Positions 1 through 64,000 of a stretch of DNA of 64,000 nucleotides are shown here, piece by piece. The position numbers and the translations under genes are program-made. How positions within the stretch are numbered: the stretch's first letter is position 1; every line of letters begins with the position of its first letter. Below the pieces are notes generated by a model. It was not told the origin of the DNA, ran no database searches, and was given only the letters and a program-made list of their open reading frames with translations. This stretch comes from a bacterium (GTDB taxonomy: Bacteria; Patescibacteriota; Minisyncoccia; Phycocordibacterales; Zambryskibacteraceae): the NCBI GenBank assembly GCA_030649135.1, contig JAUSGI010000006.1:43534-107533 (forward strand), given 5' to 3'.

Positions 1-1669
1 AAATCCTCAAACCGCTGGAACATCACCTCGGCAACTTCGTGCGTGGTATAGGTCTTATGCTTGATTTTCGTTTTCCATTGTGTCCGCACGCCGGTATCTG
101 CTTCCTCAAACTCAACTGTCATATCCTCCACAGGAAGTTCCGTTGAAAGATCAACATAACCCTTTTTGAATAACTGATATGGCTTCTCCATTTTGTAAGT
201 TTCGGTGCGCGGCTTCGGATCGTACTCAATGTTCAGCAGTTCAAAATTAAATTCGGACGAGGTAACTGGAAATGTTGGTATTCGTTTTTCAAATTCCAAA
301 ACTTCATGGACAAGGTGTCGTATGTCATCCGCCCATCTATCATGATTGAAAACAGTTACTTCCGGTTGCGCGCCTTTCCAGCCGTCCGGCACGCGTAAGC
401 CGCGCCCAAGCACTTGAGCGATAAGCAACTTACTTTCAAACGCTCTTTTTTCGTGGGGGACAATTTGAAAAACGCGTTTTACATCCCAACCCTCGTTGAG
501 CATGGAAACCGACAAAATCCACTCGACCTTACTGTTTGCGTTGTTTACGCTTGCGAGGCGCGGCAAATCTGGTGCGTCGCTATGAATAACAAGCACCTGT
601 TCGTCAATCTGCTCTCGGCTTTTGCCGGTCTCTTCTTTCAAAAACGCTTTGAATTTTTCTGCTACATCTTTACACCCACTAATATCTTTCGTAACGATAA
701 TTGTAAGCGGGCGCAATTTATGCGCTTTCAATTTGCGCCTTATTTCTTCGTGGTGATTAAGTACCAACTGCCACTTTTCTGTTTCCGGTTGTCTCGTCTG
801 CGGCATTTCGGCAACATACTGCACTTTCTTAACAAATTTTTCTTCCATTGCTTGCCGCAACGAGTAACGATAAATCACATCGGAAAAATACTCGTTGCCG
901 AGATAGCAAGTGCCAGAAACGCCAATGACATAACGAAAGCCGTAATCTGGATCGGTCAAAAATTCCTTCCACTTTTTCGCTTTGCTCGCCACTTCGTTTG
1001 CGACATGGTGCGTCTCGTCGTTCAAAATGAGTGTCCTGTCTCCTTTGCCCTGCAGGCTGTCGCGGATTGACGAGCGCACATGAGCGAGAATTGCGTGATA
1101 GTTTTCTATACAAATACTGCCAGATACAATGCTTTCGCTCGCGTTTATGACGTGCGGAGCGTTCACTGCTGCGTTTGCGGGTAAAAGGTCGCGCAAGTCG
1201 GCGTTTCCTGCCAGTAGCTCAAATTTTTCCAGCAATCCGGTCTCTATCGTCGTGGACGGACACAACACTAAAACTCTATCAACCGCGCCCTCGGCAAGCA
1301 TGATCGCCGCAATGCCATACATCACATAGCTTTTGCCCGTGCCGGTCGCCAAATCAAGCGAGGCGGCGAGTTGGTCCGGCAATTGCAAATACCGTTCCAG
1401 ATTTCCGATTGAGCCGTATTTATCGCGCAAAACTTCGTTATGCTCAAAATTCTTTCCAGCCAAATCGCGCAAATCCCGATACTCGCCGCCGAGTAAATAC
1501 CGCGTAGCGGCGCGGATTGCGTCTTTTTGATACTCACGAATGCCGCAAAGCTCATCAAGAAACGCCTCGTACTTATTTTCGTCCCATTTGCGACGATCAA
1601 CCGAAGTGCTGACATCAAGCACTAGGTCTTCATTATGAAATCGTTTTGTTCCGTTTGTTCTTCTTGGCA
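1..1669 (-). CDS. res: Type III restriction endonuclease Res subunit (helicase-like), partial; its C-terminus lies beyond the window start
   Basis: Manual reverse-complement translation from the ATG at 1667-1669 gives MPRRTNGTKRFHNEDLV...DLATGTGKSYVMYG (Walker A)...LILNDETHHVAN (DExH motif II)...SMLNEGWDV. The frame stays open to position 1. This ORF is missing from the six-frame track, which appears to omit edge-truncated ORFs; the + strand ORF 414..1070 is antisense noise. It sits 3 bp downstream of the Mod gene on the same strand. Confidence 0.8.
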
Positions 1670-1672
1670 TAA

Positions 1673-3544
1673 TTATTTTTTAGCTTTGGCACGAAGCACT
1701 TTTGGTGTAATGACAATGCGTGATTCGTTGCCGTAAATATCCAAAAATACGAGCATGACATCACCTTTAATTTCTTTGGTGGGTAGCTCTATTTTCCACT
1801 TGTTATCTTTTATCGCGCTCGCGTAAAACGCTTTATCCAAATCAAATACCTTTCCGTTGTAATCGTAATCTACCATCACCATTGAAAGCGCGTCGTGCTT
1901 GCTAATTTTATCCTCTCCGCGCAGTCGCGCCTTGCTCTCAAACTTCTTTATTTTAACAGACACGGCTTGTTTCTTTGCGGCAAGCTCAAGCTCAACTACC
2001 GGCGGCTGGATAAAATCAAAACCCACCGCCTCAACGGTTTCGTTGATAGCCATTTCGTCGTTTGGCTGAACGAGCGCGGAAAATTTACGTCGGTGCAGTT
2101 CGTTGATAAAAGAATACGGAATACGAAGCGCGTAATATCGCACACCGTCCATTTCGAGATAATCCTCTTGGAAAAGGAACGCGCCGCGCGGAGCAATAAT
2201 AAAGCAACGATCTCCAACGGCTTTTCCAATGCTTGCGTGCAAGTCTGCTATTGTCTGCTGGCTAATCTGTCCTTCCTTAAAATGATTGAAAACATGAACG
2301 CTTGAACCTTGTCGCTTGCCATCCATTTGGAAGCCATGAATTTTGTGTGGCTCGTCTTTGCACTCAAAAAGCTGGAGCGCAAAAAATCGCCAATCTTCCC
2401 ACGGCAAATTTCTCAAATTCTCAAAATCATACAAACCAGCGTTATAAAGTGTGAACGGCTTGGCGGCAAGCGACTCACCAGTATTGCTGATATTTTTGCG
2501 TAAAGTTAGCATTCGTTTTTGAATGGTATAAACTGCGAGCTTACTTACATCAATTGCAATCCAGCGTCGCTCTAACTTTTCGGCTGTCGCGGAAGTCGTT
2601 CCCGAACCCGCAAAAACATCCATAACAATATCACCTTTATTTGAGGAAGCTTCAATAATGCGCTTAATCAATGCCTCTGGTTTCTGTGTCGGAAAATCAA
2701 CTCGCTCTTTTGAATCCGCCTCTGTACCTAAAGGATAAATATCTTCCCAAACATCCCTACATACAGAATTGTGATACCACTTTTGTTTGTCTTTATCGAA
2801 AAATTCAGGATATTTTTCACTAAAGTTATATTTCTTTTGCTGATACGATTTGTAGTATTGTGTGTTAAAAAGAAAATTACCGTTTTTTGCGTAGTAATAA
2901 ATATTATCGTGTTTTCTGGCAAAGAAATTTTTACTTACACCACCAGTCCTATAACTCCAAATAATCTCATTTATAAAATTTTGTTCTCCAAAAATTTCAT
3001 CCATTAAAACTTTTATGTAATGGCCTTTCCTATAATCAAGATGCACATAAATTCCACCATCATTTGCGAGTAACTCTTTTAAAAGAATAAGCCTCTTTCG
3101 CATAAATTCTAAAAATGCGCTGCCAGCAATTTTATCTTGATATGCTTTTTGATCTTGGCTTCCTTTGAAATCTCGCCGTGTTGAAAATGGTGGATCAATG
3201 TAAATAAGCCGAACGCCCGGCGTGCCGTCGGCGTTCACCAGCTTTCCATCTGCTTTCATTTGCAAAAGCGTCTTTATAGCCTGCAAATTGTCGCCAAAAA
3301 TAAGTTTGTTGTGCCAATCAACCCCGTTCTGTCCAAAAGTGCTGACTTCTTGAAACGGCACAGCCATTGTGTCGGCGAGAATTTGCTCCTCGGTTTCTTT
3401 GCCGTTGTAGACAAGTTCGTACTCGCGGCGTTCGGGCGGAAAAAACTCTCGCGCCCACTCTGCCGGAAGTTCCTCGCCGGTTTCGGTCAGCTTGAGTCCT
3501 CGTTTTAGCAACTCGTATATCTTTTCTTGACGACGTTTGTCCAT
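1673..3544 (-). CDS. mod: Type III R-M Mod subunit (beta-class N6-adenine DNA methyltransferase)
   Basis: 623 aa ORF. Motif IV IYIDPPFS (DPPF) precedes motif I VMDVFAGSGTT (FxGxG), the beta-class order typical of Type III Mod proteins. Immediately upstream of the res-like gene on the same strand. Confidence 0.85.
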   Translation of the reverse strand: MDKRRQEKIYELLKRGLKLTETGEELPAEWAREFFPPERREYELVYNGKETEEQILADTMAVPFQEVSTFGQNGVDWHNKLIFGDNLQAIKTLLQMKADGKLVNADGTPGVRLIYIDPPFSTRRDFKGSQDQKAYQDKIAGSAFLEFMRKRLILLKELLANDGGIYVHLDYRKGHYIKVLMDEIFGEQNFINEIIWSYRTGGVSKNFFARKHDNIYYYAKNGNFLFNTQYYKSYQQKKYNFSEKYPEFFDKDKQKWYHNSVCRDVWEDIYPLGTEADSKERVDFPTQKPEALIKRIIEASSNKGDIVMDVFAGSGTTSATAEKLERRWIAIDVSKLAVYTIQKRMLTLRKNISNTGESLAAKPFTLYNAGLYDFENLRNLPWEDWRFFALQLFECKDEPHKIHGFQMDGKRQGSSVHVFNHFKEGQISQQTIADLHASIGKAVGDRCFIIAPRGAFLFQEDYLEMDGVRYYALRIPYSFINELHRRKFSALVQPNDEMAINETVEAVGFDFIQPPVVELELAAKKQAVSVKIKKFESKARLRGEDKISKHDALSMVMVDYDYNGKVFDLDKAFYASAIKDNKWKIELPTKEIKGDVMLVFLDIYGNESRIVITPKVLRAKAKK

Positions 3545-3792
3545 TCAATTCATCATACCCCAAAACATCTCTATTCGTCTTGCATTGCCAATATATGTAT
3601 TATCTATCCTCATACTGTCATTGTGGCTTGCTGTGGTCCTCTGGGGCGCGAGTTTTGTGCTATTTTGTAGTTACGCCTTGTTGGCCCGAAATCTCACTAT
3701 ATTGCCCTAAAGCACACGTTCTAACTTCGTTCAACATGCGGAGCCAGTCAGAATTTGGCAAGGTTTTGGGAAAAGAAAAACTTTGAACTACA

Positions 3793-4149
3793 ATGGACGA
3801 AAAAGCAGAAAATAAAAATGATAAGCCGATTCTGTCGAAGACGAAAAAGGTTATCATATTGGCTCTTGCCATAACTTTTTTTGTATTCTCCATATTCAAT
3901 GTATATTTAGAAATTCGCAGGCAATTTATGTGTAGTCAGATGGTACTTCTTAATGCACAAATCCCGCCCTCCGACATTGATAGTTACATCTTGAGAAAAG
4001 AGGCTTTTGAAAATGTTTGCCTTGAAAGAACTGGACTTGGAAGTTACTTTTGGGCATTCGCTAGTTTCTGGTTTCTCGGCTATGTGATAACTTTTTTCGG
4101 CAAACATCCAGAAAAAGTACAAGCTAAGGATAACGGCATTGCTTCTTGA
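3793..4149 (+). CDS. hypothetical small membrane protein
   Basis: 118 aa ORF with two hydrophobic segments; no recognised motif. Confidence 0.35.
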   Translation: MDEKAENKNDKPILSKTKKVIILALAITFFVFSIFNVYLEIRRQFMCSQMVLLNAQIPPSDIDSYILRKEAFENVCLERTGLGSYFWAFASFWFLGYVITFFGKHPEKVQAKDNGIAS

Positions 4150-4179
4150 CCTTTCATCTGATAAGCGTATCGTAAGTTT

Positions 4180-4626
4180 ATGAGAAAATATGTCTTTATT
4201 GCGCTTTTTACATATACATTCATCCCATTAGCAGTCAGTGCCCATCCTGGCAACACAGCTTCTGATGGATGCCACTATTGCAGGACAAATTGTGATAAAT
4301 GGGGTGTCGCATGGAATGAAAGGCATTGTCATGCTTCTAAGGGTGTCCCCCAACCTACGGAACCTATAAGAAGTATTCGGGGAGAGGTTAGAGGAACTGC
4401 GGTACCGGCACCTGAGTATCAGACCTATATACCTAAGGCTTCCATTCCTGTTAGTGAGCCAGCCAAAGCTTTAAAGGAGATTAAAACTCAGGTACAAAAG
4501 AAGACATCAGCACCAGTTAATAATCAAGTAGTGGGAACATCAACGTCGTCCAAAGATATTGTTCCAATATCTCAACCGAAGCCACAACAGAAGAAAAGCT
4601 TTTGGGCTAGATTCTTTGGCAGGTAG
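4180..4626 (+). CDS. hypothetical secreted protein
   Basis: N-terminal signal-peptide-like MRKYVFIALFTYTFIPLAVSAHPG, Cys-containing N-domain, Pro/Gln/Ser-rich low-complexity C-terminal half. Confidence 0.45.
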   Translation: MRKYVFIALFTYTFIPLAVSAHPGNTASDGCHYCRTNCDKWGVAWNERHCHASKGVPQPTEPIRSIRGEVRGTAVPAPEYQTYIPKASIPVSEPAKALKEIKTQVQKKTSAPVNNQVVGTSTSSKDIVPISQPKPQQKKSFWARFFGR

Positions 4627-4774
4627 TATATTTATCTACTGCTTGGGTTGAAATTCATTTTTTAGCTTTCCTTAAACTTTCTCAGCTTCTTCCACTTTTC
4701 TCATAGCTCTAATTAACATTAACCTTTGAGCCATTTGTTGCATATATTCTCGGTTTAAAAGGAGCGGTATATGA

Positions 4775-5200
4775 ATGCTATACTTGGGGAGCCCGAATAA
4801 AATGTCTTACCCTAGAGGATATATAAATAAGGAATTAGAGAAAGAGATCGATAGGTATGGTGATGAAAGTCCAAATAGTCATTTGGGACCTTCCTACTAC
4901 GCAAGAGCTTCACTTGGATTAACTGAATTAGAAAGAAGGAGCACAAAGAAAATAAATATGTTCTCTCTTTCTATAAGTACGCTTGCCTTAGTCTTTTCAT
5001 TTTTAGCAGTTAAATACTCGGCAGAGCAAGCTGAATATTCAAGAATTCAAAGCGGTCCAGAACAAGTAAATCTGGCTCGTGCCATAAAACAGGCATTAGA
5101 ATTTTGTAAGAACCAAAGAGAATGGGAACCTACAAGTCTGATGAATACCTCATCAGGAGAACAGATGACGTGTTCAGAAGTGTTAAAATCATATAAATAA
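4775..5200 (+). CDS. hypothetical protein with one predicted TM helix
   Basis: 141 aa ORF; its stop overlaps the next start (TAAATG). Confidence 0.35.
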   Translation: MLYLGSPNKMSYPRGYINKELEKEIDRYGDESPNSHLGPSYYARASLGLTELERRSTKKINMFSLSISTLALVFSFLAVKYSAEQAEYSRIQSGPEQVNLARAIKQALEFCKNQREWEPTSLMNTSSGEQMTCSEVLKSYK

Positions 5201-5584
5201 ATGAAGACAATCTTAGTTGATGCTGTAGATTGTTTCGTTTCAGATACAGGAGAGATTTATAATGAAATGCACGATCTTCTTGAGACCTACCCTAACAAGA
5301 AGATTATTCTTACTGGTGCAAATGATGAGCAATTTCAGAAATTCGGCTTAGACAAGATGCCTTATGAGGTATTTACCCTAAAGCATAGTCCTGAAAAAAC
5401 AGACCCTTCCTATTATGTAAAGATGCTTGAGAACTTTGGATTAGGTAAGGAAGAGGTTATCTACTTTGAACACAACCCTGAAGCAGTTAAGAGCGCTCAA
5501 TCTGCTGGAATAAAATCTTATTTCTTTGATTACGATAAGAAGGACTTGGCAAGCCTAAAAATATTCTTAGATAAAGACCTGTAG
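5201..5584 (+). CDS. HAD-superfamily-like small hydrolase (possibly degenerate)
   Basis: Pattern ILVDAVDCF...ILTGAND...YFEHNPEAVKSAQSAG resembles HAD motifs I-IV, with substitutions at the catalytic Asp positions. Confidence 0.35.
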   Translation: MKTILVDAVDCFVSDTGEIYNEMHDLLETYPNKKIILTGANDEQFQKFGLDKMPYEVFTLKHSPEKTDPSYYVKMLENFGLGKEEVIYFEHNPEAVKSAQSAGIKSYFFDYDKKDLASLKIFLDKDL

Positions 5585-5590
5585 ATAATA

Positions 5591-5893
5591 ATGGGATATC
5601 TAATTCTTATCTTTTTCTTTGGAATCATACCGTCTATATTGTTATTGTATTTCGCGAGAAATTATTTTAATTGGAAAGCATTCGGCATTACAGTCTTTAT
5701 AGTATTTGTAGCGGCTTTTATCAGTGACTATATCGGAATTGAGAAAGAACTGTGGACCTATGGCATCAGTGGTACACAAACAATTGGTAAAACCGTCTTT
5801 GGCGTCCCAATAGAAGATTTAATATTCTTCCTCACAATTCCCCCATGGATTATTGGTAGCTACGAGTTATTGAAAGCTAAGTTTTCAAGATAG
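5591..5893 (+). CDS. hypothetical membrane protein (3 TM)
   Basis: 100 aa hydrophobic ORF. Confidence 0.4.
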   Translation: MGYLILIFFFGIIPSILLLYFARNYFNWKAFGITVFIVFVAAFISDYIGIEKELWTYGISGTQTIGKTVFGVPIEDLIFFLTIPPWIIGSYELLKAKFSR

Positions 5894-5999
5894 ACAGGTT
5901 TAATAAATACCCTTGCATGGTAATCGAGACCCATGGTCGCTGATTAATTTGACTTAATTTTATAATGTGTTATCGTCTACCCTAGAAAGGGGTGTCCGA

Positions 6000-6368
6000 A
6001 TGCCTAAGTCAGCAGGTAGAGAAAAGAAGCTGGTAGTGTACGGGCAGACCTTGCAGAAAGCTCGACTCTCCTCAGGCATACTCAACCAAAAGCAAGCAGC
6101 CTCCCGCCTAACAGATGGTGGGCTACAGTGCTCTCAGCCTCTTATCGCTCAACACGAGACTGGCCGGATAGTGGATCCTTCGCTAAATTTTTTGAAGGCC
6201 ATTGCAGCTTTGTACGAAGTTGACTACCGAGACCTGGTCGCTGTACTCGTGATGGATAAGTACGGTGTCGATTTCACCTCTGGAGAGAAGCCTCGGAACT
6301 TGCTGATCCAGCTCGTGGAAAAAAATCTGGAGGAGTTGCAAAAGGAGCTTGCCAGGCTCAAGAAATGA
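6000..6368 (+). CDS. XRE-family helix-turn-helix transcriptional regulator
   Basis: MPKSAGREKKLVVYGQTLQKARLSSGILNQKQAASRL...SQPLIAQHETGR fits the HTH_XRE pattern. ATG at 6000 follows a purine-rich aaagggg. The track's longer ORF starts at GTG 5967. Confidence 0.6.
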   Translation: MPKSAGREKKLVVYGQTLQKARLSSGILNQKQAASRLTDGGLQCSQPLIAQHETGRIVDPSLNFLKAIAALYEVDYRDLVAVLVMDKYGVDFTSGEKPRNLLIQLVEKNLEELQKELARLKK

Positions 6369-6388
6369 GTGTGGATGGGAAAATAAAG

Positions 6389-6430
6389 AACCGCTTACCA
6401 CAAAACTGGGGAGGCGGTTTTGTGTTTTAT
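6389..6430 (+). terminator. rho-independent terminator after the XRE regulator gene
   Basis: aaccgc...gcggtt stem followed by ttttgtgttttat. Confidence 0.5.
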
Positions 6431-6574
6431 ACGGAACTAAACCTCATAAGCTCTAAGCCTCGCACTATATTAGGCAAATTAAGAGTCCTGAACTGCTCAA
6501 CTAGAGAGTTCTGAACCCCGCCTGCCAGGCCCGGCGGGCAGGTCGTCCAATCATCGGAGCCATGATGGGAGCAC

Positions 6575-7267
6575 TTGGGATATAATGGGAGCATGATCGA
6601 TCAGATTAAAAAATGGAACCAAAGTCATACTGAAATTCCTAAAGATAAAAGTGTTTCTCAATATGCTATTGAAAGAGAGAAAGATTTTACAAGAAACTCA
6701 TTTGTCTGTGAATTGGGAGGAGGAACGGGAGCTGATGCCATTTATTTTTTGCAACATGAGCATAAAGTGGCTTTAGTTGATATTTCAGACTATGCCTTAA
6801 AAATAGCTTTGGAAAAAGCAGAACAACTAAGTTTAAAGTTGGAAACTCACAGGGTAACCTTAGGAAAAGATGCAATACCGTTAGAAGATGAGAGTATAGA
6901 TGTCGTTTATTCTAGACTCGCCCTGCACTATTTTGATTGGCAAACTACAGTCAACATTTTTAAAGAAATTTATCGCATAATGAAAAACGGAGGAAGAGCT
7001 TACATTACGGTCAAATCCCCCGATGATTATGAAGAAATGAGTTTTCTAAGACAAACAGCGGTAGAAAAAGATAAAGGTATTTTTATGGATAAAGGCGATA
7101 TCAAGAGTAGGTTTACAATAGAACAACTCGAAGCAATTTTAAGAGAAGCAGAAATACGCTCATTTGAGGTCAAGTCTTACTCTGAAAATTTCGGTACCAG
7201 GGTGGATAAAGTTAAATCTGGTAATACCCAGACGATTCTCAATGAGATACAAATTTCAAAAGTTTGA
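6575..7267 (+). CDS. class I SAM-dependent methyltransferase
   Basis: Motif I VCELGGGTGADAIYF (GxGxG) and a downstream acidic motif LVDISDYAL. 230 aa. Start uncertain; an alternative ATG is at 6593. Confidence 0.7.
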   Translation: MGYNGSMIDQIKKWNQSHTEIPKDKSVSQYAIEREKDFTRNSFVCELGGGTGADAIYFLQHEHKVALVDISDYALKIALEKAEQLSLKLETHRVTLGKDAIPLEDESIDVVYSRLALHYFDWQTTVNIFKEIYRIMKNGGRAYITVKSPDDYEEMSFLRQTAVEKDKGIFMDKGDIKSRFTIEQLEAILREAEIRSFEVKSYSENFGTRVDKVKSGNTQTILNEIQISKV

Positions 7268-7421
7268 CTATAAAGAGAATTTTATGGTCGCGGAGCCAAG
7301 TATTGACTTTGGTATCCGATTGTGATTGAATGTTTGAAGAAAGCACGGGGGACCCGATTTCGTCGTGATGTTTCTGCTTCAAAGTGTACGCATTTAGAGG
7401 CGCTAAGGAGGGAAACTGCTC

Positions 7422-7670
7422 GTGACGAACAATAGACCGAACGACATACACTGGGGTGCGTATCCGAAGGACGCTGTGCAGTGCGACGGCTGCGGTGGCC
7501 ATGGATGTGACGTCTGCGGCAACAGGGGCTGGTTGCCTGCTGGCCACCCTCAAGGAAGGCGATGCCGACGGGAAGGATGCAGGGAGCCGATTGCGCCGCC
7601 GCATTTCGGTGTCTACTGCACTCAAACATGCGCCTTCTTAGACAAGTCACGGACTCAGGACAGAATGTGA
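7422..7670 (+). CDS. small Cys-rich zinc-finger protein with two CxxCxGxG repeats, in a GC-rich island
   Basis: GTG start at 7422, 9 nt after the RBS aaggaggg. Contains CDGCGGHG and CDVCGNRG (DnaJ CR-type finger pattern) plus further Cys pairs. Followed by a strong hairpin terminator. Local GC is much higher than the flanks. Confidence 0.45.
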   Translation: MTNNRPNDIHWGAYPKDAVQCDGCGGHGCDVCGNRGWLPAGHPQGRRCRREGCREPIAPPHFGVYCTQTCAFLDKSRTQDRM

Positions 7671-7678
7671 CCGCCACC

Positions 7679-7736
7679 GCCGCGGGACGCGAGAAAAACC
7701 TCTCGTCCCGCGGCAGAGGGGCGGCTTTTCTTTTTA
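7679..7736 (+). terminator. rho-independent terminator
   Basis: ccgcgggacgcgaga / tctcgtcccgcgg 13-15 bp GC stem followed by cttttcttttt. Confidence 0.6.
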
Positions 7737-8067
7737 TACATAGATTCGAACATCCTCAACCCAGCCAAGTGGTATGAACGACAAAAAAGCTATTGAAATA
7801 TTAATGGGGATAGACCACAGGTATAAATTAAGCGACAAAGAAAAAGATGCTATTTCTTCAGCCATTGGCATGCTCAGCTAGTCTTCACTGACTCAAAGCA
7901 GACTAGAATCCAAGAAAAGAAAGCGAGACTAAGAATCACTCAGGTGGTGCCAAGCTATTGAACCTATACGTAACTATTGACAGAATATATTATATATGCT
8001 AGACTAGATAAGTAGCCAAATTCCACGCTAATTTCAAGACCACTTGGGATAGCTAAGGAGAAGAGAG

Positions 8068-8535
8068 ATGGCACAGCTCTTTGTAGTTGATCAGAACGGG
8101 CACGTGCTCAATAACAACGTAGCCAGCATCATCAACCTCCGGGCGCTCGGTAAGAACATCGATGCCGAGAAGAACGGATGGGTGTACACGTGGCAGGAGG
8201 TATTCACCAGCGGGACGTACAACCTGCCGAAACCAATCTGCCCCGAGGTTCTCACTTTCGGCACGGCGCGGGCCTACCTCCACGCAAGCAATGGAATCGG
8301 AGGACTGCGGGTCACGGCCCGCATCGAGTGTACGGACCCTGCGGTGCTGGAGAAGGCAATCGAAATCGTGGTCAAGTACGTCGGTGGAAAGGTCAGCACG
8401 TTTGACCTCAACCAGCCGGCGCAGCCGAACTCCTTTGTCGATGGAGTTCGGAATGACCTCAAGCGTCTCTGGCACTGGGTTCGGTACAACGCCCTGCTCA
8501 TGAGACGGCGCATCCTGCTCCGCCTCAGCATCTAA
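8068..8535 (+). CDS. hypothetical protein in GC-rich island
   Basis: 155 aa ORF with a strong RBS (taaggagaagagag then ATG). Upstream AT-rich promoter-like ttgaca(17)tagact with a TG extension. Several overlapping ORFs in other frames were judged artefacts of the high GC. Confidence 0.5.
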   Translation: MAQLFVVDQNGHVLNNNVASIINLRALGKNIDAEKNGWVYTWQEVFTSGTYNLPKPICPEVLTFGTARAYLHASNGIGGLRVTARIECTDPAVLEKAIEIVVKYVGGKVSTFDLNQPAQPNSFVDGVRNDLKRLWHWVRYNALLMRRRILLRLSI

Positions 8536-8557
8536 TCTGGAACAACAAGTAGTATCC

Positions 8558-8620
8558 GGCTCCACAAACGATTGGCTCTATACAGCCCGCCGTGTGTGGA
8601 GCCTTTCGTTTTCATTTTTA
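8558..8620 (+). terminator. rho-independent terminator
   Basis: ggctccacaaacg...cgtgtgtggagcc stem (one mismatch) followed by tttcgttttcattttta. Confidence 0.5.
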
Positions 8621-8657
8621 TACAAATTATTTTTCTACTTCTGATATACTTTCTGCC

Positions 8658-9287
8658 ATGGAACATCTGACCAATCTGTTCAAGCTTATGGAGTTAACCA
8701 GGTCTCAACCACAGTATGGCTATGCTTTGGCTGGCATTCAACAAGACGAATTAAGTAACCTTGCGGAGCACCACTACTTAGTCACTTTTATAGCGTGGCA
8801 ACTAGCTTCGCAGGTCAAGAAAGCCGGTGCCAAGATTGATATACGGAAAGTCTTGGAATTTGGACTCATTCACGACCTTGGAGAATTATTTGGGGGCGAC
8901 ATATCGATGCCATATGCTCGCGCCAATCCAAAGGCAAGAGAATACGCCAAAGCATTCGAAGAAGAGAATCAGAAATTCTTATCAAAATTTTTCGGCAATC
9001 AGTCCGAATACTTTAAGGAACTTGGGCATGAGATATTGGACGCAAAATCTGATGAATCTCTCATTGCCAAGATAGCCGATTATATCGAAGCAACTCACTA
9101 TAAGCAGTACGTAAAAGTATTCTCCAAATTCGATACAGATTTAATAAAACCAAAACTTGCGTCAATGGTCGAGAAAATGACCGACCCCATCGCCAAGAAA
9201 GAGTTGGGTAAATTTATCAATGACTGGACCAGCGATATTACAAAGAAAGAAATTCCCGAAATTCTGTATGAAAATACCGAGAAGTAG
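8658..9287 (+). CDS. HD-domain phosphohydrolase (YfbR-like 5'-deoxynucleotidase family)
   Basis: H...HD metal-binding pattern: EHHYLVTF ... GLIHDLGELFGGD. Start taken at ATG 8658 (MEHLTNLF); the track ORF begins at 8592 inside the upstream terminator. Confidence 0.65.
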   Translation: MEHLTNLFKLMELTRSQPQYGYALAGIQQDELSNLAEHHYLVTFIAWQLASQVKKAGAKIDIRKVLEFGLIHDLGELFGGDISMPYARANPKAREYAKAFEEENQKFLSKFFGNQSEYFKELGHEILDAKSDESLIAKIADYIEATHYKQYVKVFSKFDTDLIKPKLASMVEKMTDPIAKKELGKFINDWTSDITKKEIPEILYENTEK

Positions 9288-9474
9288 CAATAAACAATGT
9301 GGTTGAATCGAGGTAGAGATCCCAGCATTGCCGTGCGCAGCCCTTATGCTTACGGTTTTGTAAAAAGCATATTTTTTTTCATATAATTCGACCCCCCTAA
9401 ATCGATGACGGTCAATCTGTTTATAAGTAGATTTACCCAAAAAAGATAGTGGTGTATACTGAAATTGAACAATT

Positions 9475-10209
9475 ATGATTTCGTCTATTAACTGGAGCGT
9501 AGAAAATTTCTTTGGTCTTTTCGCCCTTACCATGGGCTTACTTTGTAGTATCTACTTTTTCTATGAATGGGTCAGGCATTACAGAAAACAAAATTACCTC
9601 CTCTTGTGGTCCATTAGCTTAGCGCTTTTTTATGTATTTCTGATTCCGTTCATTCAAATAAAATTTAGCGAGATAATTATTCTTACTGATTGGACAAATT
9701 TTTTCATTCCAACAGTTCCCTTTATATTTTTGGGCTGGGTACTTATCTATTGGACCATAACTCAAATAAAATCGTCCGTAACGGATAGAAAATCAGCCAG
9801 ACTTAAGGTATTTCTTTTGTTTTGGGTCCTTGCATCTTTTATTTTTTATTTTTTCAGATTTTCTTCAACAGAAAACGGGAAGTTATTGTCAATTATCGGT
9901 CTTTTAATTTTCTTTATCACTATACATGTTTTCATTCTCTCAGCGTTATGGAAGTTATTTAAAACGGAACGTTGGCAAAAAAACATGCGGGTAAATGCTG
10001 GCATTATTTTTATAGCGAGCGCAATTATTATTTCTATCGTAAGATATCTGTTTCTTCTTAACAGCCTTATGAGACTTCCCGGAGATTTTTGGTTTTTGTC
10101 GATAGCATCGTTTGATTTCGTATTTATTTTAAGAAGTGTGGTTGTTATTCTATTAACTATTGGCTTTGTCCTGATACATAAGCACTATCTTCTCAAGTCT
10201 AGGATATAA
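9475..10209 (+). CDS. hypothetical polytopic membrane protein
   Basis: 244 aa with about 7 hydrophobic helices. Upstream extended -10-like tggtgtatact. Confidence 0.5.
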   Translation: MISSINWSVENFFGLFALTMGLLCSIYFFYEWVRHYRKQNYLLLWSISLALFYVFLIPFIQIKFSEIIILTDWTNFFIPTVPFIFLGWVLIYWTITQIKSSVTDRKSARLKVFLLFWVLASFIFYFFRFSSTENGKLLSIIGLLIFFITIHVFILSALWKLFKTERWQKNMRVNAGIIFIASAIIISIVRYLFLLNSLMRLPGDFWFLSIASFDFVFILRSVVVILLTIGFVLIHKHYLLKSRI

Positions 10210-10261
10210 ATATACTCCTTTTGTTTCTGTGTAATGGTTCTAACATCACTCACGGTGCGAA

Positions 10262-10489
10262 TTGGCTTTCAAACAACGTCTCAGGGAGAACTTGAGGGAC
10301 AAATTAGATGGAGACGAGGGTATGTATGAGCGTGAAACTGTAGTAAAAGATTTCGATGCTACTCGCGAGATACTTCTTAAAATTGGACCGATTGAAAATC
10401 AGATTTATCGTCTGAAAGGACTGGACGACAGAAATTACACTAAACTTACCTTCTCCGAACAAATAAAGCGCGCAGAAAACAAATTTTAA
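10262..10489 (+). CDS. hypothetical small protein
   Basis: 75 aa ORF, charged; no recognised motif. Confidence 0.3.
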   Translation: MAFKQRLRENLRDKLDGDEGMYERETVVKDFDATREILLKIGPIENQIYRLKGLDDRNYTKLTFSEQIKRAENKF

Positions 10490-10506
10490 TACAAAACAGT
10501 TGGCGG

Positions 10507-10543
10507 AATAGAAAAGGAAGTCGTAGAGTCACCTACGACTTCC
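10507..10543 (-). terminator. rho-independent terminator for minus-strand transcripts
   Basis: Perfect 11 bp stem ggaagtcgtag/ctacgacttcc with a 6 nt loop. On the minus strand it is followed by ttttctatt. Confidence 0.55.
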
Positions 10544-11289
10544 AAAAACAATGTCGGGCACATCACTACACTCTCGGGAGCCACCCGAGGAGGGATTGCA
10601 AACTCCATCCCATGTGAAAACTCACGAGCGAAATCGCTATCACGATGATTACGAAGACGATGGTCCAGTCATAACTGTAGCTAGGCTTAGGCGTCGCCTT
10701 CGGTCTCTCGACAATCCAGAGTAAGTTATGAAGGTCATCCCTCTTTCGCATTTGCTTTCTCCTACCGTGCCTAGCGCTTGGCACATCTGGTTGTGAGAAC
10801 AATCGCAGTGCCATCCCCATTGATGACAGCGGAGGAAGTAACTTGCTTGCATCCGGCGGTGATGTAGAGAGTCATTTCTTGTTCATTCAGCACCCTCTTA
10901 AAGTCTCTGGGCGCGAGATTCTCCGAAGTGCTGACCTTCCGGCTGATGACTTGCACCTCCTCTAGAGGGGGAGCATTAGCGCCTACAAATGACCATGCAG
11001 ACATCACCAGCAACACCGCCACTAGCACCTCTACCATCACGCCCTCCTTCGTTCTCTGCGTTTTGTTCGGTACGGAGAATTACGATTGAGAACGGCGCAC
11101 CACGCAGCGCCGTCCTTTCCCGCTTCTACATTTCCTGCGAGAAACACATGACCCCCAACGAGAATGTCTTCCGAACCTACGTCATCGACGGGATGTTTAT
11201 CACATCGCCTCGGACTCATCGTACGCGGATCGAAGTCATCGCCCAGACATACGGGGCACACTTCAGCAACCCCTGCCATGTCTACCATG

Positions 11290-11556
11290 TCAGACCTCCA
11301 TTGTCTCGAGAAGTGTGCTTCTATCCAACTCCTGACGATTAGCACAACGGCAGACCTTCTCACTTCCCGGTACCTTAAACTGCAACCACAAAGTGCTGTT
11401 GTACCAAACCCTGATCTCGTACCAGACGTACCAGCAGTGATACGGGACTCCATCTTCAGTAAAATGGTACAGTTCATCTTCCATCTTGCACCATCCATTT
11501 CTTGTATCGAAGAGCTCTCCTACCTTCATTGTACCCCTCATACAACCATCTTTCAC
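11290..11556 (-). CDS. hypothetical small protein with an aromatic Gly/Trp/Tyr-rich repeat-like segment
   Basis: Strong RBS (ctaaggagggg, 8 nt, ATG) on the minus strand. GWCKMEDELYHFTEDGVPYHCWYVWY is reminiscent of YG/cell-wall-binding repeats. Other overlapping ORFs in 10566..11500 are unresolved. Confidence 0.4.
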   Translation of the reverse strand: MKDGCMRGTMKVGELFDTRNGWCKMEDELYHFTEDGVPYHCWYVWYEIRVWYNSTLWLQFKVPGSEKVCRCANRQELDRSTLLETMEV

Positions 11557-11657
11557 TTTTGTTATCCCCTCCTTAGTACGCCCCCATTTTACGATATAAT
11601 TATAGGCAGAAACGATCTTAGTTCTAAATAAAATCGTCGGAGAGAGGGAGGGTTACC

Positions 11658-12401
11658 ATGTACTATCAGCTTCTCTTGGTGTTCGGTGTCGCAATGCTCT
11701 TGTCACAAGTGGCCGTGCTCGCGACGACCATCCAACTGCATCGTGCCGCAACACATGCAACGCTTGGAGGGCTCGTCCTCGATCCGAAGGTTGCATGGGC
11801 ATGCAATCTCATCCTGTGGATTACCACTGGTCAGAGGAGGAGGCAGTGGGTGGCCGTGCACCGCAAGCACCACGTCTTCACAGACAAGGTGGGTGACCCG
11901 CACAGCCCACGCGTGCTCGGCTTCTGGCATGTCCAACTCGGCAACGTCTTTTACTATGTGTGGGCGCTGAGGGAGAAAGATATCCTGGACAAGTACGCTC
12001 CCGATATCCAGGAAGACAAGTGGGACCGGTGGCTCTTCAACCACGGCAAGCTTGGTCTCCTGCTAGGAACGGTAGCACTCTGCTCGCTCATGGGCATGTG
12101 GTGGGGACTGCTCACGGCACTAATTCATGCCGTGACATACATCTTCGTCATCGCCTCCTCCATCAACGGCCTGTGCCACACCTACGGCTACAGGAACTTC
12201 GATAACACAGCGACTAATCTGCGTCTCCTCGCGTGGATCACCGGAGGCGAAGGGTTGCACAACAACCATCACGAATACCCAACTCGTGCGAAGTTCAGTT
12301 TCTTCCCGGGCGAGTGGGACCCAGGGTGGTCGATCATCAAGCTTTTGATCAGAGTCAACCTGGCCACCATGAAGAAGACCCTTTGGACAGTCCCGAGGTA
12401 A
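11658..12401 (+). CDS. membrane fatty-acid (acyl-lipid/acyl-CoA delta-9-type) desaturase
   Basis: Three histidine boxes in order: HRAATH, HRKHH, HNNHH, with hydrophobic N-terminal helices. 247 aa. Local GC is clearly higher than the flanks. Confidence 0.75.
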   Translation: MYYQLLLVFGVAMLLSQVAVLATTIQLHRAATHATLGGLVLDPKVAWACNLILWITTGQRRRQWVAVHRKHHVFTDKVGDPHSPRVLGFWHVQLGNVFYYVWALREKDILDKYAPDIQEDKWDRWLFNHGKLGLLLGTVALCSLMGMWWGLLTALIHAVTYIFVIASSINGLCHTYGYRNFDNTATNLRLLAWITGGEGLHNNHHEYPTRAKFSFFPGEWDPGWSIIKLLIRVNLATMKKTLWTVPR

Positions 12402-12435
12402 GGATAACGGAAGGGCAAAACCTTCCTTCGACCCA

Positions 12436-12471
12436 ACCCTGGGCGCATAGCGCCCAGGGTTGTTTTCATTC
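12436..12471 (+). terminator. rho-independent terminator after the desaturase gene
   Basis: Perfect 12 bp stem aaccctgggcgc / gcgcccagggtt with loop ata, then gttttcatt. Confidence 0.7.
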
Positions 12472-12552
12472 ACCACCAAGAGTTGTGCACATTCTGTCAA
12501 CAGGATATCCACCAACTTATTCTGATGACATTGTTGTGTTAGAATCACTCAC

Positions 12553-13098
12553 ATGAAGAAAGTGGTAGTCATCTTGGTTATCATCGGGGCGGTTGCACTT
12601 ATATACACCATGCGCAATGGTTCTGCCACAACAAGTAACGTTCCGACAGTAAGCGATAAGGGTATCTTCCGTCCCGACCCGTCGGGCGCCACTTTCACCT
12701 TCGACGACGAATCGGTTACTCTGTCGGCAGGACGAAATGAAACAACCATTACCCCGGGAAGTGCGCTAGTAGAAGAAACAGCCTTGTTGGACCAATTTGC
12801 CTACGGGGATATCAATGCGGACGGCAAAGAGGACACCGTCCTACTTTTGGCCCGTTATGGTGGCGGTTCAGGAACATTTATATATTTGGCGGCCTTTGTT
12901 TCCGGGCCAGTCACTTACCGCGGGTCGGAGGCCACTTTTATCGGAGATCGAGTGTCTCCCCAATCTCTTTCTATAAATAAAGGCGTTGTGACCATACAAT
13001 ATTTAGACCGTAAAGCGGATGAATCTTTTGCTGCCGAGCCGACCGTGCCGGTATCAAAGCAATTTGTTTACAAAGCCGGAGGATTTGAAGAAAGATAG
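12553..13098 (+). CDS. hypothetical membrane-anchored or secreted protein
   Basis: N-terminal TM/signal MKKVVVILVIIGAVALIY; 181 aa. Confidence 0.5.
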   Translation: MKKVVVILVIIGAVALIYTMRNGSATTSNVPTVSDKGIFRPDPSGATFTFDDESVTLSAGRNETTITPGSALVEETALLDQFAYGDINADGKEDTVLLLARYGGGSGTFIYLAAFVSGPVTYRGSEATFIGDRVSPQSLSINKGVVTIQYLDRKADESFAAEPTVPVSKQFVYKAGGFEER

Positions 13099-13121
13099 AA
13101 AATGTGTTTTAATAGCCACTT

Positions 13122-14909
13122 ATGGAAATAAGGAATATAGCTATTATCGCGCACGTCGACCACGGTAAAACCACTCTTACCGACGCTTTGATGCGAGAGA
13201 CGGGAATGACGGGGGAGGGGGTAACGATGGACTCAAACGCTCTAGAACTGGAACGTGGTATTACCATTTATGCCAAAAATACCTCCATTTTTTACAAAGA
13301 TACGAAGATAAATATTGTCGATACTCCCGGCCACTCTGACTTCGGCTCGGAAGTGGAACGCGTCTTGCGCTCCATAGATACAGTCCTTCTGGTTGTAGAC
13401 GCGCAGGAGGGACCGATGCCTCAAACTCGTTTCGTTCTGAAGAAGTCACTCGAGCTCGGTTTGAAACCAATCGTAGTGATAAATAAAATTGATAAGCCGG
13501 CGGCCCGGCCGGAAGTGGCACATGAATTGGTGCTTGAACTCTTCCTGGAGCTGGGTGCCAACAATGAGCAGATTGAATTCCCCACCGTTTTCGCTATCGG
13601 TAGAGAAGGTGTTGCAAAGAAAAAGTTGACCGACGAATCAAAAGACCTAACCCCCCTACTCGATACTATTCTCGAACACGTGCCGCCCGCCGAGCAGAAA
13701 CTTGATGCACCTGCCCGTTTACAACCCTTTAACCTCGCTTACGATAATTTCCTCGGGCGTCTTGCTATCGCACGTATTTACGAAGGCACGTTGAAAAACG
13801 GCCAAAAAGTTTTTGTGAAAAAGCCGGATGGAGAAACTTACGCGGGAAAGATAAGCAAACTCTACACTTTCGAAGGCCTGAAAAGGAAAGAAGTTGCTGA
13901 AGCCGTGGCTGGAGATATTTGTATGCTCGCAGGACTGCCACAAATTTATATCGGTGACACTATCACGGCAAGCGAGGATACTCCGGCTCTGCCGGCTATT
14001 TCGGTCGATGAACCAACTATTTCTCTTAATCTTGTGGTAAACGATTCCCCTTTCGCCGGTCGTGTCGGTAAATTCGTCACCGGTCGCCAGATCCGTGAGC
14101 GCCTTGAACGCGAACTGGAAGTTAACGTTGGACTCAAGATAGATTTTTCCTCCAGTGAATTCATGACCGTCTACGGTCGGGGCGAACTTCATCTTGCTAT
14201 CCTTCTTGAGAATATGCGCCGCGAAGGATTCGAACTCCAAGTTTCGCAGCCGCATGTTTTGGAAAAAACAGAAAACGGCAACAGACTTGAACCCTTCGAA
14301 GAGGTGCTGATAGATGTGCCGGAACAAATGTCGAGTGCTGTTATCTCCAAGCTAACGGAGCGACGCGCCAGTCTTATGGATATGAAGACGGAAAATGGAC
14401 AGACTCGTATTACCTTTGAGGCGCCTACCCGCGGACTATTGGGGTATCGTAATCAATTTATTATTGATACTAAAGGTTTGGGCATTCTTTCCTCTCGCTT
14501 TACCGCGTTTAAACCATATGCCGGAGAGATGAAACATGAGAAGGGTGGCTCAATGATATCTATGGAGAACGGCAAAGCGCTCGCTTTCTCGCTCGATAAT
14601 CTACAAGACAGAGGGGTATTATATATCAAGCCAGCGGAGGAGGTATATGAAGGACAGGTTATCGGTAATACCTCAAAGGGTGAAGACCTTTATGTTAATC
14701 CAACTAAAGGTAAACAGCTCACCAACATGCGCGCTTCTGGTTCTGACGAAGGTATTTATCTGACCCCCGCTTACAAACTTGATATAGAACGAGCCATGGA
14801 GATTATGGGTGACGATGAATATATAGAAATTACTCCGGATGATGTCCGTCTCCGAAAAATCCTTCTGACACAACAGGCACGTTCAAAGGCTCAAAGAAAG
14901 ACTGTATAA
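13122..14909 (+). CDS. typA: translational GTPase TypA/BipA
   Basis: [24 protein letters not shown] (G1), DTPGHSDF (G3), NKIDK (G4). 595 aa, the typical BipA length and domain order. Confidence 0.9.
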
Positions 14910-14916
14910 TATCCCT

Positions 14917-15681
14917 ATGGCAAAACTTGATACGGGACCCTACAAAGGCGTCAGGGATTTTTATCCCGAAGATATGGCTATCGAGAACCATATCTTCAAA
15001 ACTTGGCGAGAAGTCGTCGAGAAAGCAGGATACCAAGAATATAGCGCTTCTATCCTTGAACCTACCGAAATTTATACCGAGAAATCGGGCGTAGAGATAA
15101 TCAATGAACAGACCTTCACTTTCACGGATAGAGGCGACCGGTCAGTTACTTTACGTCCAGAGATGACCCCTACTCTTGCACGCATGATTGCCGCGCGTCG
15201 TAGAAATTTGAAATTTCCCCTACGTTGGTACTCGATTCCCAACCTCTTTCGTTACGAACGTCCCCAGCGCGGCAGAAAGCGCGAACATTGGCAATTAAAT
15301 TGCGACCTCTTGGGTATCACCGGCATTGAGGCAGATATAGAAATTATCTCCCTTGCTTATAAAATTATGAAAGAATTTGGAGCCAAGGATGAAAATTTTG
15401 AAATCAGAATCAATAATTCCAATACAGACGACTTGAAAGAAATCGGGCCAAACATAGTCTACGACCCTACTTTGGCCAGAGGACAAACTTACTACACAGG
15501 AATAGTCTTTGAAATCTTTGATACTAACAAAGAAAACGGGCGTTCTATAGCCGGTGGCGGTCGATATGACAACCTCCTGGAAATATTTGAGGTAGATCCT
15601 ATACCGGCAGTTGGTTTCGGTATGGGCGATATAACCATTAACGACTTCCTCGAGACACATAAGTTAGGTCCTTATGCGTAA
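14917..15681 (+). CDS. histidyl-tRNA synthetase catalytic core without anticodon-binding domain (HisZ-like architecture)
   Basis: N-terminus MAKLDTGPYKGVRDFYPED; motif 2 FRYERPQRGRKREHWQLNCDLLG; motif 3 AGGGRYDNLLEIF...PAVGFGMG. Ends at 254 aa right after motif 3. Confidence 0.7.
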   Translation: MAKLDTGPYKGVRDFYPEDMAIENHIFKTWREVVEKAGYQEYSASILEPTEIYTEKSGVEIINEQTFTFTDRGDRSVTLRPEMTPTLARMIAARRRNLKFPLRWYSIPNLFRYERPQRGRKREHWQLNCDLLGITGIEADIEIISLAYKIMKEFGAKDENFEIRINNSNTDDLKEIGPNIVYDPTLARGQTYYTGIVFEIFDTNKENGRSIAGGGRYDNLLEIFEVDPIPAVGFGMGDITINDFLETHKLGPYA

Positions 15682-16249
15682 AATAGTTTTTGATATAGAA
15701 ACAAAAAACTTCTTCCAGGAGGTCGGTAAAAATGACCCATCCCTCTTGGACCTCTCCTTGGTTGCTATCTATGATTCCCTGACTGACTCGTATTCTTCGT
15801 ACTTGGAAGAAGAGCTGGGAAAACTCTGGCCGATACTCGAGCGGGCCGACATGCTCATTGGTTTTAATTCAGACCATTTCGACATTCCCCTACTTAATAA
15901 ATACTACCCGGGAGATTTGACAAAAATAAAGAGTCTAGATATTTTAAAAGAAATCAAAGACTCTTACGGACGCCGGATGCGCCTCGACCAGTTGGCGGAA
16001 GGAACACTTGGTAAAAATAAATCAGGCCACGGCGCAGATGCTACGGACTGGTGGAAGGCAGGCGATGTGGAAAGAGTCCGCGCCTATTGCCTAGATGACG
16101 TCAAACTCACTAAGGGACTCTACGACTACGCTCTTGCCAACAACAAACTTATATTCAAAGAAGGAGGTGCCCTCAATGAAATTAAACTGGACACTTCCGG
16201 ATGGGAAAAAGCCAACGACCACAAACTCACTTTCTCTCTGCCATTTTGA
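15674..16249 (+). CDS. DnaQ-like DEDD 3'-5' exonuclease
   Basis: Exo I FDIET, Exo II GFNSDHFDIPLL, and a C-terminal H...D/Y...D segment. Start overlaps the previous gene by 8 nt. Confidence 0.65.
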   Translation: MRKIVFDIETKNFFQEVGKNDPSLLDLSLVAIYDSLTDSYSSYLEEELGKLWPILERADMLIGFNSDHFDIPLLNKYYPGDLTKIKSLDILKEIKDSYGRRMRLDQLAEGTLGKNKSGHGADATDWWKAGDVERVRAYCLDDVKLTKGLYDYALANNKLIFKEGGALNEIKLDTSGWEKANDHKLTFSLPF

Positions 16250-16278
16250 ATGCTATAATATTTACTTAATAAAAAACG

Positions 16279-16965
16279 ATGGAATCAACACCACAAAATA
16301 AATACCTTATCCCTTTAGCTATCATAGCCGCGGGCGGTTTGGTCGCAGTCGCCATTTACTTCGGCGGTTCGACAAGCTCACCGCAAGCGGTCGTAAATAA
16401 TACAGGCCCAGAAATTGACCTCCCTCCTGTCACAGAGAAGGACCACATCATCGGCAGCAGGAACGCCGACTTGGTGATAGTCGAGTATTCAGATACCGAA
16501 TGTCCTTTTTGTAAAACCTTCCACAACACTATGAAAGAGGTGGTACAAACTTACGAGGGAAAAGTGGCCTGGGTTTACAGACATTTCCCAATCGTCCAAT
16601 TACATTCCAAGGCGCCTAAAGAGGCGGAAGCCACAGAGTGCGCAGCAGAACTCGGAGGTAATCAGATTTTTTGGGACTACATCGATAAACTTTTGGAAAC
16701 TACCAAATCCAACGACTCACTTAACCCAAGCGAGTTGCCGAAAATAGCAACATCTGTAGGGCTTGATGCGACTGCATTCACTACATGTCTCTCAAGCGGT
16801 AAATATACCGAATTGGTACAAAAGAGTGTGGAAGAAGCAATTAAGGCCGGCGCCCTGGGGACACCTTACTCCATTATCGTCACCAAAGATGGTCAAAAAA
16901 TAGTGATAAACGGAGCCGAACCGCTTAGAGACGTTAAGCTGAAAATTGACGCCCTGCTTAAGTAA
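16279..16965 (+). CDS. DsbA-like thiol:disulfide oxidoreductase, membrane-anchored
   Basis: N-terminal TM helix followed by a thioredoxin-fold CxxC active site (YSDTECPFCKTFH). Confidence 0.7.
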   Translation: MESTPQNKYLIPLAIIAAGGLVAVAIYFGGSTSSPQAVVNNTGPEIDLPPVTEKDHIIGSRNADLVIVEYSDTECPFCKTFHNTMKEVVQTYEGKVAWVYRHFPIVQLHSKAPKEAEATECAAELGGNQIFWDYIDKLLETTKSNDSLNPSELPKIATSVGLDATAFTTCLSSGKYTELVQKSVEEAIKAGALGTPYSIIVTKDGQKIVINGAEPLRDVKLKIDALLK

Positions 16966-16968
16966 CTT

Positions 16969-18510
16969 CTAAACTCTTTCTTCAAGATACTTGAGGATAG
17001 CATACATCGCATAAGTATCTAAGCCGCAGTATTCTCGAAGATCATCCATTATTTTCTCTTTCTTATCCGAGTCTTTCCCGCGTAAAACAGTTTGCATCCA
17101 GACACGTTGTGCTTGCCCGCCTTCGGAAATATTGAGCTTTTTATAACTGAATTCCGGGAGAAGCGCCGGCAAGACCGACTTTATTGAAGCCTTGCCGAAG
17201 AAGTCTTTATCTACAAACCACCCTTTGGAAAATGGAATCATCAGGTCAACCATCCTTTCATTGACTCCCGCCAGAAACTTTTCATATTTGGGATGCATTT
17301 TCCCCATCTCTGTGTTTCTAGCTTTTTCAAAAGTCATGTACCAGGAAATGACAGAGCCTTTGGCATCCCGCCTGCTAGCGCCTGAGCTTAGCGATGGCGG
17401 GCAGGCAAAATCATTTTGGAGGTGTTCCAGGAGGGCCGGCACCGGGTCGGAATTATCCGTGTGCAAATACTCCTTCTGTCTCAGTTCCCCACCCGGTTTA
17501 TCCAGAATATGCAGAGAATATTGGAAAGGCACTTGCTGATATGGCCGATAACCATCAAAGGCCGGTATCACGCTTGCAAGAGTCTCATAATCCAAAAAAT
17601 ATAATGGGTACTCTAAATCGTTGAGAAAGGCTTTAATCTCTTCCTTGTTTATATGTTGTGTCCCGGACTTCATGGCTTCGACTTGCCGCAATTGTTTTTC
17701 CGTAAGAGGCCCATCAAGCGGAATGTCATCGAGAAGTTCTATGCCATTGTCTTCGAGCCACGCAATAGTCTTTACATCGGGACCGGCGAGTTTATAGATG
17801 CTGTACTTAGGAAACTCTCCTTTTATAGCTTGTACAATACTAAGCCACTCTTCTATCACGCCTGCATTCTGTTTGAGATGGCGCGGGGAGAGGTCAGGCA
17901 TCTTCTTTTCTTTCAATATCTCAAATGCTTTTTGGATATTCTCTTTTGTTTCCTCAATTATTTCTCGTACTTCCTCGGTCACATCTGTTTTTTCAGAAAT
18001 CAGAGCGGGATCAATCTCGCCCTGTCTTACATATTTATTATTGACATGCAGGACAAACATCTTGCGCACAGAAAGTCCCGCGCTCTCTAAAACGATAGTC
18101 TGGAACGCAAGGTCTGGGATATGTTCAGGTTTGACGCTGGTGGAAGATTTTATTTCGTAAAGGTCATAAGTTTTATCACCTGTTTTTTCCAAGACATCGA
18201 AAATAGAAGTAATATTATCGGCCTCTACCCTACCTTGTAGTATTACTTCCGTTCCCTTCTCAATTTCCTTAGCTGTAAGCTCCGGCAGAGCATAATACTT
18301 AGTGCCGCTGAATTCATTATCATTCTTGTAACCAAGCTTAGCCGCTTTAGGGAAAAGTTTTTCGGCATACTGTTCGAATAGAGACCCTTCGTCGAAAAGT
18401 GCCTGTAGACCCTCGTCCGGCACCGGCAACTTTTCTTTATCGAATTTCTTAAGCCACAACCACGCCGGGTGCTTCAGAAACATCATGAATTCTGATTTGG
18501 AGATAACCAT
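16969..18510 (-). CDS. protein with N-terminal PD-(D/E)xK-like and C-terminal DEDDy-like nuclease motifs (possibly DUF2779-like)
   Basis: N-terminal D...DLYEIKSST (D, ExK pattern). C-terminal YFLDYETL (DxE) and CGLDTYAMYAI (Yx3D). 513 aa. Confidence 0.5.
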   Translation of the reverse strand: MVISKSEFMMFLKHPAWLWLKKFDKEKLPVPDEGLQALFDEGSLFEQYAEKLFPKAAKLGYKNDNEFSGTKYYALPELTAKEIEKGTEVILQGRVEADNITSIFDVLEKTGDKTYDLYEIKSSTSVKPEHIPDLAFQTIVLESAGLSVRKMFVLHVNNKYVRQGEIDPALISEKTDVTEEVREIIEETKENIQKAFEILKEKKMPDLSPRHLKQNAGVIEEWLSIVQAIKGEFPKYSIYKLAGPDVKTIAWLEDNGIELLDDIPLDGPLTEKQLRQVEAMKSGTQHINKEEIKAFLNDLEYPLYFLDYETLASVIPAFDGYRPYQQVPFQYSLHILDKPGGELRQKEYLHTDNSDPVPALLEHLQNDFACPPSLSSGASRRDAKGSVISWYMTFEKARNTEMGKMHPKYEKFLAGVNERMVDLMIPFSKGWFVDKDFFGKASIKSVLPALLPEFSYKKLNISEGGQAQRVWMQTVLRGKDSDKKEKIMDDLREYCGLDTYAMYAILKYLEERV

Positions 18511-18511
18511 T

Positions 18512-19720
18512 CTAATACCCCCTTAGCCTGTTTATTTTTTCGTGCTGGCGGATTTTTTCGTGGGCTTTGGCTTCTATTTGGCGAATACGTTCACGAGTGA
18601 CGCCGAAAACTTTTCCCACTTCTTCGAGCGTGTGAGTATAACCGTCGACCAGCCCATGACGCATCTCCAAAATTTTCCTTTCCTTAGGAGGTAAGTCACC
18701 CAAGATTTCTTTCACCTGGTCAGAAACAATACGCCGTGAGGAGTCCTGGTCCGGGGACAGAATCTTGTCATCGGCCAAGAAATCCCCAAGCTTGCTCTTA
18801 TCGTCTTCGCCGTCATTGCCCACCGGACTCTCAAGTGATACCGTGGACTGGTCAATTTTTTCGATCTGATAAATTTTCTCAACATCCAAATTCATCTCCA
18901 GAGCAATTTCTTCCTGTAGCGGGTCTCGGCCGAGGTCCTGCGTCAGGCGCCTAACTACTTGTTTATATTTGGCGATAGTCTCCACCATGTGCACCGGTAC
19001 GCGGATAGTGCGAGACTGGTCTGCCAGAGCACGAGTGATGGCCTGTCTAATCCACCATGTCGCATAGGTTGAAAATTTAAATCCTTTGGTCCAGTCAAAC
19101 TTCTCTACCGCCTTATGCAACCCCAAATTTCCTTCCTGAATAAGGTCAAGCAGAGTAAGATCGGGACTACGATTGGCGTATTTTTTGGCAATTGAGACCA
19201 CCAGACGGAGATTGGCTTTCATTAAGAGGTTCTTGGCGTCCTCGTCTCCGCCTTCGATTCTTTTGGCCAGCTCTTTTTCCATCGCACCGGCAATGAGAGG
19301 ATACTGGCCGATTTCCCTAAGATACATTTGAATGGAATCGTAGGATGAGTCACCTCTTGAGTAGGCGTAGTGCTTACCGGTTTCTGCTTCCGGCATTTCC
19401 AACAACCCTCCCCCTTCAAGAATATCGACACCCATGACATGCAACTTTTCATACAACTCATCCAGAAACACAATATTGGTCTCAATATTCGGAAACTCTT
19501 TCAAAATTTCATCGTAGGTGACAAAACCACGGTCTTTGCCGCGCGAGATAAGACGTCCCATCTTGGAGGCCTCCTCCATGTTCTTTTTAGATATGGGCCT
19601 GGCTTTCGCTTTGCGCTTCTTTTTCGTCTTATGAGTCTTGGAGGCAACAGACCTTTTGTTGGGCTGTTTTTTACTCACCTTTTTGGATTTCTTAATTTTA
19701 TGTTTTTTATTTTTTTTCAT
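18512..19720 (-). CDS. rpoD: RNA polymerase sigma-70 factor RpoD
   Basis: Region 2 DLIQEGNLGLHKAVEKFD and YATWWIRQAITRA, plus region 4 HTH. Lysine-rich basic N-terminal tail of about 45 aa. Confidence 0.9.
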   Translation of the reverse strand: MKKNKKHKIKKSKKVSKKQPNKRSVASKTHKTKKKRKAKARPISKKNMEEASKMGRLISRGKDRGFVTYDEILKEFPNIETNIVFLDELYEKLHVMGVDILEGGGLLEMPEAETGKHYAYSRGDSSYDSIQMYLREIGQYPLIAGAMEKELAKRIEGGDEDAKNLLMKANLRLVVSIAKKYANRSPDLTLLDLIQEGNLGLHKAVEKFDWTKGFKFSTYATWWIRQAITRALADQSRTIRVPVHMVETIAKYKQVVRRLTQDLGRDPLQEEIALEMNLDVEKIYQIEKIDQSTVSLESPVGNDGEDDKSKLGDFLADDKILSPDQDSSRRIVSDQVKEILGDLPPKERKILEMRHGLVDGYTHTLEEVGKVFGVTRERIRQIEAKAHEKIRQHEKINRLRGY

Positions 19721-19781
19721 GGTTCGACTTTACTCACCATGACCCTGAGCTGTGTCGAAGGGTCATCAAATATGCCTTATC

Positions 19782-21398
19782 TTACAACATTTTCTTCTTT
19801 TCCTCGAGAGCCCTCATTTGACCGTGAACTTTTTGAATCCTCACGGTTAAGCTCGCAATCAATTTGCCGTCTTTGGACACCTCTGCCTGCGTAAGCTCGG
19901 AGAGCAGATGACTTAGATTATCGCGCAACACAATACCAGAGAGATTGTCCGAGAGTTCCGCCTCTTCTTTCTTAAGTACGACAAGCTCTGGAGCAGACTC
20001 CGGTAACTCTTTCTGCCAAAGTCTCATTTCAGCCAGGCGCTCTTCGATTTGCTCTCGATACGATGGCGGAAGTATTTTCTCGGCCTCGTCACCGAGAGCC
20101 AGCTTGGAGTCGGGCATCGGAGCGACATCAGCCCGTTTGGCTTTCTTCAAATCTTCCCAGAGTATTTCTTCCTTAATGCCTGTGCGCTTGGCAAGCATAG
20201 AAATAAAATAAGACTGTTCAATGGCACTTCCGATAATTTTTACCAGAGGCAAAATTCTTTTTTCGACCAATTTGCCGAGCTTTCTCGGGTTCTTTTCTTT
20301 CTCTTCAACTTTGTTGAAGAAGAACTCCACTGCCGGCAAAGATTGCCTAAGAATATCTCTCCATACAAGAGGGTCCTCTTGTGCTATTTCCGCCGGGTCA
20401 CGGCCCGATGGCACATTTGCCACTTTTACTTCAAGACCCAAGGCTATTCCAAGTATGCTTGCCTTCTCCGCCGCTTTTTCTCCCGCAGAATCACCATCAA
20501 AAGCAAGGATTATCCGAGCGGAAAGACGTTTGAGACGCTCCAGATGTGTGCGGGTAAAGGCAGTCCCGGAGGAGGCGACGGTGTTATCCACTCCGGCCTG
20601 ATGAGAAAGGACCAAATCCATCTGTCCTTCCACAAGCACCGTATAATCCTTCTTGCGTATATGGTCCTTGGCCTTATCCAAACCGTAGAGCACTTCGCTT
20701 TTGGTGAAGAGAATCGTATCAGGACTGTTGAGATATTTTGGTTCTGTCTCTTTCGCGAGAGCCCGACCGGAGAAAGCGATAATCCATCCGTTCGAATCGG
20801 CCATGGGGAAAATGATGCGGTCGCGGAAAACATCATAGGGTTCTTTAGTGGCATTGGCGTCGCTGGTCTTCGCCAGACCAGCCCTGGAGATAATTTGTCT
20901 GTCATGTCCAAGAGCCTCCAGATGGTTAAAAAGCACGCGCCATTCGGCTGGTGCATAACCGATACGCCATTTCTTGACGGTCTCATCGTTTATCCCTCTG
21001 GAAGCCAAGTAACTTTTAGCCGGTTCATTCCCGGCTAACTCCTTTTCAAAGAACTGTGTGGCATCTTCCAAAACTCCAAGAATTTTATCCTTCTCTGTTT
21101 TTGACTCACCACCACGATATTCAATCTCCACACCGGCTTTCTCCGCCAAGAGCTTCAAAGCTCCCCGAAAATCTAAACCCTCTACTGTCTCTACGAAAGT
21201 AAAGATGTCTCCCTTGGCCCCGCAACCAAAACAGTAGAAACTCTGGCGCACGGGTGACACGAAGAAAGACGGGGTCTTCTCGGTATGAAACGGGCAACGT
21301 GCTTTGAGACTAGTCCCCGCTTTCTCGAGTTTGACATATCCGGAGATAACTTCGGCTATGTCTAACCTTTCTTTGATTGTGTCAACATCGCCTCGCAT
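19782..21398 (-). CDS. dnaG: DNA primase DnaG
   Basis: CHC2 zinc finger CPFHTEKTPSF...CFGCGAKGD, then a TOPRIM region (EGQMDLV...DGDSAGEKA). Confidence 0.9.
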   Translation of the reverse strand: MRGDVDTIKERLDIAEVISGYVKLEKAGTSLKARCPFHTEKTPSFFVSPVRQSFYCFGCGAKGDIFTFVETVEGLDFRGALKLLAEKAGVEIEYRGGESKTEKDKILGVLEDATQFFEKELAGNEPAKSYLASRGINDETVKKWRIGYAPAEWRVLFNHLEALGHDRQIISRAGLAKTSDANATKEPYDVFRDRIIFPMADSNGWIIAFSGRALAKETEPKYLNSPDTILFTKSEVLYGLDKAKDHIRKKDYTVLVEGQMDLVLSHQAGVDNTVASSGTAFTRTHLERLKRLSARIILAFDGDSAGEKAAEKASILGIALGLEVKVANVPSGRDPAEIAQEDPLVWRDILRQSLPAVEFFFNKVEEKEKNPRKLGKLVEKRILPLVKIIGSAIEQSYFISMLAKRTGIKEEILWEDLKKAKRADVAPMPDSKLALGDEAEKILPPSYREQIEERLAEMRLWQKELPESAPELVVLKKEEAELSDNLSGIVLRDNLSHLLSELTQAEVSKDGKLIASLTVRIQKVHGQMRALEEKKKML

Positions 21399-24300
21399 AT
21401 CAATTTTTCTTTGAAGCCTCCTTTGAAGCTGGTACCGGCCGGGATAAGACGACCGATGATGACGTTTTCTTTTAATCCCACCAGATTATCTTTGGCGCCC
21501 CGAATAGCTGCCTGAATCAACACGCGAGGCGTATGCTGGAACGAAGCGGCGGAGAGGAAGCTCGAACGCGAGAGCGAAACCTCCGTAATACCCATGACAA
21601 CCGCATCGGCGACTGCCTCCTCTAAACCTCGCTCCTTCATGCGGTTATTGATTTCCGTTAGTTCGGAAACTTCCACAATATCTCCACGAGTCAAGTGGGT
21701 GTCTCCGGCATCTTTAATCTTACGACGGGCAAACATTTGGCGTACGATTAGTTCGATATGTTTGTGAGATACGGCGGCGCCTTGAAGCTCATAGAGTTTA
21801 GAGACTTCGTGAATAACGTAGTTTTCGGTTTTTTCTCGGCCGGCATAACGGAAGAGTTCATCGAGGTCCACCGAACCGTCCGTTATCACATCACCCTTTT
21901 TGACATTCTGCCCAACCTTCACCAGAAGCGTCCTGGAAGCTTGGACTGTGTACTCGTTGTCGAGTTTTTTCGTTTTCGTTTCGCCCGCATCAGGTGTGAC
22001 CACTATGAGCTTATCGTAACCAAGCACTTTCACTTCTGTCACCATCCCGTCAAGATGACTGATGACCGCGGGGCTTTTGGGTTTGCGTTTCTCGAATATT
22101 TCCTCAACACGTGGCAGACCGGCAGTAATGTCACCGCCAGCCGAAGCAATACCACCCGCGTGGAAGGTGCGCATGGTCAGCTGTGTTCCAGGCTCGCCGA
22201 TAGCTTGAGCAGCCACCGTACCGACCGCTTCTCCCAATTCGACCGGCTTGTTGTTACCAAGGTCAACACCATAGCACTTGATGCAGACACCATGTATAGA
22301 TTTGCAAGCCAGAGGCGAACGAACGTTTATAGACTCAATCGAAGTTTTGTCTACCGTTTCAGCGTCACTTTTGGTGATGAGATGCCCTCGTTTGAACAAG
22401 AGTACGCCCGCGCCATCGGATAGGTCACTAGCCAGAAATCTGCCTTTAATCTTTTTGGAGAGCGGAATCTCAATACCAGAGGCGGTTTTCTTATGGATAA
22501 ACGTGCCGTCCTTGGTACCACAATCTTCTTCGGTCACAATCTCGTCTTGTGCGACGTCAAAGAGGCGACGAGTCAGATAACCGGCCTTGGCGGTATTGAG
22601 AGCCGTATCGGTTAAACCCTTGCGACTGCCGTGAGTGGTGATGAAATATTCAAGGGGGGTGAGTCCTTCTTTGTAACATGACAAAATTGGAAACTCGAGA
22701 GATTCGCCTGAAATAGATGCGATGATACCCTTCATACCGGCCATTTGGTTAAGGTTACCGAGGGAACCTCTGGCCTCCGAATAGGTCATATCGTAAACGG
22801 AATCATTGATGCCTAAAGTACCCGGGATGAGCTTCTCAACCTCGGCTTTAATACCCTGCCATATTTCGACCGATTTAGTAATACGTTCATGTTCGGAGAG
22901 AAGACCTTCTCTGTATTGACCGACCACCTCACTCACGGCTGCGCGACCTTTATCAATAATAACTTTCTTGCCTGGAGGAATCTTGACATCTCCAAGCCCC
23001 CAAGTTACTCCGGAAATAGTGGCGTAGCGGAAGCCGAAATCTTTAATCTTGTCCATGATCGGGGGCAAGTTATCAATGCCGTAGCGTTCAATCAAATCGT
23101 CGACCAATTCCGACATCTTCTTGCGGCTCATTTCGTGATTTAGGAACGGATAGTCCTTGGGCAAGATACCGTTAAACAGAAGCCGTCCGACGGACGTTTC
23201 GAAGACTTTTCCTTCAAACTGTTTATATCTCTCCGTATTGGTCGGGAGAATAGAAATTTTAGCGCGTAGACTGACTGCCCCAAACTCATAAGCGGTCACG
23301 GCACTATTCGGACTGGAGTAATATCTGCCCTCTCCTTTCTCACCGACAAGTGTTCGGGTTACCCAGTAAGTACCGAGCACGATATCAAGGAGTTTTGCCG
23401 AAACTACCGGTTCACCGTTACCGGGCTTTAGAATATTTTTGTCTGCGGCCATAATCAGGCGAGCTTCAGCCTGAGCTTCTTCGGAGAGAGGCACATGGAC
23501 AGCCATCTGGTCACCATCAAAATCGGCGTTGAAAGCGGTGCAGACCAGCGGGTGAAGTTGGATAGCATTGCCCTCAATCAGTATTGGCTGGAAGGCTTGG
23601 ATACCCAAACGGTGTAACGTTGGAGCGCGGTTCAAGAGCACATACTTGCCACGAATAACTTCTTCAAGGATAGCCCAAACTTCCGGAATAGCATCTTCGA
23701 TAAGACGGCGAGCGCCGGGAATATTGAAGGAAAGTTCGCGTTTCAATAGTTCAGAAATAATGAATGGCTTGAAAAGTTCCAGAGCCATATGTTTCGGCAA
23801 ACCGCATTGATGAAGCTTCAATTCCGGACCAACCACAATTACCGAGCGACCGGAATAGTCCACGCGTTTCCCCAACAGATTTTGTCTGAAAAGACCCCTT
23901 TTGCCCTTGAGATTGTCGGAGAGTGATTTGAGCGGCCGGCGCTGAGATTGGTTGCCGGAGACACTCGAATGCCTGATGGTGTTGTCGATGAGGGCATCGA
24001 CCGCTTCTTGGAGAATTCTTTTCTCGTTACGTAAAATGACGTCTGGAGCGTTAATCTCTTTAAGTTTCTTGAGACGATTATTGCGATTAATAACGCGACG
24101 ATAGAGGTCATTAACATCAGAGGTGGCGTAGCGTCCGCCATCCAGAGGCACCATCGGTCTAATAGCCGGCGGAATAACCGGAATGCGTACCAGAAACATC
24201 CATTCCGGCCTATTACCGGAATTAATCATCCACTGGACAGTCGAGATACGTTTGTTCAGGCGGACAATCTCCGTCGAAGGCGCGTGCTCAAGTTCTATCG

Positions 24301-25018
24301 CAAGCTCCTTCAAAAGTTTCCCGAGGTCAAGACCTTTTAAAATATCGTAAATTGCTTCTGCCCCAATACCCGCCTCAAAAATAGTCGGATATTTAATGGA
24401 CGAGCGGTGATACTCGATTTCATTGAGCACTTGCCCGGGTACCAGAGACTCAATATCACGCCGGGTGCTAAGCGCCAGTTCCTTGAGCGCGAGTTTGCTT
24501 TTATCATCCTTTAGGGACTTGGTTTTAGCTTTAAATTCCGATTCTAAATCCTTGAGCACACGAGCCTTTTCCGATTCCGAAACACTAGTGACAATATAGC
24601 CGGCAAAGTAAATAACCTTTTCAAGTTCCGAGACAGGAATACCCATTACCAAAGAAATTCGCGATGGCACGTTTTTTAAAAACCAGATATGGGCTACCGG
24701 GGTGGCAAGCTCTATATGACCCATGCGATCGCGCCGCACAATAGAACGCGTGATTTCCACGCCGCACTTCTCGCAAACAATACCTTTGTATCGAATACCG
24801 CGGTATTTGCCGCAATAACACTCGAAATCCTTATCGGGCCCAAAAATCTTTTCGTCGAAGAGGCCGTTTCTCTCGCTCCTTTGCGTGCGGTAGTTAATAG
24901 TTTCCGGTTTGGTAACTTCGCCATGCGACCACTCCTTGATGCATTCCGGAGATGCCAGCCTAATGCTTATCGCATTAAATTGTTCCGCGTCGTTCACTTT
25001 TATTTTATAATTATGCAT
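21362..25018 (-). CDS. rpoC: DNA-directed RNA polymerase beta' subunit
   Basis: 1218 aa; catalytic NADFDGDQMAVHVP motif; zinc-binding Cys clusters at the N-terminus. Confidence 0.95.
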   Translation of the reverse strand: MHNYKIKVNDAEQFNAISIRLASPECIKEWSHGEVTKPETINYRTQRSERNGLFDEKIFGPDKDFECYCGKYRGIRYKGIVCEKCGVEITRSIVRRDRMGHIELATPVAHIWFLKNVPSRISLVMGIPVSELEKVIYFAGYIVTSVSESEKARVLKDLESEFKAKTKSLKDDKSKLALKELALSTRRDIESLVPGQVLNEIEYHRSSIKYPTIFEAGIGAEAIYDILKGLDLGKLLKELAIELEHAPSTEIVRLNKRISTVQWMINSGNRPEWMFLVRIPVIPPAIRPMVPLDGGRYATSDVNDLYRRVINRNNRLKKLKEINAPDVILRNEKRILQEAVDALIDNTIRHSSVSGNQSQRRPLKSLSDNLKGKRGLFRQNLLGKRVDYSGRSVIVVGPELKLHQCGLPKHMALELFKPFIISELLKRELSFNIPGARRLIEDAIPEVWAILEEVIRGKYVLLNRAPTLHRLGIQAFQPILIEGNAIQLHPLVCTAFNADFDGDQMAVHVPLSEEAQAEARLIMAADKNILKPGNGEPVVSAKLLDIVLGTYWVTRTLVGEKGEGRYYSSPNSAVTAYEFGAVSLRAKISILPTNTERYKQFEGKVFETSVGRLLFNGILPKDYPFLNHEMSRKKMSELVDDLIERYGIDNLPPIMDKIKDFGFRYATISGVTWGLGDVKIPPGKKVIIDKGRAAVSEVVGQYREGLLSEHERITKSVEIWQGIKAEVEKLIPGTLGINDSVYDMTYSEARGSLGNLNQMAGMKGIIASISGESLEFPILSCYKEGLTPLEYFITTHGSRKGLTDTALNTAKAGYLTRRLFDVAQDEIVTEEDCGTKDGTFIHKKTASGIEIPLSKKIKGRFLASDLSDGAGVLLFKRGHLITKSDAETVDKTSIESINVRSPLACKSIHGVCIKCYGVDLGNNKPVELGEAVGTVAAQAIGEPGTQLTMRTFHAGGIASAGGDITAGLPRVEEIFEKRKPKSPAVISHLDGMVTEVKVLGYDKLIVVTPDAGETKTKKLDNEYTVQASRTLLVKVGQNVKKGDVITDGSVDLDELFRYAGREKTENYVIHEVSKLYELQGAAVSHKHIELIVRQMFARRKIKDAGDTHLTRGDIVEVSELTEINNRMKERGLEEAVADAVVMGITEVSLSRSSFLSAASFQHTPRVLIQAAIRGAKDNLVGLKENVIIGRLIPAGTSFKGGFKEKLICEAMLTQSKKG

Positions 25019-28000
25019 TATTTTGAGGATTATCCGGTTTCTTCTTTAACTCCACATCAAGTGCCAGGCCGCGAAGGTTATTTAAAAGCACATTAAACGA
25101 GGCCGGCAGATGCGGTTCCGGAATCTGCTCTCCCTTAACTATTGCGTCAAAAGCCGCGCTGCGACCTAAAATGTCGTCAGACTTGATAGTCAGCATCTCG
25201 CGGAGAGTATAGCTTGCTCCGTGGCCGAGAAGCGCCCAGACTTCCATCTCCCCGAAACGCTGGCCACCATTCTGCGCTTTACCTCCCAGAGGCTGTTGAG
25301 TGATGAGGGAATACGGACCGATGGAACGCATATGTATTTTGTCTTCGACCATGTGGTGAAGTTTAAGAATATACATGTAGCCGATAGCAATCTCTTGATT
25401 GAACGACTCGCCGGTGCGACCGTCGAAAAGTTTAACTTTGCCGGATTCTTTAAAGTTTGCCTTAACGAGTTCCTCCTTAATCTCATCCTCGGTCGCACCG
25501 GCGAAGGGCGGTACAATCGCTTGATAGTTAAGGGTATGCGCCGCAAGGCCAAGATGCATCTCCAAAATCTGCCCGAGATTCATACGGGAAGGCACTCCGA
25601 GAGGGGTCAGAATCACATCGATAGGAGTACCATCGGCCATATAAGGCATATCTTCAACCGGTAGAATTCTGGAGATAACACCTTTATTGCCGTGGCGACC
25701 AGCCAGTTTGTCGCCTACCGAGACGTTTCTCAATTGCGCCACTTGAATATGAATTTGTTTCAGAATCCCCGAATCGAGCTTGTCCCCTTTCTCGCGGGTA
25801 AAGACTTGTACCGATATCACCCGGCCCCGCTTGCCTCCTTCCATGCGCTTGGAAGTATCTTTGACATCGCGGGCTTTCTCACCGAAAAGAGAACGGAGCA
25901 GACGTTCTTCCGGAGTCAGTTGGGACTCGCCCTTGGGAGTAATTTTACCTACCAAAATATCGCCGGAACGAACTTCGGCTCCAACTCTGATGATGCCATC
26001 TTCGGCCAAGTTTTTGAGCTTGGATTCTCCAACATTCGGGATATCGCAAGTGGTCATCTCCGGCCCCAATTTAGTATCTCTGACATTTACAGTAAACTCC
26101 TCGATATGAATAGAGGTAAATTTGCTTTTCTCAACCAGGCGCTCGGATATAATGATGGCATCTTCGTAATTAGCTCCGGACCATGACATGAATGCCACCA
26201 AAACATTCTGCCCAATGGACATCTGCCCATTGGATGAAGAAGACGTGTCGGCCAAAACGGACCCTTTCTTCACCTTCTGCCCCAACTCGACTGAAGGTCT
26301 TTGGTGAAAAGTGGTAAAACCATTGGTCATGGAGAAATTTACCAAAGGAAACTTGTGGCTATTCCCCTTGTTGTCTTTTACCACCACCAACTTGCCATCC
26401 ACATAAGACACTACGCCATCTACGTTTGAGAAAACAATACGGCCGGTATCACGAATCGCTATTTCCTCGATACCGGTGGCCACCAATGGCACCTCCGGGA
26501 CAATGCAGGGTGTTGCCTGCTTCTGCATATTTGAACCCATGAGCGCGCGATTGGCATCATCGTGATTGAGAAACGGAATCATCGAGGTTGCAATCGAGAA
26601 GGCCTGGTTGGTCGCCACGTCCATAAAGTCAACATCATCGCGAGAACGGGTCTGAGGAGTGCCTTTGACGCGCACTTCCACCATATCGCTCACTATTTTA
26701 TCCGCCTCGATGGGCGTAGCTGCATGGGCAATAATCGAGTTTTCTTCCTCTAGGGCATTGAGATATTTAATTTCTCCGGTAATCTTGCCCGCCGAGACTA
26801 CTGCATAGGGAGTCTCAATCATACCGAACTCGTTGATGCGGGCGTAAGCGGCTAAACGCAGGATGAGACCAATGTTTGGACCCTCCGGAGTCTGAATGGG
26901 GCAAAGGCGACCATAGTGCGACGGATGAACATCTCGTACTTCGTAACCGGCGCGAGCACGATTGAGACCACCCGGACCAAGAGCCGAAACGGTACGGAGA
27001 TGTTCGAGTTCTTCAAGTGCATTGGTCTGTTGCATGAACTGCGAAAGTTGGTTGGTGGTGAAAAACTCTTTCATCCTGGCCTGGAGTGGTTTGGGGGAGA
27101 TGAATTGCACGGGCAAGGTGACGTCGGTATCGATGGTAGACATCCGATTCTGAATATTGCGTTTAATCTGGGCCATACCGACACGAATCTTCTGTTGGAA
27201 AAGTTCTCCCACGAGACGCACTCTTCGGGAACCCAAGTGGTCGATGTCATCTTCCTTCACACCCGGGGTGACATTGAGATAAATAATATGCGAGATGATA
27301 GATACCATGTCAGAAAGGGAGAGCGTGCGGCGTTCAATCTCTTTGGCGGTTTCTTTGATACCGAAACGGTTATTGAATCGAAAACGACCAACGCGAGAAA
27401 GGTCATAACGCTCCTTGTCGAAGATGGAGCGGACGAACTCACGGGCATTTTCCGCTGCTGCCAAGTCACCATCGCGCAAACGTTTGTGGATTTCTATGGC
27501 GGCCTCGTCGATAGTGGTTGTGTGGTCCTTGGCCAAAGTCTTCTCAAGATGATGCTTGGCGCCGGCCACGCCTTCAAAGAGAGCTGCAATCTTGTCGTTT
27601 GAGGTCACACCGAAAGCGCGTAGAAGAATAGTAATGGGAAATTTTCTCTTGCGGTCAATACGAACATAGATGGTGCCGTCCAAGTCGGTTTCCAGCTCAA
27701 TCCAAGCGCCGCGACTTGGGATAATTTTGGCACCGAAAGTTTTTTTACCTTTCAACTCTTGAGCTGTAAAAGAAACTCCGGTTGAACGAGCAAGCTGTGG
27801 CACCACTACACGTTCAATACCGGAGATGATGAAGGTGCCGTGCGTTGTCATGAGCGGAAAATCCGCCATGAAAATTTCTTGCTCCTTCTCGGTACCCATA
27901 ATCAGATTCTTGAGCCGTACTCGCACTTTCAAAGGTGCCTCGTAAGAGAGCTTTCTATCCTTGGCTATGTACTCGTCAAATTTCGGCTCTGCCAATTCAA

Positions 28001-28229
28001 AACTAACAAAGTCCAGCTGAAATTTTTTCTCGGAAAAATCTTTAATGGATGAGAATTCTTCGAAAACTTCTTTGAGACCTTTTTCAATCAACCACTTGAA
28101 TGACTCCACCTGCGAGACTACCAGATTCGGTGTCTCGGCTAAGGGTTTCCTAAATCGACCGAAATATTTTTTCGGTCGTACGGTTGGATTGATTAAGTTG
28201 GCAGATTTTCCCGATGGGGGTGTATCCAT
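25011..28229 (-). CDS. rpoB: DNA-directed RNA polymerase beta subunit
   Basis: 1072 aa; conserved beta-subunit blocks (PKKYFGRFRKP N-terminus, GEMEVWALLGHGA, GGQRFGEME). Overlaps rpoC by 8 nt. Confidence 0.95.
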   Translation of the reverse strand: MDTPPSGKSANLINPTVRPKKYFGRFRKPLAETPNLVVSQVESFKWLIEKGLKEVFEEFSSIKDFSEKKFQLDFVSFELAEPKFDEYIAKDRKLSYEAPLKVRVRLKNLIMGTEKEQEIFMADFPLMTTHGTFIISGIERVVVPQLARSTGVSFTAQELKGKKTFGAKIIPSRGAWIELETDLDGTIYVRIDRKRKFPITILLRAFGVTSNDKIAALFEGVAGAKHHLEKTLAKDHTTTIDEAAIEIHKRLRDGDLAAAENAREFVRSIFDKERYDLSRVGRFRFNNRFGIKETAKEIERRTLSLSDMVSIISHIIYLNVTPGVKEDDIDHLGSRRVRLVGELFQQKIRVGMAQIKRNIQNRMSTIDTDVTLPVQFISPKPLQARMKEFFTTNQLSQFMQQTNALEELEHLRTVSALGPGGLNRARAGYEVRDVHPSHYGRLCPIQTPEGPNIGLILRLAAYARINEFGMIETPYAVVSAGKITGEIKYLNALEEENSIIAHAATPIEADKIVSDMVEVRVKGTPQTRSRDDVDFMDVATNQAFSIATSMIPFLNHDDANRALMGSNMQKQATPCIVPEVPLVATGIEEIAIRDTGRIVFSNVDGVVSYVDGKLVVVKDNKGNSHKFPLVNFSMTNGFTTFHQRPSVELGQKVKKGSVLADTSSSSNGQMSIGQNVLVAFMSWSGANYEDAIIISERLVEKSKFTSIHIEEFTVNVRDTKLGPEMTTCDIPNVGESKLKNLAEDGIIRVGAEVRSGDILVGKITPKGESQLTPEERLLRSLFGEKARDVKDTSKRMEGGKRGRVISVQVFTREKGDKLDSGILKQIHIQVAQLRNVSVGDKLAGRHGNKGVISRILPVEDMPYMADGTPIDVILTPLGVPSRMNLGQILEMHLGLAAHTLNYQAIVPPFAGATEDEIKEELVKANFKESGKVKLFDGRTGESFNQEIAIGYMYILKLHHMVEDKIHMRSIGPYSLITQQPLGGKAQNGGQRFGEMEVWALLGHGASYTLREMLTIKSDDILGRSAAFDAIVKGEQIPEPHLPASFNVLLNNLRGLALDVELKKKPDNPQNNA

Positions 28230-28235
28230 AAAGTA

Positions 28236-28270
28236 AAAAAATTCAAAGCACGCCGTGACTATCCGTGCTT
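28236..28270 (-). terminator. hairpin plus U-tract between trmD and rpoB (terminator or attenuator)
   Basis: aagcacg / cgtgctt stem. On the minus strand it is followed by gaattttttt, which sits immediately 5' of the rpoB ATG at 28229. Confidence 0.45.
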
Positions 28271-28331
28271 ACCAAAAAATGATTAATCTATACTGAAACT
28301 CTTTCTACTGGCCGTAACTCAATCGTTCGGG

Positions 28332-29006
28332 CTATCTTACTCCAGTACCCTGTTTCCTGTCAAGCCCCCGTCTACCTTTTTTCCACACATCTATCTTGGC
28401 ACGGTGGCCGGAGAGAAGAACCTTGGGCACACGATATGATTTACCTTTGTATTTGAAAACTTCTGGACGTGTATAGACTTCGCTAGATGATATGCGCCTC
28501 TCCTCAACAGAATCAAAATTGCCCAAGACGCCTGAGACCTGGCGACTCATAACATCTACAATAACCATCGCCGGCAGTTCTCCTCCCGTCAGTATAAAAG
28601 GTCCAACTGATATTTCATCCATCTTGAAAATTTTCTTCACCCGAGCATCAATACCTTCATAGCGCCCACATACAATAATCACATTTTTATACTTCTTAGC
28701 TACTTTGGCTGCGTAAGTATTAGTAAATTGTGTGCCACTCGGGCTCAAAAATATTATTTTAGGCTTACCTCCAGCTTTGGCGACGGCTGAAGCAATAGCT
28801 TTCACCACCGGCTCTGCTTGGATAACCATTCCTGGGCCGCCGGCATATGGAGGCCTGTCTATTCTCTTGTTTTTATCCTTAACAAAATCCCGCGGGTTGT
28901 AAAAAAAAACTTTAATTTTTTTATCTTCTATGGCGCGCTTCAAAATCGACTCGCCTAAATACGAGTCAAATGCTTTAGGAAAAAGGGTGATGATGTGGAA
29001 ATGCAT
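28332..29006 (-). CDS. trmD: tRNA (guanine37-N1)-methyltransferase TrmD
   Basis: MHFHIITLFPKAFDSYL N-terminus; SPOUT-class TrmD motifs; 224 aa. Confidence 0.9.
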   Translation of the reverse strand: MHFHIITLFPKAFDSYLGESILKRAIEDKKIKVFFYNPRDFVKDKNKRIDRPPYAGGPGMVIQAEPVVKAIASAVAKAGGKPKIIFLSPSGTQFTNTYAAKVAKKYKNVIIVCGRYEGIDARVKKIFKMDEISVGPFILTGGELPAMVIVDVMSRQVSGVLGNFDSVEERRISSSEVYTRPEVFKYKGKSYRVPKVLLSGHRAKIDVWKKGRRGLDRKQGTGVR

Positions 29007-29037
29007 GAGTTAGGTTCTAGGGACTTGGGACTAGGTA
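29007..29037. repeat. left imperfect inverted repeat flanking the two-gene cassette
   Basis: gttaggttctagggacttgggactagg matches the reverse complement of 30340..30370 (gctaggttctagtggctagggactag) at about 24/27 positions. Confidence 0.35.
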
Positions 29038-29403
29038 CTAGCTTTTAAGATCTAGTTTCTTTACTAGACCCATGGTCATCTTAGAGACTTCAGCAAGAAG
29101 CCCGTTGATTTCAATATACTTCTGTTCAGGAAGAAAAGAAAGCTCCTTAGCAATCTCAATCTGAGTTTCCAATTCTGATGCCGAACCTAAAGCAATGCTG
29201 AGAAAATGCAGAAAATCCTTGGTCGTATGTCTACTTCGACCTTCTGCTATATTCGAAGGGATGGAAACGGCGGAACGGCGTATTGGAGAAGTAATCCCAT
29301 AAATCTCTGATTTGGGAAAATTTTCAGTTACCTCATATACGGCCTTGCAGAGTTGAATTCCTTTCTGCCAAACTGTTAAATCTTTATGAGAATAAATTGG
29401 CAT
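29038..29403 (-). CDS. four-helix-bundle protein of the 23S rRNA intervening-sequence / DGR Avd-like family
   Basis: Hallmark SNIAEGRSRHTTKDFLHFLSIALGSASELETQIEIA. 121 aa. Confidence 0.8.
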   Translation of the reverse strand: MPIYSHKDLTVWQKGIQLCKAVYEVTENFPKSEIYGITSPIRRSAVSIPSNIAEGRSRHTTKDFLHFLSIALGSASELETQIEIAKELSFLPEQKYIEINGLLAEVSKMTMGLVKKLDLKS

Positions 29404-29407
29404 TTGG

Positions 29408-30337
29408 TTAAGCTAGATTTTCCGGTCTTTTAACCTTCACTCTCTGTTGACCGAAAAAAGGACTATAACTTGTTATCTCTTCTGATATAGAAAATCCCAG
29501 AGTTTTTACTATTTTTTCTATCTCATTAAGCGAATCGGCACTAGCGCTTATCTTCGCAGCTCTATCAAGCAACTGTAAATCAAGCTCAGGAAAATCATTC
29601 TCTGCTTTATCCGCAATGCCCCAGTAGTCCCAGGGTAAAGCTTCCCACTTATATAGGGCGGAGATATCACGAACTACGCTTCCTCGTACAAACCACTGAC
29701 CTTTAATATCAATACTTGAGACCCCAAACTTATCTGGATCAGTTCCATGACGAATCATTTTCCACGCTTCCCCCGCAACAATAAATTTATCATATGGGAT
29801 ATTTAGTGGGTTAAGAGTGATCTCATATTTCTTGACTACCGTTTCATCAAGATTAGCATCCACTAGAATCCATTTAGCCTGTTCACTGTCCCAATATTCA
29901 CAAAGCCAATGATCATCATAGAAGTCTTTTTTAATTCCAAAATATTGGTCAAAACCACATCTCAAACGTGCTGGAATATTTTTATGGCGAAGCATTGAAC
30001 AGAGCACTATCGCATAATCTCGGCAACTTCCTACAAAGCGATTACCTGGGTCCCTAATCTGATCGAGAGGTCGATTGTCTCTTGCCATAAGTCGTCCAAG
30101 AATAGTCTCAACATACCGCGTATCAACATCTTTCTGCTTTTCCTCATTTAATGTTTCGCCATAAAGTTCTAGGAAATCTTTATCAATAACAAGATCTTGA
30201 ACTATTTTCACAAGTTCTGGTATAGCATCCGGCAAAACAGCAAAAAGTTTGCCAAACTTACCTGGTTTAGTAACCAAGCTTTGGCTTAAATATATTTCTG
30301 GTATTTCCATGTTCTTCGAAATCAGAACCTGTCTCAA
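29408..30337 (-). CDS. transglutaminase-like cysteine-protease-fold protein
   Basis: Candidate Cys-His-Asp triad in the expected spacing: GSCRDYAIVLCSML ... DDHWLCEYW ... WILVDAN. 309 aa. Confidence 0.55.
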   Translation of the reverse strand: MRQVLISKNMEIPEIYLSQSLVTKPGKFGKLFAVLPDAIPELVKIVQDLVIDKDFLELYGETLNEEKQKDVDTRYVETILGRLMARDNRPLDQIRDPGNRFVGSCRDYAIVLCSMLRHKNIPARLRCGFDQYFGIKKDFYDDHWLCEYWDSEQAKWILVDANLDETVVKKYEITLNPLNIPYDKFIVAGEAWKMIRHGTDPDKFGVSSIDIKGQWFVRGSVVRDISALYKWEALPWDYWGIADKAENDFPELDLQLLDRAAKISASADSLNEIEKIVKTLGFSISEEITSYSPFFGQQRVKVKRPENLA

Positions 30338-30370
30338 GCTGGCTAGTCCCTAGCCACTAGAACCTAGCCA
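30338..30370. repeat. right imperfect inverted repeat flanking the two-gene cassette
   Basis: See the left repeat (29007..29037); the shared core is (a/c)taggttctag. Confidence 0.35.
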
Positions 30371-30721
30371 CTAGTCTAGATTCAAATCCTCCATAGCCTC
30401 ATCAAGGGTCTTGGAGGTATTAGGAGCAGGAGGAGCAATTGGTCCTCGCCTATCTTGCCAAGACTGTCCGCCCATACCGGCAGGTTCATTAATCTTGAGG
30501 TTGATGCGGGCATTATTTTTCATACCTACTACGCGTAGCAAAATCCTGATGGCTTTGGCGGTATTACCGGCTCGACCTATCACCTTACCCATATCGTCAG
30601 GATGAACGTCTAGGGACATGAGCACACCCATTTCATCGACAGTCCTTTTAATCTTAATGTCATCCGGATGTGACACTAATGCTTTCACAACATATTCAAG
30701 AAATTGAACATCATCAATCAT
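30371..30721 (-). CDS. KH-domain RNA-binding protein (KhpA/YlqC-like)
   Basis: KVIGRAGNTAKAIR (GxxG KH motif). Position between rpsP and trmD, as in the conserved rpsP-ylqC-(rimM)-trmD-rplS operon. Confidence 0.75.
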   Translation of the reverse strand: MIDDVQFLEYVVKALVSHPDDIKIKRTVDEMGVLMSLDVHPDDMGKVIGRAGNTAKAIRILLRVVGMKNNARINLKINEPAGMGGQSWQDRRGPIAPPAPNTSKTLDEAMEDLNLD

Positions 30722-30741
30722 GCTCTTTAGTTAAGGAATAA

Positions 30742-31104
30742 TCAGACGGCCTCTTCTGTAATCACAGGCTCTATTATATCATCCGCAACAGGTTTAACTT
30801 CTTCAACCACGGGTTTCTTGGTCTCGGGAGCTTTCTTGGACTTAGCCGAAACATTAATCTTTTTGGCACTGATGATTCTGTGTTTGACCAGAAGGTTGTG
30901 AATGGTGGGAGTTGGGCTAGCACCTTGAGAAAGCCAGTATTTAATGCGTTCAGTTTCCAGAGAATCCCTAGATTGACGAGGGTCATAAGAACCAAGAATT
31001 TCTTTAAAGCGACCACTCTTGGTGCTGTTCTTCGAGTCGGTCAAAACAAGTCGAAAGCTTGGTTCGTGCGTTCTCCCCACCCTCTGCAATCTGATTTTAA
31101 GCAT
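30742..31104 (-). CDS. rpsP: 30S ribosomal protein S16
   Basis: MLKIRLQRVGRTHEPSFRLVLTDS is the canonical S16 N-terminus. C-terminal Lys/Ala-rich extension. Confidence 0.9.
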   Translation of the reverse strand: MLKIRLQRVGRTHEPSFRLVLTDSKNSTKSGRFKEILGSYDPRQSRDSLETERIKYWLSQGASPTPTIHNLLVKHRIISAKKINVSAKSKKAPETKKPVVEEVKPVADDIIEPVITEEAV

Positions 31105-31140
31105 CTGAGCAGATTAACAAGAAAACACGCATCAGTCAAT
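31105..31140 (-). promoter_or_regulatory. putative sigma-70 promoter for the rpsP operon
   Basis: On the minus strand: TTGACT, 17 nt spacer, TAATCT, immediately upstream of the rpsP start. Confidence 0.3.
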
Positions 31141-31147
31141 TTAAAAG

Positions 31148-31173
31148 GAGGGGCGTCAGCTGACGCCCCTCCA
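31148..31173 (-). terminator. perfect 26-nt palindrome terminator after the GC-rich inserted gene
   Basis: ggaggggcgtcagctgacgcccctcc equals its own reverse complement. On the minus strand it is followed by ttttaaattg. Confidence 0.55.
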
Positions 31174-31197
31174 ACGCCAATCATCCCAGGCACCCAC

Positions 31198-31689
31198 CTA
31201 CGCAGAGACGACAGATAAGTCGCAGACACAGAGGAACACATCGTCCTCGTCCAGCTCGCGGTCGAAGCTTGCCAGATGGAAGCCGAAGCCTCCGCGCTCG
31301 AGAACGACGAGGTTGGGCACCTCGTACTTCAAGAGACGTTCCGGCTCGTCGAGGGAGGCATACCACCGGCCCTTACAGAGACTCTCCCTCCATTCTTCAA
31401 AGACGAGGGAGAGACCGGCAGATCCAATGAACACATTTCTTGCTTGCTTGCGACAGAACGCCACCCGCTCTGCGTACGTCGTCTTGCCTGGCATTACTTG
31501 CCCGAATACTCGAAACCACAGCTTGTCACCAGGCCTAGGAATGCGGGTGGGACGGAAATGCCGGTCAGACCTGGCTCTATCGTCGTAAACGAAGTAGCCA
31601 GCATTTTGCTTGCGGAGTGATGCTGGACGATAGTTCTCCGACACCGTGGTCACACCGAAATCATCCAGTAGGTCAAACTTAGTCATCAT
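31198..31689 (-). CDS. hypothetical protein encoded in a GC-rich insertion
   Basis: 163 aa ORF with distinctly higher GC than the flanks, Arg/Asp-rich, with its own terminator. Confidence 0.45.
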   Translation of the reverse strand: MMTKFDLLDDFGVTTVSENYRPASLRKQNAGYFVYDDRARSDRHFRPTRIPRPGDKLWFRVFGQVMPGKTTYAERVAFCRKQARNVFIGSAGLSLVFEEWRESLCKGRWYASLDEPERLLKYEVPNLVVLERGGFGFHLASFDRELDEDDVFLCVCDLSVVSA

Positions 31690-31744
31690 TTCGCCCTTTC
31701 TTGTTCAGGAAATTCTCGCTTGTCTGCCTAAATTATACACATCT

Positions 31745-32623
31745 CTAGAGAGATTGCTCGGCCTCAATAAATTCCTCTAAATTGCCGTTAAGAACTTTTT
31801 CGACATCGTGAACCTCAACATTGGTGCGATGGTCCTTGACCATCTTGTATGGATGAAGCACATAGGAGCGGATCTGGTTGCCCCATTCTATTTGAGTAGT
31901 TTTAGAAATATACATGCCCTTTTCTTTGGCCTTACGCTCGTCTTCGAGCAGTTTGTATAACTTCGCTTCAAGCAGAATTTGGGCTTTCTCTCTATTCTGC
32001 ACTTGAGAACGTTCGGATTCCACATGCACCGAGAGGTTAGTGGGTATGTGTACGAGACGTACTGCCGTTTCGCGTTTATTGACATTTTGCCCCCCGGGAC
32101 CGCTTGACTTCGAATACTCGGTCTTAATATCTTCCGGCGGAATTTTCACCTCGTCCGGTTTCTCAAATTTAGGAATAACCTCCACCATCGAAAACGAGGT
32201 GTGCCGAAGCGCTTTGGCGTTGAAAGGCGAGATACGCACCAGACGGTGAACGCCCGATTCATTCTTCAACGTGCCATAAACATTTTTGCCATTTATCTCC
32301 AGAGTGATATTTCTATAACCGCCATGGTCATTTTCATTTTTATGGATAATAGAGTATTGCCACTTTTGTTTATCAAAAAATTTCAAATACATTTCTAAAA
32401 GAATTTTGGAGAAATCCTCGGCGTCATCTCCCCCCGCGCCGGAGAAAATGGTCATGACAGCCCCACCCTTGTCATACTTTCCTGCTCCCATAAGTTCACT
32501 TTTCAGTGATTCATACTCACGGATAGTGGCTTGAGCCCTGTCTTTATCCGCCCAAAAGTCCGCCGAGCTCATCGCTTCCTCGATTGCTTCGATTTTTTGC
32601 TTTATTTCTTCCGGCTTGGACAT
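31745..32623 (-). CDS. prfB: peptide chain release factor 2, short form
   Basis: SPF tripeptide (RF2-type) and GGQ motif GPGGQNVNKRETAVRL. 292 aa. No programmed +1 frameshift is apparent; the start overlaps the upstream stop (TAATG). Confidence 0.85.
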   Translation of the reverse strand: MSKPEEIKQKIEAIEEAMSSADFWADKDRAQATIREYESLKSELMGAGKYDKGGAVMTIFSGAGGDDAEDFSKILLEMYLKFFDKQKWQYSIIHKNENDHGGYRNITLEINGKNVYGTLKNESGVHRLVRISPFNAKALRHTSFSMVEVIPKFEKPDEVKIPPEDIKTEYSKSSGPGGQNVNKRETAVRLVHIPTNLSVHVESERSQVQNREKAQILLEAKLYKLLEDERKAKEKGMYISKTTQIEWGNQIRSYVLHPYKMVKDHRTNVEVHDVEKVLNGNLEEFIEAEQSL

Positions 32624-33018
32624 TATTTAAACTGGATTTGAAAATTATACATCCCCATCGCGCAAAGTCCCTGTAGGGTCGAACCCGATTCTTGAGGGGG
32701 CAACTCTACCAAAGTCTCGCCTGACGGCGGCAAATTATTGCGGTAACCCAAACTTGGAATTACCAGTGCCGCCGAACAATCGAAGGTGCCCAGCGTATTG
32801 ATTTTGATAACCGTCGGTATGCCCGCTTCGGCGACCGTCATTTTAGGCGAATAGCCGCCCTTAGCACTAATTTCAATTATTTGTTTGCCGTCAGTCACAC
32901 TCACGTTATTAGCATCTTGTGGCGTAGTACCGTCTGAATCTTTGCGACTGCCAACAAGCATAATAGCTCCTCCAATAAGAACGACAGTAACCAGTATAGA
33001 TATAGCTGTTATTCTCAT
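32623..33018 (-). CDS. membrane-anchored cupredoxin-like small protein
   Basis: N-terminal TM helix. C-terminal beta-rich domain with Cys/Met/His residues (FDCSAAL...GLCAMGMYNF). Adjacent to the copper ATPase. Confidence 0.45.
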   Translation of the reverse strand: MRITAISILVTVVLIGGAIMLVGSRKDSDGTTPQDANNVSVTDGKQIIEISAKGGYSPKMTVAEAGIPTVIKINTLGTFDCSAALVIPSLGYRNNLPPSGETLVELPPQESGSTLQGLCAMGMYNFQIQFK

Positions 33019-33042
33019 AAGTTAGTACTTTAGCAATTTTAG

Positions 33043-34062
33043 TCAGAAATTAAAAATCGGCTGGATAATACCAGCGGCGGCCAAAACATTGACGAGGTTA
33101 AAGAGGCCGAAAAATATTACCACAAGACCTGCCGTTTTAAAGAATACCCCCGACTGCGCCTTCTTATGAATACCAAGCGAGCTGAAACTCAAGAGTGCCA
33201 ACACTGGCAGAGTACCCAACGCAAATGCCGACATAATCAACGCTCCGGCCATAAAACTTCCGGTTGTCAAAGTGTAAATCTGCATCGATTGGGTAAAGCC
33301 ACATGGCAAAAAGAATGTTACTGCGCCAATCAGGAGGGGGGTGAGGGTATGATTTAAGTTTTTGAGACCGTGAATATGTTTACCGACAAAACTTGGGAGA
33401 GTCGGCTGAAGTTTCTTGGCCCACGGGAAGACATCGAGGAGGTTAACGCCCAGAATTAACAAGACAAGCGCCACGGCCAAACTTAAAACTAAAGTGGCGG
33501 TCGCGCCAAGTTGAAATGCTGAGCCAAGCGCGCCGATTGCACCACCTAGCAGAAAGAAAGATACCAGTCGGCCGACATGGAACAAAACCTGCGGGCGCAC
33601 CTTGTCGCCCTCTTTGGCAAAATTCGTGGACATGGAAAGCACGAGACCTCCCACCACCGCCATACAAGTAGAGACGGAAGCAATGAGACCCACTACAAAC
33701 GCCGTGCCGTAACCAACCTCCGATGCCGTGATTAAATTCACAATGCCGAGCTTTTGTAAAATAATAAATAGAGCAATAAACGCTCCCGCGGCAGGAAGAG
33801 CAATCCGGAAATCAGACCACTTGACCGAGTGTCGCTGTTTTTCGACAGAAAGGGTGTAACCATGCGGTTTCAATATCACGCTCAAATCTCGCGCAATGTG
33901 TTCCGCTTCCTTGTCACCGAAGTCGCCGGTGACTTCAACATTAAAATGCTTAAGTGATGCTTTCACATTGGAAACTTCCGGTACCGCACCGAGTTCACTT
34001 TCTATAAGCACCGCGCATGAGTTGCAGTGCATACCGTTGACGTGAAATATACAGGTTTTCAT
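33043..34062 (-). CDS. heavy-metal-associated (HMA) domain fused to a polytopic CcdA/DsbD-like membrane protein
   Basis: N-terminal HMA fold with GMHCNSC. Multi-pass membrane domain with conserved Cys in TM helices (STCMA, LPCGF). 339 aa. Confidence 0.5.
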   Translation of the reverse strand: MKTCIFHVNGMHCNSCAVLIESELGAVPEVSNVKASLKHFNVEVTGDFGDKEAEHIARDLSVILKPHGYTLSVEKQRHSVKWSDFRIALPAAGAFIALFIILQKLGIVNLITASEVGYGTAFVVGLIASVSTCMAVVGGLVLSMSTNFAKEGDKVRPQVLFHVGRLVSFFLLGGAIGALGSAFQLGATATLVLSLAVALVLLILGVNLLDVFPWAKKLQPTLPSFVGKHIHGLKNLNHTLTPLLIGAVTFFLPCGFTQSMQIYTLTTGSFMAGALIMSAFALGTLPVLALLSFSSLGIHKKAQSGVFFKTAGLVVIFFGLFNLVNVLAAAGIIQPIFNF

Positions 34063-34066
34063 AGAG

Positions 34067-36358
34067 TTATAATGTTTTCGCTTTTATACGAAGTGAATTC
34101 GATACTACCGACACAGAGGACATCGCCATCGCAAACCCCGCAAAGACCGGTGAGAGAAGCCAACCAAAAATTGGGTAAAATAATCCTGCCGCCAACGGAA
34201 TTCCGACAATGTTGTAAATAAACGCCCAGAAAAGATTCTGTTTAATACCTCGCATAGTTAATTTGGATAACTTGACTGCTTTAACCAGTTTAGAGATATC
34301 TCCGCCAAGAAGTGTAATACCGGCGGTCTCAATCGCTACGTCAGTGCCAGTGCCCATGGCAATTCCCACGTCAGCTTGAGCCAGCGCCGGCGCATCGTTG
34401 ACGCCATCCCCCGCCATGGCCACCACTTTGCCTTGTGACTGTAAGTCTTTTATCTTTTCCAATTTATCCTGCGGCGAGACATGGGCGATGACATCGTCAA
34501 TACCGACCAGAGAAGCCATATGCTTTGCCGCTTTCTCGTCATCCCCCGTCAGCATGACGACCTTGATGCCCAGTTTATGAAGGTCGACAATCGCTTGTTT
34601 GGACTCTGTTTTAACTTCGTCCGCCACCATCACAAACCCGAGCACATTGTCTTGGGTTGCAAGAATGACAGGCGTTTTACCTTGCGCGGTGAACAAATCA
34701 ATTTTGGAAGCATCGAATGATACCCCGAGGTCTTTAATAAGTTTGGCATTACCGACATAATATGTCACACCATTGACTACTCCTTTCAGCCCTTTGCCTT
34801 GGATACTTTCGAAATCGGTGACACTTTCTGCATTTATATTTCTCTCCTGCGCATAATTCACGATTGCGTGCGCGATTGGATGTTCTGATTTTTTTTCAAG
34901 CGAAGCAAGAACTGATATGAGCTCGTCGCTCTTTAGGTTAGACATGTTTTGAATATCAACCAGAGTCGGCTTGCCGATAGTGATGGTGCCGGTTTTATCG
35001 ACGATAACCGTATCTACTTTATGGAGTTTCTCAAGAGTAGCCGCGTCTTTAATTAAAATACCTTCTTTGGCGCCCTTACCCACTCCCACGATAATCGCCG
35101 TTGGTGTCGCTAAACCAAGCGCGCAAGGGCAAGCGATGACGAGCACCCCCACAAATGACACCAGTCCGTAAGACAACGCCTGTGAGAATCCAAGCAAACC
35201 GGTACCGATAGAGAGCCAAGCCCCTAAGGTCAGAAAAGCGATGGCCAGAGTAATGGGTACGAAGACGCTTGAGATTTTATCGGCCAGAGCTTGAATCGGC
35301 GCCCTGCTTCCCTGTGCATCTTCCACCATCTGTATGATATGCGCGAGTAATGTTTCCGATCCGACCTTGGTAGCTTTAAATATAAACGACCCGCTGGTAT
35401 TTATCGTTGCGGCAACCACAGTATCTCCAACCTTCTTTTGAACTGGCATTGATTCACCCGTGACCATAGATTCGTCGATAAACGAAGAACCCTCCGCAAC
35501 GACACCATCAACCGGAATCTTTGCCCCCGGTTTGATAATAATAAGATCGCCATGCTTGACCTCACCTACGCCAACTTCTACTTCTTTTCCATCGCGCATT
35601 ACCAAAGCAGTCTTGGCTTGTAGATTCAGAAGCTTTTCGATAGCATCGCCAGTTTTTAATTTCGACCGGGCTTCCAAATATTTTCCAAGCGCGATAAAAG
35701 TAATGACGATAATGGTGACGTCATAATATGTCACACTAACGTCTATGAAAGGTTTGAGCACCTCCTCAAACGCAGTCACTGCCAAACTGTACAAGTATGC
35801 AGTCAGGGTACCGATACCAATAAGCGTATCCATATTGGCTTTGCCATAGCGGAGGAAACGATAGAAGCCGAGTAGGTATGGTTTTCCCACTACAAAAAGT
35901 GTATACGTCGCCATTAAAGGCAAAAGGTGATGAAAAAATTCACTAGTTACTTCACCCATTACCGGTGCTGCATTATATCGGGCCAGGATATCCCAGCTCA
36001 TGATAAAAATACTGACTGCAGCAAGCGGTATGGCCGACACCACTTTCGACCGCATATCCACCACTTCCGCAAGCTTTTCTTTCTTTGACTGATTAACGCC
36101 TAAGTGCGCGGCGTGTTCGTCTACCGACATCCCCATTTCTCGAGCAGTGGGTACGAGTAGAGAATATCCAAGCGGTTCAATCTGTCGGGAAAGAGCTTCG
36201 GGATTTGTCTTGGATGGGTCAAAAGAGACTTTGGCTTTTTCCGTGCCATAATTAACCTTAACAGACTCGACTCCCTCAACTTTTTTAAAAGTCTTTTCAA
36301 TCGTTGACGAACATGAGGCGCAATGCATTCCTTTCACCTGATAAGTCTCGGTGCGCAT
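34067..36358 (-). CDS. copA: copper-translocating P1B-type ATPase
   Basis: N-terminal HMA GMHCASC; CPC motif [12 protein letters not shown]; DKTGTIT phosphorylation site; [10 protein letters not shown] hinge. 763 aa. Confidence 0.9.
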
Positions 36359-36359
36359 A

Positions 36360-36635
36360 TTACTTTCTTTTAAGTTTATACACCTTGAGAATCTCCTCTG
36401 TCGCTTTGTGTGTCTGTCCGGACTTCACTTGGCGTAAGATGCAACTTTCCAAATGATTACCCAACAGTAAATCCTCAACATTCGAAAGACCTTGTTTAAC
36501 CGCCGATGTCTGGGTTATGACATTTATGCAATAGGTATCCTTTTCCACCATTTCTTGAAGTCCTCGGATTTGACCTTCCAGAATCTTGAGCCGGCGGACA
36601 ATCCGATGCTTACTTTTGCTTTCCATATATTTCAT
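36360..36635 (-). CDS. csoR: CsoR/RcnR-family metal-sensing transcriptional repressor
   Basis: Start taken at [29 protein letters not shown]. Conserved Cys...His...Cys ligand positions (CINVI...H...ESC). The track ORF extends to 36689. Confidence 0.65.
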
Positions 36636-36700
36636 GCAGGAATAGTATATACCCCCATGGGGTATAGTCAAGCCTCTACCTGTGGACAATACGCCCAGAC

Positions 36701-36776
36701 TGGAGCCGGAGGCGAGATTCGAACTCGCGACTTACCCCTTACGAAGGGGTTACTCTACCAACTGAGTTACTCCGGC
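36701..36776 (-). tRNA. tRNA-Thr (anticodon CGU), CCA encoded
   Basis: Manual cloverleaf: GCCGGAG/CTCCGGC acceptor, D-loop AGTTGGTA, anticodon loop TTCGTAA, T-loop TTCGAAT, then TCCA. Confidence 0.85.
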
Positions 36777-36826
36777 TTACTGCTCTACTTCACCCCGCCT
36801 AGCCCGGGCGGGGCAAGCTGAGCTAA
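36777..36826. repeat. about 50 bp element immediately 5' of tRNA-Thr(CGU), copy A
   Basis: ttactgctctacttcaccccgcctagcccgggcggggcaagctgagcta shares about 85% identity with 36940..36990 and contains the hairpin ccccgcc/ggcgggg. Confidence 0.6.
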
Positions 36827-36863
36827 GGTGGCACTACTTCGCCTAGGCTACGAAGTGCGAAGC

Positions 36864-36939
36864 TGGAGCCAGAGGGGAGAATCGGACTCCCGACCTCTTT
36901 CTTACCATGAAAGCGTTCTACCACTGAACTACTCTGGCT
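36864..36939 (-). tRNA. tRNA-Thr (anticodon GGU), CCA encoded
   Basis: Manual cloverleaf: GCCAGAG/CTCTGGC acceptor, D-loop AGTGGTA, anticodon loop ATGGTAA, T-stem GGGAG/CTCCC, T-loop TCCGATT. Confidence 0.8.
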
Positions 36940-36990
36940 TATTGTGCTCTACTTCACCCCACCTAAGTCAGGCGGGGCAAGCTGAGCTAT
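36940..36990. repeat. about 50 bp element immediately 5' of tRNA-Thr(GGU), copy B
   Basis: ttattgtgctctacttcaccccacctaagtcaggcggggcaagctgagcta. Confidence 0.6.
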
Positions 36991-37067
36991 CTTGGCAAAC
37001 AAAAGAATGGCTCTAATCTTATAGAGTTTAAAGCCCTTTTGCAAAATAGCGTCCGGATGACTGGTCG

Positions 37068-37952
37068 CTAATCGTCATCCTCCTCTCCTTCCTCATCTTC
37101 CTGCTTATCAAGCTTGTCTTCTACTTCCTCCAGACTTTTATCCGCCTGCTTCGCTAGTTGTTTGGCCCCTTGGTAATTTTCCTTTTGAAATAACTCTTTG
37201 GCTTGGGCCAGGAGTCTGTCAAATTTGGTAAAGAAACCCTGGGTCAGAACAACGCCATTCTTTTCAGCGTCGGCCAATAATTTTTGTTTCTCTGCCTCTG
37301 CTTCTCTGATGGCTTGTTCCGCGTCATCTTTCTTATCCAGTTCTTTCTCAATTTTGTCTTCTTCCTGTTCCATAGCTTTTTTCTGTTCGTCTTTTTGGAG
37401 TTCCAACGCCTTCTTCTGGCTATCTATATCAAGCAATTCTTTGGTTAAGGACTCCACCAGAGCGGTGTTGCCAGCTTGCCGAGCCTCTTGGATTTGATCT
37501 TTGAGTTCTTCCTTCCTGATTTTCAAAACTCGCTTCTGGTCTTTAAAAGACTGGTCAAGGGCACTTCGGGAAGCTTCAAATTGGTCATCAAGCTCTTTGG
37601 CAAGCTTACTGACATCTTTACCTTCGGTTTTTTCTTTCGTGATTATGTCGGAAACCCTGGCAAGGTGCGCGTCCATTCTGCTTTGGGCAACCTCAAGACC
37701 TTTGGCATCTATGCCGTCTGTTTCCAAGAGAATTTTAATCTCGGCAATACGTTCGGAAGCAAAACTAATCTGCAGACGAGCTTTTGCCTCTGGACTGAAA
37801 GCCAGAAACTCTTGTAAAGCCTCACCCAATTTGTCCAAGAAATAAAAAGAGTTTAGCGGAGTCAGTCCGGCATTCGGCAACTCTGGCTCGGCCTGGGCCA
37901 GCGAGATAAACGGAACCAGCAACAAAACCGCAAGATATTTTTTGGTCTTCAT
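37068..37952 (-). CDS. secreted coiled-coil protein with acidic C-terminus
   Basis: Signal peptide MKTKKYLAVLLLVPFISLAQA; long Lys/Glu/Ala/Leu heptad-like region; C-terminal EDEEGEEDDD. Confidence 0.5.
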   Translation of the reverse strand: MKTKKYLAVLLLVPFISLAQAEPELPNAGLTPLNSFYFLDKLGEALQEFLAFSPEAKARLQISFASERIAEIKILLETDGIDAKGLEVAQSRMDAHLARVSDIITKEKTEGKDVSKLAKELDDQFEASRSALDQSFKDQKRVLKIRKEELKDQIQEARQAGNTALVESLTKELLDIDSQKKALELQKDEQKKAMEQEEDKIEKELDKKDDAEQAIREAEAEKQKLLADAEKNGVVLTQGFFTKFDRLLAQAKELFQKENYQGAKQLAKQADKSLEEVEDKLDKQEDEEGEEDDD

Positions 37953-38026
37953 GAATAAGCCTAAAATATTAATACTTAGATTATACCATGGTGCGCTGGG
38001 TAGTGGACCGCGGAACTAGGATTATG

Positions 38027-38257
38027 CTATCTCCTTTCTATCACAATTCCAATACATGCGTTTCCCCCACCAGCATCAGGGCAAGAGCGGCCATCGGGTG
38101 TTTTGCAAGAATTATCGATTTTAATTCCTAAACAGTCACACTCCCTGTGGATATACCCCCACGCGTAATTCGTATAATCGCAAGATTTGGGATAAATAAC
38201 ATAACCAATAAGGACAAGCCCTGTTATTATTAAAATAATTTGAATAGTTCTTTTCAT
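38027..38257 (-). CDS. small secreted Cys-rich protein
   Basis: 76 aa, N-terminal TM/signal, 8 Cys. Confidence 0.4.
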   Translation of the reverse strand: MKRTIQIILIITGLVLIGYVIYPKSCDYTNYAWGYIHRECDCLGIKIDNSCKTPDGRSCPDAGGGNACIGIVIERR

Positions 38258-38259
38258 AG

Positions 38260-38333
38260 CGCGGTCAACCGGACTTGAACCGGCAACCTCTCCCGTGACA
38301 GGGGAGTGCTCTAACCAGTTGAGCTATGACCGC
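38260..38333 (-). tRNA. tRNA-Asp (anticodon GUC)
   Basis: GCGGTCA/TGACCGC acceptor, anticodon loop CTGTCAC, T-loop TTCAAGT, discriminator G. CCA not encoded. Confidence 0.85.
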
Positions 38334-38375
38334 AATGGATTACAAATTAGCAGATTTTCGCCACTAATTCAATTG

Positions 38376-38446
38376 TGCCGGTGAATGGAATCGGACCATT
38401 GTTTGAGGCTTATGAGTCCTCTGTTCTGCCATTGAACTACACCGGC
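38376..38446 (-). tRNA. tRNA-Met (anticodon CAU; initiator, elongator or Ile2/lysidine not distinguishable)
   Basis: GCCGGTG/CACCGGC acceptor, short D-loop AATGGCA, anticodon loop CTCATAA with an A-G at the 31-39 pair, T-loop TCCGATT. 71 nt, no CCA. Confidence 0.65.
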
Positions 38447-38584
38447 AATAGCCTTGATACTATATTATGAAATCTTGATTTTCTCAATAAAAAGCGTATG
38501 ATGGGCGGGACAGCGGGTTGGAGGAGTAGTACCTCGACAGGCTCATAACCTGTAGGCATCCGTGCAAATCGGGTACCCGCAACA

Positions 38585-39262
38585 CTAAATTACCTGGAAT
38601 TCTTTAAAGACCTTCTCGAAGAGAGCAACAACTCGTTTGGTTTCGCGTTCGCTTAATTGAAAGTCTCCCCCAGAATGTGCGATGGCATTTCTGACTTTGT
38701 GCGCCTCCCAAGCATCGTCAATGGTCAGAAATTCATTTTTATCGGCCGACTTGAGCATATCGCCTACAGATTCCCCCAGGTAGCCAATGGTGCGTAAAAG
38801 CGATTCAAGCATCACATCTGCCTCGATGACAGCCAGACGCCAGTCCGAAGCATTATTGGAATTTGCATACTTCAGAACTTGCTCCCATTTCTCGTTTTTC
38901 GGCTCTTTGACGGCATCTCCGTCCGAGACAGAGGTTTCGGGAAGAGGATTATAAATTTTATTTTCTTCAATATTGATAGCTCGCAGTTTCCAAGAATTAT
39001 AAATAATACCAGCGATGGCAAGCAAACTCACAATAGCCGCCACAATCTTCCAAATTGGCCAGATATATCGGAGGAAGTAATCCACTATACGGGCCCAGAT
39101 ATCATTAATATTGCCCGCCCCCAAACTTTCGAGATAGTCAACTAGGGCGGCAACTATCGCTGCGAGGAGGAGAAGTCCCGCCAATAGAAAGATGATGCGT
39201 TCAACAGTTTTTCTGTCGCTGTTATCTCCCGTGACTTTTATTGGTTTTTTCTCTTCTGCCAT
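38585..39262 (-). CDS. membrane-anchored protein with C-terminal HEPN-like Rx4H motif
   Basis: Two N-terminal TM helices. C-terminal helical domain with WEAHKVRNAIAHSGGD (R-x4-H). Confidence 0.4.
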   Translation of the reverse strand: MAEEKKPIKVTGDNSDRKTVERIIFLLAGLLLLAAIVAALVDYLESLGAGNINDIWARIVDYFLRYIWPIWKIVAAIVSLLAIAGIIYNSWKLRAINIEENKIYNPLPETSVSDGDAVKEPKNEKWEQVLKYANSNNASDWRLAVIEADVMLESLLRTIGYLGESVGDMLKSADKNEFLTIDDAWEAHKVRNAIAHSGGDFQLSERETKRVVALFEKVFKEFQVI

Positions 39263-39271
39263 AGCTATATC

Positions 39272-40708
39272 TTATTCCCCCAGAAATTCTTTACCAGCGA
39301 CAAATAAATTATCTTCTCGTCCCAGACCGGCAGTCAGTTCGATACCAAGCGGTAGGGCATGGTCAAAACCGGACGGAATAGACATGGACGGCAGTCCGGC
39401 AATGTTGGCTGGTACGGTAAAAATGTCGGCTAAGTACATGGCGAGCGGGTCCGCTGTTTTTTCTCCGAGTTTAAATGCCGGAGTGGGCGTGGTGGGAGTT
39501 AAAATGAAATCAATTTCTTCAAATGCACGGTTCAATTCCGCCGTAATCAATGCCTTCATCTTTAGAGCGCTTCCGTAGTATTCATCATAATAACCGGAGG
39601 AAAGCACATAAGTGCCCAGGATAATTCTTCTGCGCACTTCCCTGCCAAAACCTTCGCCACGGGTTTGGAAATAATCTTCTATCACATCCTTACCATCTTT
39701 ATGAAAACCGTATTTCACACCATCAAAGCGTGCCAGGTTGGAAGAAGCCTCAGCCGGCATAATGATGTAGTACGTCGCCAGAGCATATTTAATATGTGAC
39801 AGTTCAACATCTTTAATTTCATATCCCAACGATTTAAATTTGTCCAACGCTTCTTTAAAATTATTCCTGATGCTCTCATCTATGCCTTCGCCGTCTACAA
39901 ACGCCTGTGGAATCCCTATGACCCGGGAGAACTTCTTCCCAGAAGCATACGTTTCTTCTGTTATTGTCGTACTATCAAGAGCATCCCTACCCTTCAATAC
40001 ATCATATAGGATTTCAGCGTCACCAACTGTCTTTGTAAATGGACCAATTTGATCAAGTGAGGAGGCGAGTGCAATAAGACCAGAACGCGATACCCTGCCA
40101 TAAGTGGGTTTGAGACCGACAACACCACAGAAAGCTGCCGGCTGCCTGATTGAACCGCCGGTATCGGAACCGAGAGCGGCCAGCGCAAGGTTAGCCGCCA
40201 CAGCCGCCGCCGAGCCTCCGGAAGAACCGCCGGGCACCAGAGATAAGTCATGAGGATTTTTGGTTACGCCATATGCCGAACTTTCGGTGGAACTCCCCAT
40301 AGCAAACTCATCCATATTGGTGCGCCCCAGGATAATAGCGCCGGCGTCTTTAAGTTTTTTGACTGCAGTGCTGTCATAAGGAGACACAAAGCCTTCGAGA
40401 ATTTTGGAGCCGGCAGTAGCACGCTTGCCATCCATGAGCATATTATCTTTAATCGCGACGGGAATACCGAGGAGCGGAAGGTTTTCCCCATTGGCTATTT
40501 TTTTGTCGGCTAGCTCCGCTTGTTCTGAAGCGTCCCCGAAGACTTCAAGAAAAGCGTGAATGCCTGCCCGTCCCTGTCCGGAGGGCGGGTCACCATCTTT
40601 CTCTCTGATAGCATCTAAATAAGTCTGGGTCAAGTCGTGAGCTGAAAACTCTTTTTTCTCTAAAGCATTCCGCGCGCTTTTTATGGAGAGTTTGGAAATA
40701 TTAGGCAT
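39272..40708 (-). CDS. gatA: Glu-tRNA(Gln)/Asp-tRNA(Asn) amidotransferase subunit A
   Basis: Amidase signature GGSSGGSAAAVA and the Ser-cisSer-Lys context. 478 aa. Confidence 0.9.
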   Translation of the reverse strand: MPNISKLSIKSARNALEKKEFSAHDLTQTYLDAIREKDGDPPSGQGRAGIHAFLEVFGDASEQAELADKKIANGENLPLLGIPVAIKDNMLMDGKRATAGSKILEGFVSPYDSTAVKKLKDAGAIILGRTNMDEFAMGSSTESSAYGVTKNPHDLSLVPGGSSGGSAAAVAANLALAALGSDTGGSIRQPAAFCGVVGLKPTYGRVSRSGLIALASSLDQIGPFTKTVGDAEILYDVLKGRDALDSTTITEETYASGKKFSRVIGIPQAFVDGEGIDESIRNNFKEALDKFKSLGYEIKDVELSHIKYALATYYIIMPAEASSNLARFDGVKYGFHKDGKDVIEDYFQTRGEGFGREVRRRIILGTYVLSSGYYDEYYGSALKMKALITAELNRAFEEIDFILTPTTPTPAFKLGEKTADPLAMYLADIFTVPANIAGLPSMSIPSGFDHALPLGIELTAGLGREDNLFVAGKEFLGE

Positions 40709-40992
40709 CAGAGAATTTTCTTTACCTTAATATGGCCACCTTCCCTCGCCGGAGCTTGCGCTAGAATCTTCTCGGTATAGAGACCGGACTGGTGGGGCTC
40801 TCCGTCCTCCCTAAAAACATTAGACAAACCGACATTCTCCAGTTTGTTGGTTTGTTGGTCACCTGTCGCAGCCTTGACCTCGCCGACATAATCGAGGATA
40901 GCGCTAAACTCACGAGTCAGGTTCTCTGCCTCCTCGTCTTTTAACTCAATCCTCGCTAGTTTGGCTAGACTTAGTACTTTTTCCTTATCCAT
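40708..40992 (-). CDS. gatC: amidotransferase subunit C
   Basis: 94 aa with the GatC-like pattern LAKLARIELKDEEAENL, directly upstream of gatA with a stop/start overlap. Confidence 0.8.
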   Translation of the reverse strand: MDKEKVLSLAKLARIELKDEEAENLTREFSAILDYVGEVKAATGDQQTNKLENVGLSNVFREDGEPHQSGLYTEKILAQAPAREGGHIKVKKIL

Positions 40993-40996
40993 GTCT

Positions 40997-43021
<2,025 letters not shown>

Positions 43022-43465
43022 TTAATATGTAACGCGCAAGGCACGCTCCACTCGTCGAGGGCTCAATAGACTACAGGTATTATAACCCTTTGATTCAATT
43101 CTGGTGGTACCGGTGGGCCCTTTGTTAACCGTCACAACGACACAAAATGGGTCCGGACTGAAGTCGAAAGTAAATGTGGACGTGGCAGAACCGCCGACCG
43201 GTATGTTGTTCTGATTGTTGCAACTTATCCTAGAGCCGGTCGAGGCGGAGAAGGCACTTGAGCCACTAGGATTTTGAACGTCCCAAAAGAGAGCGCATTC
43301 CACGCCGGAGTCTGCCGCGTAAAATGCCTGCTGTGATTCTCGGCCAGAAGTGGATACGAGCGCCTGTCTGACCGCCAGACTTACTATCCCTGTAGCAATT
43401 AGAAGGAGCGTTCCCGCCACAATCATCGCTATGAAAAGTGTGAAGCCTTTGTTTTTCATTGCCAA
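43022..43465 (-). CDS. type IV minor pilin / pseudopilin
   Basis: Prepilin-type N-terminus MKNKGFTLFIAMIVAGTLLL (G|FTLxE-like cleavage/methylation motif). Confidence 0.6.
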   Translation of the reverse strand: MAMKNKGFTLFIAMIVAGTLLLIATGIVSLAVRQALVSTSGRESQQAFYAADSGVECALFWDVQNPSGSSAFSASTGSRISCNNQNNIPVGGSATSTFTFDFSPDPFCVVVTVNKGPTGTTRIESKGYNTCSLLSPRRVERALRVTY

Positions 43466-43983
43466 TTTAAAATATTTTCTCTAGCCATGAACTGTCTGTT
43501 CACGATACCCTTTGACCAATCAACTGTCACCTTAACCGATATTTCATTCGCATTTATCTGTGTCAGGACAACTTCCCTCCTGAAAACGGTGGCCGGCCAA
43601 GTAGAATCGTAGCCGAAGAACCCTGTGGTTGCATTCTGCCGAAGCATCGGGCAATTCCCCGGTCCGCCACCGCAACGAGCAGGAACCGGGCTCGCTACGG
43701 GGTCGACAACACAGGCATTGCCGAAGTAACAGGGGTCACTTGAATTGAGAGACAATCCAGTGAGCCAATTTTGACTCTTTAAACCGTTTTCGTCGCGAAT
43801 ATTTCGCACCTGCTCGAATCCTTCTTGAGCGAGATAGAAAGCAATCACTTGGTCCTTCGAGAAAATGTATGACGAAATGCCTGACTGTACGGCACTTGCC
43901 ACACCGGTAATCACAAGTACCAGGATGGCAATCGAGACAAGACTTTCTATCATGGTAAATCCTTTGTTCATGTTATATATCAA
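43456..43983 (-). CDS. type IV minor pilin / pseudopilin
   Basis: Prepilin-type N-terminus MNKGFTMIESLVSIAILVLV. Confidence 0.6.
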   Translation of the reverse strand: MIYNMNKGFTMIESLVSIAILVLVITGVASAVQSGISSYIFSKDQVIAFYLAQEGFEQVRNIRDENGLKSQNWLTGLSLNSSDPCYFGNACVVDPVASPVPARCGGGPGNCPMLRQNATTGFFGYDSTWPATVFRREVVLTQINANEISVKVTVDWSKGIVNRQFMARENILNWQ

Positions 43984-44494
43984 AAGTCCGCTGGGATACG
44001 AGGGTCTCTAAGGTAAAGTCCGACCGACTTTTACCCGCACCGACATGGCTCTTGATTCTGACAATTACCTTGGGTTGCAAGGTGTCGCCAGTAGCTGCGC
44101 CTAGAGTGTAGAAAATAAGGTCATCGATAATAATCTCCGGCGCGGTTACCGCTATGTAGCCGCCACTACCGATTCGTTTTTGCATCGTCTCCCCATTCAG
44201 ACGATAGGTAATCTGCGCGTTATCACTCGAGAGAAAACTCATGAGCGTACCACCAGTGTTGCAATTTTGCGGTACGGTGACATTGCCGGCACCGCAGTGA
44301 TAATTGGTACCAAAACGCATTTCTTTTGACATGCTCTCCATGGCCAGATTGAGGTTGTTGAGCACGGTTTTTAGAGACCTGGATTTGCGATTGGCATCAA
44401 AGACACCAACAATCGAACCCATGGAGATAGTCATCACAATGATAAAAATGGATATGGCGACCATCAATTCAATTAAGGTAAATCCCTTTTTCAT
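43973..44494 (-). CDS. type IV minor pilin / pseudopilin
   Basis: Prepilin-type N-terminus [20 protein letters not shown]. Confidence 0.6.
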   Translation of the reverse strand: MKKGFTLIELMVAISIFIIVMTISMGSIVGVFDANRKSRSLKTVLNNLNLAMESMSKEMRFGTNYHCGAGNVTVPQNCNTGGTLMSFLSSDNAQITYRLNGETMQKRIGSGGYIAVTAPEIIIDDLIFYTLGAATGDTLQPKVIVRIKSHVGAGKSRSDFTLETLVSQRTFDI

Positions 44495-45156
44495 TGGACT
44501 GATATTTGACCAGTACTGTAGACAGTAACAGACCTGGTTGACCCACCTGGGCTCTGAAGCACTATCTTAGCCCCAATCATGTTCGGCGGATTAAATTGTC
44601 CCCCGCTAGTATTAAAGAAAATAAGTTGAGTCTCGGTATCTGGACGAGCAAAACTAATGTCCACTCGTCGAGCGACACTGCAGTTATCTGCACCAGAGCT
44701 TCGGACGACACAGAGTGATTCTATGTAGTTACCGCGAGAAATATCCACTTTTCCCAAACACTCTGAAGAGCCGCCTACAGGACACGACCAGTCCCCGTCG
44801 TAGCTTTGATTGGGAAGTGCCGGACCTATTGGGTCACGGTCGGCAAAAGAAAGATAGGCAGTATTGGAATCGGAACTAAGGAGACTAAACGCGAGACCAT
44901 AGGAAGCGTCGAACTCGCCTGAACCGGGAGAGAATTCTTTTACCCCTATGCCATACGCCTGTGCTTGAGAAACCGACGAACTGATTTCATCAGCTAATCC
45001 CATAAGAGCGGCCCCGTCGGTATAAGTAGACTGATTTGAGACCACGACGGTAAGTATCACAGACACTATGGCAAGAGAGACCATGAGCTCAACGAGAGTA
45101 AACCCCGCCACAGGATCGGCGGGCAGGCCACGATTGTTTCTAAAATAATGCAACAT
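44491..45156 (-). CDS. type IV minor pilin / pseudopilin (longer leader)
   Basis: PADPVAGFTLVELMVSLAIVSV. Start taken at MLHYF; the track ORF extends to 45228, overlapping pilD. Confidence 0.5.
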   Translation of the reverse strand: MLHYFRNNRGLPADPVAGFTLVELMVSLAIVSVILTVVVSNQSTYTDGAALMGLADEISSSVSQAQAYGIGVKEFSPGSGEFDASYGLAFSLLSSDSNTAYLSFADRDPIGPALPNQSYDGDWSCPVGGSSECLGKVDISRGNYIESLCVVRSSGADNCSVARRVDISFARPDTETQLIFFNTSGGQFNPPNMIGAKIVLQSPGGSTRSVTVYSTGQISVQ

Positions 45157-45889
45157 GAAGAATATCGAGATGAAACACCAAAGACATCCAAGCGCCCAAG
45201 ATGATAGCCGGCGCAAATGGCACCTCACTCTTCATTGTAAGCTTTTTAGCATCTTTAAGAAAGCCCGACTTATTTAAAAACAGATAAGTTAGCGAACCGA
45301 ATGACCCAATCCAAAAGGCAAGGACAATAGCAGAGAAGCCCAACGGAGCGCCCAAGAGTAATCCGACAGAGAGTCCAAGCTTGGCATCGCCGAAACCCAT
45401 AGCCCGACCACGGCTTACAAGCCAAATTAGTCCAAAGAAGATAAACAAAACGGGCCCCGCCAGCCAGTCCAACAGACTGCCACCGGAAAAAAGTTTCAAA
45501 ACCAGAGCCAGCAAAATACTCGTATAGACCAAAGTGTCCGGAATAATCTTATGTCTGAAATCGTAGATAGTGATAACTACATAGATACAAAATACGGGTA
45601 TAAAAATATATGGAACAGTAGCAAATAAGAGACCAGTCCAAAGTTCAATCAGAGGATACTGCCAAGAGATTTTTGCCTGGCATCCTCGGCACCTCGCCCT
45701 AAGCAAGAAGAAGCTTACAATCGGCACCAGTTCTTGCCACCGGAGAACTTTTCCACAGGAAGGACATGCCGACCGACCGCCTAGATTAGAAAGAACCCCG
45801 CCACGGCGGGGCAGGTCCCAACGCAAGCCAACCACATTGAGAAAACTGCCGACAATGGCGCCTAAAACAAAAAGGATGACCGTAGTCAT
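45140..45889 (-). CDS. pilD: prepilin peptidase (A24 family)
   Basis: N-terminal CxxC...CxxC zinc-binding cytoplasmic loop (CPSCGK...CRGCQAK); polytopic membrane domain with conserved Asp positions. Confidence 0.8.
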   Translation of the reverse strand: MTTVILFVLGAIVGSFLNVVGLRWDLPRRGGVLSNLGGRSACPSCGKVLRWQELVPIVSFFLLRARCRGCQAKISWQYPLIELWTGLLFATVPYIFIPVFCIYVVITIYDFRHKIIPDTLVYTSILLALVLKLFSGGSLLDWLAGPVLFIFFGLIWLVSRGRAMGFGDAKLGLSVGLLLGAPLGFSAIVLAFWIGSFGSLTYLFLNKSGFLKDAKKLTMKSEVPFAPAIILGAWMSLVFHLDILHVALF

Positions 45890-45930
45890 CCTTTAAGTAT
45901 AGCAAACCCACAAATTTGCTCTTTGTTGTT

Positions 45931-47883
45931 TTATCGCGCCATATCTTTCAATATGACCTGCATCTGGTCCAGTACTGCTTTCATACTCTCGAGTGCTACG
46001 GCATATTGTTGAGTTGTCGCCTGAACACTGCCTCCACTACCACCCCCGGATGCTCCTTCCACTATACTAAACGGCGCATCACTTTGATCTGATTTCCCCG
46101 TTTTAGAATCAGTGAACACGACTACATATTGACCAGCTGGAATGGGGCTCCCATTCATATCATAACCAACTTTCCACAGGAAAGAACTCTTACCGAGTGG
46201 TATCTTTTTGACAGGCTCTAGGGTATACAGAATACTCGGCATCATGGGACACATCTGGGTTTTTGTATCGCAGGGCTGAATCCAATTTGTAAGTGTAATA
46301 TCACCATAGGTCATAATATCAGACGGCGAAGAAAACAAGTCAATGGCTCTGTGAGTATCTTTCTCCCACACTTCTCCTCCATTCGGCGAAAGAATAGTGA
46401 CGAGAGGAGGAGCGCTGACTGTAAACATGAAGGAGTTACTCATGCCACCTGAGTTTATGACGGAAACGGGATGAGAGCCTGGCACTACCTGCCAGCGCAA
46501 GAGAGACAGGATACACATGCGGTCAGGAGGACAAGTGTTTAAATCGCTAGGAAGTGTAAAAGTTATGGTTGTCCCATTTGAACTAAGCCCATGCAGATAC
46601 CCTGCGCCAAATGCAACGCTGTTATTGGTAGAAGTAAAGTTACTGCCAGTGATGGTAACGTTCGTACCGACCATGCCCGAGACAGGCTTGAGGGCGGTGA
46701 TGGAAGGAGGCGCAACAACAGAACTGCCTACGGGTACACTAAGCGTATGCTCCGCGCTTCCGCCACGGCAGTCATTGGCCGTCGCCTTCACGGTGTATGT
46801 TCCTGATGCCGCCCATGCGTGAGACCGCGTGAAATTCCAGTTTTGCTTGTTTTGCTGATGTGGAATCGAGCACGGTCCCACCGCTCCGGGTCCGTCTCCC
46901 CACGATATGTCCCATGCAAGATCGTCGCCATCGGCATCGGTTGCCGCCCAGCTGAATGAGACAATCTGACCAACTTTGATGTCCGCGGGAACTGCGGGAA
47001 ATCCGTTGATGACAGGATAAATATTCGGACCAGCCCAACCCACTATTTTGAATTCTCTGTCGCTTGAATCGCAGATGCTTGTGCCGGACTGGCAGACTTG
47101 AATAGTATAATAATCACCATGGTAGGGAATATCGTAGCCCAGTCCGTACTTACCTACCTCCCAGCTATACGAAGAACTAGACACACCGTTGGCAATCTGA
47201 TACGAGTCATGACGCGGGGTACAAGTATAGATGGACGGTTCGCAGTAGTCGGCTGCTATTCTGATGTCGTACAGCCGTGACGGGCAAGGTAGACCGATTT
47301 GGCATGTAGTGGTCATGTTGTCCTGCCACTTAATCGTCTGCTTCGTCTCTTTACTCCACGTCTCTCCCCCATTCGGCGAAAGTACTGTAATGGAACCGAT
47401 GATTTCCGATGGCGGAGTATGGCAGGCCGTAATAATCCTTGCGCGTGTCTGTGACCCCACCACGCCATATCCTGTTGTCACCGGACTCCCCGAAGAAACG
47501 ATGCCCTGTTTCGCCTGCCAGCGCTGTACCGCTCTTTCAGTAGCTACGCCGTAGTAACCGGTGATTAACCCTTCCGGATAGACCGTTGGGTCGACGGCCA
47601 AGATTTGCTGTAATTTAGTCACTTCTCCCTCTGATGCCGCATCATTTATGCCGCGGGAGAGGGTGTGTGTGAATACAGGACACACCGAAGGAACTTGGGT
47701 TGGCCGCGATACAGGTTGCAGTTCAGTCTGACTTAAGTTGATTAATTGTTGTTGCAGTACCTGAATCTGCTCTTTGATTGCATTAATTTGCGCCTGAACC
47801 TCTGCACTTGTAGCAGCGAAACTCAAACTAGGTACGGCAAGTAGAACTAGCGACAGGGAAAGTAACGTGTATTTTTTAAACAT
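45931..47883 (-). CDS. large secreted protein with peptidoglycan-binding domain and beta-rich (Ig/PKD-like) repeats, embedded in the pilus locus
   Basis: Signal peptide MFKKYTLLSLSLVLLAVPSLSFA; PG_binding_1-like segment LQQILAVDPTVYPEGLITGYYGVATERAVQRWQ; Gly-rich linker GGGSGGS. Start taken at 47883; the track ORF extends to 48030. Confidence 0.55.
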   Translation of the reverse strand: MFKKYTLLSLSLVLLAVPSLSFAATSAEVQAQINAIKEQIQVLQQQLINLSQTELQPVSRPTQVPSVCPVFTHTLSRGINDAASEGEVTKLQQILAVDPTVYPEGLITGYYGVATERAVQRWQAKQGIVSSGSPVTTGYGVVGSQTRARIITACHTPPSEIIGSITVLSPNGGETWSKETKQTIKWQDNMTTTCQIGLPCPSRLYDIRIAADYCEPSIYTCTPRHDSYQIANGVSSSSYSWEVGKYGLGYDIPYHGDYYTIQVCQSGTSICDSSDREFKIVGWAGPNIYPVINGFPAVPADIKVGQIVSFSWAATDADGDDLAWDISWGDGPGAVGPCSIPHQQNKQNWNFTRSHAWAASGTYTVKATANDCRGGSAEHTLSVPVGSSVVAPPSITALKPVSGMVGTNVTITGSNFTSTNNSVAFGAGYLHGLSSNGTTITFTLPSDLNTCPPDRMCILSLLRWQVVPGSHPVSVINSGGMSNSFMFTVSAPPLVTILSPNGGEVWEKDTHRAIDLFSSPSDIMTYGDITLTNWIQPCDTKTQMCPMMPSILYTLEPVKKIPLGKSSFLWKVGYDMNGSPIPAGQYVVVFTDSKTGKSDQSDAPFSIVEGASGGGSGGSVQATTQQYAVALESMKAVLDQMQVILKDMAR

Positions 47884-47888
47884 ATTGT

Positions 47889-48329
47889 TTACGGGCAGGA
47901 AATCGCTCCAAGAGCAAGATTGGCCGGAATCAGTTTGGAAGCACCGGTACTGTCTACACACCATGCTTCTCCAGTAGTGGATGTTAATAGTAACGCCGAC
48001 ACCGCGTAGGCAGTACCATCTGTGTGGCATGAGAGATCAGCACCAGTTGGGTAGTTAGCAGGGTCGGTATATTGAACCATACTAGAATCAGCATCCGTGA
48101 AGAAAGCATCGGAACATACATCTGCGACAGCAGCGCCATAATTACTATTAGAATCGAAGTAGACTTCGGCGGCAGCTCGAAGGCCGGAAAGTTGCGCCTT
48201 AACCTTAGCATCATTGCCCTTGCCTCGCGCAGTATTGAGGGATGCCAGCACCACCGATGAGAGAATGCCGATAATAGCGATAACTACCAGAAGTTCGATG
48301 AGGGTGAAGCCTCTTTCTTTTCTAACCAT
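47889..48329 (-). CDS. pilA: type IV major pilin (PilA-like), copy 1
   Basis: [47 protein letters not shown]; two C-terminal Cys. Confidence 0.75.
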   Translation of the reverse strand: MVRKERGFTLIELLVVIAIIGILSSVVLASLNTARGKGNDAKVKAQLSGLRAAAEVYFDSNSNYGAAVADVCSDAFFTDADSSMVQYTDPANYPTGADLSCHTDGTAYAVSALLLTSTTGEAWCVDSTGASKLIPANLALGAISCP

Positions 48330-48352
48330 ATATTCTTTAGGAAATTTAACTA

Positions 48353-48784
48353 TTAACAGCTAGTGGTAGTAATGGCTGTAGTCCTAGTTTTCGAACTACC
48401 GAGACTATCAACACACCAAGAATTTGTGCCTCCAACTCCTGGCAAGAGGGCAGAAACGGCATAAGCCGAAACGGATGACCGGCAAGTGAGAGTAGCATTT
48501 GTCGGGTAATTTCCTTGAGTGGTGTACTGCACCATGCCGGAAAGTGTGTCATTAAACATGCCCGCACCACAGCCTGGGTTGGAAGCCGGGCCGTAATTTC
48601 CGACAGTGTCGAAATAAATTTCTGCCGATGCTCGCAGGCCGGAAAGTTGAGCCTTAATCTTGGCATCATTGCCCTTACCTCGCGCGGTATTGAGGGATGC
48701 CAGCACCACCGAAGAGAGAATGCCGATAATAGCGATAACCACCAGAAGCTCGATGAGGGTGAAACCCTTTGTTCTTTTGTTCAT
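48353..48784 (-). CDS. pilA: type IV major pilin (PilA-like), copy 2 (tandem paralog)
   Basis: [47 protein letters not shown]. The N-terminal roughly 50 aa are nearly identical to copy 1; the C-terminal half has diverged. Confidence 0.75.
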
Positions 48785-48850
48785 AATAACTTTAACAATT
48801 TTATCTATAACTTATAAATCACCTATTTTGAGTGATAAGCCCATTATACC

Positions 48851-50059
48851 CTATAAGCCGGCGGAATTGGCAATGTCGTATATGGGGATAAGCACGGAAG
48901 CCAAAAGGACACCGACCCCAAGACCCAAAAGGACAATCATTACCGGCTCGATTAAGCTTACCAGAGTATCGACGGCATTTATCACTTCTCTCTGGTAAAA
49001 GTGAGCCATAGTGCCGAGGATTGAGCCAAGTTCACCGGATTCCTCACCCACCTTTATCATCTGGACAAGCATGCCCGGGATTTCCTCATATTGAGACAGC
49101 GACTGGGAAAACGAGCTCCCGCCTTTTACAGCTAGGAGGCTCTCCTCCAGAATCTGCCTATAAACGTCGTTACCAACTACGGAGGCGGTTACTTCGATCG
49201 ATTTAACCATAGGAATACCGGAGAGCACCATCGTGTTCATGTTGTCTGCAATGATGGAAAGATAGAGTTTCTTATAAAGAGAGCCGACATAAGGTACGGA
49301 GAGCTTGAAGCGGGCCAAAGCCGACCTGCCCTCGGCTGTGCGCGTGTAGCGCACGACGAAAAATCCGAAAATCACTAGAGCTACCGGTATGACAATGCCG
49401 TAGCTGATAAAAAAGTTACTGACAGCGAAAACGATTTTAGTATAGAACGGTATCGTCTGACCAGACTCGAGAATAATGAGACTGATTTTCGGAATAATCA
49501 CCGTAAACATCAGCACCATCACCGCGATAAAGACGGTGATAACGAAAGCCGGATAAATCAAGGCATTCTGGGCCTTGGAAACCACCTCGTAGTTGCGGTC
49601 CAGGTAATCGGCCAGATGATTGAAAGTCTCGTTTAATTTGCCGGTCTCTTCGCCGGAGCGAACCATGTTGACATAGAACTCGGAGAAGACAGCCGGATGT
49701 TTGGCAAGCGCCTTGGAAATACTGCTACCGGACTGGAGGTCATCCGCGACTTGGATTAAACTTTTCTTTAAAGTTTTATTTTCCATCTCGCTCGACAGGA
49801 GAGTAAATATCTTCAGGGCGGAAACTTGCGCCTCGAACAGGGTGGCCATCTGCCGCGAGAGTATCACCACTTCCTTATGCGAAACCCCCGAACCAAAGTG
49901 CATATTGGAGAACCACGACTCTTTCTCGTCCGGTGATATCTCGGAAATGATGAGTCCGCGCCTCTGGAGCGAACCGACAGCCACGTCAAGAGATACCGCT
50001 TCAATCGAACCGGCTACGCGTTTCCCAGAATTTTCCAGAGCTTTGTAGTTGAAAAGCAT
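48851..50059 (-). CDS. pilC: type IV pilus inner-membrane platform protein (GspF/PilC family)
   Basis: 402 aa, two GspF-like repeats, 3 TM segments. Confidence 0.85.
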   Translation of the reverse strand: MLFNYKALENSGKRVAGSIEAVSLDVAVGSLQRRGLIISEISPDEKESWFSNMHFGSGVSHKEVVILSRQMATLFEAQVSALKIFTLLSSEMENKTLKKSLIQVADDLQSGSSISKALAKHPAVFSEFYVNMVRSGEETGKLNETFNHLADYLDRNYEVVSKAQNALIYPAFVITVFIAVMVLMFTVIIPKISLIILESGQTIPFYTKIVFAVSNFFISYGIVIPVALVIFGFFVVRYTRTAEGRSALARFKLSVPYVGSLYKKLYLSIIADNMNTMVLSGIPMVKSIEVTASVVGNDVYRQILEESLLAVKGGSSFSQSLSQYEEIPGMLVQMIKVGEESGELGSILGTMAHFYQREVINAVDTLVSLIEPVMIVLLGLGVGVLLASVLIPIYDIANSAGL

Positions 50060-50064
50060 TTTGG

Positions 50065-51132
50065 TTACACCATACGCTCAAGCGTCTTGGGGTTAGAGGA
50101 GAATTGGAAAGCATTTTCCACCGTCACTTCTCCCTTTCTCACCAATTCAGCCAGACATCTGTTCAAATCAATCATCCCGTCCTCCGAACTGGTCTCAATG
50201 ACAGAACCGATTTCGTGGGTGCGTTTTTCGCGAATCAGATTGGCGGTAGCGTTATTATTAATGAGAAGTTCAAAGGCCGGAATCAATCCGCCGGAGATGC
50301 GAGGCAAGAGACGCTGGGAAAAGATACCCAAGAGACTGCTTGCCAATTGGATACGGATTTGGGTTTGCTGGTCAGACGGGAAGGAGTCGATAATACGGTC
50401 CACCGTCTGACCAGCCGTATTGGTATGGAGAGTCGATAAGACGAGATGCCCGGTTTCCGCGGCAGTCACCGCGGTAGAGATAGTTTCCGGGTCACGCATC
50501 TCACCAATCATCACAATATCGGCGTCCTGACGAAAGACTCCCTGCAGTGCAGTATGGAAATCTGGGGTATCAAGCTTGACCTCGCGCTGGTCGATAATCG
50601 CTTTCTTGGGTTCGAAAATGTATTCCACCGGGTCCTCGATGGTAATGATGTGTTCGAGCCGCTCCAGGTTGATGGTCTCCACCATAGTGGCAAGCGTAGT
50701 GGATTTACCCACCCCTACCGGACCCACTACCAAGAAAAATCCCTGCTGGCGCTTGGCAAACGTTTCAAGAATCGGCGGCAGATTGAGCTCTTCGAAACTT
50801 TTTACTTTGGTCGGCACCAACCTCATAGCTACGTTAAATCTGCCTAGTGAGAAGAAGGCGTTACAGCGGAAACGCAGTTTACCGACATGACTGTAAGCAA
50901 AGTTAGTCTCCTTGCGGGCCACAAATTCTTTGTTTGCTTCCGGAGAAAGAAAGACGGCGAGAAATCCCTCCATGTCCGCGCGCGTAAGTACGGGCATCTT
51001 CATCAGAGGAATCAAGAAATTAGAAACTCGAATGACTGGTGGCCGGCCTTCCGAAAGGTGGAGATCGGAAGCGCCCTCCTTGACCACCGTGTCCACAAGT
51101 TCACTTAAAAGTTTTTCCGGTGTGGCAGACAT
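50065..51132 (-). CDS. pilT: type IV pilus retraction ATPase
   Basis: Walker A GPVGVGKST, Asp box, Walker B and His box; 355 aa, typical PilT length. Confidence 0.85.
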   Translation of the reverse strand: MSATPEKLLSELVDTVVKEGASDLHLSEGRPPVIRVSNFLIPLMKMPVLTRADMEGFLAVFLSPEANKEFVARKETNFAYSHVGKLRFRCNAFFSLGRFNVAMRLVPTKVKSFEELNLPPILETFAKRQQGFFLVVGPVGVGKSTTLATMVETINLERLEHIITIEDPVEYIFEPKKAIIDQREVKLDTPDFHTALQGVFRQDADIVMIGEMRDPETISTAVTAAETGHLVLSTLHTNTAGQTVDRIIDSFPSDQQTQIRIQLASSLLGIFSQRLLPRISGGLIPAFELLINNNATANLIREKRTHEIGSVIETSSEDGMIDLNRCLAELVRKGEVTVENAFQFSSNPKTLERMV

Positions 51133-51133
51133 A

Positions 51134-51523
51134 TTATTTATTTTCCAAATTAGCGATTTTTAGGGCCTCCTCGACTACTTCCGAAGGGATAGTTGTCGCC
51201 TTAACGATATAGCCATTGATGCCGAGCGCTTTGGCCTGCTCGATCTTGTCCCGATCGCTTTCATTAGTGAGCATAATGACCACGGCATTGGGAACGAGTT
51301 TCTCTTTACGAATAATTTCCAGAAGTTCGATACCGTCGATGTCCGGCATGATGATATCGAGAATGAGGATGTCCGGTTTGGCGCCGCCGCGCAGTTTGAT
51401 AAGCGCATACTCGGAACCGACCACCACATCCACGACGGCACCTTCACTTTCAAACTTCTTGCGATACATGTCCAAGAGAAACTTGTCGTCATCCACTATG
51501 AGTACCGTGTATTTTTTCCCCAT
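51134..51523 (-). CDS. stand-alone CheY-like receiver-domain response regulator within the pilus locus
   Basis: YTVLIVDDDKFL, ILILDIIMPDIDG (phospho-acceptor Asp), conserved Thr/Lys downstream. Start taken at MGKKY. Confidence 0.7.
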   Translation of the reverse strand: MGKKYTVLIVDDDKFLLDMYRKKFESEGAVVDVVVGSEYALIKLRGGAKPDILILDIIMPDIDGIELLEIIRKEKLVPNAVVIMLTNESDRDKIEQAKALGINGYIVKATTIPSEVVEEALKIANLENK

Positions 51524-51530
51524 CACTCTA

Positions 51531-53120
51531 TTATAGCGTATTAATTTCCTCAAATGGAATGATTCGTTGGAAGGCCTTGAGGACGGCGTCCTCTTTCATA
51601 GAGAGCATCCCTTTGGCCCGCGCCACCTTGTGAATCTCGGTTTCGGTCGGATTTTTGAGAATGACCGCCTCGATATTCTTATCCATTTCAAGCACCTCTA
51701 TTACCGCCACCCGCCCGGAGGTGCCTTTGAGACATTCCGGCGTTTGTTCAATCTCGTAAACTTCTTTACCGAAAGCAATTTTCTTTCTGAATTCCGGGGG
51801 TAAATCTTCGAATTGCTTGTCAAGCATCAACTTGATGGAATCTTCGACAGCAATCGGTTTACCGCTATTAGGACAGAGCTTCCTAACCAGCCGCTGGGCC
51901 ATGGTTAGAATTAATGTCGGGGCTATGAGGTAGGGGTCTACGCCCATGTCTATCAGTCGCGGGATGGCGCCGATGGCGTTATTGGTGTGAAGAGTTGAGA
52001 ACACGAGATGTCCGGTCAGTGCGGCTTGGATAGCAAGCTGGGCTGTCTCCTTGTCCCGAATCTCCCCCACCATAATCACGTCTGGGTCCTGACGCAAAGT
52101 GGTGCGCAGACCGGTAGCGAAGGTGTAGTCTATCTCCGGATGAATTTGAGACTGCGAGACACCGTCTATCGAGTACTCCACAGGGTCCTCAAGCGAAAGG
52201 ACGTTCATGTGGTCCTTATCCACTTCATTAAGCATCGCGTAAAGAGTGGTTGACTTACCGGACCCTGTCGGGCCGGTGACGAGAATCAGACCATACGGAC
52301 GTTTGAAAGCTTTTCTTAGCAATGCCAGATTAGTTTCCGAGAAACCCATATCGTCGAGAGTCCTTAAACCTTGCGACTGGTCGAGAATACGCATGACCAC
52401 TTTCTCGCCATAATAGGTGGGGAAAGTCGAAACACGAAAGTCAATCTTTCTGTCACCCACTCTGGCGGAGAAACGGCCGTCTTGAGGTTTGCGCTTCTCA
52501 TCCAAACGCATATTCGAGAGAATTTTAATACGAGCCACCACCGCCGAGTGAACTTTGATAGGTAAAATAAGCGAGGTGTTAAGCTGGCCATCGACACGGA
52601 AACGGACGCGAATATTTTCATTCGTCGGCTCTATGTGAATGTCGGAAGCCTTGCCCTCGGAAGCATAGCTCAAAATAGTGGCCACGATTTTGGTCACCGG
52701 AGCATCTTCCACTATCTTGGCCTCGGAGAGCCCTTTTACCTCCTCACCCTTGGCTTCTTTGGGAATACTGACGGAAAGTTCCGATTCCAGTTCGGAAAGC
52801 GCTTTAGTCACCGTGCCGGAAAGTCCTTTATACTTTCCCAATATCAAAGCGAAGTCGTTCTCGCTGATGAGAAAAAGTTTATAAGGCATGCCGATGCGCG
52901 CGGAGATGAAGTTGAGCGCGTCGCGAGCCTCCAAATCATTCGGGTCTATGGCGCCCACTTCGAGCACGCCGTCTTTCACACCGATGGGCACCACCCGATA
53001 GTGTTCGGCCGATTCTTGCGGTATGTACTCGAGTATCTCGCCGGAGACTTCTATATCTTTGATACCTCTGGTCGGAATACCGGGTAGGGACCCCTTGCTA
53101 TTGGCAGGACTGGCCATCAC
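51531..53120 (-). CDS. pilB: type IV pilus assembly ATPase (GspE/PilB family)
   Basis: Walker A GPTGSGKST, tetracysteine-like region, GspE N-terminal domain. 529 aa. Confidence 0.9.
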   Translation of the reverse strand: MMASPANSKGSLPGIPTRGIKDIEVSGEILEYIPQESAEHYRVVPIGVKDGVLEVGAIDPNDLEARDALNFISARIGMPYKLFLISENDFALILGKYKGLSGTVTKALSELESELSVSIPKEAKGEEVKGLSEAKIVEDAPVTKIVATILSYASEGKASDIHIEPTNENIRVRFRVDGQLNTSLILPIKVHSAVVARIKILSNMRLDEKRKPQDGRFSARVGDRKIDFRVSTFPTYYGEKVVMRILDQSQGLRTLDDMGFSETNLALLRKAFKRPYGLILVTGPTGSGKSTTLYAMLNEVDKDHMNVLSLEDPVEYSIDGVSQSQIHPEIDYTFATGLRTTLRQDPDVIMVGEIRDKETAQLAIQAALTGHLVFSTLHTNNAIGAIPRLIDMGVDPYLIAPTLILTMAQRLVRKLCPNSGKPIAVEDSIKLMLDKQFEDLPPEFRKKIAFGKEVYEIEQTPECLKGTSGRVAVIEVLEMDKNIEAVILKNPTETEIHKVARAKGMLSMKEDAVLKAFQRIIPFEEINTL

Positions 53121-53122
53121 TT

Positions 53123-53416
53123 TTAATCTCGACCAATAATGTCGAATGGATTAGGTCTGCCGACCGTCTGTAGCGGGATAGTCACGCCAAAATCGGTTAA
53201 CAATAGGTAGCCTGCGGAAGAGAATACCGCCCGGTCCAAGGTTACCGCCTGCAGTTCGTCATATATTTTAAGAAGGTCGTCTCCAATGCTTGAAGCCGAT
53301 AATTCGGCAGGTTCGGAGGTAGTATCCGATTTCCAGAAAAGATTGTAGAGAAACATGGCTGCGATAAAGACCGCGATGATGGCCAGGATGCCTTTGTTTT
53401 TGGTAAGTGTTTGCAT
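53123..53416 (-). CDS. small pilus-locus membrane-anchored protein
   Basis: 97 aa, one N-terminal TM helix. Confidence 0.35.
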   Translation of the reverse strand: MQTLTKNKGILAIIAVFIAAMFLYNLFWKSDTTSEPAELSASSIGDDLLKIYDELQAVTLDRAVFSSAGYLLLTDFGVTIPLQTVGRPNPFDIIGRD

Positions 53417-53417
53417 A

Positions 53418-53960
53418 TTATTTGAGCCAGTATGTTTCGGCTACTATTTTATAGTCATAGAGATTAGACTCGCCTACCCGAAACGAGATAGATTTGATAT
53501 CCATAATGCGCAAACTTCTTTCTATGTCGGCGAGTAGTCGCGTGAAGTTCGCGTAGGTGGCGATAAAGCCGAAGGAGACCGTCACTTTCTCGTAGACATT
53601 CTCGTTTCCCGGCAAGACGATGAGAGTGGCGTCTTCACTTGTGCCGGTGACCGCCTGAATATCTTTGATAGAGATGCCGTAGCGGGCGGCCATGCCGTCG
53701 AGGTCAAGCGCCAACCGCACGGTATCGATATTATCCGGTAAAGATTTATTGATACGTTCGATTTCTGTCTTGGGAAACGTTTCGTACGTGACGAGTAAAC
53801 GGTCTCTTAACTCGGTAATGGCGGATACGTTTTGCAAAACATTTTGATACTCATTGGACAGAGCATACATTTTTTTCACGTCTTGGTATTGGGCGTTGGT
53901 AAAGGTATAGAAAATCCCCACGGACAGGAGTAGCAAAACGATGGCGGTGTTGTGTTTCAT
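53418..53960 (-). CDS. PilO-like pilus assembly protein
   Basis: N-terminal TM helix then a coiled-coil/periplasmic domain; position between the PilN-like gene and pilB. Start taken at MKHNTAIV. Confidence 0.45.
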   Translation of the reverse strand: MKHNTAIVLLLLSVGIFYTFTNAQYQDVKKMYALSNEYQNVLQNVSAITELRDRLLVTYETFPKTEIERINKSLPDNIDTVRLALDLDGMAARYGISIKDIQAVTGTSEDATLIVLPGNENVYEKVTVSFGFIATYANFTRLLADIERSLRIMDIKSISFRVGESNLYDYKIVAETYWLK

Positions 53961-53967
53961 TTTGGTT

Positions 53968-54627
53968 CTAGGTTGAGGTGGCCGTACTGGTGGCGGTAGG
54001 TCCCGCTGTCGGCACAATCACAGGCGCGCCGAGACGTTCCACCTCCCTCTTGTATGACACCAGAGACGAATCGACCACCGCCTTGAAAGAAAAATTGACA
54101 TCCCCCTTGGCATTTAAATTCAAGTCGGAGAAAATGGCGTTTTTAAAATACTGACTCTTGCTGAACATATCGGCAAGGAAAGCGAGCGCCGCGTACCCGC
54201 GTGCTTCGCCTCTCAATGTAAACTCCAGACCTTGTTCGGTTCTTACATAACTAAAGTCGTTGAAACGCACCGTCTTGGGAGTAGAGACCTCCAGAAACTC
54301 AAACAAGGGGGTGAGGATACTGTGAGCCGCGATTAAATCTTTGGTCGAGATAATACGGTTGTCCAGACGAGTCAATTCACGAATAGTGCCCGGCGACAGG
54401 GTGGCGCGGGCCGCTTCCAAGGCCACACCCATCTGGTCAATGCTGTATTTGAGATAAAACTTATAGCCGAACACTCCCGCCGCCGCGACAATAGAGACAA
54501 TAAAAACGGCTAAAGCCAAAACAGCCAGTAAACTTGTATCTTTGGTCTTGGGTCCCATGGATACGCCGGGGACAGGAGCTGCGAAGGGACCTTTGGGGAT
54601 AAAAGACGATTGAAATTTCGGATCCAT
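53968..54627 (-). CDS. PilN-like pilus assembly protein
   Basis: N-terminal cytoplasmic segment, single TM helix, periplasmic domain; directly downstream of pilM. Confidence 0.5.
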   Translation of the reverse strand: MDPKFQSSFIPKGPFAAPVPGVSMGPKTKDTSLLAVLALAVFIVSIVAAAGVFGYKFYLKYSIDQMGVALEAARATLSPGTIRELTRLDNRIISTKDLIAAHSILTPLFEFLEVSTPKTVRFNDFSYVRTEQGLEFTLRGEARGYAALAFLADMFSKSQYFKNAIFSDLNLNAKGDVNFSFKAVVDSSLVSYKREVERLGAPVIVPTAGPTATSTATST

Positions 54628-54686
54628 TTAGTTGCATTATACAACGGAAAGCAATTTACTGACACACAAAGAGTGTTTATAACTAT

Positions 54687-55832
54687 TTATTCCCCTTCCG
54701 CGAGTTTACGCAGAGCAAGACCGATGGCCACGGCAAATTCCGGACCGGTTTCCCTAAGAATATTTTCAAGAAAGGCCGGGGCGGAAACTTTGTTGAATGG
54801 GTTGGCGATGACCACATCTGTTTTGAAATTATCTTTGGCTAGGTCCGCAAGTCCTTTGAGCGCGGAGCCGCCACCGACCAGAATCACCTTGGAAATAGTC
54901 TTGTTGTGCTTCTTCTCGAAGGCCAGAATGGCGTTATTGACCTCGGCAAAGATGTGGTCAAGGTTTAAAACGATGAGGTCGGTCAAATTTTTATCCTCAC
55001 CCGTTGCTCCCACTTGCCGTTTCATCACTTCCGCGCGTTCGAGAGTAAGTCCGAGTGATTTCGAGATGGTGGCGGTGAGGTCTTGGGAACCGCGATTGAC
55101 CGTATGCGAAGAACGGATAACTCCGCGCTCGACGACATAGAGTTTGGTCGAGGCGGCACCCATATCTATAATCATCACCGGTCGCAGCGCTTCGTCGAGC
55201 ACGGCGCGCATGGTACTGAATATCTCGATTTCGAAAAAGCCGGCCTCCAGTCCGCTTTTGGCCACAATCTCCTGATATCGAGCAATCGTTTCATTGTGTA
55301 TCGCCACAATCAGCACATCAACTTTGGCAAGCAGAGACGGCACCCCGGCTCCTTGCTCATTTGAAGGCCGTTCGTCCGGCGCGACATATTCCGAAGTATC
55401 TTCCGCCTTGACTTCACTTTTGGGAATAACAGACCAGTCAATCATCACTTCCGAAATAGGCACCGGGATATATTTACGCGCCTCAAGTGGCACCATGACC
55501 GCCAGTTGTTTGGGGCTAACATCAGGCATTTCAATCACCGACATGAGAGAGGAAGCAAACGGGATGGAGATACCGCATTTCTTTGTGGTGATGTTGACCT
55601 CCTTCTCTTTCATTAAGTCCGCGAGCGCTTGGGCAATTTTGTCCGGCGCAAGCGCCACCGCCTGACCCACACCGAGACCGGCATAAGGACCGAGGGCCAA
55701 TTCGCCATATGTCTCAAGTACGGCTTGGCTGTTTTTCTTTTTTATTTGCACTACTTTGATGGCCGAGGAACCGATGTCCACACCCAATGCCGAGGATTCG
55801 GCCTGATTGAAAAATTTAGAAAAGAATGCCAT
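54687..55832 (-). CDS. pilM: type IV pilus assembly protein PilM (actin-like ATPase fold)
   Basis: ALGVDIGSSAIKVVQIKKKN phosphate-1-like motif; 381 aa. Confidence 0.8.
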   Translation of the reverse strand: MAFFSKFFNQAESSALGVDIGSSAIKVVQIKKKNSQAVLETYGELALGPYAGLGVGQAVALAPDKIAQALADLMKEKEVNITTKKCGISIPFASSLMSVIEMPDVSPKQLAVMVPLEARKYIPVPISEVMIDWSVIPKSEVKAEDTSEYVAPDERPSNEQGAGVPSLLAKVDVLIVAIHNETIARYQEIVAKSGLEAGFFEIEIFSTMRAVLDEALRPVMIIDMGAASTKLYVVERGVIRSSHTVNRGSQDLTATISKSLGLTLERAEVMKRQVGATGEDKNLTDLIVLNLDHIFAEVNNAILAFEKKHNKTISKVILVGGGSALKGLADLAKDNFKTDVVIANPFNKVSAPAFLENILRETGPEFAVAIGLALRKLAEGE

Positions 55833-55858
55833 GTGTCTTATAATATCATAATCTTTCC

Positions 55859-56554
55859 ATGCACTTTCTCTCCCGTATTAGAGATTTGTTTACCGACTTT
55901 CTTTTCCCGCGAAGTCAGAAGGTGTTGGCACTGGAGGCGCTTTCCGCCGGAGCGCTCGTTGACATTTTGCCGCCTGCCGAACATTCGGAAGACCCGCCTG
56001 CTCCCGACGCAGGAGGGCGGGCAGGCAAAAATGTCCTGGCGCTCTTCGATTACAGTCACCCGCTTGTCAAGGAAATTATTTGGGAACTGAAATATGGCGG
56101 TAACGTGCGCATAGCGGATAAGCTCGGAGAAATTCTCTACGACCACATACAGCACGAACTCCAGGACCTTACCTATTTTGAAAAATGGAGTAAACCAATA
56201 TTATTAATGCCCATACCCATTTCAGGTAAACGGCGGTTTGAGCGCGGCTGGAATCAATCCGAACTCCTAGCTGAAGCGATTATGAAGCGTGATAGCCAAA
56301 ATTTATTTAGATACTTACCAAGGCAACTCGTCAAAGCGCGAGAGACCGAGAGTCAGACCAAGACTGCGTCGAGAACCGAGCGTTTGGGAAATATTACGAA
56401 TTCGATGAAAGTTTTGAATGCAGAGTCGGTCGGGGGAGAGTGCGTGATCGTTTTAGACGATGTGACTACCACCGGTTCCACTTTCGCCGAAGCACGAAGA
56501 GTACTCCGCGCCGCCGGCGCGAAAAAAATTTTATGCGTAGCAGTCGCGCATTAA
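55859..56554 (+). CDS. comFC: ComF-family competence protein (phosphoribosyltransferase-like)
   Basis: C-terminal PRTase motif CVIVLDDVTTTGSTF; divergent from pilM. Confidence 0.75.
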   Translation: MHFLSRIRDLFTDFLFPRSQKVLALEALSAGALVDILPPAEHSEDPPAPDAGGRAGKNVLALFDYSHPLVKEIIWELKYGGNVRIADKLGEILYDHIQHELQDLTYFEKWSKPILLMPIPISGKRRFERGWNQSELLAEAIMKRDSQNLFRYLPRQLVKARETESQTKTASRTERLGNITNSMKVLNAESVGGECVIVLDDVTTTGSTFAEARRVLRAAGAKKILCVAVAH

Positions 56555-56556
56555 CC

Positions 56557-56973
56557 CTAACGAGTACGCAGTAGAGTATTTACCAACACCACACCCATAA
56601 TATCGTAGTCGGCCCACTCCGGCACCGGCACCGCGCTGTCCGGTTTAATGGTCCCCGTCACAGCGATAGTATCTTCCGCCTTGAGATCAGAATTGACATC
56701 TTGGATGCGGCTGATATCGAGAGCGTAATGGAGGCCGTCGCGGCTTTTGACACCGAGCGTGCATGTTTCAAGAGCAGGCGTTTCGATTCCATCTTTGAGC
56801 GGCAGACAGCTGAATTTGCCGGTAATGGTAACCATGCTGTCAATCTCGTCATTAACAATCTTGTCCCAACCCTTGAACAAGAGGAAACCGAAGACCGCAA
56901 GCGCGACCAGCACAACTAGCCAGATGGCATTACTGCGAAAAAAGCCTCTTTCATCAAAATTTCTCATATACAT
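56557..56973 (-). CDS. hypothetical membrane-anchored protein
   Basis: 138 aa with an N-terminal TM helix. Confidence 0.4.
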   Translation of the reverse strand: MYMRNFDERGFFRSNAIWLVVLVALAVFGFLLFKGWDKIVNDEIDSMVTITGKFSCLPLKDGIETPALETCTLGVKSRDGLHYALDISRIQDVNSDLKAEDTIAVTGTIKPDSAVPVPEWADYDIMGVVLVNTLLRTR

Positions 56974-57020
56974 GAATTATATCAGTACCCCAACTTTTGG
57001 CAAATACCAGAGATATTGCC

Positions 57021-57161
57021 TTATTTGCCCCGGATGAAACGCAGAAGAATCACAATAACAGCCACCACAAGTAGGATGTGAATGAGGACACCTGCAACAG
57101 GAAAAATGATAAACCCAAAGAGCCACAACACCAAAAGCACAATTCCAATAGTTACTAGCAT
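57021..57161 (-). CDS. small (46 aa) hydrophobic membrane protein resembling the lmo0937-type family
   Basis: Manual translation MLVTIGIVLLVLWLFGFIIFPVAGVLIHILLVVAVIVILLRFIRGK. Below the track's length cutoff. Confidence 0.45.
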   Translation of the reverse strand: MLVTIGIVLLVLWLFGFIIFPVAGVLIHILLVVAVIVILLRFIRGK

Positions 57162-57216
57162 GATTTTTATTAATTAATATTTACAGCTTCCATTATACCT
57201 TCTTTACAGTTAAAAA

Positions 57217-57834
57217 CTAACGAGGATTAATATACTTCTGATAATGTGGATCATCCTTACTCATGTGTTTAGCAATGATGTCTCTGATAAATTCTGATTT
57301 GTTCATTTTGTAGTAAAAACTCGCCCAATCTAAATAATTTTCTATTGCTTTACTGAATATAATATTGAATTTAACAGTAGGGCTAGCGCTTTTGCTTAGA
57401 AAATGTGCAAGTATTCGCTTAATATCTTCTTTACTAGAATATCTTGCTATGGTGAGAAGTGGTGATTTTATTCCATTTATAAAAGAGTTTTGTAGTTTAT
57501 TCTTCTTGTCTGACCCGTCATTATAAAGAAGTACCAGTACCGGCTTATTTTTACTTAAGGCCAAAGTCATTTGATGTCCAATGCTAAAACTTGATACCGT
57601 TCCTTCTATTATAACGACGTCCGACGCCAATATAGACTCGATGGCTTTATTGTAGATTGCTACTCTGTCGATTTTGATTTTCCCCTTTTTATAGTCGCCC
57701 AAAGTTGCAACGGCGTTATCAATCCAATCCCTTGTTATGGTATGGCCCGTATCCCTAACAAGATTACATATATCCACGTAATTTTTGCCATATACCTCTA
57801 GCTCAGAAGTAGAGCATGCAAAATGTATCTTCAT
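57217..57834 (-). CDS. Rcl/nucleoside 2-deoxyribosyltransferase-fold domain fused to a C-terminal ribbon-helix-helix-like domain
   Basis: KIHFACS (compare KIYFxGS) and SDVVIIEGTVSSFSIGHQMTLALSKNKPVLVL (compare Rcl ADVVVAEVTQPSLGVGYELGRAVAFNKRILCL). The expected catalytic Glu aligns to Gln. C-terminal KFNIIFSKAIENYLDWASFYYKMNKSEFIRDIIAKHMSK has a beta-alpha-alpha RHH pattern. Confidence 0.45.
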   Translation of the reverse strand: MKIHFACSTSELEVYGKNYVDICNLVRDTGHTITRDWIDNAVATLGDYKKGKIKIDRVAIYNKAIESILASDVVIIEGTVSSFSIGHQMTLALSKNKPVLVLLYNDGSDKKNKLQNSFINGIKSPLLTIARYSSKEDIKRILAHFLSKSASPTVKFNIIFSKAIENYLDWASFYYKMNKSEFIRDIIAKHMSKDDPHYQKYINPR

Positions 57835-57884
57835 AGGTATAACGATACTATAATTTGCGTATTTTGTAAATGTCTCATTTCTAC

Positions 57885-57923
57885 TTGACTTCTATGTATG
57901 GCATATGTAAATATGTATGGTAT
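57885..57923 (+). promoter_or_regulatory. promoter TTGACT(17)TAAATA overlapped by a tandem direct repeat (putative operator)
   Basis: TTGACT at 57885..57890 and TAAATA at 57908..57913. Repeats TATGTATGGCATA (57893..57905) and TATGTATGGTATA (57911..57923), 18 bp period, overlap the spacer and the -10. Confidence 0.4.
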
Positions 57924-57962
57924 ACATACAACATTACAAATATCACAAATCGCCAACTAATT

Positions 57963-58718
57963 ATGTACACAAAAATTGAACCATTTGGATATGCTGTGTA
58001 CGGCGAATTAATTGGAAGCACATGGCTAAGTCTTGTCGAGGCTGTGGTTAAAAATGGCCAAATAACAACGGACGAGGGTAGAAAAAGATACTCTCTTCAA
58101 AATATACGAGTAAGATCAGCCACTTCGGCTAGAACAGATCCGCTAATAGCTAAATATGCAAACCAGCAAAATATTGCGGAGATAGTGAAACTCACTTTTA
58201 ACAAAGATCTTATGTATGACATAGACGTAACTCCGTCATTTACTCCTGGGGCGCAAAGTTATTACGCCAGAATTAAAAATTGGAAAATGCTTGATTTCAT
58301 TGTGGGCAGGCTCACAGAAATACCGGAATCAAAAAAGGCGGTAATGTCTTTTATCAGAGAGGAAGATTATATTAAGGTTTTAAAAAACCCAAAAGATGAC
58401 TATTTGCCATGCATTACAACCATACAGTTTAGATTATTAAAAATAGATAATGAAAAAGGGTACCATATGAATATCATTTTTAGTGCCAGATCTATGGATG
58501 CCTACCAAAAATCTATCGGTAACTTGGTAGCCATTGCCATACTGGGGGAAGAAGTGGCAAAACGACTGAAAAAAAATCTGGGGGTTCCCGTCTGGGAAGG
58601 AAGCATCGATGGACTAATAACTGATGCGCATATTTACGACAACACAATAGACGAAGCCAGAAAACTATTAGAATCCTACAAAAAAATAGAGAGCAATGAG
58701 TCACATGAAAAAGCGTAA
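57963..58718 (+). CDS. thymidylate synthase (ThyA)-fold enzyme, divergent (thymidylate synthase or a pyrimidine-deoxynucleotide hydroxymethylase)
   Basis: Aligns to ThyA blocks: YLPCITTIQFRL (compare LAPCHAFFQFYV, catalytic Cys kept, His replaced by Ile); IFSARSMDAYQKSIGNLVAIAIL (compare [21 protein letters not shown]); ITDAHIYDNTIDEA (compare GDTHLYSNHMDQT). N-terminal folate/dUMP-binding blocks are poorly conserved. 252 aa from ATG 57963. Confidence 0.65.
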   Translation: MYTKIEPFGYAVYGELIGSTWLSLVEAVVKNGQITTDEGRKRYSLQNIRVRSATSARTDPLIAKYANQQNIAEIVKLTFNKDLMYDIDVTPSFTPGAQSYYARIKNWKMLDFIVGRLTEIPESKKAVMSFIREEDYIKVLKNPKDDYLPCITTIQFRLLKIDNEKGYHMNIIFSARSMDAYQKSIGNLVAIAILGEEVAKRLKKNLGVPVWEGSIDGLITDAHIYDNTIDEARKLLESYKKIESNESHEKA

Positions 58719-59283
58719 GAAAGTAGTAGTATTTGAAGGAATTGATGGTTCGGGAAAATCGACCCAAGCTCGCTTGCTATATTTTGCTCTTAAAAAAAGA
58801 AATATTTCTGCAGACTTATACCACTTCCCATCGGAGGGTATCATAGGAAAATTTGTTAGGAGTCTTTTGGAGAAGGAAGAATTTGACACTTTGGATTCAA
58901 AATCCCGTGCACTACTTACTGCTTCAGACTTTTACAGCCAATATCACAGGAGCAATAATGATTCGGATATGATTATATTTGACAGATATTTTCATTCCAG
59001 TTATGCATCTAACGATGCCTTAGACGAAGAGTGGATTAAGGCAATACATCAATATGCGCCAGACCCGGATATTGTTTTCTTTTTGGACGGAGAACCGAAA
59101 TCAATCAAAGAAAGGGATGGCATTGATTCCGGTGCAAAAAATGAAGCGAGGCAAAAAATGCTCAGCATTAGATATAAAAAGATATTTGAGAATATACCCA
59201 ATATCACCATCAATGCCAACAAAGATATTGAAACAACGCATCAAGAGGTGCTACAGACCGTTATTAAAAAATTAAATATATGA
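58696..59283 (+). CDS. tmk: thymidylate kinase-family (d)NMP kinase
   Basis: P-loop VVFEGIDGSGKST; FPSEG...IGKFVRSLL (compare TREPGGT...LAEKLRSLL); DRY motif IFDRYFHSSYA; LID-like region. Overlaps the upstream gene by 23 nt. Confidence 0.8.
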   Translation: MSHMKKRKKVVVFEGIDGSGKSTQARLLYFALKKRNISADLYHFPSEGIIGKFVRSLLEKEEFDTLDSKSRALLTASDFYSQYHRSNNDSDMIIFDRYFHSSYASNDALDEEWIKAIHQYAPDPDIVFFLDGEPKSIKERDGIDSGAKNEARQKMLSIRYKKIFENIPNITINANKDIETTHQEVLQTVIKKLNI

Positions 59284-60161
59284 TAAACATAGAAGGAGAA
59301 CTAAAAATGGAAGACAAGGTAAATGAGGACATGGATTTATTAAAATCCCTTGATGACTTGTTTACTGTAAAAAGAGGCTTTGTGATAAAAATGCCGCCAA
59401 AGGGAGAATCGGTAGCTGCTTGTTTATCTGGTGGTATGGACTCGGTTACCAATATAGCAATGCTCATGAAAGAATATGGTTTAAAAGTGTATCCATTTTT
59501 TATTAACAGGGGACAATCCAATTATGTTTACGAAAAAAAGGCGGCCGATTATTTTAATTCCTTTTTTAAAGAAAAGTTTCCCGACCTATACAATGATTAT
59601 CTTGAAATTACAGTAATGACTCCCGGGGAAGAATATAAAGACTTGCTTCGCGATGCCAAGAGGCTGGTTGACCCCTTACCATTGCGCCACAATGTATCTT
59701 ACCCATCAAGAAACCCTATAATATTCTTAACAGGGATGGAGTATGCTTATTCCTTAAAAGCAAAGGGGGTTGAAATTAAAACAATGTTCGCATCTTATGT
59801 CTCTTCCGACTCATCTTATCACTGTGGTTTAACAAATACTCGTTTGATGAATGTGCTGATGTGTCAGATACTAAACGATTGGAATTGGCAATTTATTTCC
59901 ATCCCAATAGAGCGCGAACTGGGAAACTTTTTCGACAAAGACGTGTATGTCAAATGGGGTTACGAGAACAATATTCCCCTCCACTTTTCAAGGACATGCG
60001 TTAAACACTTTGATGTCGAGTGCGGAGACTGCCCGACCTGCTGGGACAGAAGAAGGGGTTATAAAGAAGCCGGTATTGATGATCCGACCCCATATAAATA
60101 TGAGATGTCCTCAGAATTCCCAACCTATTACGACCATGAAAAAGAAGAGCAGATGCAATAA
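59280..60161 (+). CDS. QueC-family PP-loop ATP pyrophosphatase with about 45 aa N-terminal extension
   Basis: PP-loop LSGGMDSVT; FINRGQS (compare FDYGQR); PSRNPIIFLTGMEYAYS (compare PGRNILFLTLASIYAYQ); C-terminal Zn motif CGDCPTCWDRRRG (compare CGxCxxCxxR). Start overlaps the tmk stop (ATGA). Confidence 0.7.
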   Translation: MINIEGELKMEDKVNEDMDLLKSLDDLFTVKRGFVIKMPPKGESVAACLSGGMDSVTNIAMLMKEYGLKVYPFFINRGQSNYVYEKKAADYFNSFFKEKFPDLYNDYLEITVMTPGEEYKDLLRDAKRLVDPLPLRHNVSYPSRNPIIFLTGMEYAYSLKAKGVEIKTMFASYVSSDSSYHCGLTNTRLMNVLMCQILNDWNWQFISIPIERELGNFFDKDVYVKWGYENNIPLHFSRTCVKHFDVECGDCPTCWDRRRGYKEAGIDDPTPYKYEMSSEFPTYYDHEKEEQMQ

Positions 60162-60165
60162 TAAT

Positions 60166-60729
60166 ATGAAAATAGAAACAGAAATTAAATTAGCAATAGA
60201 AGAATCCTCAATAAAAGACGTCATTGCTAGAATCGAACAAGAGTTCGATTGTAAAAAATCTGACCCTTTCCTCCAGACTACGCATCAATTCTTTTTCGAA
60301 GATCATACAAAACAAAAGGCCTTCCCAAGAATCCGTAACGAAGAGAACGGGAGCATTACTTTAACTGTAAAAGCCAAACTAAAAGAAACTAGTGAATTCT
60401 TTAAACGAATAGAGTTGGAAACGACTATTACTAATGCCGAGAAGGTTATCGACATGATGCCATTTTTTGGCTTCCCTAAAAAAATCTCCTGGGAGAAAAA
60501 GCGTCATTCTTTTTTAATGAACGGCGATACTGATGTATGTTTTTTCCTGGATGAGACTCCTATGGGTTGGTTTTTAGAAATTGAGGCGGAGGAAAGTAAA
60601 ATAGAAGAAGCTATTACTAAACTTGGACTACAAGAAGCCCAAAGAATTAATGGGGCTTATCTGGGTCTATGGGAGAAATATAAAAAAGAGCACAATATTT
60701 CTAGGGATAATATGATGTTTGGTGCGTAG
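60166..60729 (+). CDS. CYTH-domain (triphosphate tunnel metalloenzyme) protein
   Basis: N-terminal ExExK signature (MKIETEIKL) and an alternating charged beta-strand pattern. 187 aa from ATG 60166, 4 nt after the QueC-like stop. The track's longer ORF 59947..60729 overlaps the previous gene. Confidence 0.55.
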   Translation: MKIETEIKLAIEESSIKDVIARIEQEFDCKKSDPFLQTTHQFFFEDHTKQKAFPRIRNEENGSITLTVKAKLKETSEFFKRIELETTITNAEKVIDMMPFFGFPKKISWEKKRHSFLMNGDTDVCFFLDETPMGWFLEIEAEESKIEEAITKLGLQEAQRINGAYLGLWEKYKKEHNISRDNMMFGA

Positions 60730-60760
60730 TAGTTTTTGATAGGCACTACCATCGCACTCT

Positions 60761-61990
60761 TCACTTCTTTTTCGACTTAAAGTATTCTTTACCTTTTATT
60801 TTCTCGGGCAACAAGTCCTCTTTAGTATACTCTCCCGCCTGCCCTCCCGATTGGTCGGGAGCGGGCAGGTCGTACCCTTCGCCGTAGCCAAGGTCCTTCA
60901 TCAGTTTGGTCGGGGCATTGCGGATTTTAAGAGGAATGGGGAGATTGCCGTGTTCTTTAGCATCAGACATGGCTGCGAGATAGGCGTAGTAGCCACTCCT
61001 ATCTTTCGGCGCGAGCGATAGATAAATCACTCCGTGAGAAAGGTTGATGCCTGCTTCAGGATAGCCGATGGTTTCCACCGCCCGGAAAACAGCGTTGGCC
61101 AGAGGCAACGCATGAGAATCTGCCATACCAATATCTTCGCTGGCAAAAATTACCATTCGCCTCGCGATAAATTTAGGGTCTTCGCCAGAATCAATCATCC
61201 GCGCTAGATAGTAGAGCGCGGCATCTGGTTGGCTGGCGCGCATGCTCTTGATAAAAGCGCTAATAGTATTGAAGTGTTCATCTCCCTTTTTATCGTACCG
61301 AAGATGTTTTGATTGGAGCGTGTTCTTCAAGTTTTCTATAGTCACGTCGCCATAGAGTCTCTCGGTATTCTCAAGCATCGCGATGGCTTGCCTCGCGTCC
61401 CCTCCTGCCATACCAATGAGCCAGTCTCTGGCATCTTGGTCCATTGAAAATTTCGTGCGTTCGATAATCTCTGCCATTTCCGTATCGGACAATTCGTTTA
61501 AAACGAAAACGCGACAGCGTGATAAAAGAGCCGGGATAACTTCGAAGCTTGGATTCTCGGTCGTAGCACCGATGAGAGTCAATTTGCCTGACTCGACATA
61601 AGGCAGGAGAAAATCTTGTTGGGCTTTATTGAATCGGTGAATCTCGTCGAGGAATAAAACTTTAGGCCCCGCCTTCGCCAAGGCTTCGGCGGGTAAGGCA
61701 AAAAGAGTATTACCTGCTTTAGATTTCTTCTGTACATCTTCAACTATTTCTCGAATATCTTCTTTGCCCGCAGAGACTGCGGAGAGTTCGTGGTACTGGG
61801 CATTGAGAGCCTCGGCATAAATTTTGGCCAAAGTAGTTTTGCCAACCCCAGGCGGCCCCCAGAGGATGAAGGAGAATAAATGCTTTTTAGACACGGCAAT
61901 TTCCAAGGGTTTCCCCTTCCCCACCAAGTGTTTCTGGCCGATAAATTCCTTTAAATTTTTAGGCCTAATTTTAAACGCCAGCGGTTCCAT
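60761..61990 (-). CDS. rarA: replication-associated recombination protein A (AAA+ ATPase RarA/MgsA)
   Basis: Walker [10 protein letters not shown], Walker [11 protein letters not shown], sensor and MgsA C-terminal domains. 409 aa. Confidence 0.85.
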
Positions 61991-62116
61991 CCCTAAATTA
62001 TACTCCTAAGTTAATGTGTGGGCGGTGATCTCGGGTTAAGTGCCTCACGAGTGAGGCTTTGTAAGCGTATTCTAGCATCTTTAGAATCTCTAGATTGAGG
62101 TACTCGGGTCGGGGGT

Positions 62117-62386
62117 CTAATTTTTGCGATAGAGAAAATATTGGACGAGCGTTATGCCCCACATAATAATTCCCACTGCAAAGGAAACCGATGGTAGATA
62201 GGCACCAGTTGCAAGAAAGAAAGCGATTTGCGAAGCATAGAAACCAAGAGCAATAAGTATGGTGAGGATGGGTTGCCCCGAGCGTCTCTCGCGATAATTT
62301 TTTACTATTTGAGCAGGAATTCCGATAAGCACCAAAGCGAGTGAAAAAATACTAACCAAAATACTAAGAGTAAATACTATGTCCAT
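62117..62386 (-). CDS. small 3-TM membrane protein (PQ-loop/SemiSWEET-like?)
   Basis: 89 aa; GIPAQIVKNYRERRSGQ after TM1 resembles a PQ-loop motif. Confidence 0.35.
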   Translation of the reverse strand: MDIVFTLSILVSIFSLALVLIGIPAQIVKNYRERRSGQPILTILIALGFYASQIAFFLATGAYLPSVSFAVGIIMWGITLVQYFLYRKN

Positions 62387-62609
62387 ATATCTATTATATC
62401 TTTTGGCGGTGACGATGTCCGGAAGTTTGAACCGAAAACATGGCTCAAATTCAAGGATATTGATGAAAGTATACGTGAATTAAGGGCAATCTACAAAGTT
62501 CATCCCCAATGGTTTGAAGTACCAAAGCCAAAGTCAGATAAGGGACGAAATGCAGTAGATTATTCTGTCTAGCTTAAAATATGCAGGCTACTCAGGTTGG
62601 TTCACTATT

Positions 62610-63605
62610 CTATTCTGCGGTAAACATTGTATATGGCCCCGATTCGCTAATAGATATACCGCGGGACTTTCTATGGTCTTTATAATTGAAGTTCTTTGTC
62701 AGCTTTTCCAAGTGTATCTTATCCTTTGCTATTGCACATTGGTGGCTATTTGAGAGTATCAATGAATTTATATTCCTGACCTGTCCCTTATCCAATTTCA
62801 TGTAATACTCTGCTTTTGATTTCATGCTCGGTTTTATGTAAAGACAGATATCTGGTCTCAAAGGAAAATATACCGTTGAGTGAGGAGATAAAAGACCATT
62901 AAATTTTGATGTCGATACTGTAAAACAAGGACTATCTGAAGTGATGAAAGAACTACCTTCAGGAGCTACAAGAAATAACCATTGCATTTCAAATATCTTC
63001 TCGGCGTGTCGATCTACTTTGAGAAGGCCTTTTGAGTGACCTGTCTTTGTAAGACCGATTCTGACCGTATCACCATGTATCGCCTCAAAAATCTGCGAGT
63101 TTATTTCTTCCTGCGTCATTTTACTTATCACATCCAGAGCATCACTCTCCATTTTATTCTGTGGGTTATGTTCGAGTATTTTCTCTTTGGACATATGCAC
63201 CTTATCTGGTGATGGAAGGTCTTTTCTCATAAAATGTCGGGTAGTGGCTTCGATCAATTTGTTTGTTTCCTCTCTGTGTCGCGGGGTTCTTGTGTACTGC
63301 AATGCCGTATAAAAAGCCACACAACTCCTGTCCATACCTGATAATAATTCTTCGCTTGCAGTATTTATTTTCCTGATAACTTCAATACCCTTTGTATCAA
63401 TAATTGCTGTAATTTCCTCTGGGAGGTAGGACTTCTCACCGTCATCTTCAAGGACATTAAAATCATCTCTCCAAAAACCCTTCCATCCCGGTCCTCTTTC
63501 TATAATCTGGTTTTCTTCAATAACATAAATATTGAGCTGATTTTCTGTTCCGCTTTTTCTCCATTGAGTAAGATATTTGTCTTGAACGATGTGATGCTTT
63601 GCCAT
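62610..63605 (-). CDS. DUF4238-like protein
   Basis: N-terminus MAKHHIVQDKYLTQW matches the HH(I/V)PQ.YL..W start I recall for DUF4238 family members. 331 aa. No other recognised motif. Confidence 0.4.
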   Translation of the reverse strand: MAKHHIVQDKYLTQWRKSGTENQLNIYVIEENQIIERGPGWKGFWRDDFNVLEDDGEKSYLPEEITAIIDTKGIEVIRKINTASEELLSGMDRSCVAFYTALQYTRTPRHREETNKLIEATTRHFMRKDLPSPDKVHMSKEKILEHNPQNKMESDALDVISKMTQEEINSQIFEAIHGDTVRIGLTKTGHSKGLLKVDRHAEKIFEMQWLFLVAPEGSSFITSDSPCFTVSTSKFNGLLSPHSTVYFPLRPDICLYIKPSMKSKAEYYMKLDKGQVRNINSLILSNSHQCAIAKDKIHLEKLTKNFNYKDHRKSRGISISESGPYTMFTAE

Positions 63606-63661
63606 GACCTTGTGGATAACTTTATTTGTATACTTTCTATTTATTTTCTATACTAACATAT

Positions 63662-64000
63662 ATGCTTACAAAAAAACAAACACAAGTCCTCGATTTTATA
63701 AAAATATATATGGTAAAGCACAGCTACGCCCCCTCCCTAGAGGAGATCAAGCGCAAATTTAAGCTTGCTTCTGTTTCTACCGCCCATTATTATTTAAAAA
63801 AACTACAAGAAGCCGGGCAACTCAAAAAGGAATTTAATCAGCCGCGCGCTGTTTCTACAATAGAGGCAAAACAAACCATCGAAATTCCCATTCTGGGAGC
63901 AATAGCTGCTGGACAACCGATTGAGGCGATAGAAATTCCAGACGAAACTATCACGATTACAAGAGATGAAATTGGAAAGCAGGGCAAACACTATGCTTTG
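63662..64000 (+). CDS. lexA: LexA repressor, N-terminal part (continues beyond window end)
   Basis: Manual translation MLTKKQTQVLDFIKIYMVKHSYAPSLEEIKRKFKLASVSTAHYYLKKLQEAGQLKK is the LexA winged-helix DNA-binding domain. Not in the ORF track because it is edge-truncated. Confidence 0.7.
   Translation, partial: MLTKKQTQVLDFIKIYMVKHSYAPSLEEIKRKFKLASVSTAHYYLKKLQEAGQLKKEFNQPRAVSTIEAKQTIEIPILGAIAAGQPIEAIEIPDETITITRDEIGKQGKHYAL

Follow-up and report, generated by a model that had tools for sequence, protein, structure and literature searches.

The QueC family was long thought to be restricted to 7-deazaguanine synthesis, until in 2025-26 two defence systems, type IV CBASS with Cap9 and QatABCD with QatC, showed that its scaffold has been redeployed. 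QueC carries out an ATP-dependent substitution on a carboxylate or amide, GMP synthase does so on a ring carbonyl, and QueC homologues make the nitriles of toyocamycin-type pathways. The nucleotide-modification module of phage T4 consists of a dCTPase (gp56), a dCMP hydroxymethylase (gp42) and a dNMP kinase (gp1), and phage SPO1 has a dUMP hydroxymethylase set. In Z-genome phages (PurZ/MazZ/DatZ) an NTP pyrophosphatase yields the dNMP, a synthetase swaps a ring carbonyl oxygen for nitrogen, and kinases follow. The bacimethrin and mildiomycin pathways use a hydroxymethylase resembling thymidylate synthase (TS) and then an N-glycosidase of the NDT type. Preference for uracil or cytosine is swapped in these folds by TS N177D and by D179N in the T4 dCMP hydroxymethylase. 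Defence systems already known rely on dCTP deaminase-kinase proteins or on viperin-kinase pairs. For phage CYTH triphosphatases a role in breaking down unmodified NTPs has been suggested, comparable to that of dUTPase (PMC7824862). The QueC-like gene described here lies in a window of 64,000 nucleotides, the whole stretch of DNA that was analysed, and is part of a cassette of which the literature searched holds no description.

The operon and its distribution

The QueC-like gene (59280-60161, + strand, 293 amino acids) and the CYTH gene (60166-60729, + strand, 187 amino acids) are the final two genes of a horizontally acquired operon. They are preceded by a TS-like gene (57963-58718, + strand), encoding 251 amino acids from Met32 of a reading frame whose mechanical start is at 57870, and by a gene for a dTMP-kinase-like P-loop kinase (58696-59283, + strand). 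An earlier sequence-only reading of this DNA omitted these two upstream genes from its coordinates. All four genes overlap or lie 4 nt apart: the TS-like and kinase genes overlap by 23 nt, the kinase and QueC-like genes by 4 nt, and the QueC-like stop codon (TAA, 60159-60161) is followed by TAAT and then by the CYTH ATG at 60166. Together with a divergent gene for a 205-residue protein (57217-57834, - strand), the operon forms a five-gene, 3.5-kb island with a GC content of 36.7% versus 48-50% in the flanks, and a GC3 of ∼0.35 versus 0.52-0.57. The AT-rich intergenic region between the divergent gene and the operon (57835-57962) contains, as read from the sequence, a TTGACT...TAAATA-like promoter candidate and the short palindrome GTATGgtataCATAC; promoter consensus scans of this region did not rise above shuffled expectation, and it matched no Rfam family. 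Mobile-element neighbours (T4SS genes, IS605 TnpB, an integrase and phage) occur in the window or in related loci, and HicA, AbiEii-like proteins and DUF4238 are neighbours in the window and in some loci.

The divergent gene shares the low GC content of the island (35%). Its product has no Pfam match, and a homologue at another locus, L036 (phmmer E=4e-28), scores 25.2 bits against PF05014 (Nuc_deoxyrib_tr), below the cut-off of 28.8. The protein looks like a domain of the nucleoside 2-deoxyribosyltransferase (NDT) type with a C-terminal ribbon-helix-helix (RHH)-like segment, the latter recognized by eye, as was an apparent change of the nucleophilic Glu to Gln, and it is possibly a ligand-sensing regulator. 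Because only 3 of the 35 well-flanked loci contain this gene, it is peripheral to the cassette.

The cassette was found in about 80 lineages of the ultra-small Patescibacteria and in one phage, with a sporadic distribution (28 loci among 185,579 species representatives). Linkage was counted over 78 dereplicated loci, with denominators of 66, 75 or, where good flanks were needed, 35. The TS-like gene is directly upstream of the QueC-like gene in 58/66 loci and within 4 kb in 64/66. The gene directly downstream encodes CYTH in 55/75 loci and Ham1 in 6/75, while an NTP pyrophosphatase of any type is present in 29 of the 35 well-flanked loci and a kinase of any type in 16. The triad of TS-like, QueC-like and CYTH genes was also recovered from the TS-like side, on a marine Parcubacteria contig, and recurs in a more divergent pair (P0245/L041). 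Two QueC-like proteins are fused to Ham1 (P0070, P0241) and one TS-like protein to a TMK-like kinase (P0144). Accessory genes in variant loci all encode deoxynucleotide enzymes (dCTP-deaminase-like, NDT-like, PfkB and dNK/TMK-like), as at L036, which has a dCTP-deaminase-like gene and an NDT-like gene followed by a PfkB kinase gene. A single locus of the 78 is clearly viral, a phage contig (L037/L038) with large terminase, exonuclease, YopX and HNH genes around the triad. Across the loci examined, the cassette has no recurrent transporter, methyltransferase, glycosyltransferase, nuclease or other effector gene beside it. Since homologues reach E=1e-182 and gene order is kept in dozens of loci, the pairing of QueC-like and CYTH genes is far beyond chance. 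The coupling to CYTH, which the sequence-only reading had recognized, is real and conserved, so that the ground for rejection named there, an adjacency without conservation, does not apply. The pair does not stand alone: the TS-like gene is its strictest partner, and nucleotide kinases accompany it.

The QueC-like protein and its partners

Judged from its sequence, the QueC-like protein belongs to the QueC family of PP-loop ATP pyrophosphatases and has a Zn-Cys4 site, an N-terminal extension and a remodelled substrate pocket. It scores 41.8 bits against Pfam QueC (PF06508, cut-off 22) and has the SGGxDS PP-loop (SGGMDS, residues 50-55) and the C(x)7-8CxxCxxC zinc site of canonical QueC, with further motifs at G78-Q79 and P142-S-R144-N145. 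The zinc site reads C240...C248-G-D-C251-P-T-C254-W-D-R257, and its four cysteines are invariant among 29 family members. The PP-loop begins at residue 50 compared with residue 11 in E. coli QueC, so that the extension is ∼40 residues long rather than about 45 as first estimated. It is conserved across the family (E16, D17, R32, P39), and residues 18-32 form a confident helix in the AF2 model (pLDDT 91.9). The best PDB matches of the model by Foldseek are QueC (3bl5, E=2.6e-7) and Cap9 (9nto, E=7e-7), followed by the ATP-pyrophosphatase domains of GMP synthases. By sequence profile the closest solved chain is Cap9 (9nto_B, 41 bits), with QueC at 19.8. The Q-x5-E spacing is present (R-x-Q-x5-E), and Cap9 carries a Y/FxQ(x)5E variant of the motif (PMC13329287).

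The substrate side is different. A MAFFT alignment places the invariant R77 at Y35 of the YxQxHxxE motif of E. coli QueC and V241 at Y189; the YPDC motif (Y131/D133) becomes S-Y-H181-C, with a Ser or gap at Y131 and an invariant His181. A 12-residue insertion carries the invariant D200 and Q204. Of the E. coli signature only R99 (R144) and K165 (K220) are kept. Y35, Y131 and Y189 are each essential in E. coli QueC (PMC13329287), and three of its four essential residues are thus replaced. D117 of Cap9, which hydrogen-bonds the deazaguanine (bioRxiv 10.1101/2025.04.06.647259), also corresponds to His181. The protein therefore retains the ATP-side and structural residues without the deazaguanine-side ones: the four motifs by which it was first recognized are present, but not the canonical substrate-side signature. 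Against TIGR00364, the equivalog for canonical QueC (preQ0 synthase; PF06508 cluster 1), it scores 27.8 bits (cut-off 150.3), and E. coli QueC as a query gives 11.2 bits. The equivalog score and the replaced essential residues contradict identity as an ordinary QueC, in agreement with the suspicion that prompted the comparison. Public databases nevertheless annotate the homologues as '7-cyano-7-deazaguanine synthase'. The closest wider relatives occur in PqqD/RiPP-like and glycan contexts, and some carry or adjoin PqqD peptide-binding domains, an indication that substrates in that clade may be peptides.

The queuosine or archaeosine partner genes expected around a canonical QueC are missing from the DNA searched. 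In phmmer searches of the six frames of the window, E. coli QueD, QueE, QueF, QueA, Tgt and FolE gave nothing above 9 bits, consistent with what had been read by eye for queD, queE, folE and tgt, and no que gene, folE or tgt homologue was found at E≤0.01 in 121 related loci (1.18 Mb in total). The sequence-only reading had also pointed to DNA 7-deazaguanine modification (Dpd) and defence systems, and these analogies found no support. The QatC model NF041925 gives 20.4 bits against a threshold of 280, over residues 245-290 only, and QatC is ∼400 residues long and encoded with qatA, qatB and qatD, while the protein here has 293 residues and TS-like, kinase and CYTH neighbours; by score, length and neighbours it does not qualify as QatC. 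Nor does it fit Cap9, a minimal QueC (∼185 residues, with YxDC in place of Y-H-C, and accompanied by a CD-NTase and the TGT-like Cap10), given its length, the altered deazaguanine motifs and the absence of a TGT-family gene near the loci. That absence holds for the window and the 121 loci with E. coli Tgt as the query, which served as the one query for partners of Cap9 and DpdC and as the proxy for DpdA. No DpdA-type gene, which a dpd cluster would combine with DpdB and DpdC, turned up with it. PADLOC returned for the window only a generic QueC hit (46 bits) and kinase-type hits of at most 29 bits.

The TS-like protein, to which P0121 is 100% identical over 251 residues, scores 31.4 bits against Pfam TS (PF00303, cut-off 24.3). 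Its conserved C150, R176/S177/D179, N187 and H223/Y225 correspond to C146, R166/S167/D169, N177 and H207/Y209 of E. coli ThyA, and Y100 and D221 to Y94 and D205, so that the marks of the TS/dNMP hydroxymethylase superfamily (the nucleophilic Cys, Arg-Ser-x-Asp, the Asn/Asp that sets base specificity, and the His-x-Tyr that contacts deoxyribose) are all in place. The uracil-specifying Asn187 is invariant among 29 aligned members of the family (A2). R126/R127 of ThyA are replaced by K124/K125, and L172-G173 by an invariant Q182-K183. Features of a functional ThyA are missing: scores against the equivalogs are low (TIGR03283, 46.6 versus 174.55; NF002495, 36.8 versus 327), the protein ends ∼40 residues before the ThyA C terminus and thus lacks the folate-closing tail, and no region aligns with the folate-contacting W80/W83. 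The AF2 model (pLDDT 75.5) is poor in the folate-side segments. It matches TS by Foldseek (E∼7e-12), with the best TM-scores (0.63-0.66) to the CMP hydroxymethylase MilA. Its sequence-profile score against the PDB is 13 bits, and the match to a solved T4 gp42-type dCMP hydroxymethylase (6l18_A, 12.5 bits, E=0.61) is not significant.

The kinase scores 92.2 bits against Pfam Thymidylate_kin and 91.0 against TIGR00041 (cut-off 83.25). Its P-loop (G18xG20K21), D96-R97-Y98, which conforms to the DR(Y/F/H) motif of dTMP kinases, and R140 are kept in cassette homologues. The CYTH protein (Pfam CYTH, 28.7 bits, cut-off 23.2) begins MKIETEIKL, an ExExK motif, and has the paired acidic and basic tunnel residues of triphosphate tunnel metalloenzymes: E4, E6, K8, R55, K69, R81, E83, K111, R113, D129, E138 and E140 are each at least 90% conserved among 61 cassette homologues. 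Its closest solved relative is the TTM Saci_0718 (E=7e-5), and it is predicted to be an active metalloenzyme of this type.

A putative pyrimidine-nucleotide pathway

The TS-like and kinase partners shift the interpretation of the QueC-like protein from 7-deazaguanine to pyrimidine-nucleotide chemistry. We propose, with a probability of roughly 0.4, that the operon is a mobile nucleotide-level pathway that alters the deoxypyrimidine pool. In its favour are the operon and island structure, the conserved linkage and the fusions, the TS residues kept and the deazaguanine-side residues lost, the deoxynucleotide enzymes of variant loci and the phage copy. In such a pathway an NTP pyrophosphatase would cleave a (d)NTP to its (d)NMP, which would provide substrate and/or take away the canonical competitor; this step would fall to CYTH in the window and, in other loci, to NUDIX or to Ham1, which in some cases forms one polypeptide with the QueC-like protein. 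The TS-like Cys would then attack C6 of a uracil nucleotide and a one-carbon group would be placed on C5. Because the C-terminal tail is missing and the folate site remodelled, the group transferred is suggested to be hydroxymethyl rather than methyl. The QueC-like protein would use ATP to adenylate a nucleotide oxygen, which ammonia or another nucleophile would replace to give an amino- or amido-type pyrimidine; the C4 carbonyl is our first candidate for that oxygen, and the product would then be a 5-substituted dCMP. Finally, the kinase would re-phosphorylate the product for entry into DNA. We infer the order of the steps, the atom attacked by the QueC-like protein, the nucleophile, the product and its fate. 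Most likely the pathway would shield the carrier's DNA from nucleases by placing a non-canonical base in it, the carrier being either Patescibacteria or one of their phages. We know of no modified base reported for these organisms. It is a speculative and rather doubtful step further to propose that the TS-like/QueC-like pair makes a pyrimidine deoxynucleotide new to nature that replaces a canonical base in the DNA of some Patescibacteria and of their phages. Examples would be a 5-(hydroxy)methyl-cytosine type made from dUMP by C5 transfer and PP-loop amination, or a 2-/4-amino, thio or amido pyrimidine.

Several observations count against the modification pathway. Ham1 enzymes normally prefer deaminated purine NTPs, and roughly one in two well-flanked loci has a detected kinase. 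Of the 78 loci a single one is clearly viral, the contexts of the wider QueC-like relatives hint at peptides instead, and the TS-like model is of moderate confidence. The kinase passes the dTMP equivalog cut-off and the TS-like protein has a dUMP-type Asn; with a dUTPase-like activity these would make up an ordinary route from dUTP to dTDP, and the QueC-like protein could be doing something unrelated. The TMK-type kinase and the TS::TMK fusion are also easier to reconcile with a thymine-type than with a cytosine-type product, and the guess of C4 amination loses weight accordingly.

The kinase score and the dUMP-type Asn also suit nucleotide economy, in which the cassette would salvage deaminated or surplus nucleotides in hosts or phages without de novo synthesis. 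CYTH, Ham1 or NUDIX would hydrolyse dUTP, dITP or XTP to monophosphates, the TS-like protein and dTMP kinase would lead to dTDP, and the QueC-like protein would use ATP and ammonia to restore the amino group of a deaminated nucleotide (XMP to GMP, as GMP synthase does, or dUMP to dCMP). House-cleaning is the classical task of Ham1 and NUDIX enzymes, and Ham1 occurs fused to the QueC-like protein. GMP synthase domains are the next structural neighbours of that protein after QueC and Cap9, all core TS residues are present, and thymidylate synthases are common auxiliary genes of phages. However, the sporadic distribution, the low GC content and the mobile neighbours are more typical of an accessory trait than of core metabolism, the TS-like protein is far from functional TS models, and the tight translational coupling of the TS-like and QueC-like genes is unexplained if their substrates are different nucleotides. 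We consider this explanation possible but unlikely.

Synthesis of a small molecule, a pyrimidine antimetabolite or nucleoside on which the QueC-like protein would install an amide, amine or nitrile, appears improbable. The likeness of the TS-like model to MilA, the NDT-like proteins of the window and L036, and the nitrile-making QueC homologues all speak for it. The NDT-like gene is rare and apparently lacks its catalytic Glu (by eye), however, no transporter, methyltransferase or glycosyltransferase gene recurs in the loci examined, the minimal conserved set with kinases resembles nucleotide re-phosphorylation rather than release of a free base, and a phage carries the cassette.

Conjugation to a protein or peptide is likewise a long shot. 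As in Cap9 and QatC, the QueC-like protein would adenylate a carboxylate and ligate it to an amine of a partner, for example the TS-like protein, as a defence or regulatory switch. Its profile similarity to Cap9, the Q-x5-E spacing, the PqqD domains of wider relatives and the gene overlaps, which would suit a complex with the TS-like protein, are in favour. Yet Cap9 and QatC take their acyl group from CDG, and the Tyr and Asp that bind deazaguanine are replaced here; preQ0-pathway and TGT-family genes are absent near the loci examined, no nuclease or effector recurs, PADLOC hits are generic or weak, the TS-like N terminus is Met-Tyr rather than the processed Gly of those systems, and the fusion partner of the QueC-like protein is a nucleotide pyrophosphatase.

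Anti-phage defence by manipulation of the nucleotide pool, through dNTP depletion or a toxic or chain-terminating nucleotide on infection, is very improbable: the island character, the HicA, AbiEii-like and DUF4238 neighbours, the dCTP-deaminase-like gene in L036 and the precedents of deaminase-kinase proteins and kinase-paired viperins are set against a cassette without a sensor or effector domain, generic PADLOC hits, and a phage copy within a replication module, the opposite side of the conflict. Finally, an ordinary preQ0 synthase with partners elsewhere in the genome can be dismissed with near certainty, despite the PF06508 match, the intact PP-loop and zinc site and the public annotations, given the equivalog score, the replaced tyrosines, the His at the base-reading Asp, the lack of que genes, folE and tgt across 121 loci, and the strict linkage to a TS-like gene instead.

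If the proposed pathway is correct, the cassette would be a third, chemically distinct redeployment of the QueC scaffold, onto pyrimidine nucleotides, in one of the phages and in members of the bacterial radiation that is least understood. On the bolder reading of a base new to nature, its QueC-like protein would be the first of the family with a pyrimidine nucleotide as substrate, and its carriers possibly the first cellular lineage in which a whole pathway serves base replacement. A product entering DNA would be a new natural base reached by a new enzymatic route, TS-fold plus PP-loop, and would matter for how restriction is evaded, for sequencing and methylation calling in CPR metagenomes, and for making modified nucleotides enzymatically. 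A salvage route would instead show pool rebalancing in organisms without de novo nucleotide synthesis. Under either reading, the labels of about 130 database proteins ('7-cyano-7-deazaguanine synthase') and of the neighbouring 'thymidylate synthase' proteins are probably wrong.

Comparison with known systems

Like the T4 and SPO1 modules, the cassette brings together genes for three activities, those of an NTP pyrophosphatase, a TS-fold C5 transferase (with its Cys) and a dNMP kinase, and the replication module of a phage contains one copy of it. Unlike them, it adds a QueC-family enzyme whose gene is linked more tightly to the TS-like gene than are those of the kinase and pyrophosphatase, its pyrophosphatase is CYTH or Ham1 rather than of the dCTPase/dUTPase type, its TS-like protein has no significant sequence match to gp42, and it resides mostly in cellular Patescibacteria genomes. 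In concept the proposed pathway also resembles PurZ/MazZ/DatZ, with a pyrophosphatase, NTP-dependent amination and kinase return to the dNTP pool, although that purine pathway uses an adenylosuccinate-synthetase fold, MazG and HD enzymes, whereas the cassette families are unrelated, directed at pyrimidines, and include a TS-like protein. With MilA/MilB and BcmA/BcmB it shares a TS-fold enzyme nearest MilA by TM-score and, in the window and L036, an NDT-like gene. It differs from them in the uracil-type Asn in place of the cytosine-type Asp, in the rarity and probable inactivity of the NDT-like protein, and in its kinases, NTP pyrophosphatases and QueC-like protein.

In comparison with canonical QueC, the QueC-like protein keeps the fold, SGGxDS, PxRN with the essential Arg, the conserved Lys and the Cys4 zinc site, but differs in its N-terminal extension, 12-residue insertion, YPDC Asp-to-His change and replaced tyrosines, falls far below the equivalog cut-off, and adjoins a TS-like gene rather than queD/queE. 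Like Cap9 and QatC, it retains the QueC fold, PP-loop and zinc site in a changed biological role, sharing an N-terminal extension with QatC and the Q-x5-E spacing with Cap9. Unlike both, it has Arg77 and His181 in place of the deazaguanine-binding Tyr and Asp, scores far below the QatC model, shows no TGT-family partner near the 121 loci searched, and is partnered with nucleotide enzymes.

The operon and its genomic setting

The QueC-like gene (59280–60161, + strand; 293 aa; Pfam QueC 41.8 bits, cut-off 22) ends with a TAA codon at 60159–60161, and after four bases follows the ATG of a CYTH gene (60166–60729; 187 aa; Pfam CYTH 28.7 bits, cut-off 23.2) whose product begins MKIETEIKL and so carries ExExK. 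The sequence-only reading had described this 4-nt spacing, and also the QueC motifs, all of which are found (SGGMDS, residues 50–55; G78-Q79; P142-S-R-N145; C248-G-D-C-P-T-C-W-D-R257), and a lack of queuosine partners in the window, where E. coli QueD, QueE, QueF, QueA, Tgt and FolE indeed have no match in any frame. However, it overlooked two genes upstream in the same operon. These encode a divergent thymidylate-synthase-like (TS-like) protein (57963–58718; Pfam TS 31.4 bits, cut-off 24.3; best TS equivalog 46.6 against 174) and a dTMP-kinase-like (TMK-like) protein with the P-loop and DRY motif of dTMP kinases (58696–59283; TIGR00041 91.0 bits, cut-off 83.25). The TS-like and kinase genes overlap by 23 nt and the kinase and QueC-like genes by 4 nt; the QueC-like and CYTH genes are the distal half of one operon. 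The mechanically called TS-like ORF begins at 57870, 31 codons before the homologue-supported start at Met32 (57963), and the 100% identical database protein P0121 has 251 aa; the extra codons (57870–57962) are probably untranslated. A divergently transcribed gene for a 205-aa protein (57217–57834) has a homologue with a weak match to nucleoside 2-deoxyribosyltransferases (NDT).

The gene content of the window, with rpoB/rpoC, gatA/gatC, ligA and clustered type IV pilus genes, resembles that of Patescibacteria (CPR). All five genes of the stretch have a GC content of 35–39% and a GC3 of about 0.35, lower than those of the flanking comF-like, pilM and rarA genes (48–51%, GC3 0.52–0.57), and the stretch is therefore an acquired island. 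Rfam searches gave no riboswitch near the cassette, and promoter and terminator scans around it performed no better than on shuffled sequences. Just past rarA, a 39%-GC stretch (62000–64000) contains an ORF on the minus strand (62610–63605) whose product, of 331 aa, is a DUF4238 protein (Pfam 102 bits); the stretch may be a further acquired element adjoining the cassette. Elsewhere in the window, two pairs of tRNA genes lie about 1.5 kb apart on the minus strand (36704–36938 and 38260–38446); their Rfam scores are near-identical (69.8/63.6 and 69.8/64.3 bits) and they may represent a local duplication.

Fold and active site of the QueC-like protein

The QueC-like protein scores far below the cut-offs of the QueC equivalog model (TIGR00364, 27.8 against 150.3) and of the QatC model (20.4 against 280). 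In its AF2 model (pLDDT 91.9) it adopts the QueC fold, with 3bl5 (E=2.6e-7), 2pg3 and Cap9 (9nto; E=7e-7) as best structural matches, followed by further PP-loop enzymes such as GMP synthase, TtuA and YcfA. In profile comparisons of sequence, Cap9 is the closer relative at 41 bits, against 19.8 bits for QueC; single-sequence searches of the PDB returned mostly spurious matches to antibody light chains. The N-terminal extension put at about 45 residues in the sequence-only reading is real, being conserved in the family (E16, D17, R32, P39) and a confident helix in the model, and is somewhat shorter, about 40 residues, since the PP-loop starts at residue 50 compared with 11 in E. coli QueC.

In E. 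coli QueC, residues Y35, R99, Y131 and Y189 are each essential, and a canonical PF06508 signature has been defined (PMC13329287, 2026). When the family was aligned to this enzyme, R99 (R144), K165 (K220) and the Cys4 zinc site were found to be kept, while Y35 is replaced by an invariant arginine (R77), YPDC by S-Y-H181-C with an invariant histidine, and Y189 by V241, and a 12-residue insertion, absent from E. coli QueC, contains the invariant residues D200 and Q204. In the structure of Cap9-CdnD, D117 holds the deazaguanine, on which Y115 and R86 stack (bioRxiv 10.1101/2025.04.06.647259), and Cap9 D117 corresponds to His181. Hence, the ATP side of the active site is conserved and the base side rebuilt, and the protein is not QueC, QatC or Cap9. 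The extra invariant arginines (R77, R188 and R238) would suit a phosphorylated substrate. Public annotations name these proteins ‘7-cyano-7-deazaguanine synthase’, which is very likely wrong, and label the TS-like proteins ‘thymidylate synthase’, which is doubtful.

The cassette family is one branch of a wider clade of QueC-like proteins with N-terminal extensions. An exhaustive profile search at E≤1e-30 gave 220 representatives of this clade, none of which reaches the QueC or QatC cut-off. In some members a PqqD domain is part of the protein or is encoded nearby, and the surroundings are of glycan or ABC-transporter type and include no TS-like gene, so that linkage to TS-like is specific to the cassette branch. 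For inferring function, the wider relatives (160–300 bits) were set aside, their contexts being PqqD, NTP_transf_5, Wzy_C and ABC transporters without TS-like. Among distant N-extended proteins of 300–430 aa (P0285 and P0249 at loci L044 and L046, and P0294), one has a PqqD-like C-terminal domain, and the neighbours encode PqqD, NTP_transf_5, ScmC-like, Wzy_C and rhodanese proteins, which suggests a large QueC-like clade that modifies peptides or glycans and falls outside both the QueC and the QatC model.

Gene arrangement and mobility

No identical copy of the QueC-like protein came up in a look-up by exact sequence. A word-indexed search yielded 131 related proteins, every one of them from a metagenome or a Patescibacteria MAG. 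Species-representative genomes contributed 28 loci (Patescibacteria classes, apart from one Woesearchaeota and two short contigs in Gammaproteobacteria bins) and metagenomes another 80; dereplication at 95% identity left 78. Based on ORF calling specific to this analysis and jackhmmer assignments, a TS-like gene lies directly upstream of the QueC-like gene in 58 of 66 evaluable loci and within 4 kb in 64, and both loci that lack this linkage have truncated QueC-like genes. The pairing with CYTH that the sequence-only reading had singled out recurs directly downstream in 55 of 75 evaluable loci, and Ham1 takes that position in 6 of the 75. Among well-flanked loci (n=35, at least 3 kb on each side), 33 have TS-like, 25 CYTH, 29 any NTP pyrophosphatase (CYTH, Ham1 or NUDIX) and 16 a TMK-like or AAA_17-type kinase, the last figure being an undercount because another, dNK-like kinase family was found; there is also a second CYTH-like family among the neighbours. 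Fusions join QueC-like to Ham1 (P0070, P0241) and TS-like to TMK-like (P0144). Searching from the TS-like side recovered a marine Parcubacteria contig with overlapping TS-like, QueC-like and CYTH genes beside TraC-like and PrgI T4SS genes. Homologues of que, folE and tgt are absent from all 121 loci examined (1.18 Mb in total).

The linkage to TS-like extends to the much more divergent QueC-like protein P0245, which scores 267 bits on the family profile and has an overlapping TS-like gene upstream that Pfam missed; this pair (L041, 1357–2950) lacks CYTH, and on the opposite strand beside it lies an apparent phosphonate cluster (PEP mutase, TPP-dependent decarboxylase, aminotransferase, nucleotidyltransferases and HAD hydrolase). 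A variant cluster in Candidatus Collierbacteria (L036; LCIE01000014.1, about 6200–13300) encodes two QueC-like paralogues and a short TS-like protein whose specificity residue is Asp, the cytosine type, together with an AAA_17-type kinase, dCTP-deaminase-like, Ham1, PfkB kinase and NUDIX proteins, and an NDT-like homologue of the 205-aa protein of the window. In two further loci (L032, L034) the QueC-like protein likewise has a paralogue, which is shorter (about 247 aa) and shares the R-G-Q motif. In 13 of 78 loci (for example, L001 10819–12423) a histidine kinase of the 7TM-HisKA type (about 535 aa) is encoded no more than 6 kb from the cassette, in varying position and orientation, and in seven loci without downstream CYTH the QueC-like gene is followed by a convergent gene for a ∼770-aa protein whose Cys-rich motif looks, by eye, like that of radical SAM proteins; these recurrences may reflect conserved synteny or extra partners. 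A general link between TS-like and F3 kinases, drawn from neighbour clustering, was discarded, as it traces to one odd ORF and decayed remnants. The ORF (L067, 11877–13184, minus strand; 435 aa), convergent to the cassette, joins a TS-fold domain, with Ser for the catalytic Cys and Asp as specificity residue, to an AAA_17-type kinase; the domain may serve the kinase in binding nucleotides, or the gene may be in decay. Three other loci (L058, L073, L074) have only decayed TS remnants upstream of the kinase.

In two unrelated lineages (L005–L007 and L130–L132) the cassette lies beside T4SS or conjugation genes (T4SS pilin; TraC-like, PrgI), and elsewhere it adjoins an integrase, an IS605-type TnpB or a HicA toxin, which is consistent with carriage on mobile elements. 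The IMG/VR contig 3300033149_002467 (Ga0366834_1002567; 41.8 kb; L037/L038), with small ORFs all in one direction and genes for an exonuclease (phrog_298), YopX, HNH, DUF5681, large terminase (phrog_2) and M23 peptidase, is presumably from a phage of a Patescibacteria host. It carries TS-like, QueC-like and CYTH genes at 8113–10214, between the recombination and packaging genes; its first part (1–19694) further includes genes for a GroEL-type chaperonin of full length (523 aa) and a sulfotransferase-like protein. A scan of IMG/VR with TS-like patterns gave no match and is insensitive, since L037 encodes TS-like yet went undetected. In cultured phages, QueC is canonical only (23–27% identity) and TS distant only.

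A proposed pyrimidine pathway and its alternatives

The TS-like protein keeps Y94, the nucleophile C146 (C150), R166/S167/D169, N177 (N187) and D205/H207/Y209 of E. coli ThyA. R126/R127 is replaced by Lys-Lys, the folate-wall L172-G173 by an invariant Q182-K183, and both the ∼40-residue C-terminal tail and the W80/W83 region are missing. Asn at the specificity position of TS selects uracil and Asp selects cytosine, and the substitutions N177D in TS and D179N in T4 dCMP hydroxymethylase swap base preference. N187 is invariant in 29 aligned family members, and the substrate is thus likely a uracil nucleotide, probably dUMP judging from the His-x-Tyr deoxyribose contacts. The best TM-scores of the model (pLDDT only 75.5) are to MilA, the CMP hydroxymethylase of mildiomycin biosynthesis, and the open, tail-less cofactor side resembles that of hydroxymethylases; the sequence is compatible with transfer of either a methyl or a hydroxymethyl group, and single-sequence searches of the PDB gave nothing useful. 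In 61 cassette CYTH proteins all charged residues of the triphosphate tunnel are at least 90% conserved; among proteins of solved structure, the archaeal TTM Saci_0718 is the closest. Replacement of CYTH by Ham1 in some loci, including the fusions, argues that their shared activity would be NTP pyrophosphohydrolysis. A dUTPase-like role was proposed by the Aravind group for phage CYTH and MazG enzymes (PMC7824862).

We propose, with a probability of about 0.4, that the QueC-like protein modifies a nucleotide as partner of TS-like, within a mobile pathway acting on pyrimidines, and that the product of this pathway probably enters DNA; any specific product is much less probable than this general statement. 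The pyrophosphatase would supply dNMP, perhaps also removing a canonical dNTP, the TS-fold enzyme would act as a C5 transferase, and the kinase would be the last component of the conversion module. Adenylation by PP-loop enzymes takes place on the oxygen of a carboxylate or carbonyl, and QueC uses free ammonia, which makes amination of a ring carbonyl the most economical proposal for the ATP-dependent step: the carbonyl of a 5-substituted uracil nucleotide would be adenylated and then aminated. A first guess for the position is C4, yielding a 5-substituted dCMP, but this is weakened by the thymidylate-type kinases, one of them fused to TS-like. Chemistry directed at C2 or elsewhere would leave the N3-H/O4 face intact and would fit these kinases and the fusion better. 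The QueC-like step might instead be thiolation (C195 is invariant and C48 near-invariant) or an amide-forming ligation, and other variants of the proposal would be synthesis of HMP/thiamine analogues or carboxylation at C5 with subsequent conversion to an amide or nitrile.

The main rival, to which we give roughly half the weight of the proposed pathway, is that the cassette would salvage or re-aminate deaminated nucleotides, its carriers being without de novo synthesis. Ham1, NUDIX and the dTMP-kinase flavour of the cassette would follow from it; however, the sporadic, island-like and mobile distribution and the strict coupling of TS-like to QueC-like would not. Natural-product synthesis, protein conjugation and defence are each improbable. 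PADLOC assigned the cassette to no system, returning only a generic QueC match and weak kinase matches. Canonical QueC function is very improbable.

The PF06508 survey (PMC13329287) makes no mention of the cassette group, thymidylate, CYTH or Patescibacteria, the literature searched in full text contained no description of the cassette, and the gene combination is, as far as we could find, undescribed. The cassette joins two known themes, repurposing of the QueC scaffold and base modification in the nucleotide pool, and its anatomy is like that of the phage modules that carry out base conversion at the nucleotide level for hydroxymethyl-pyrimidines or 2-aminoadenine.
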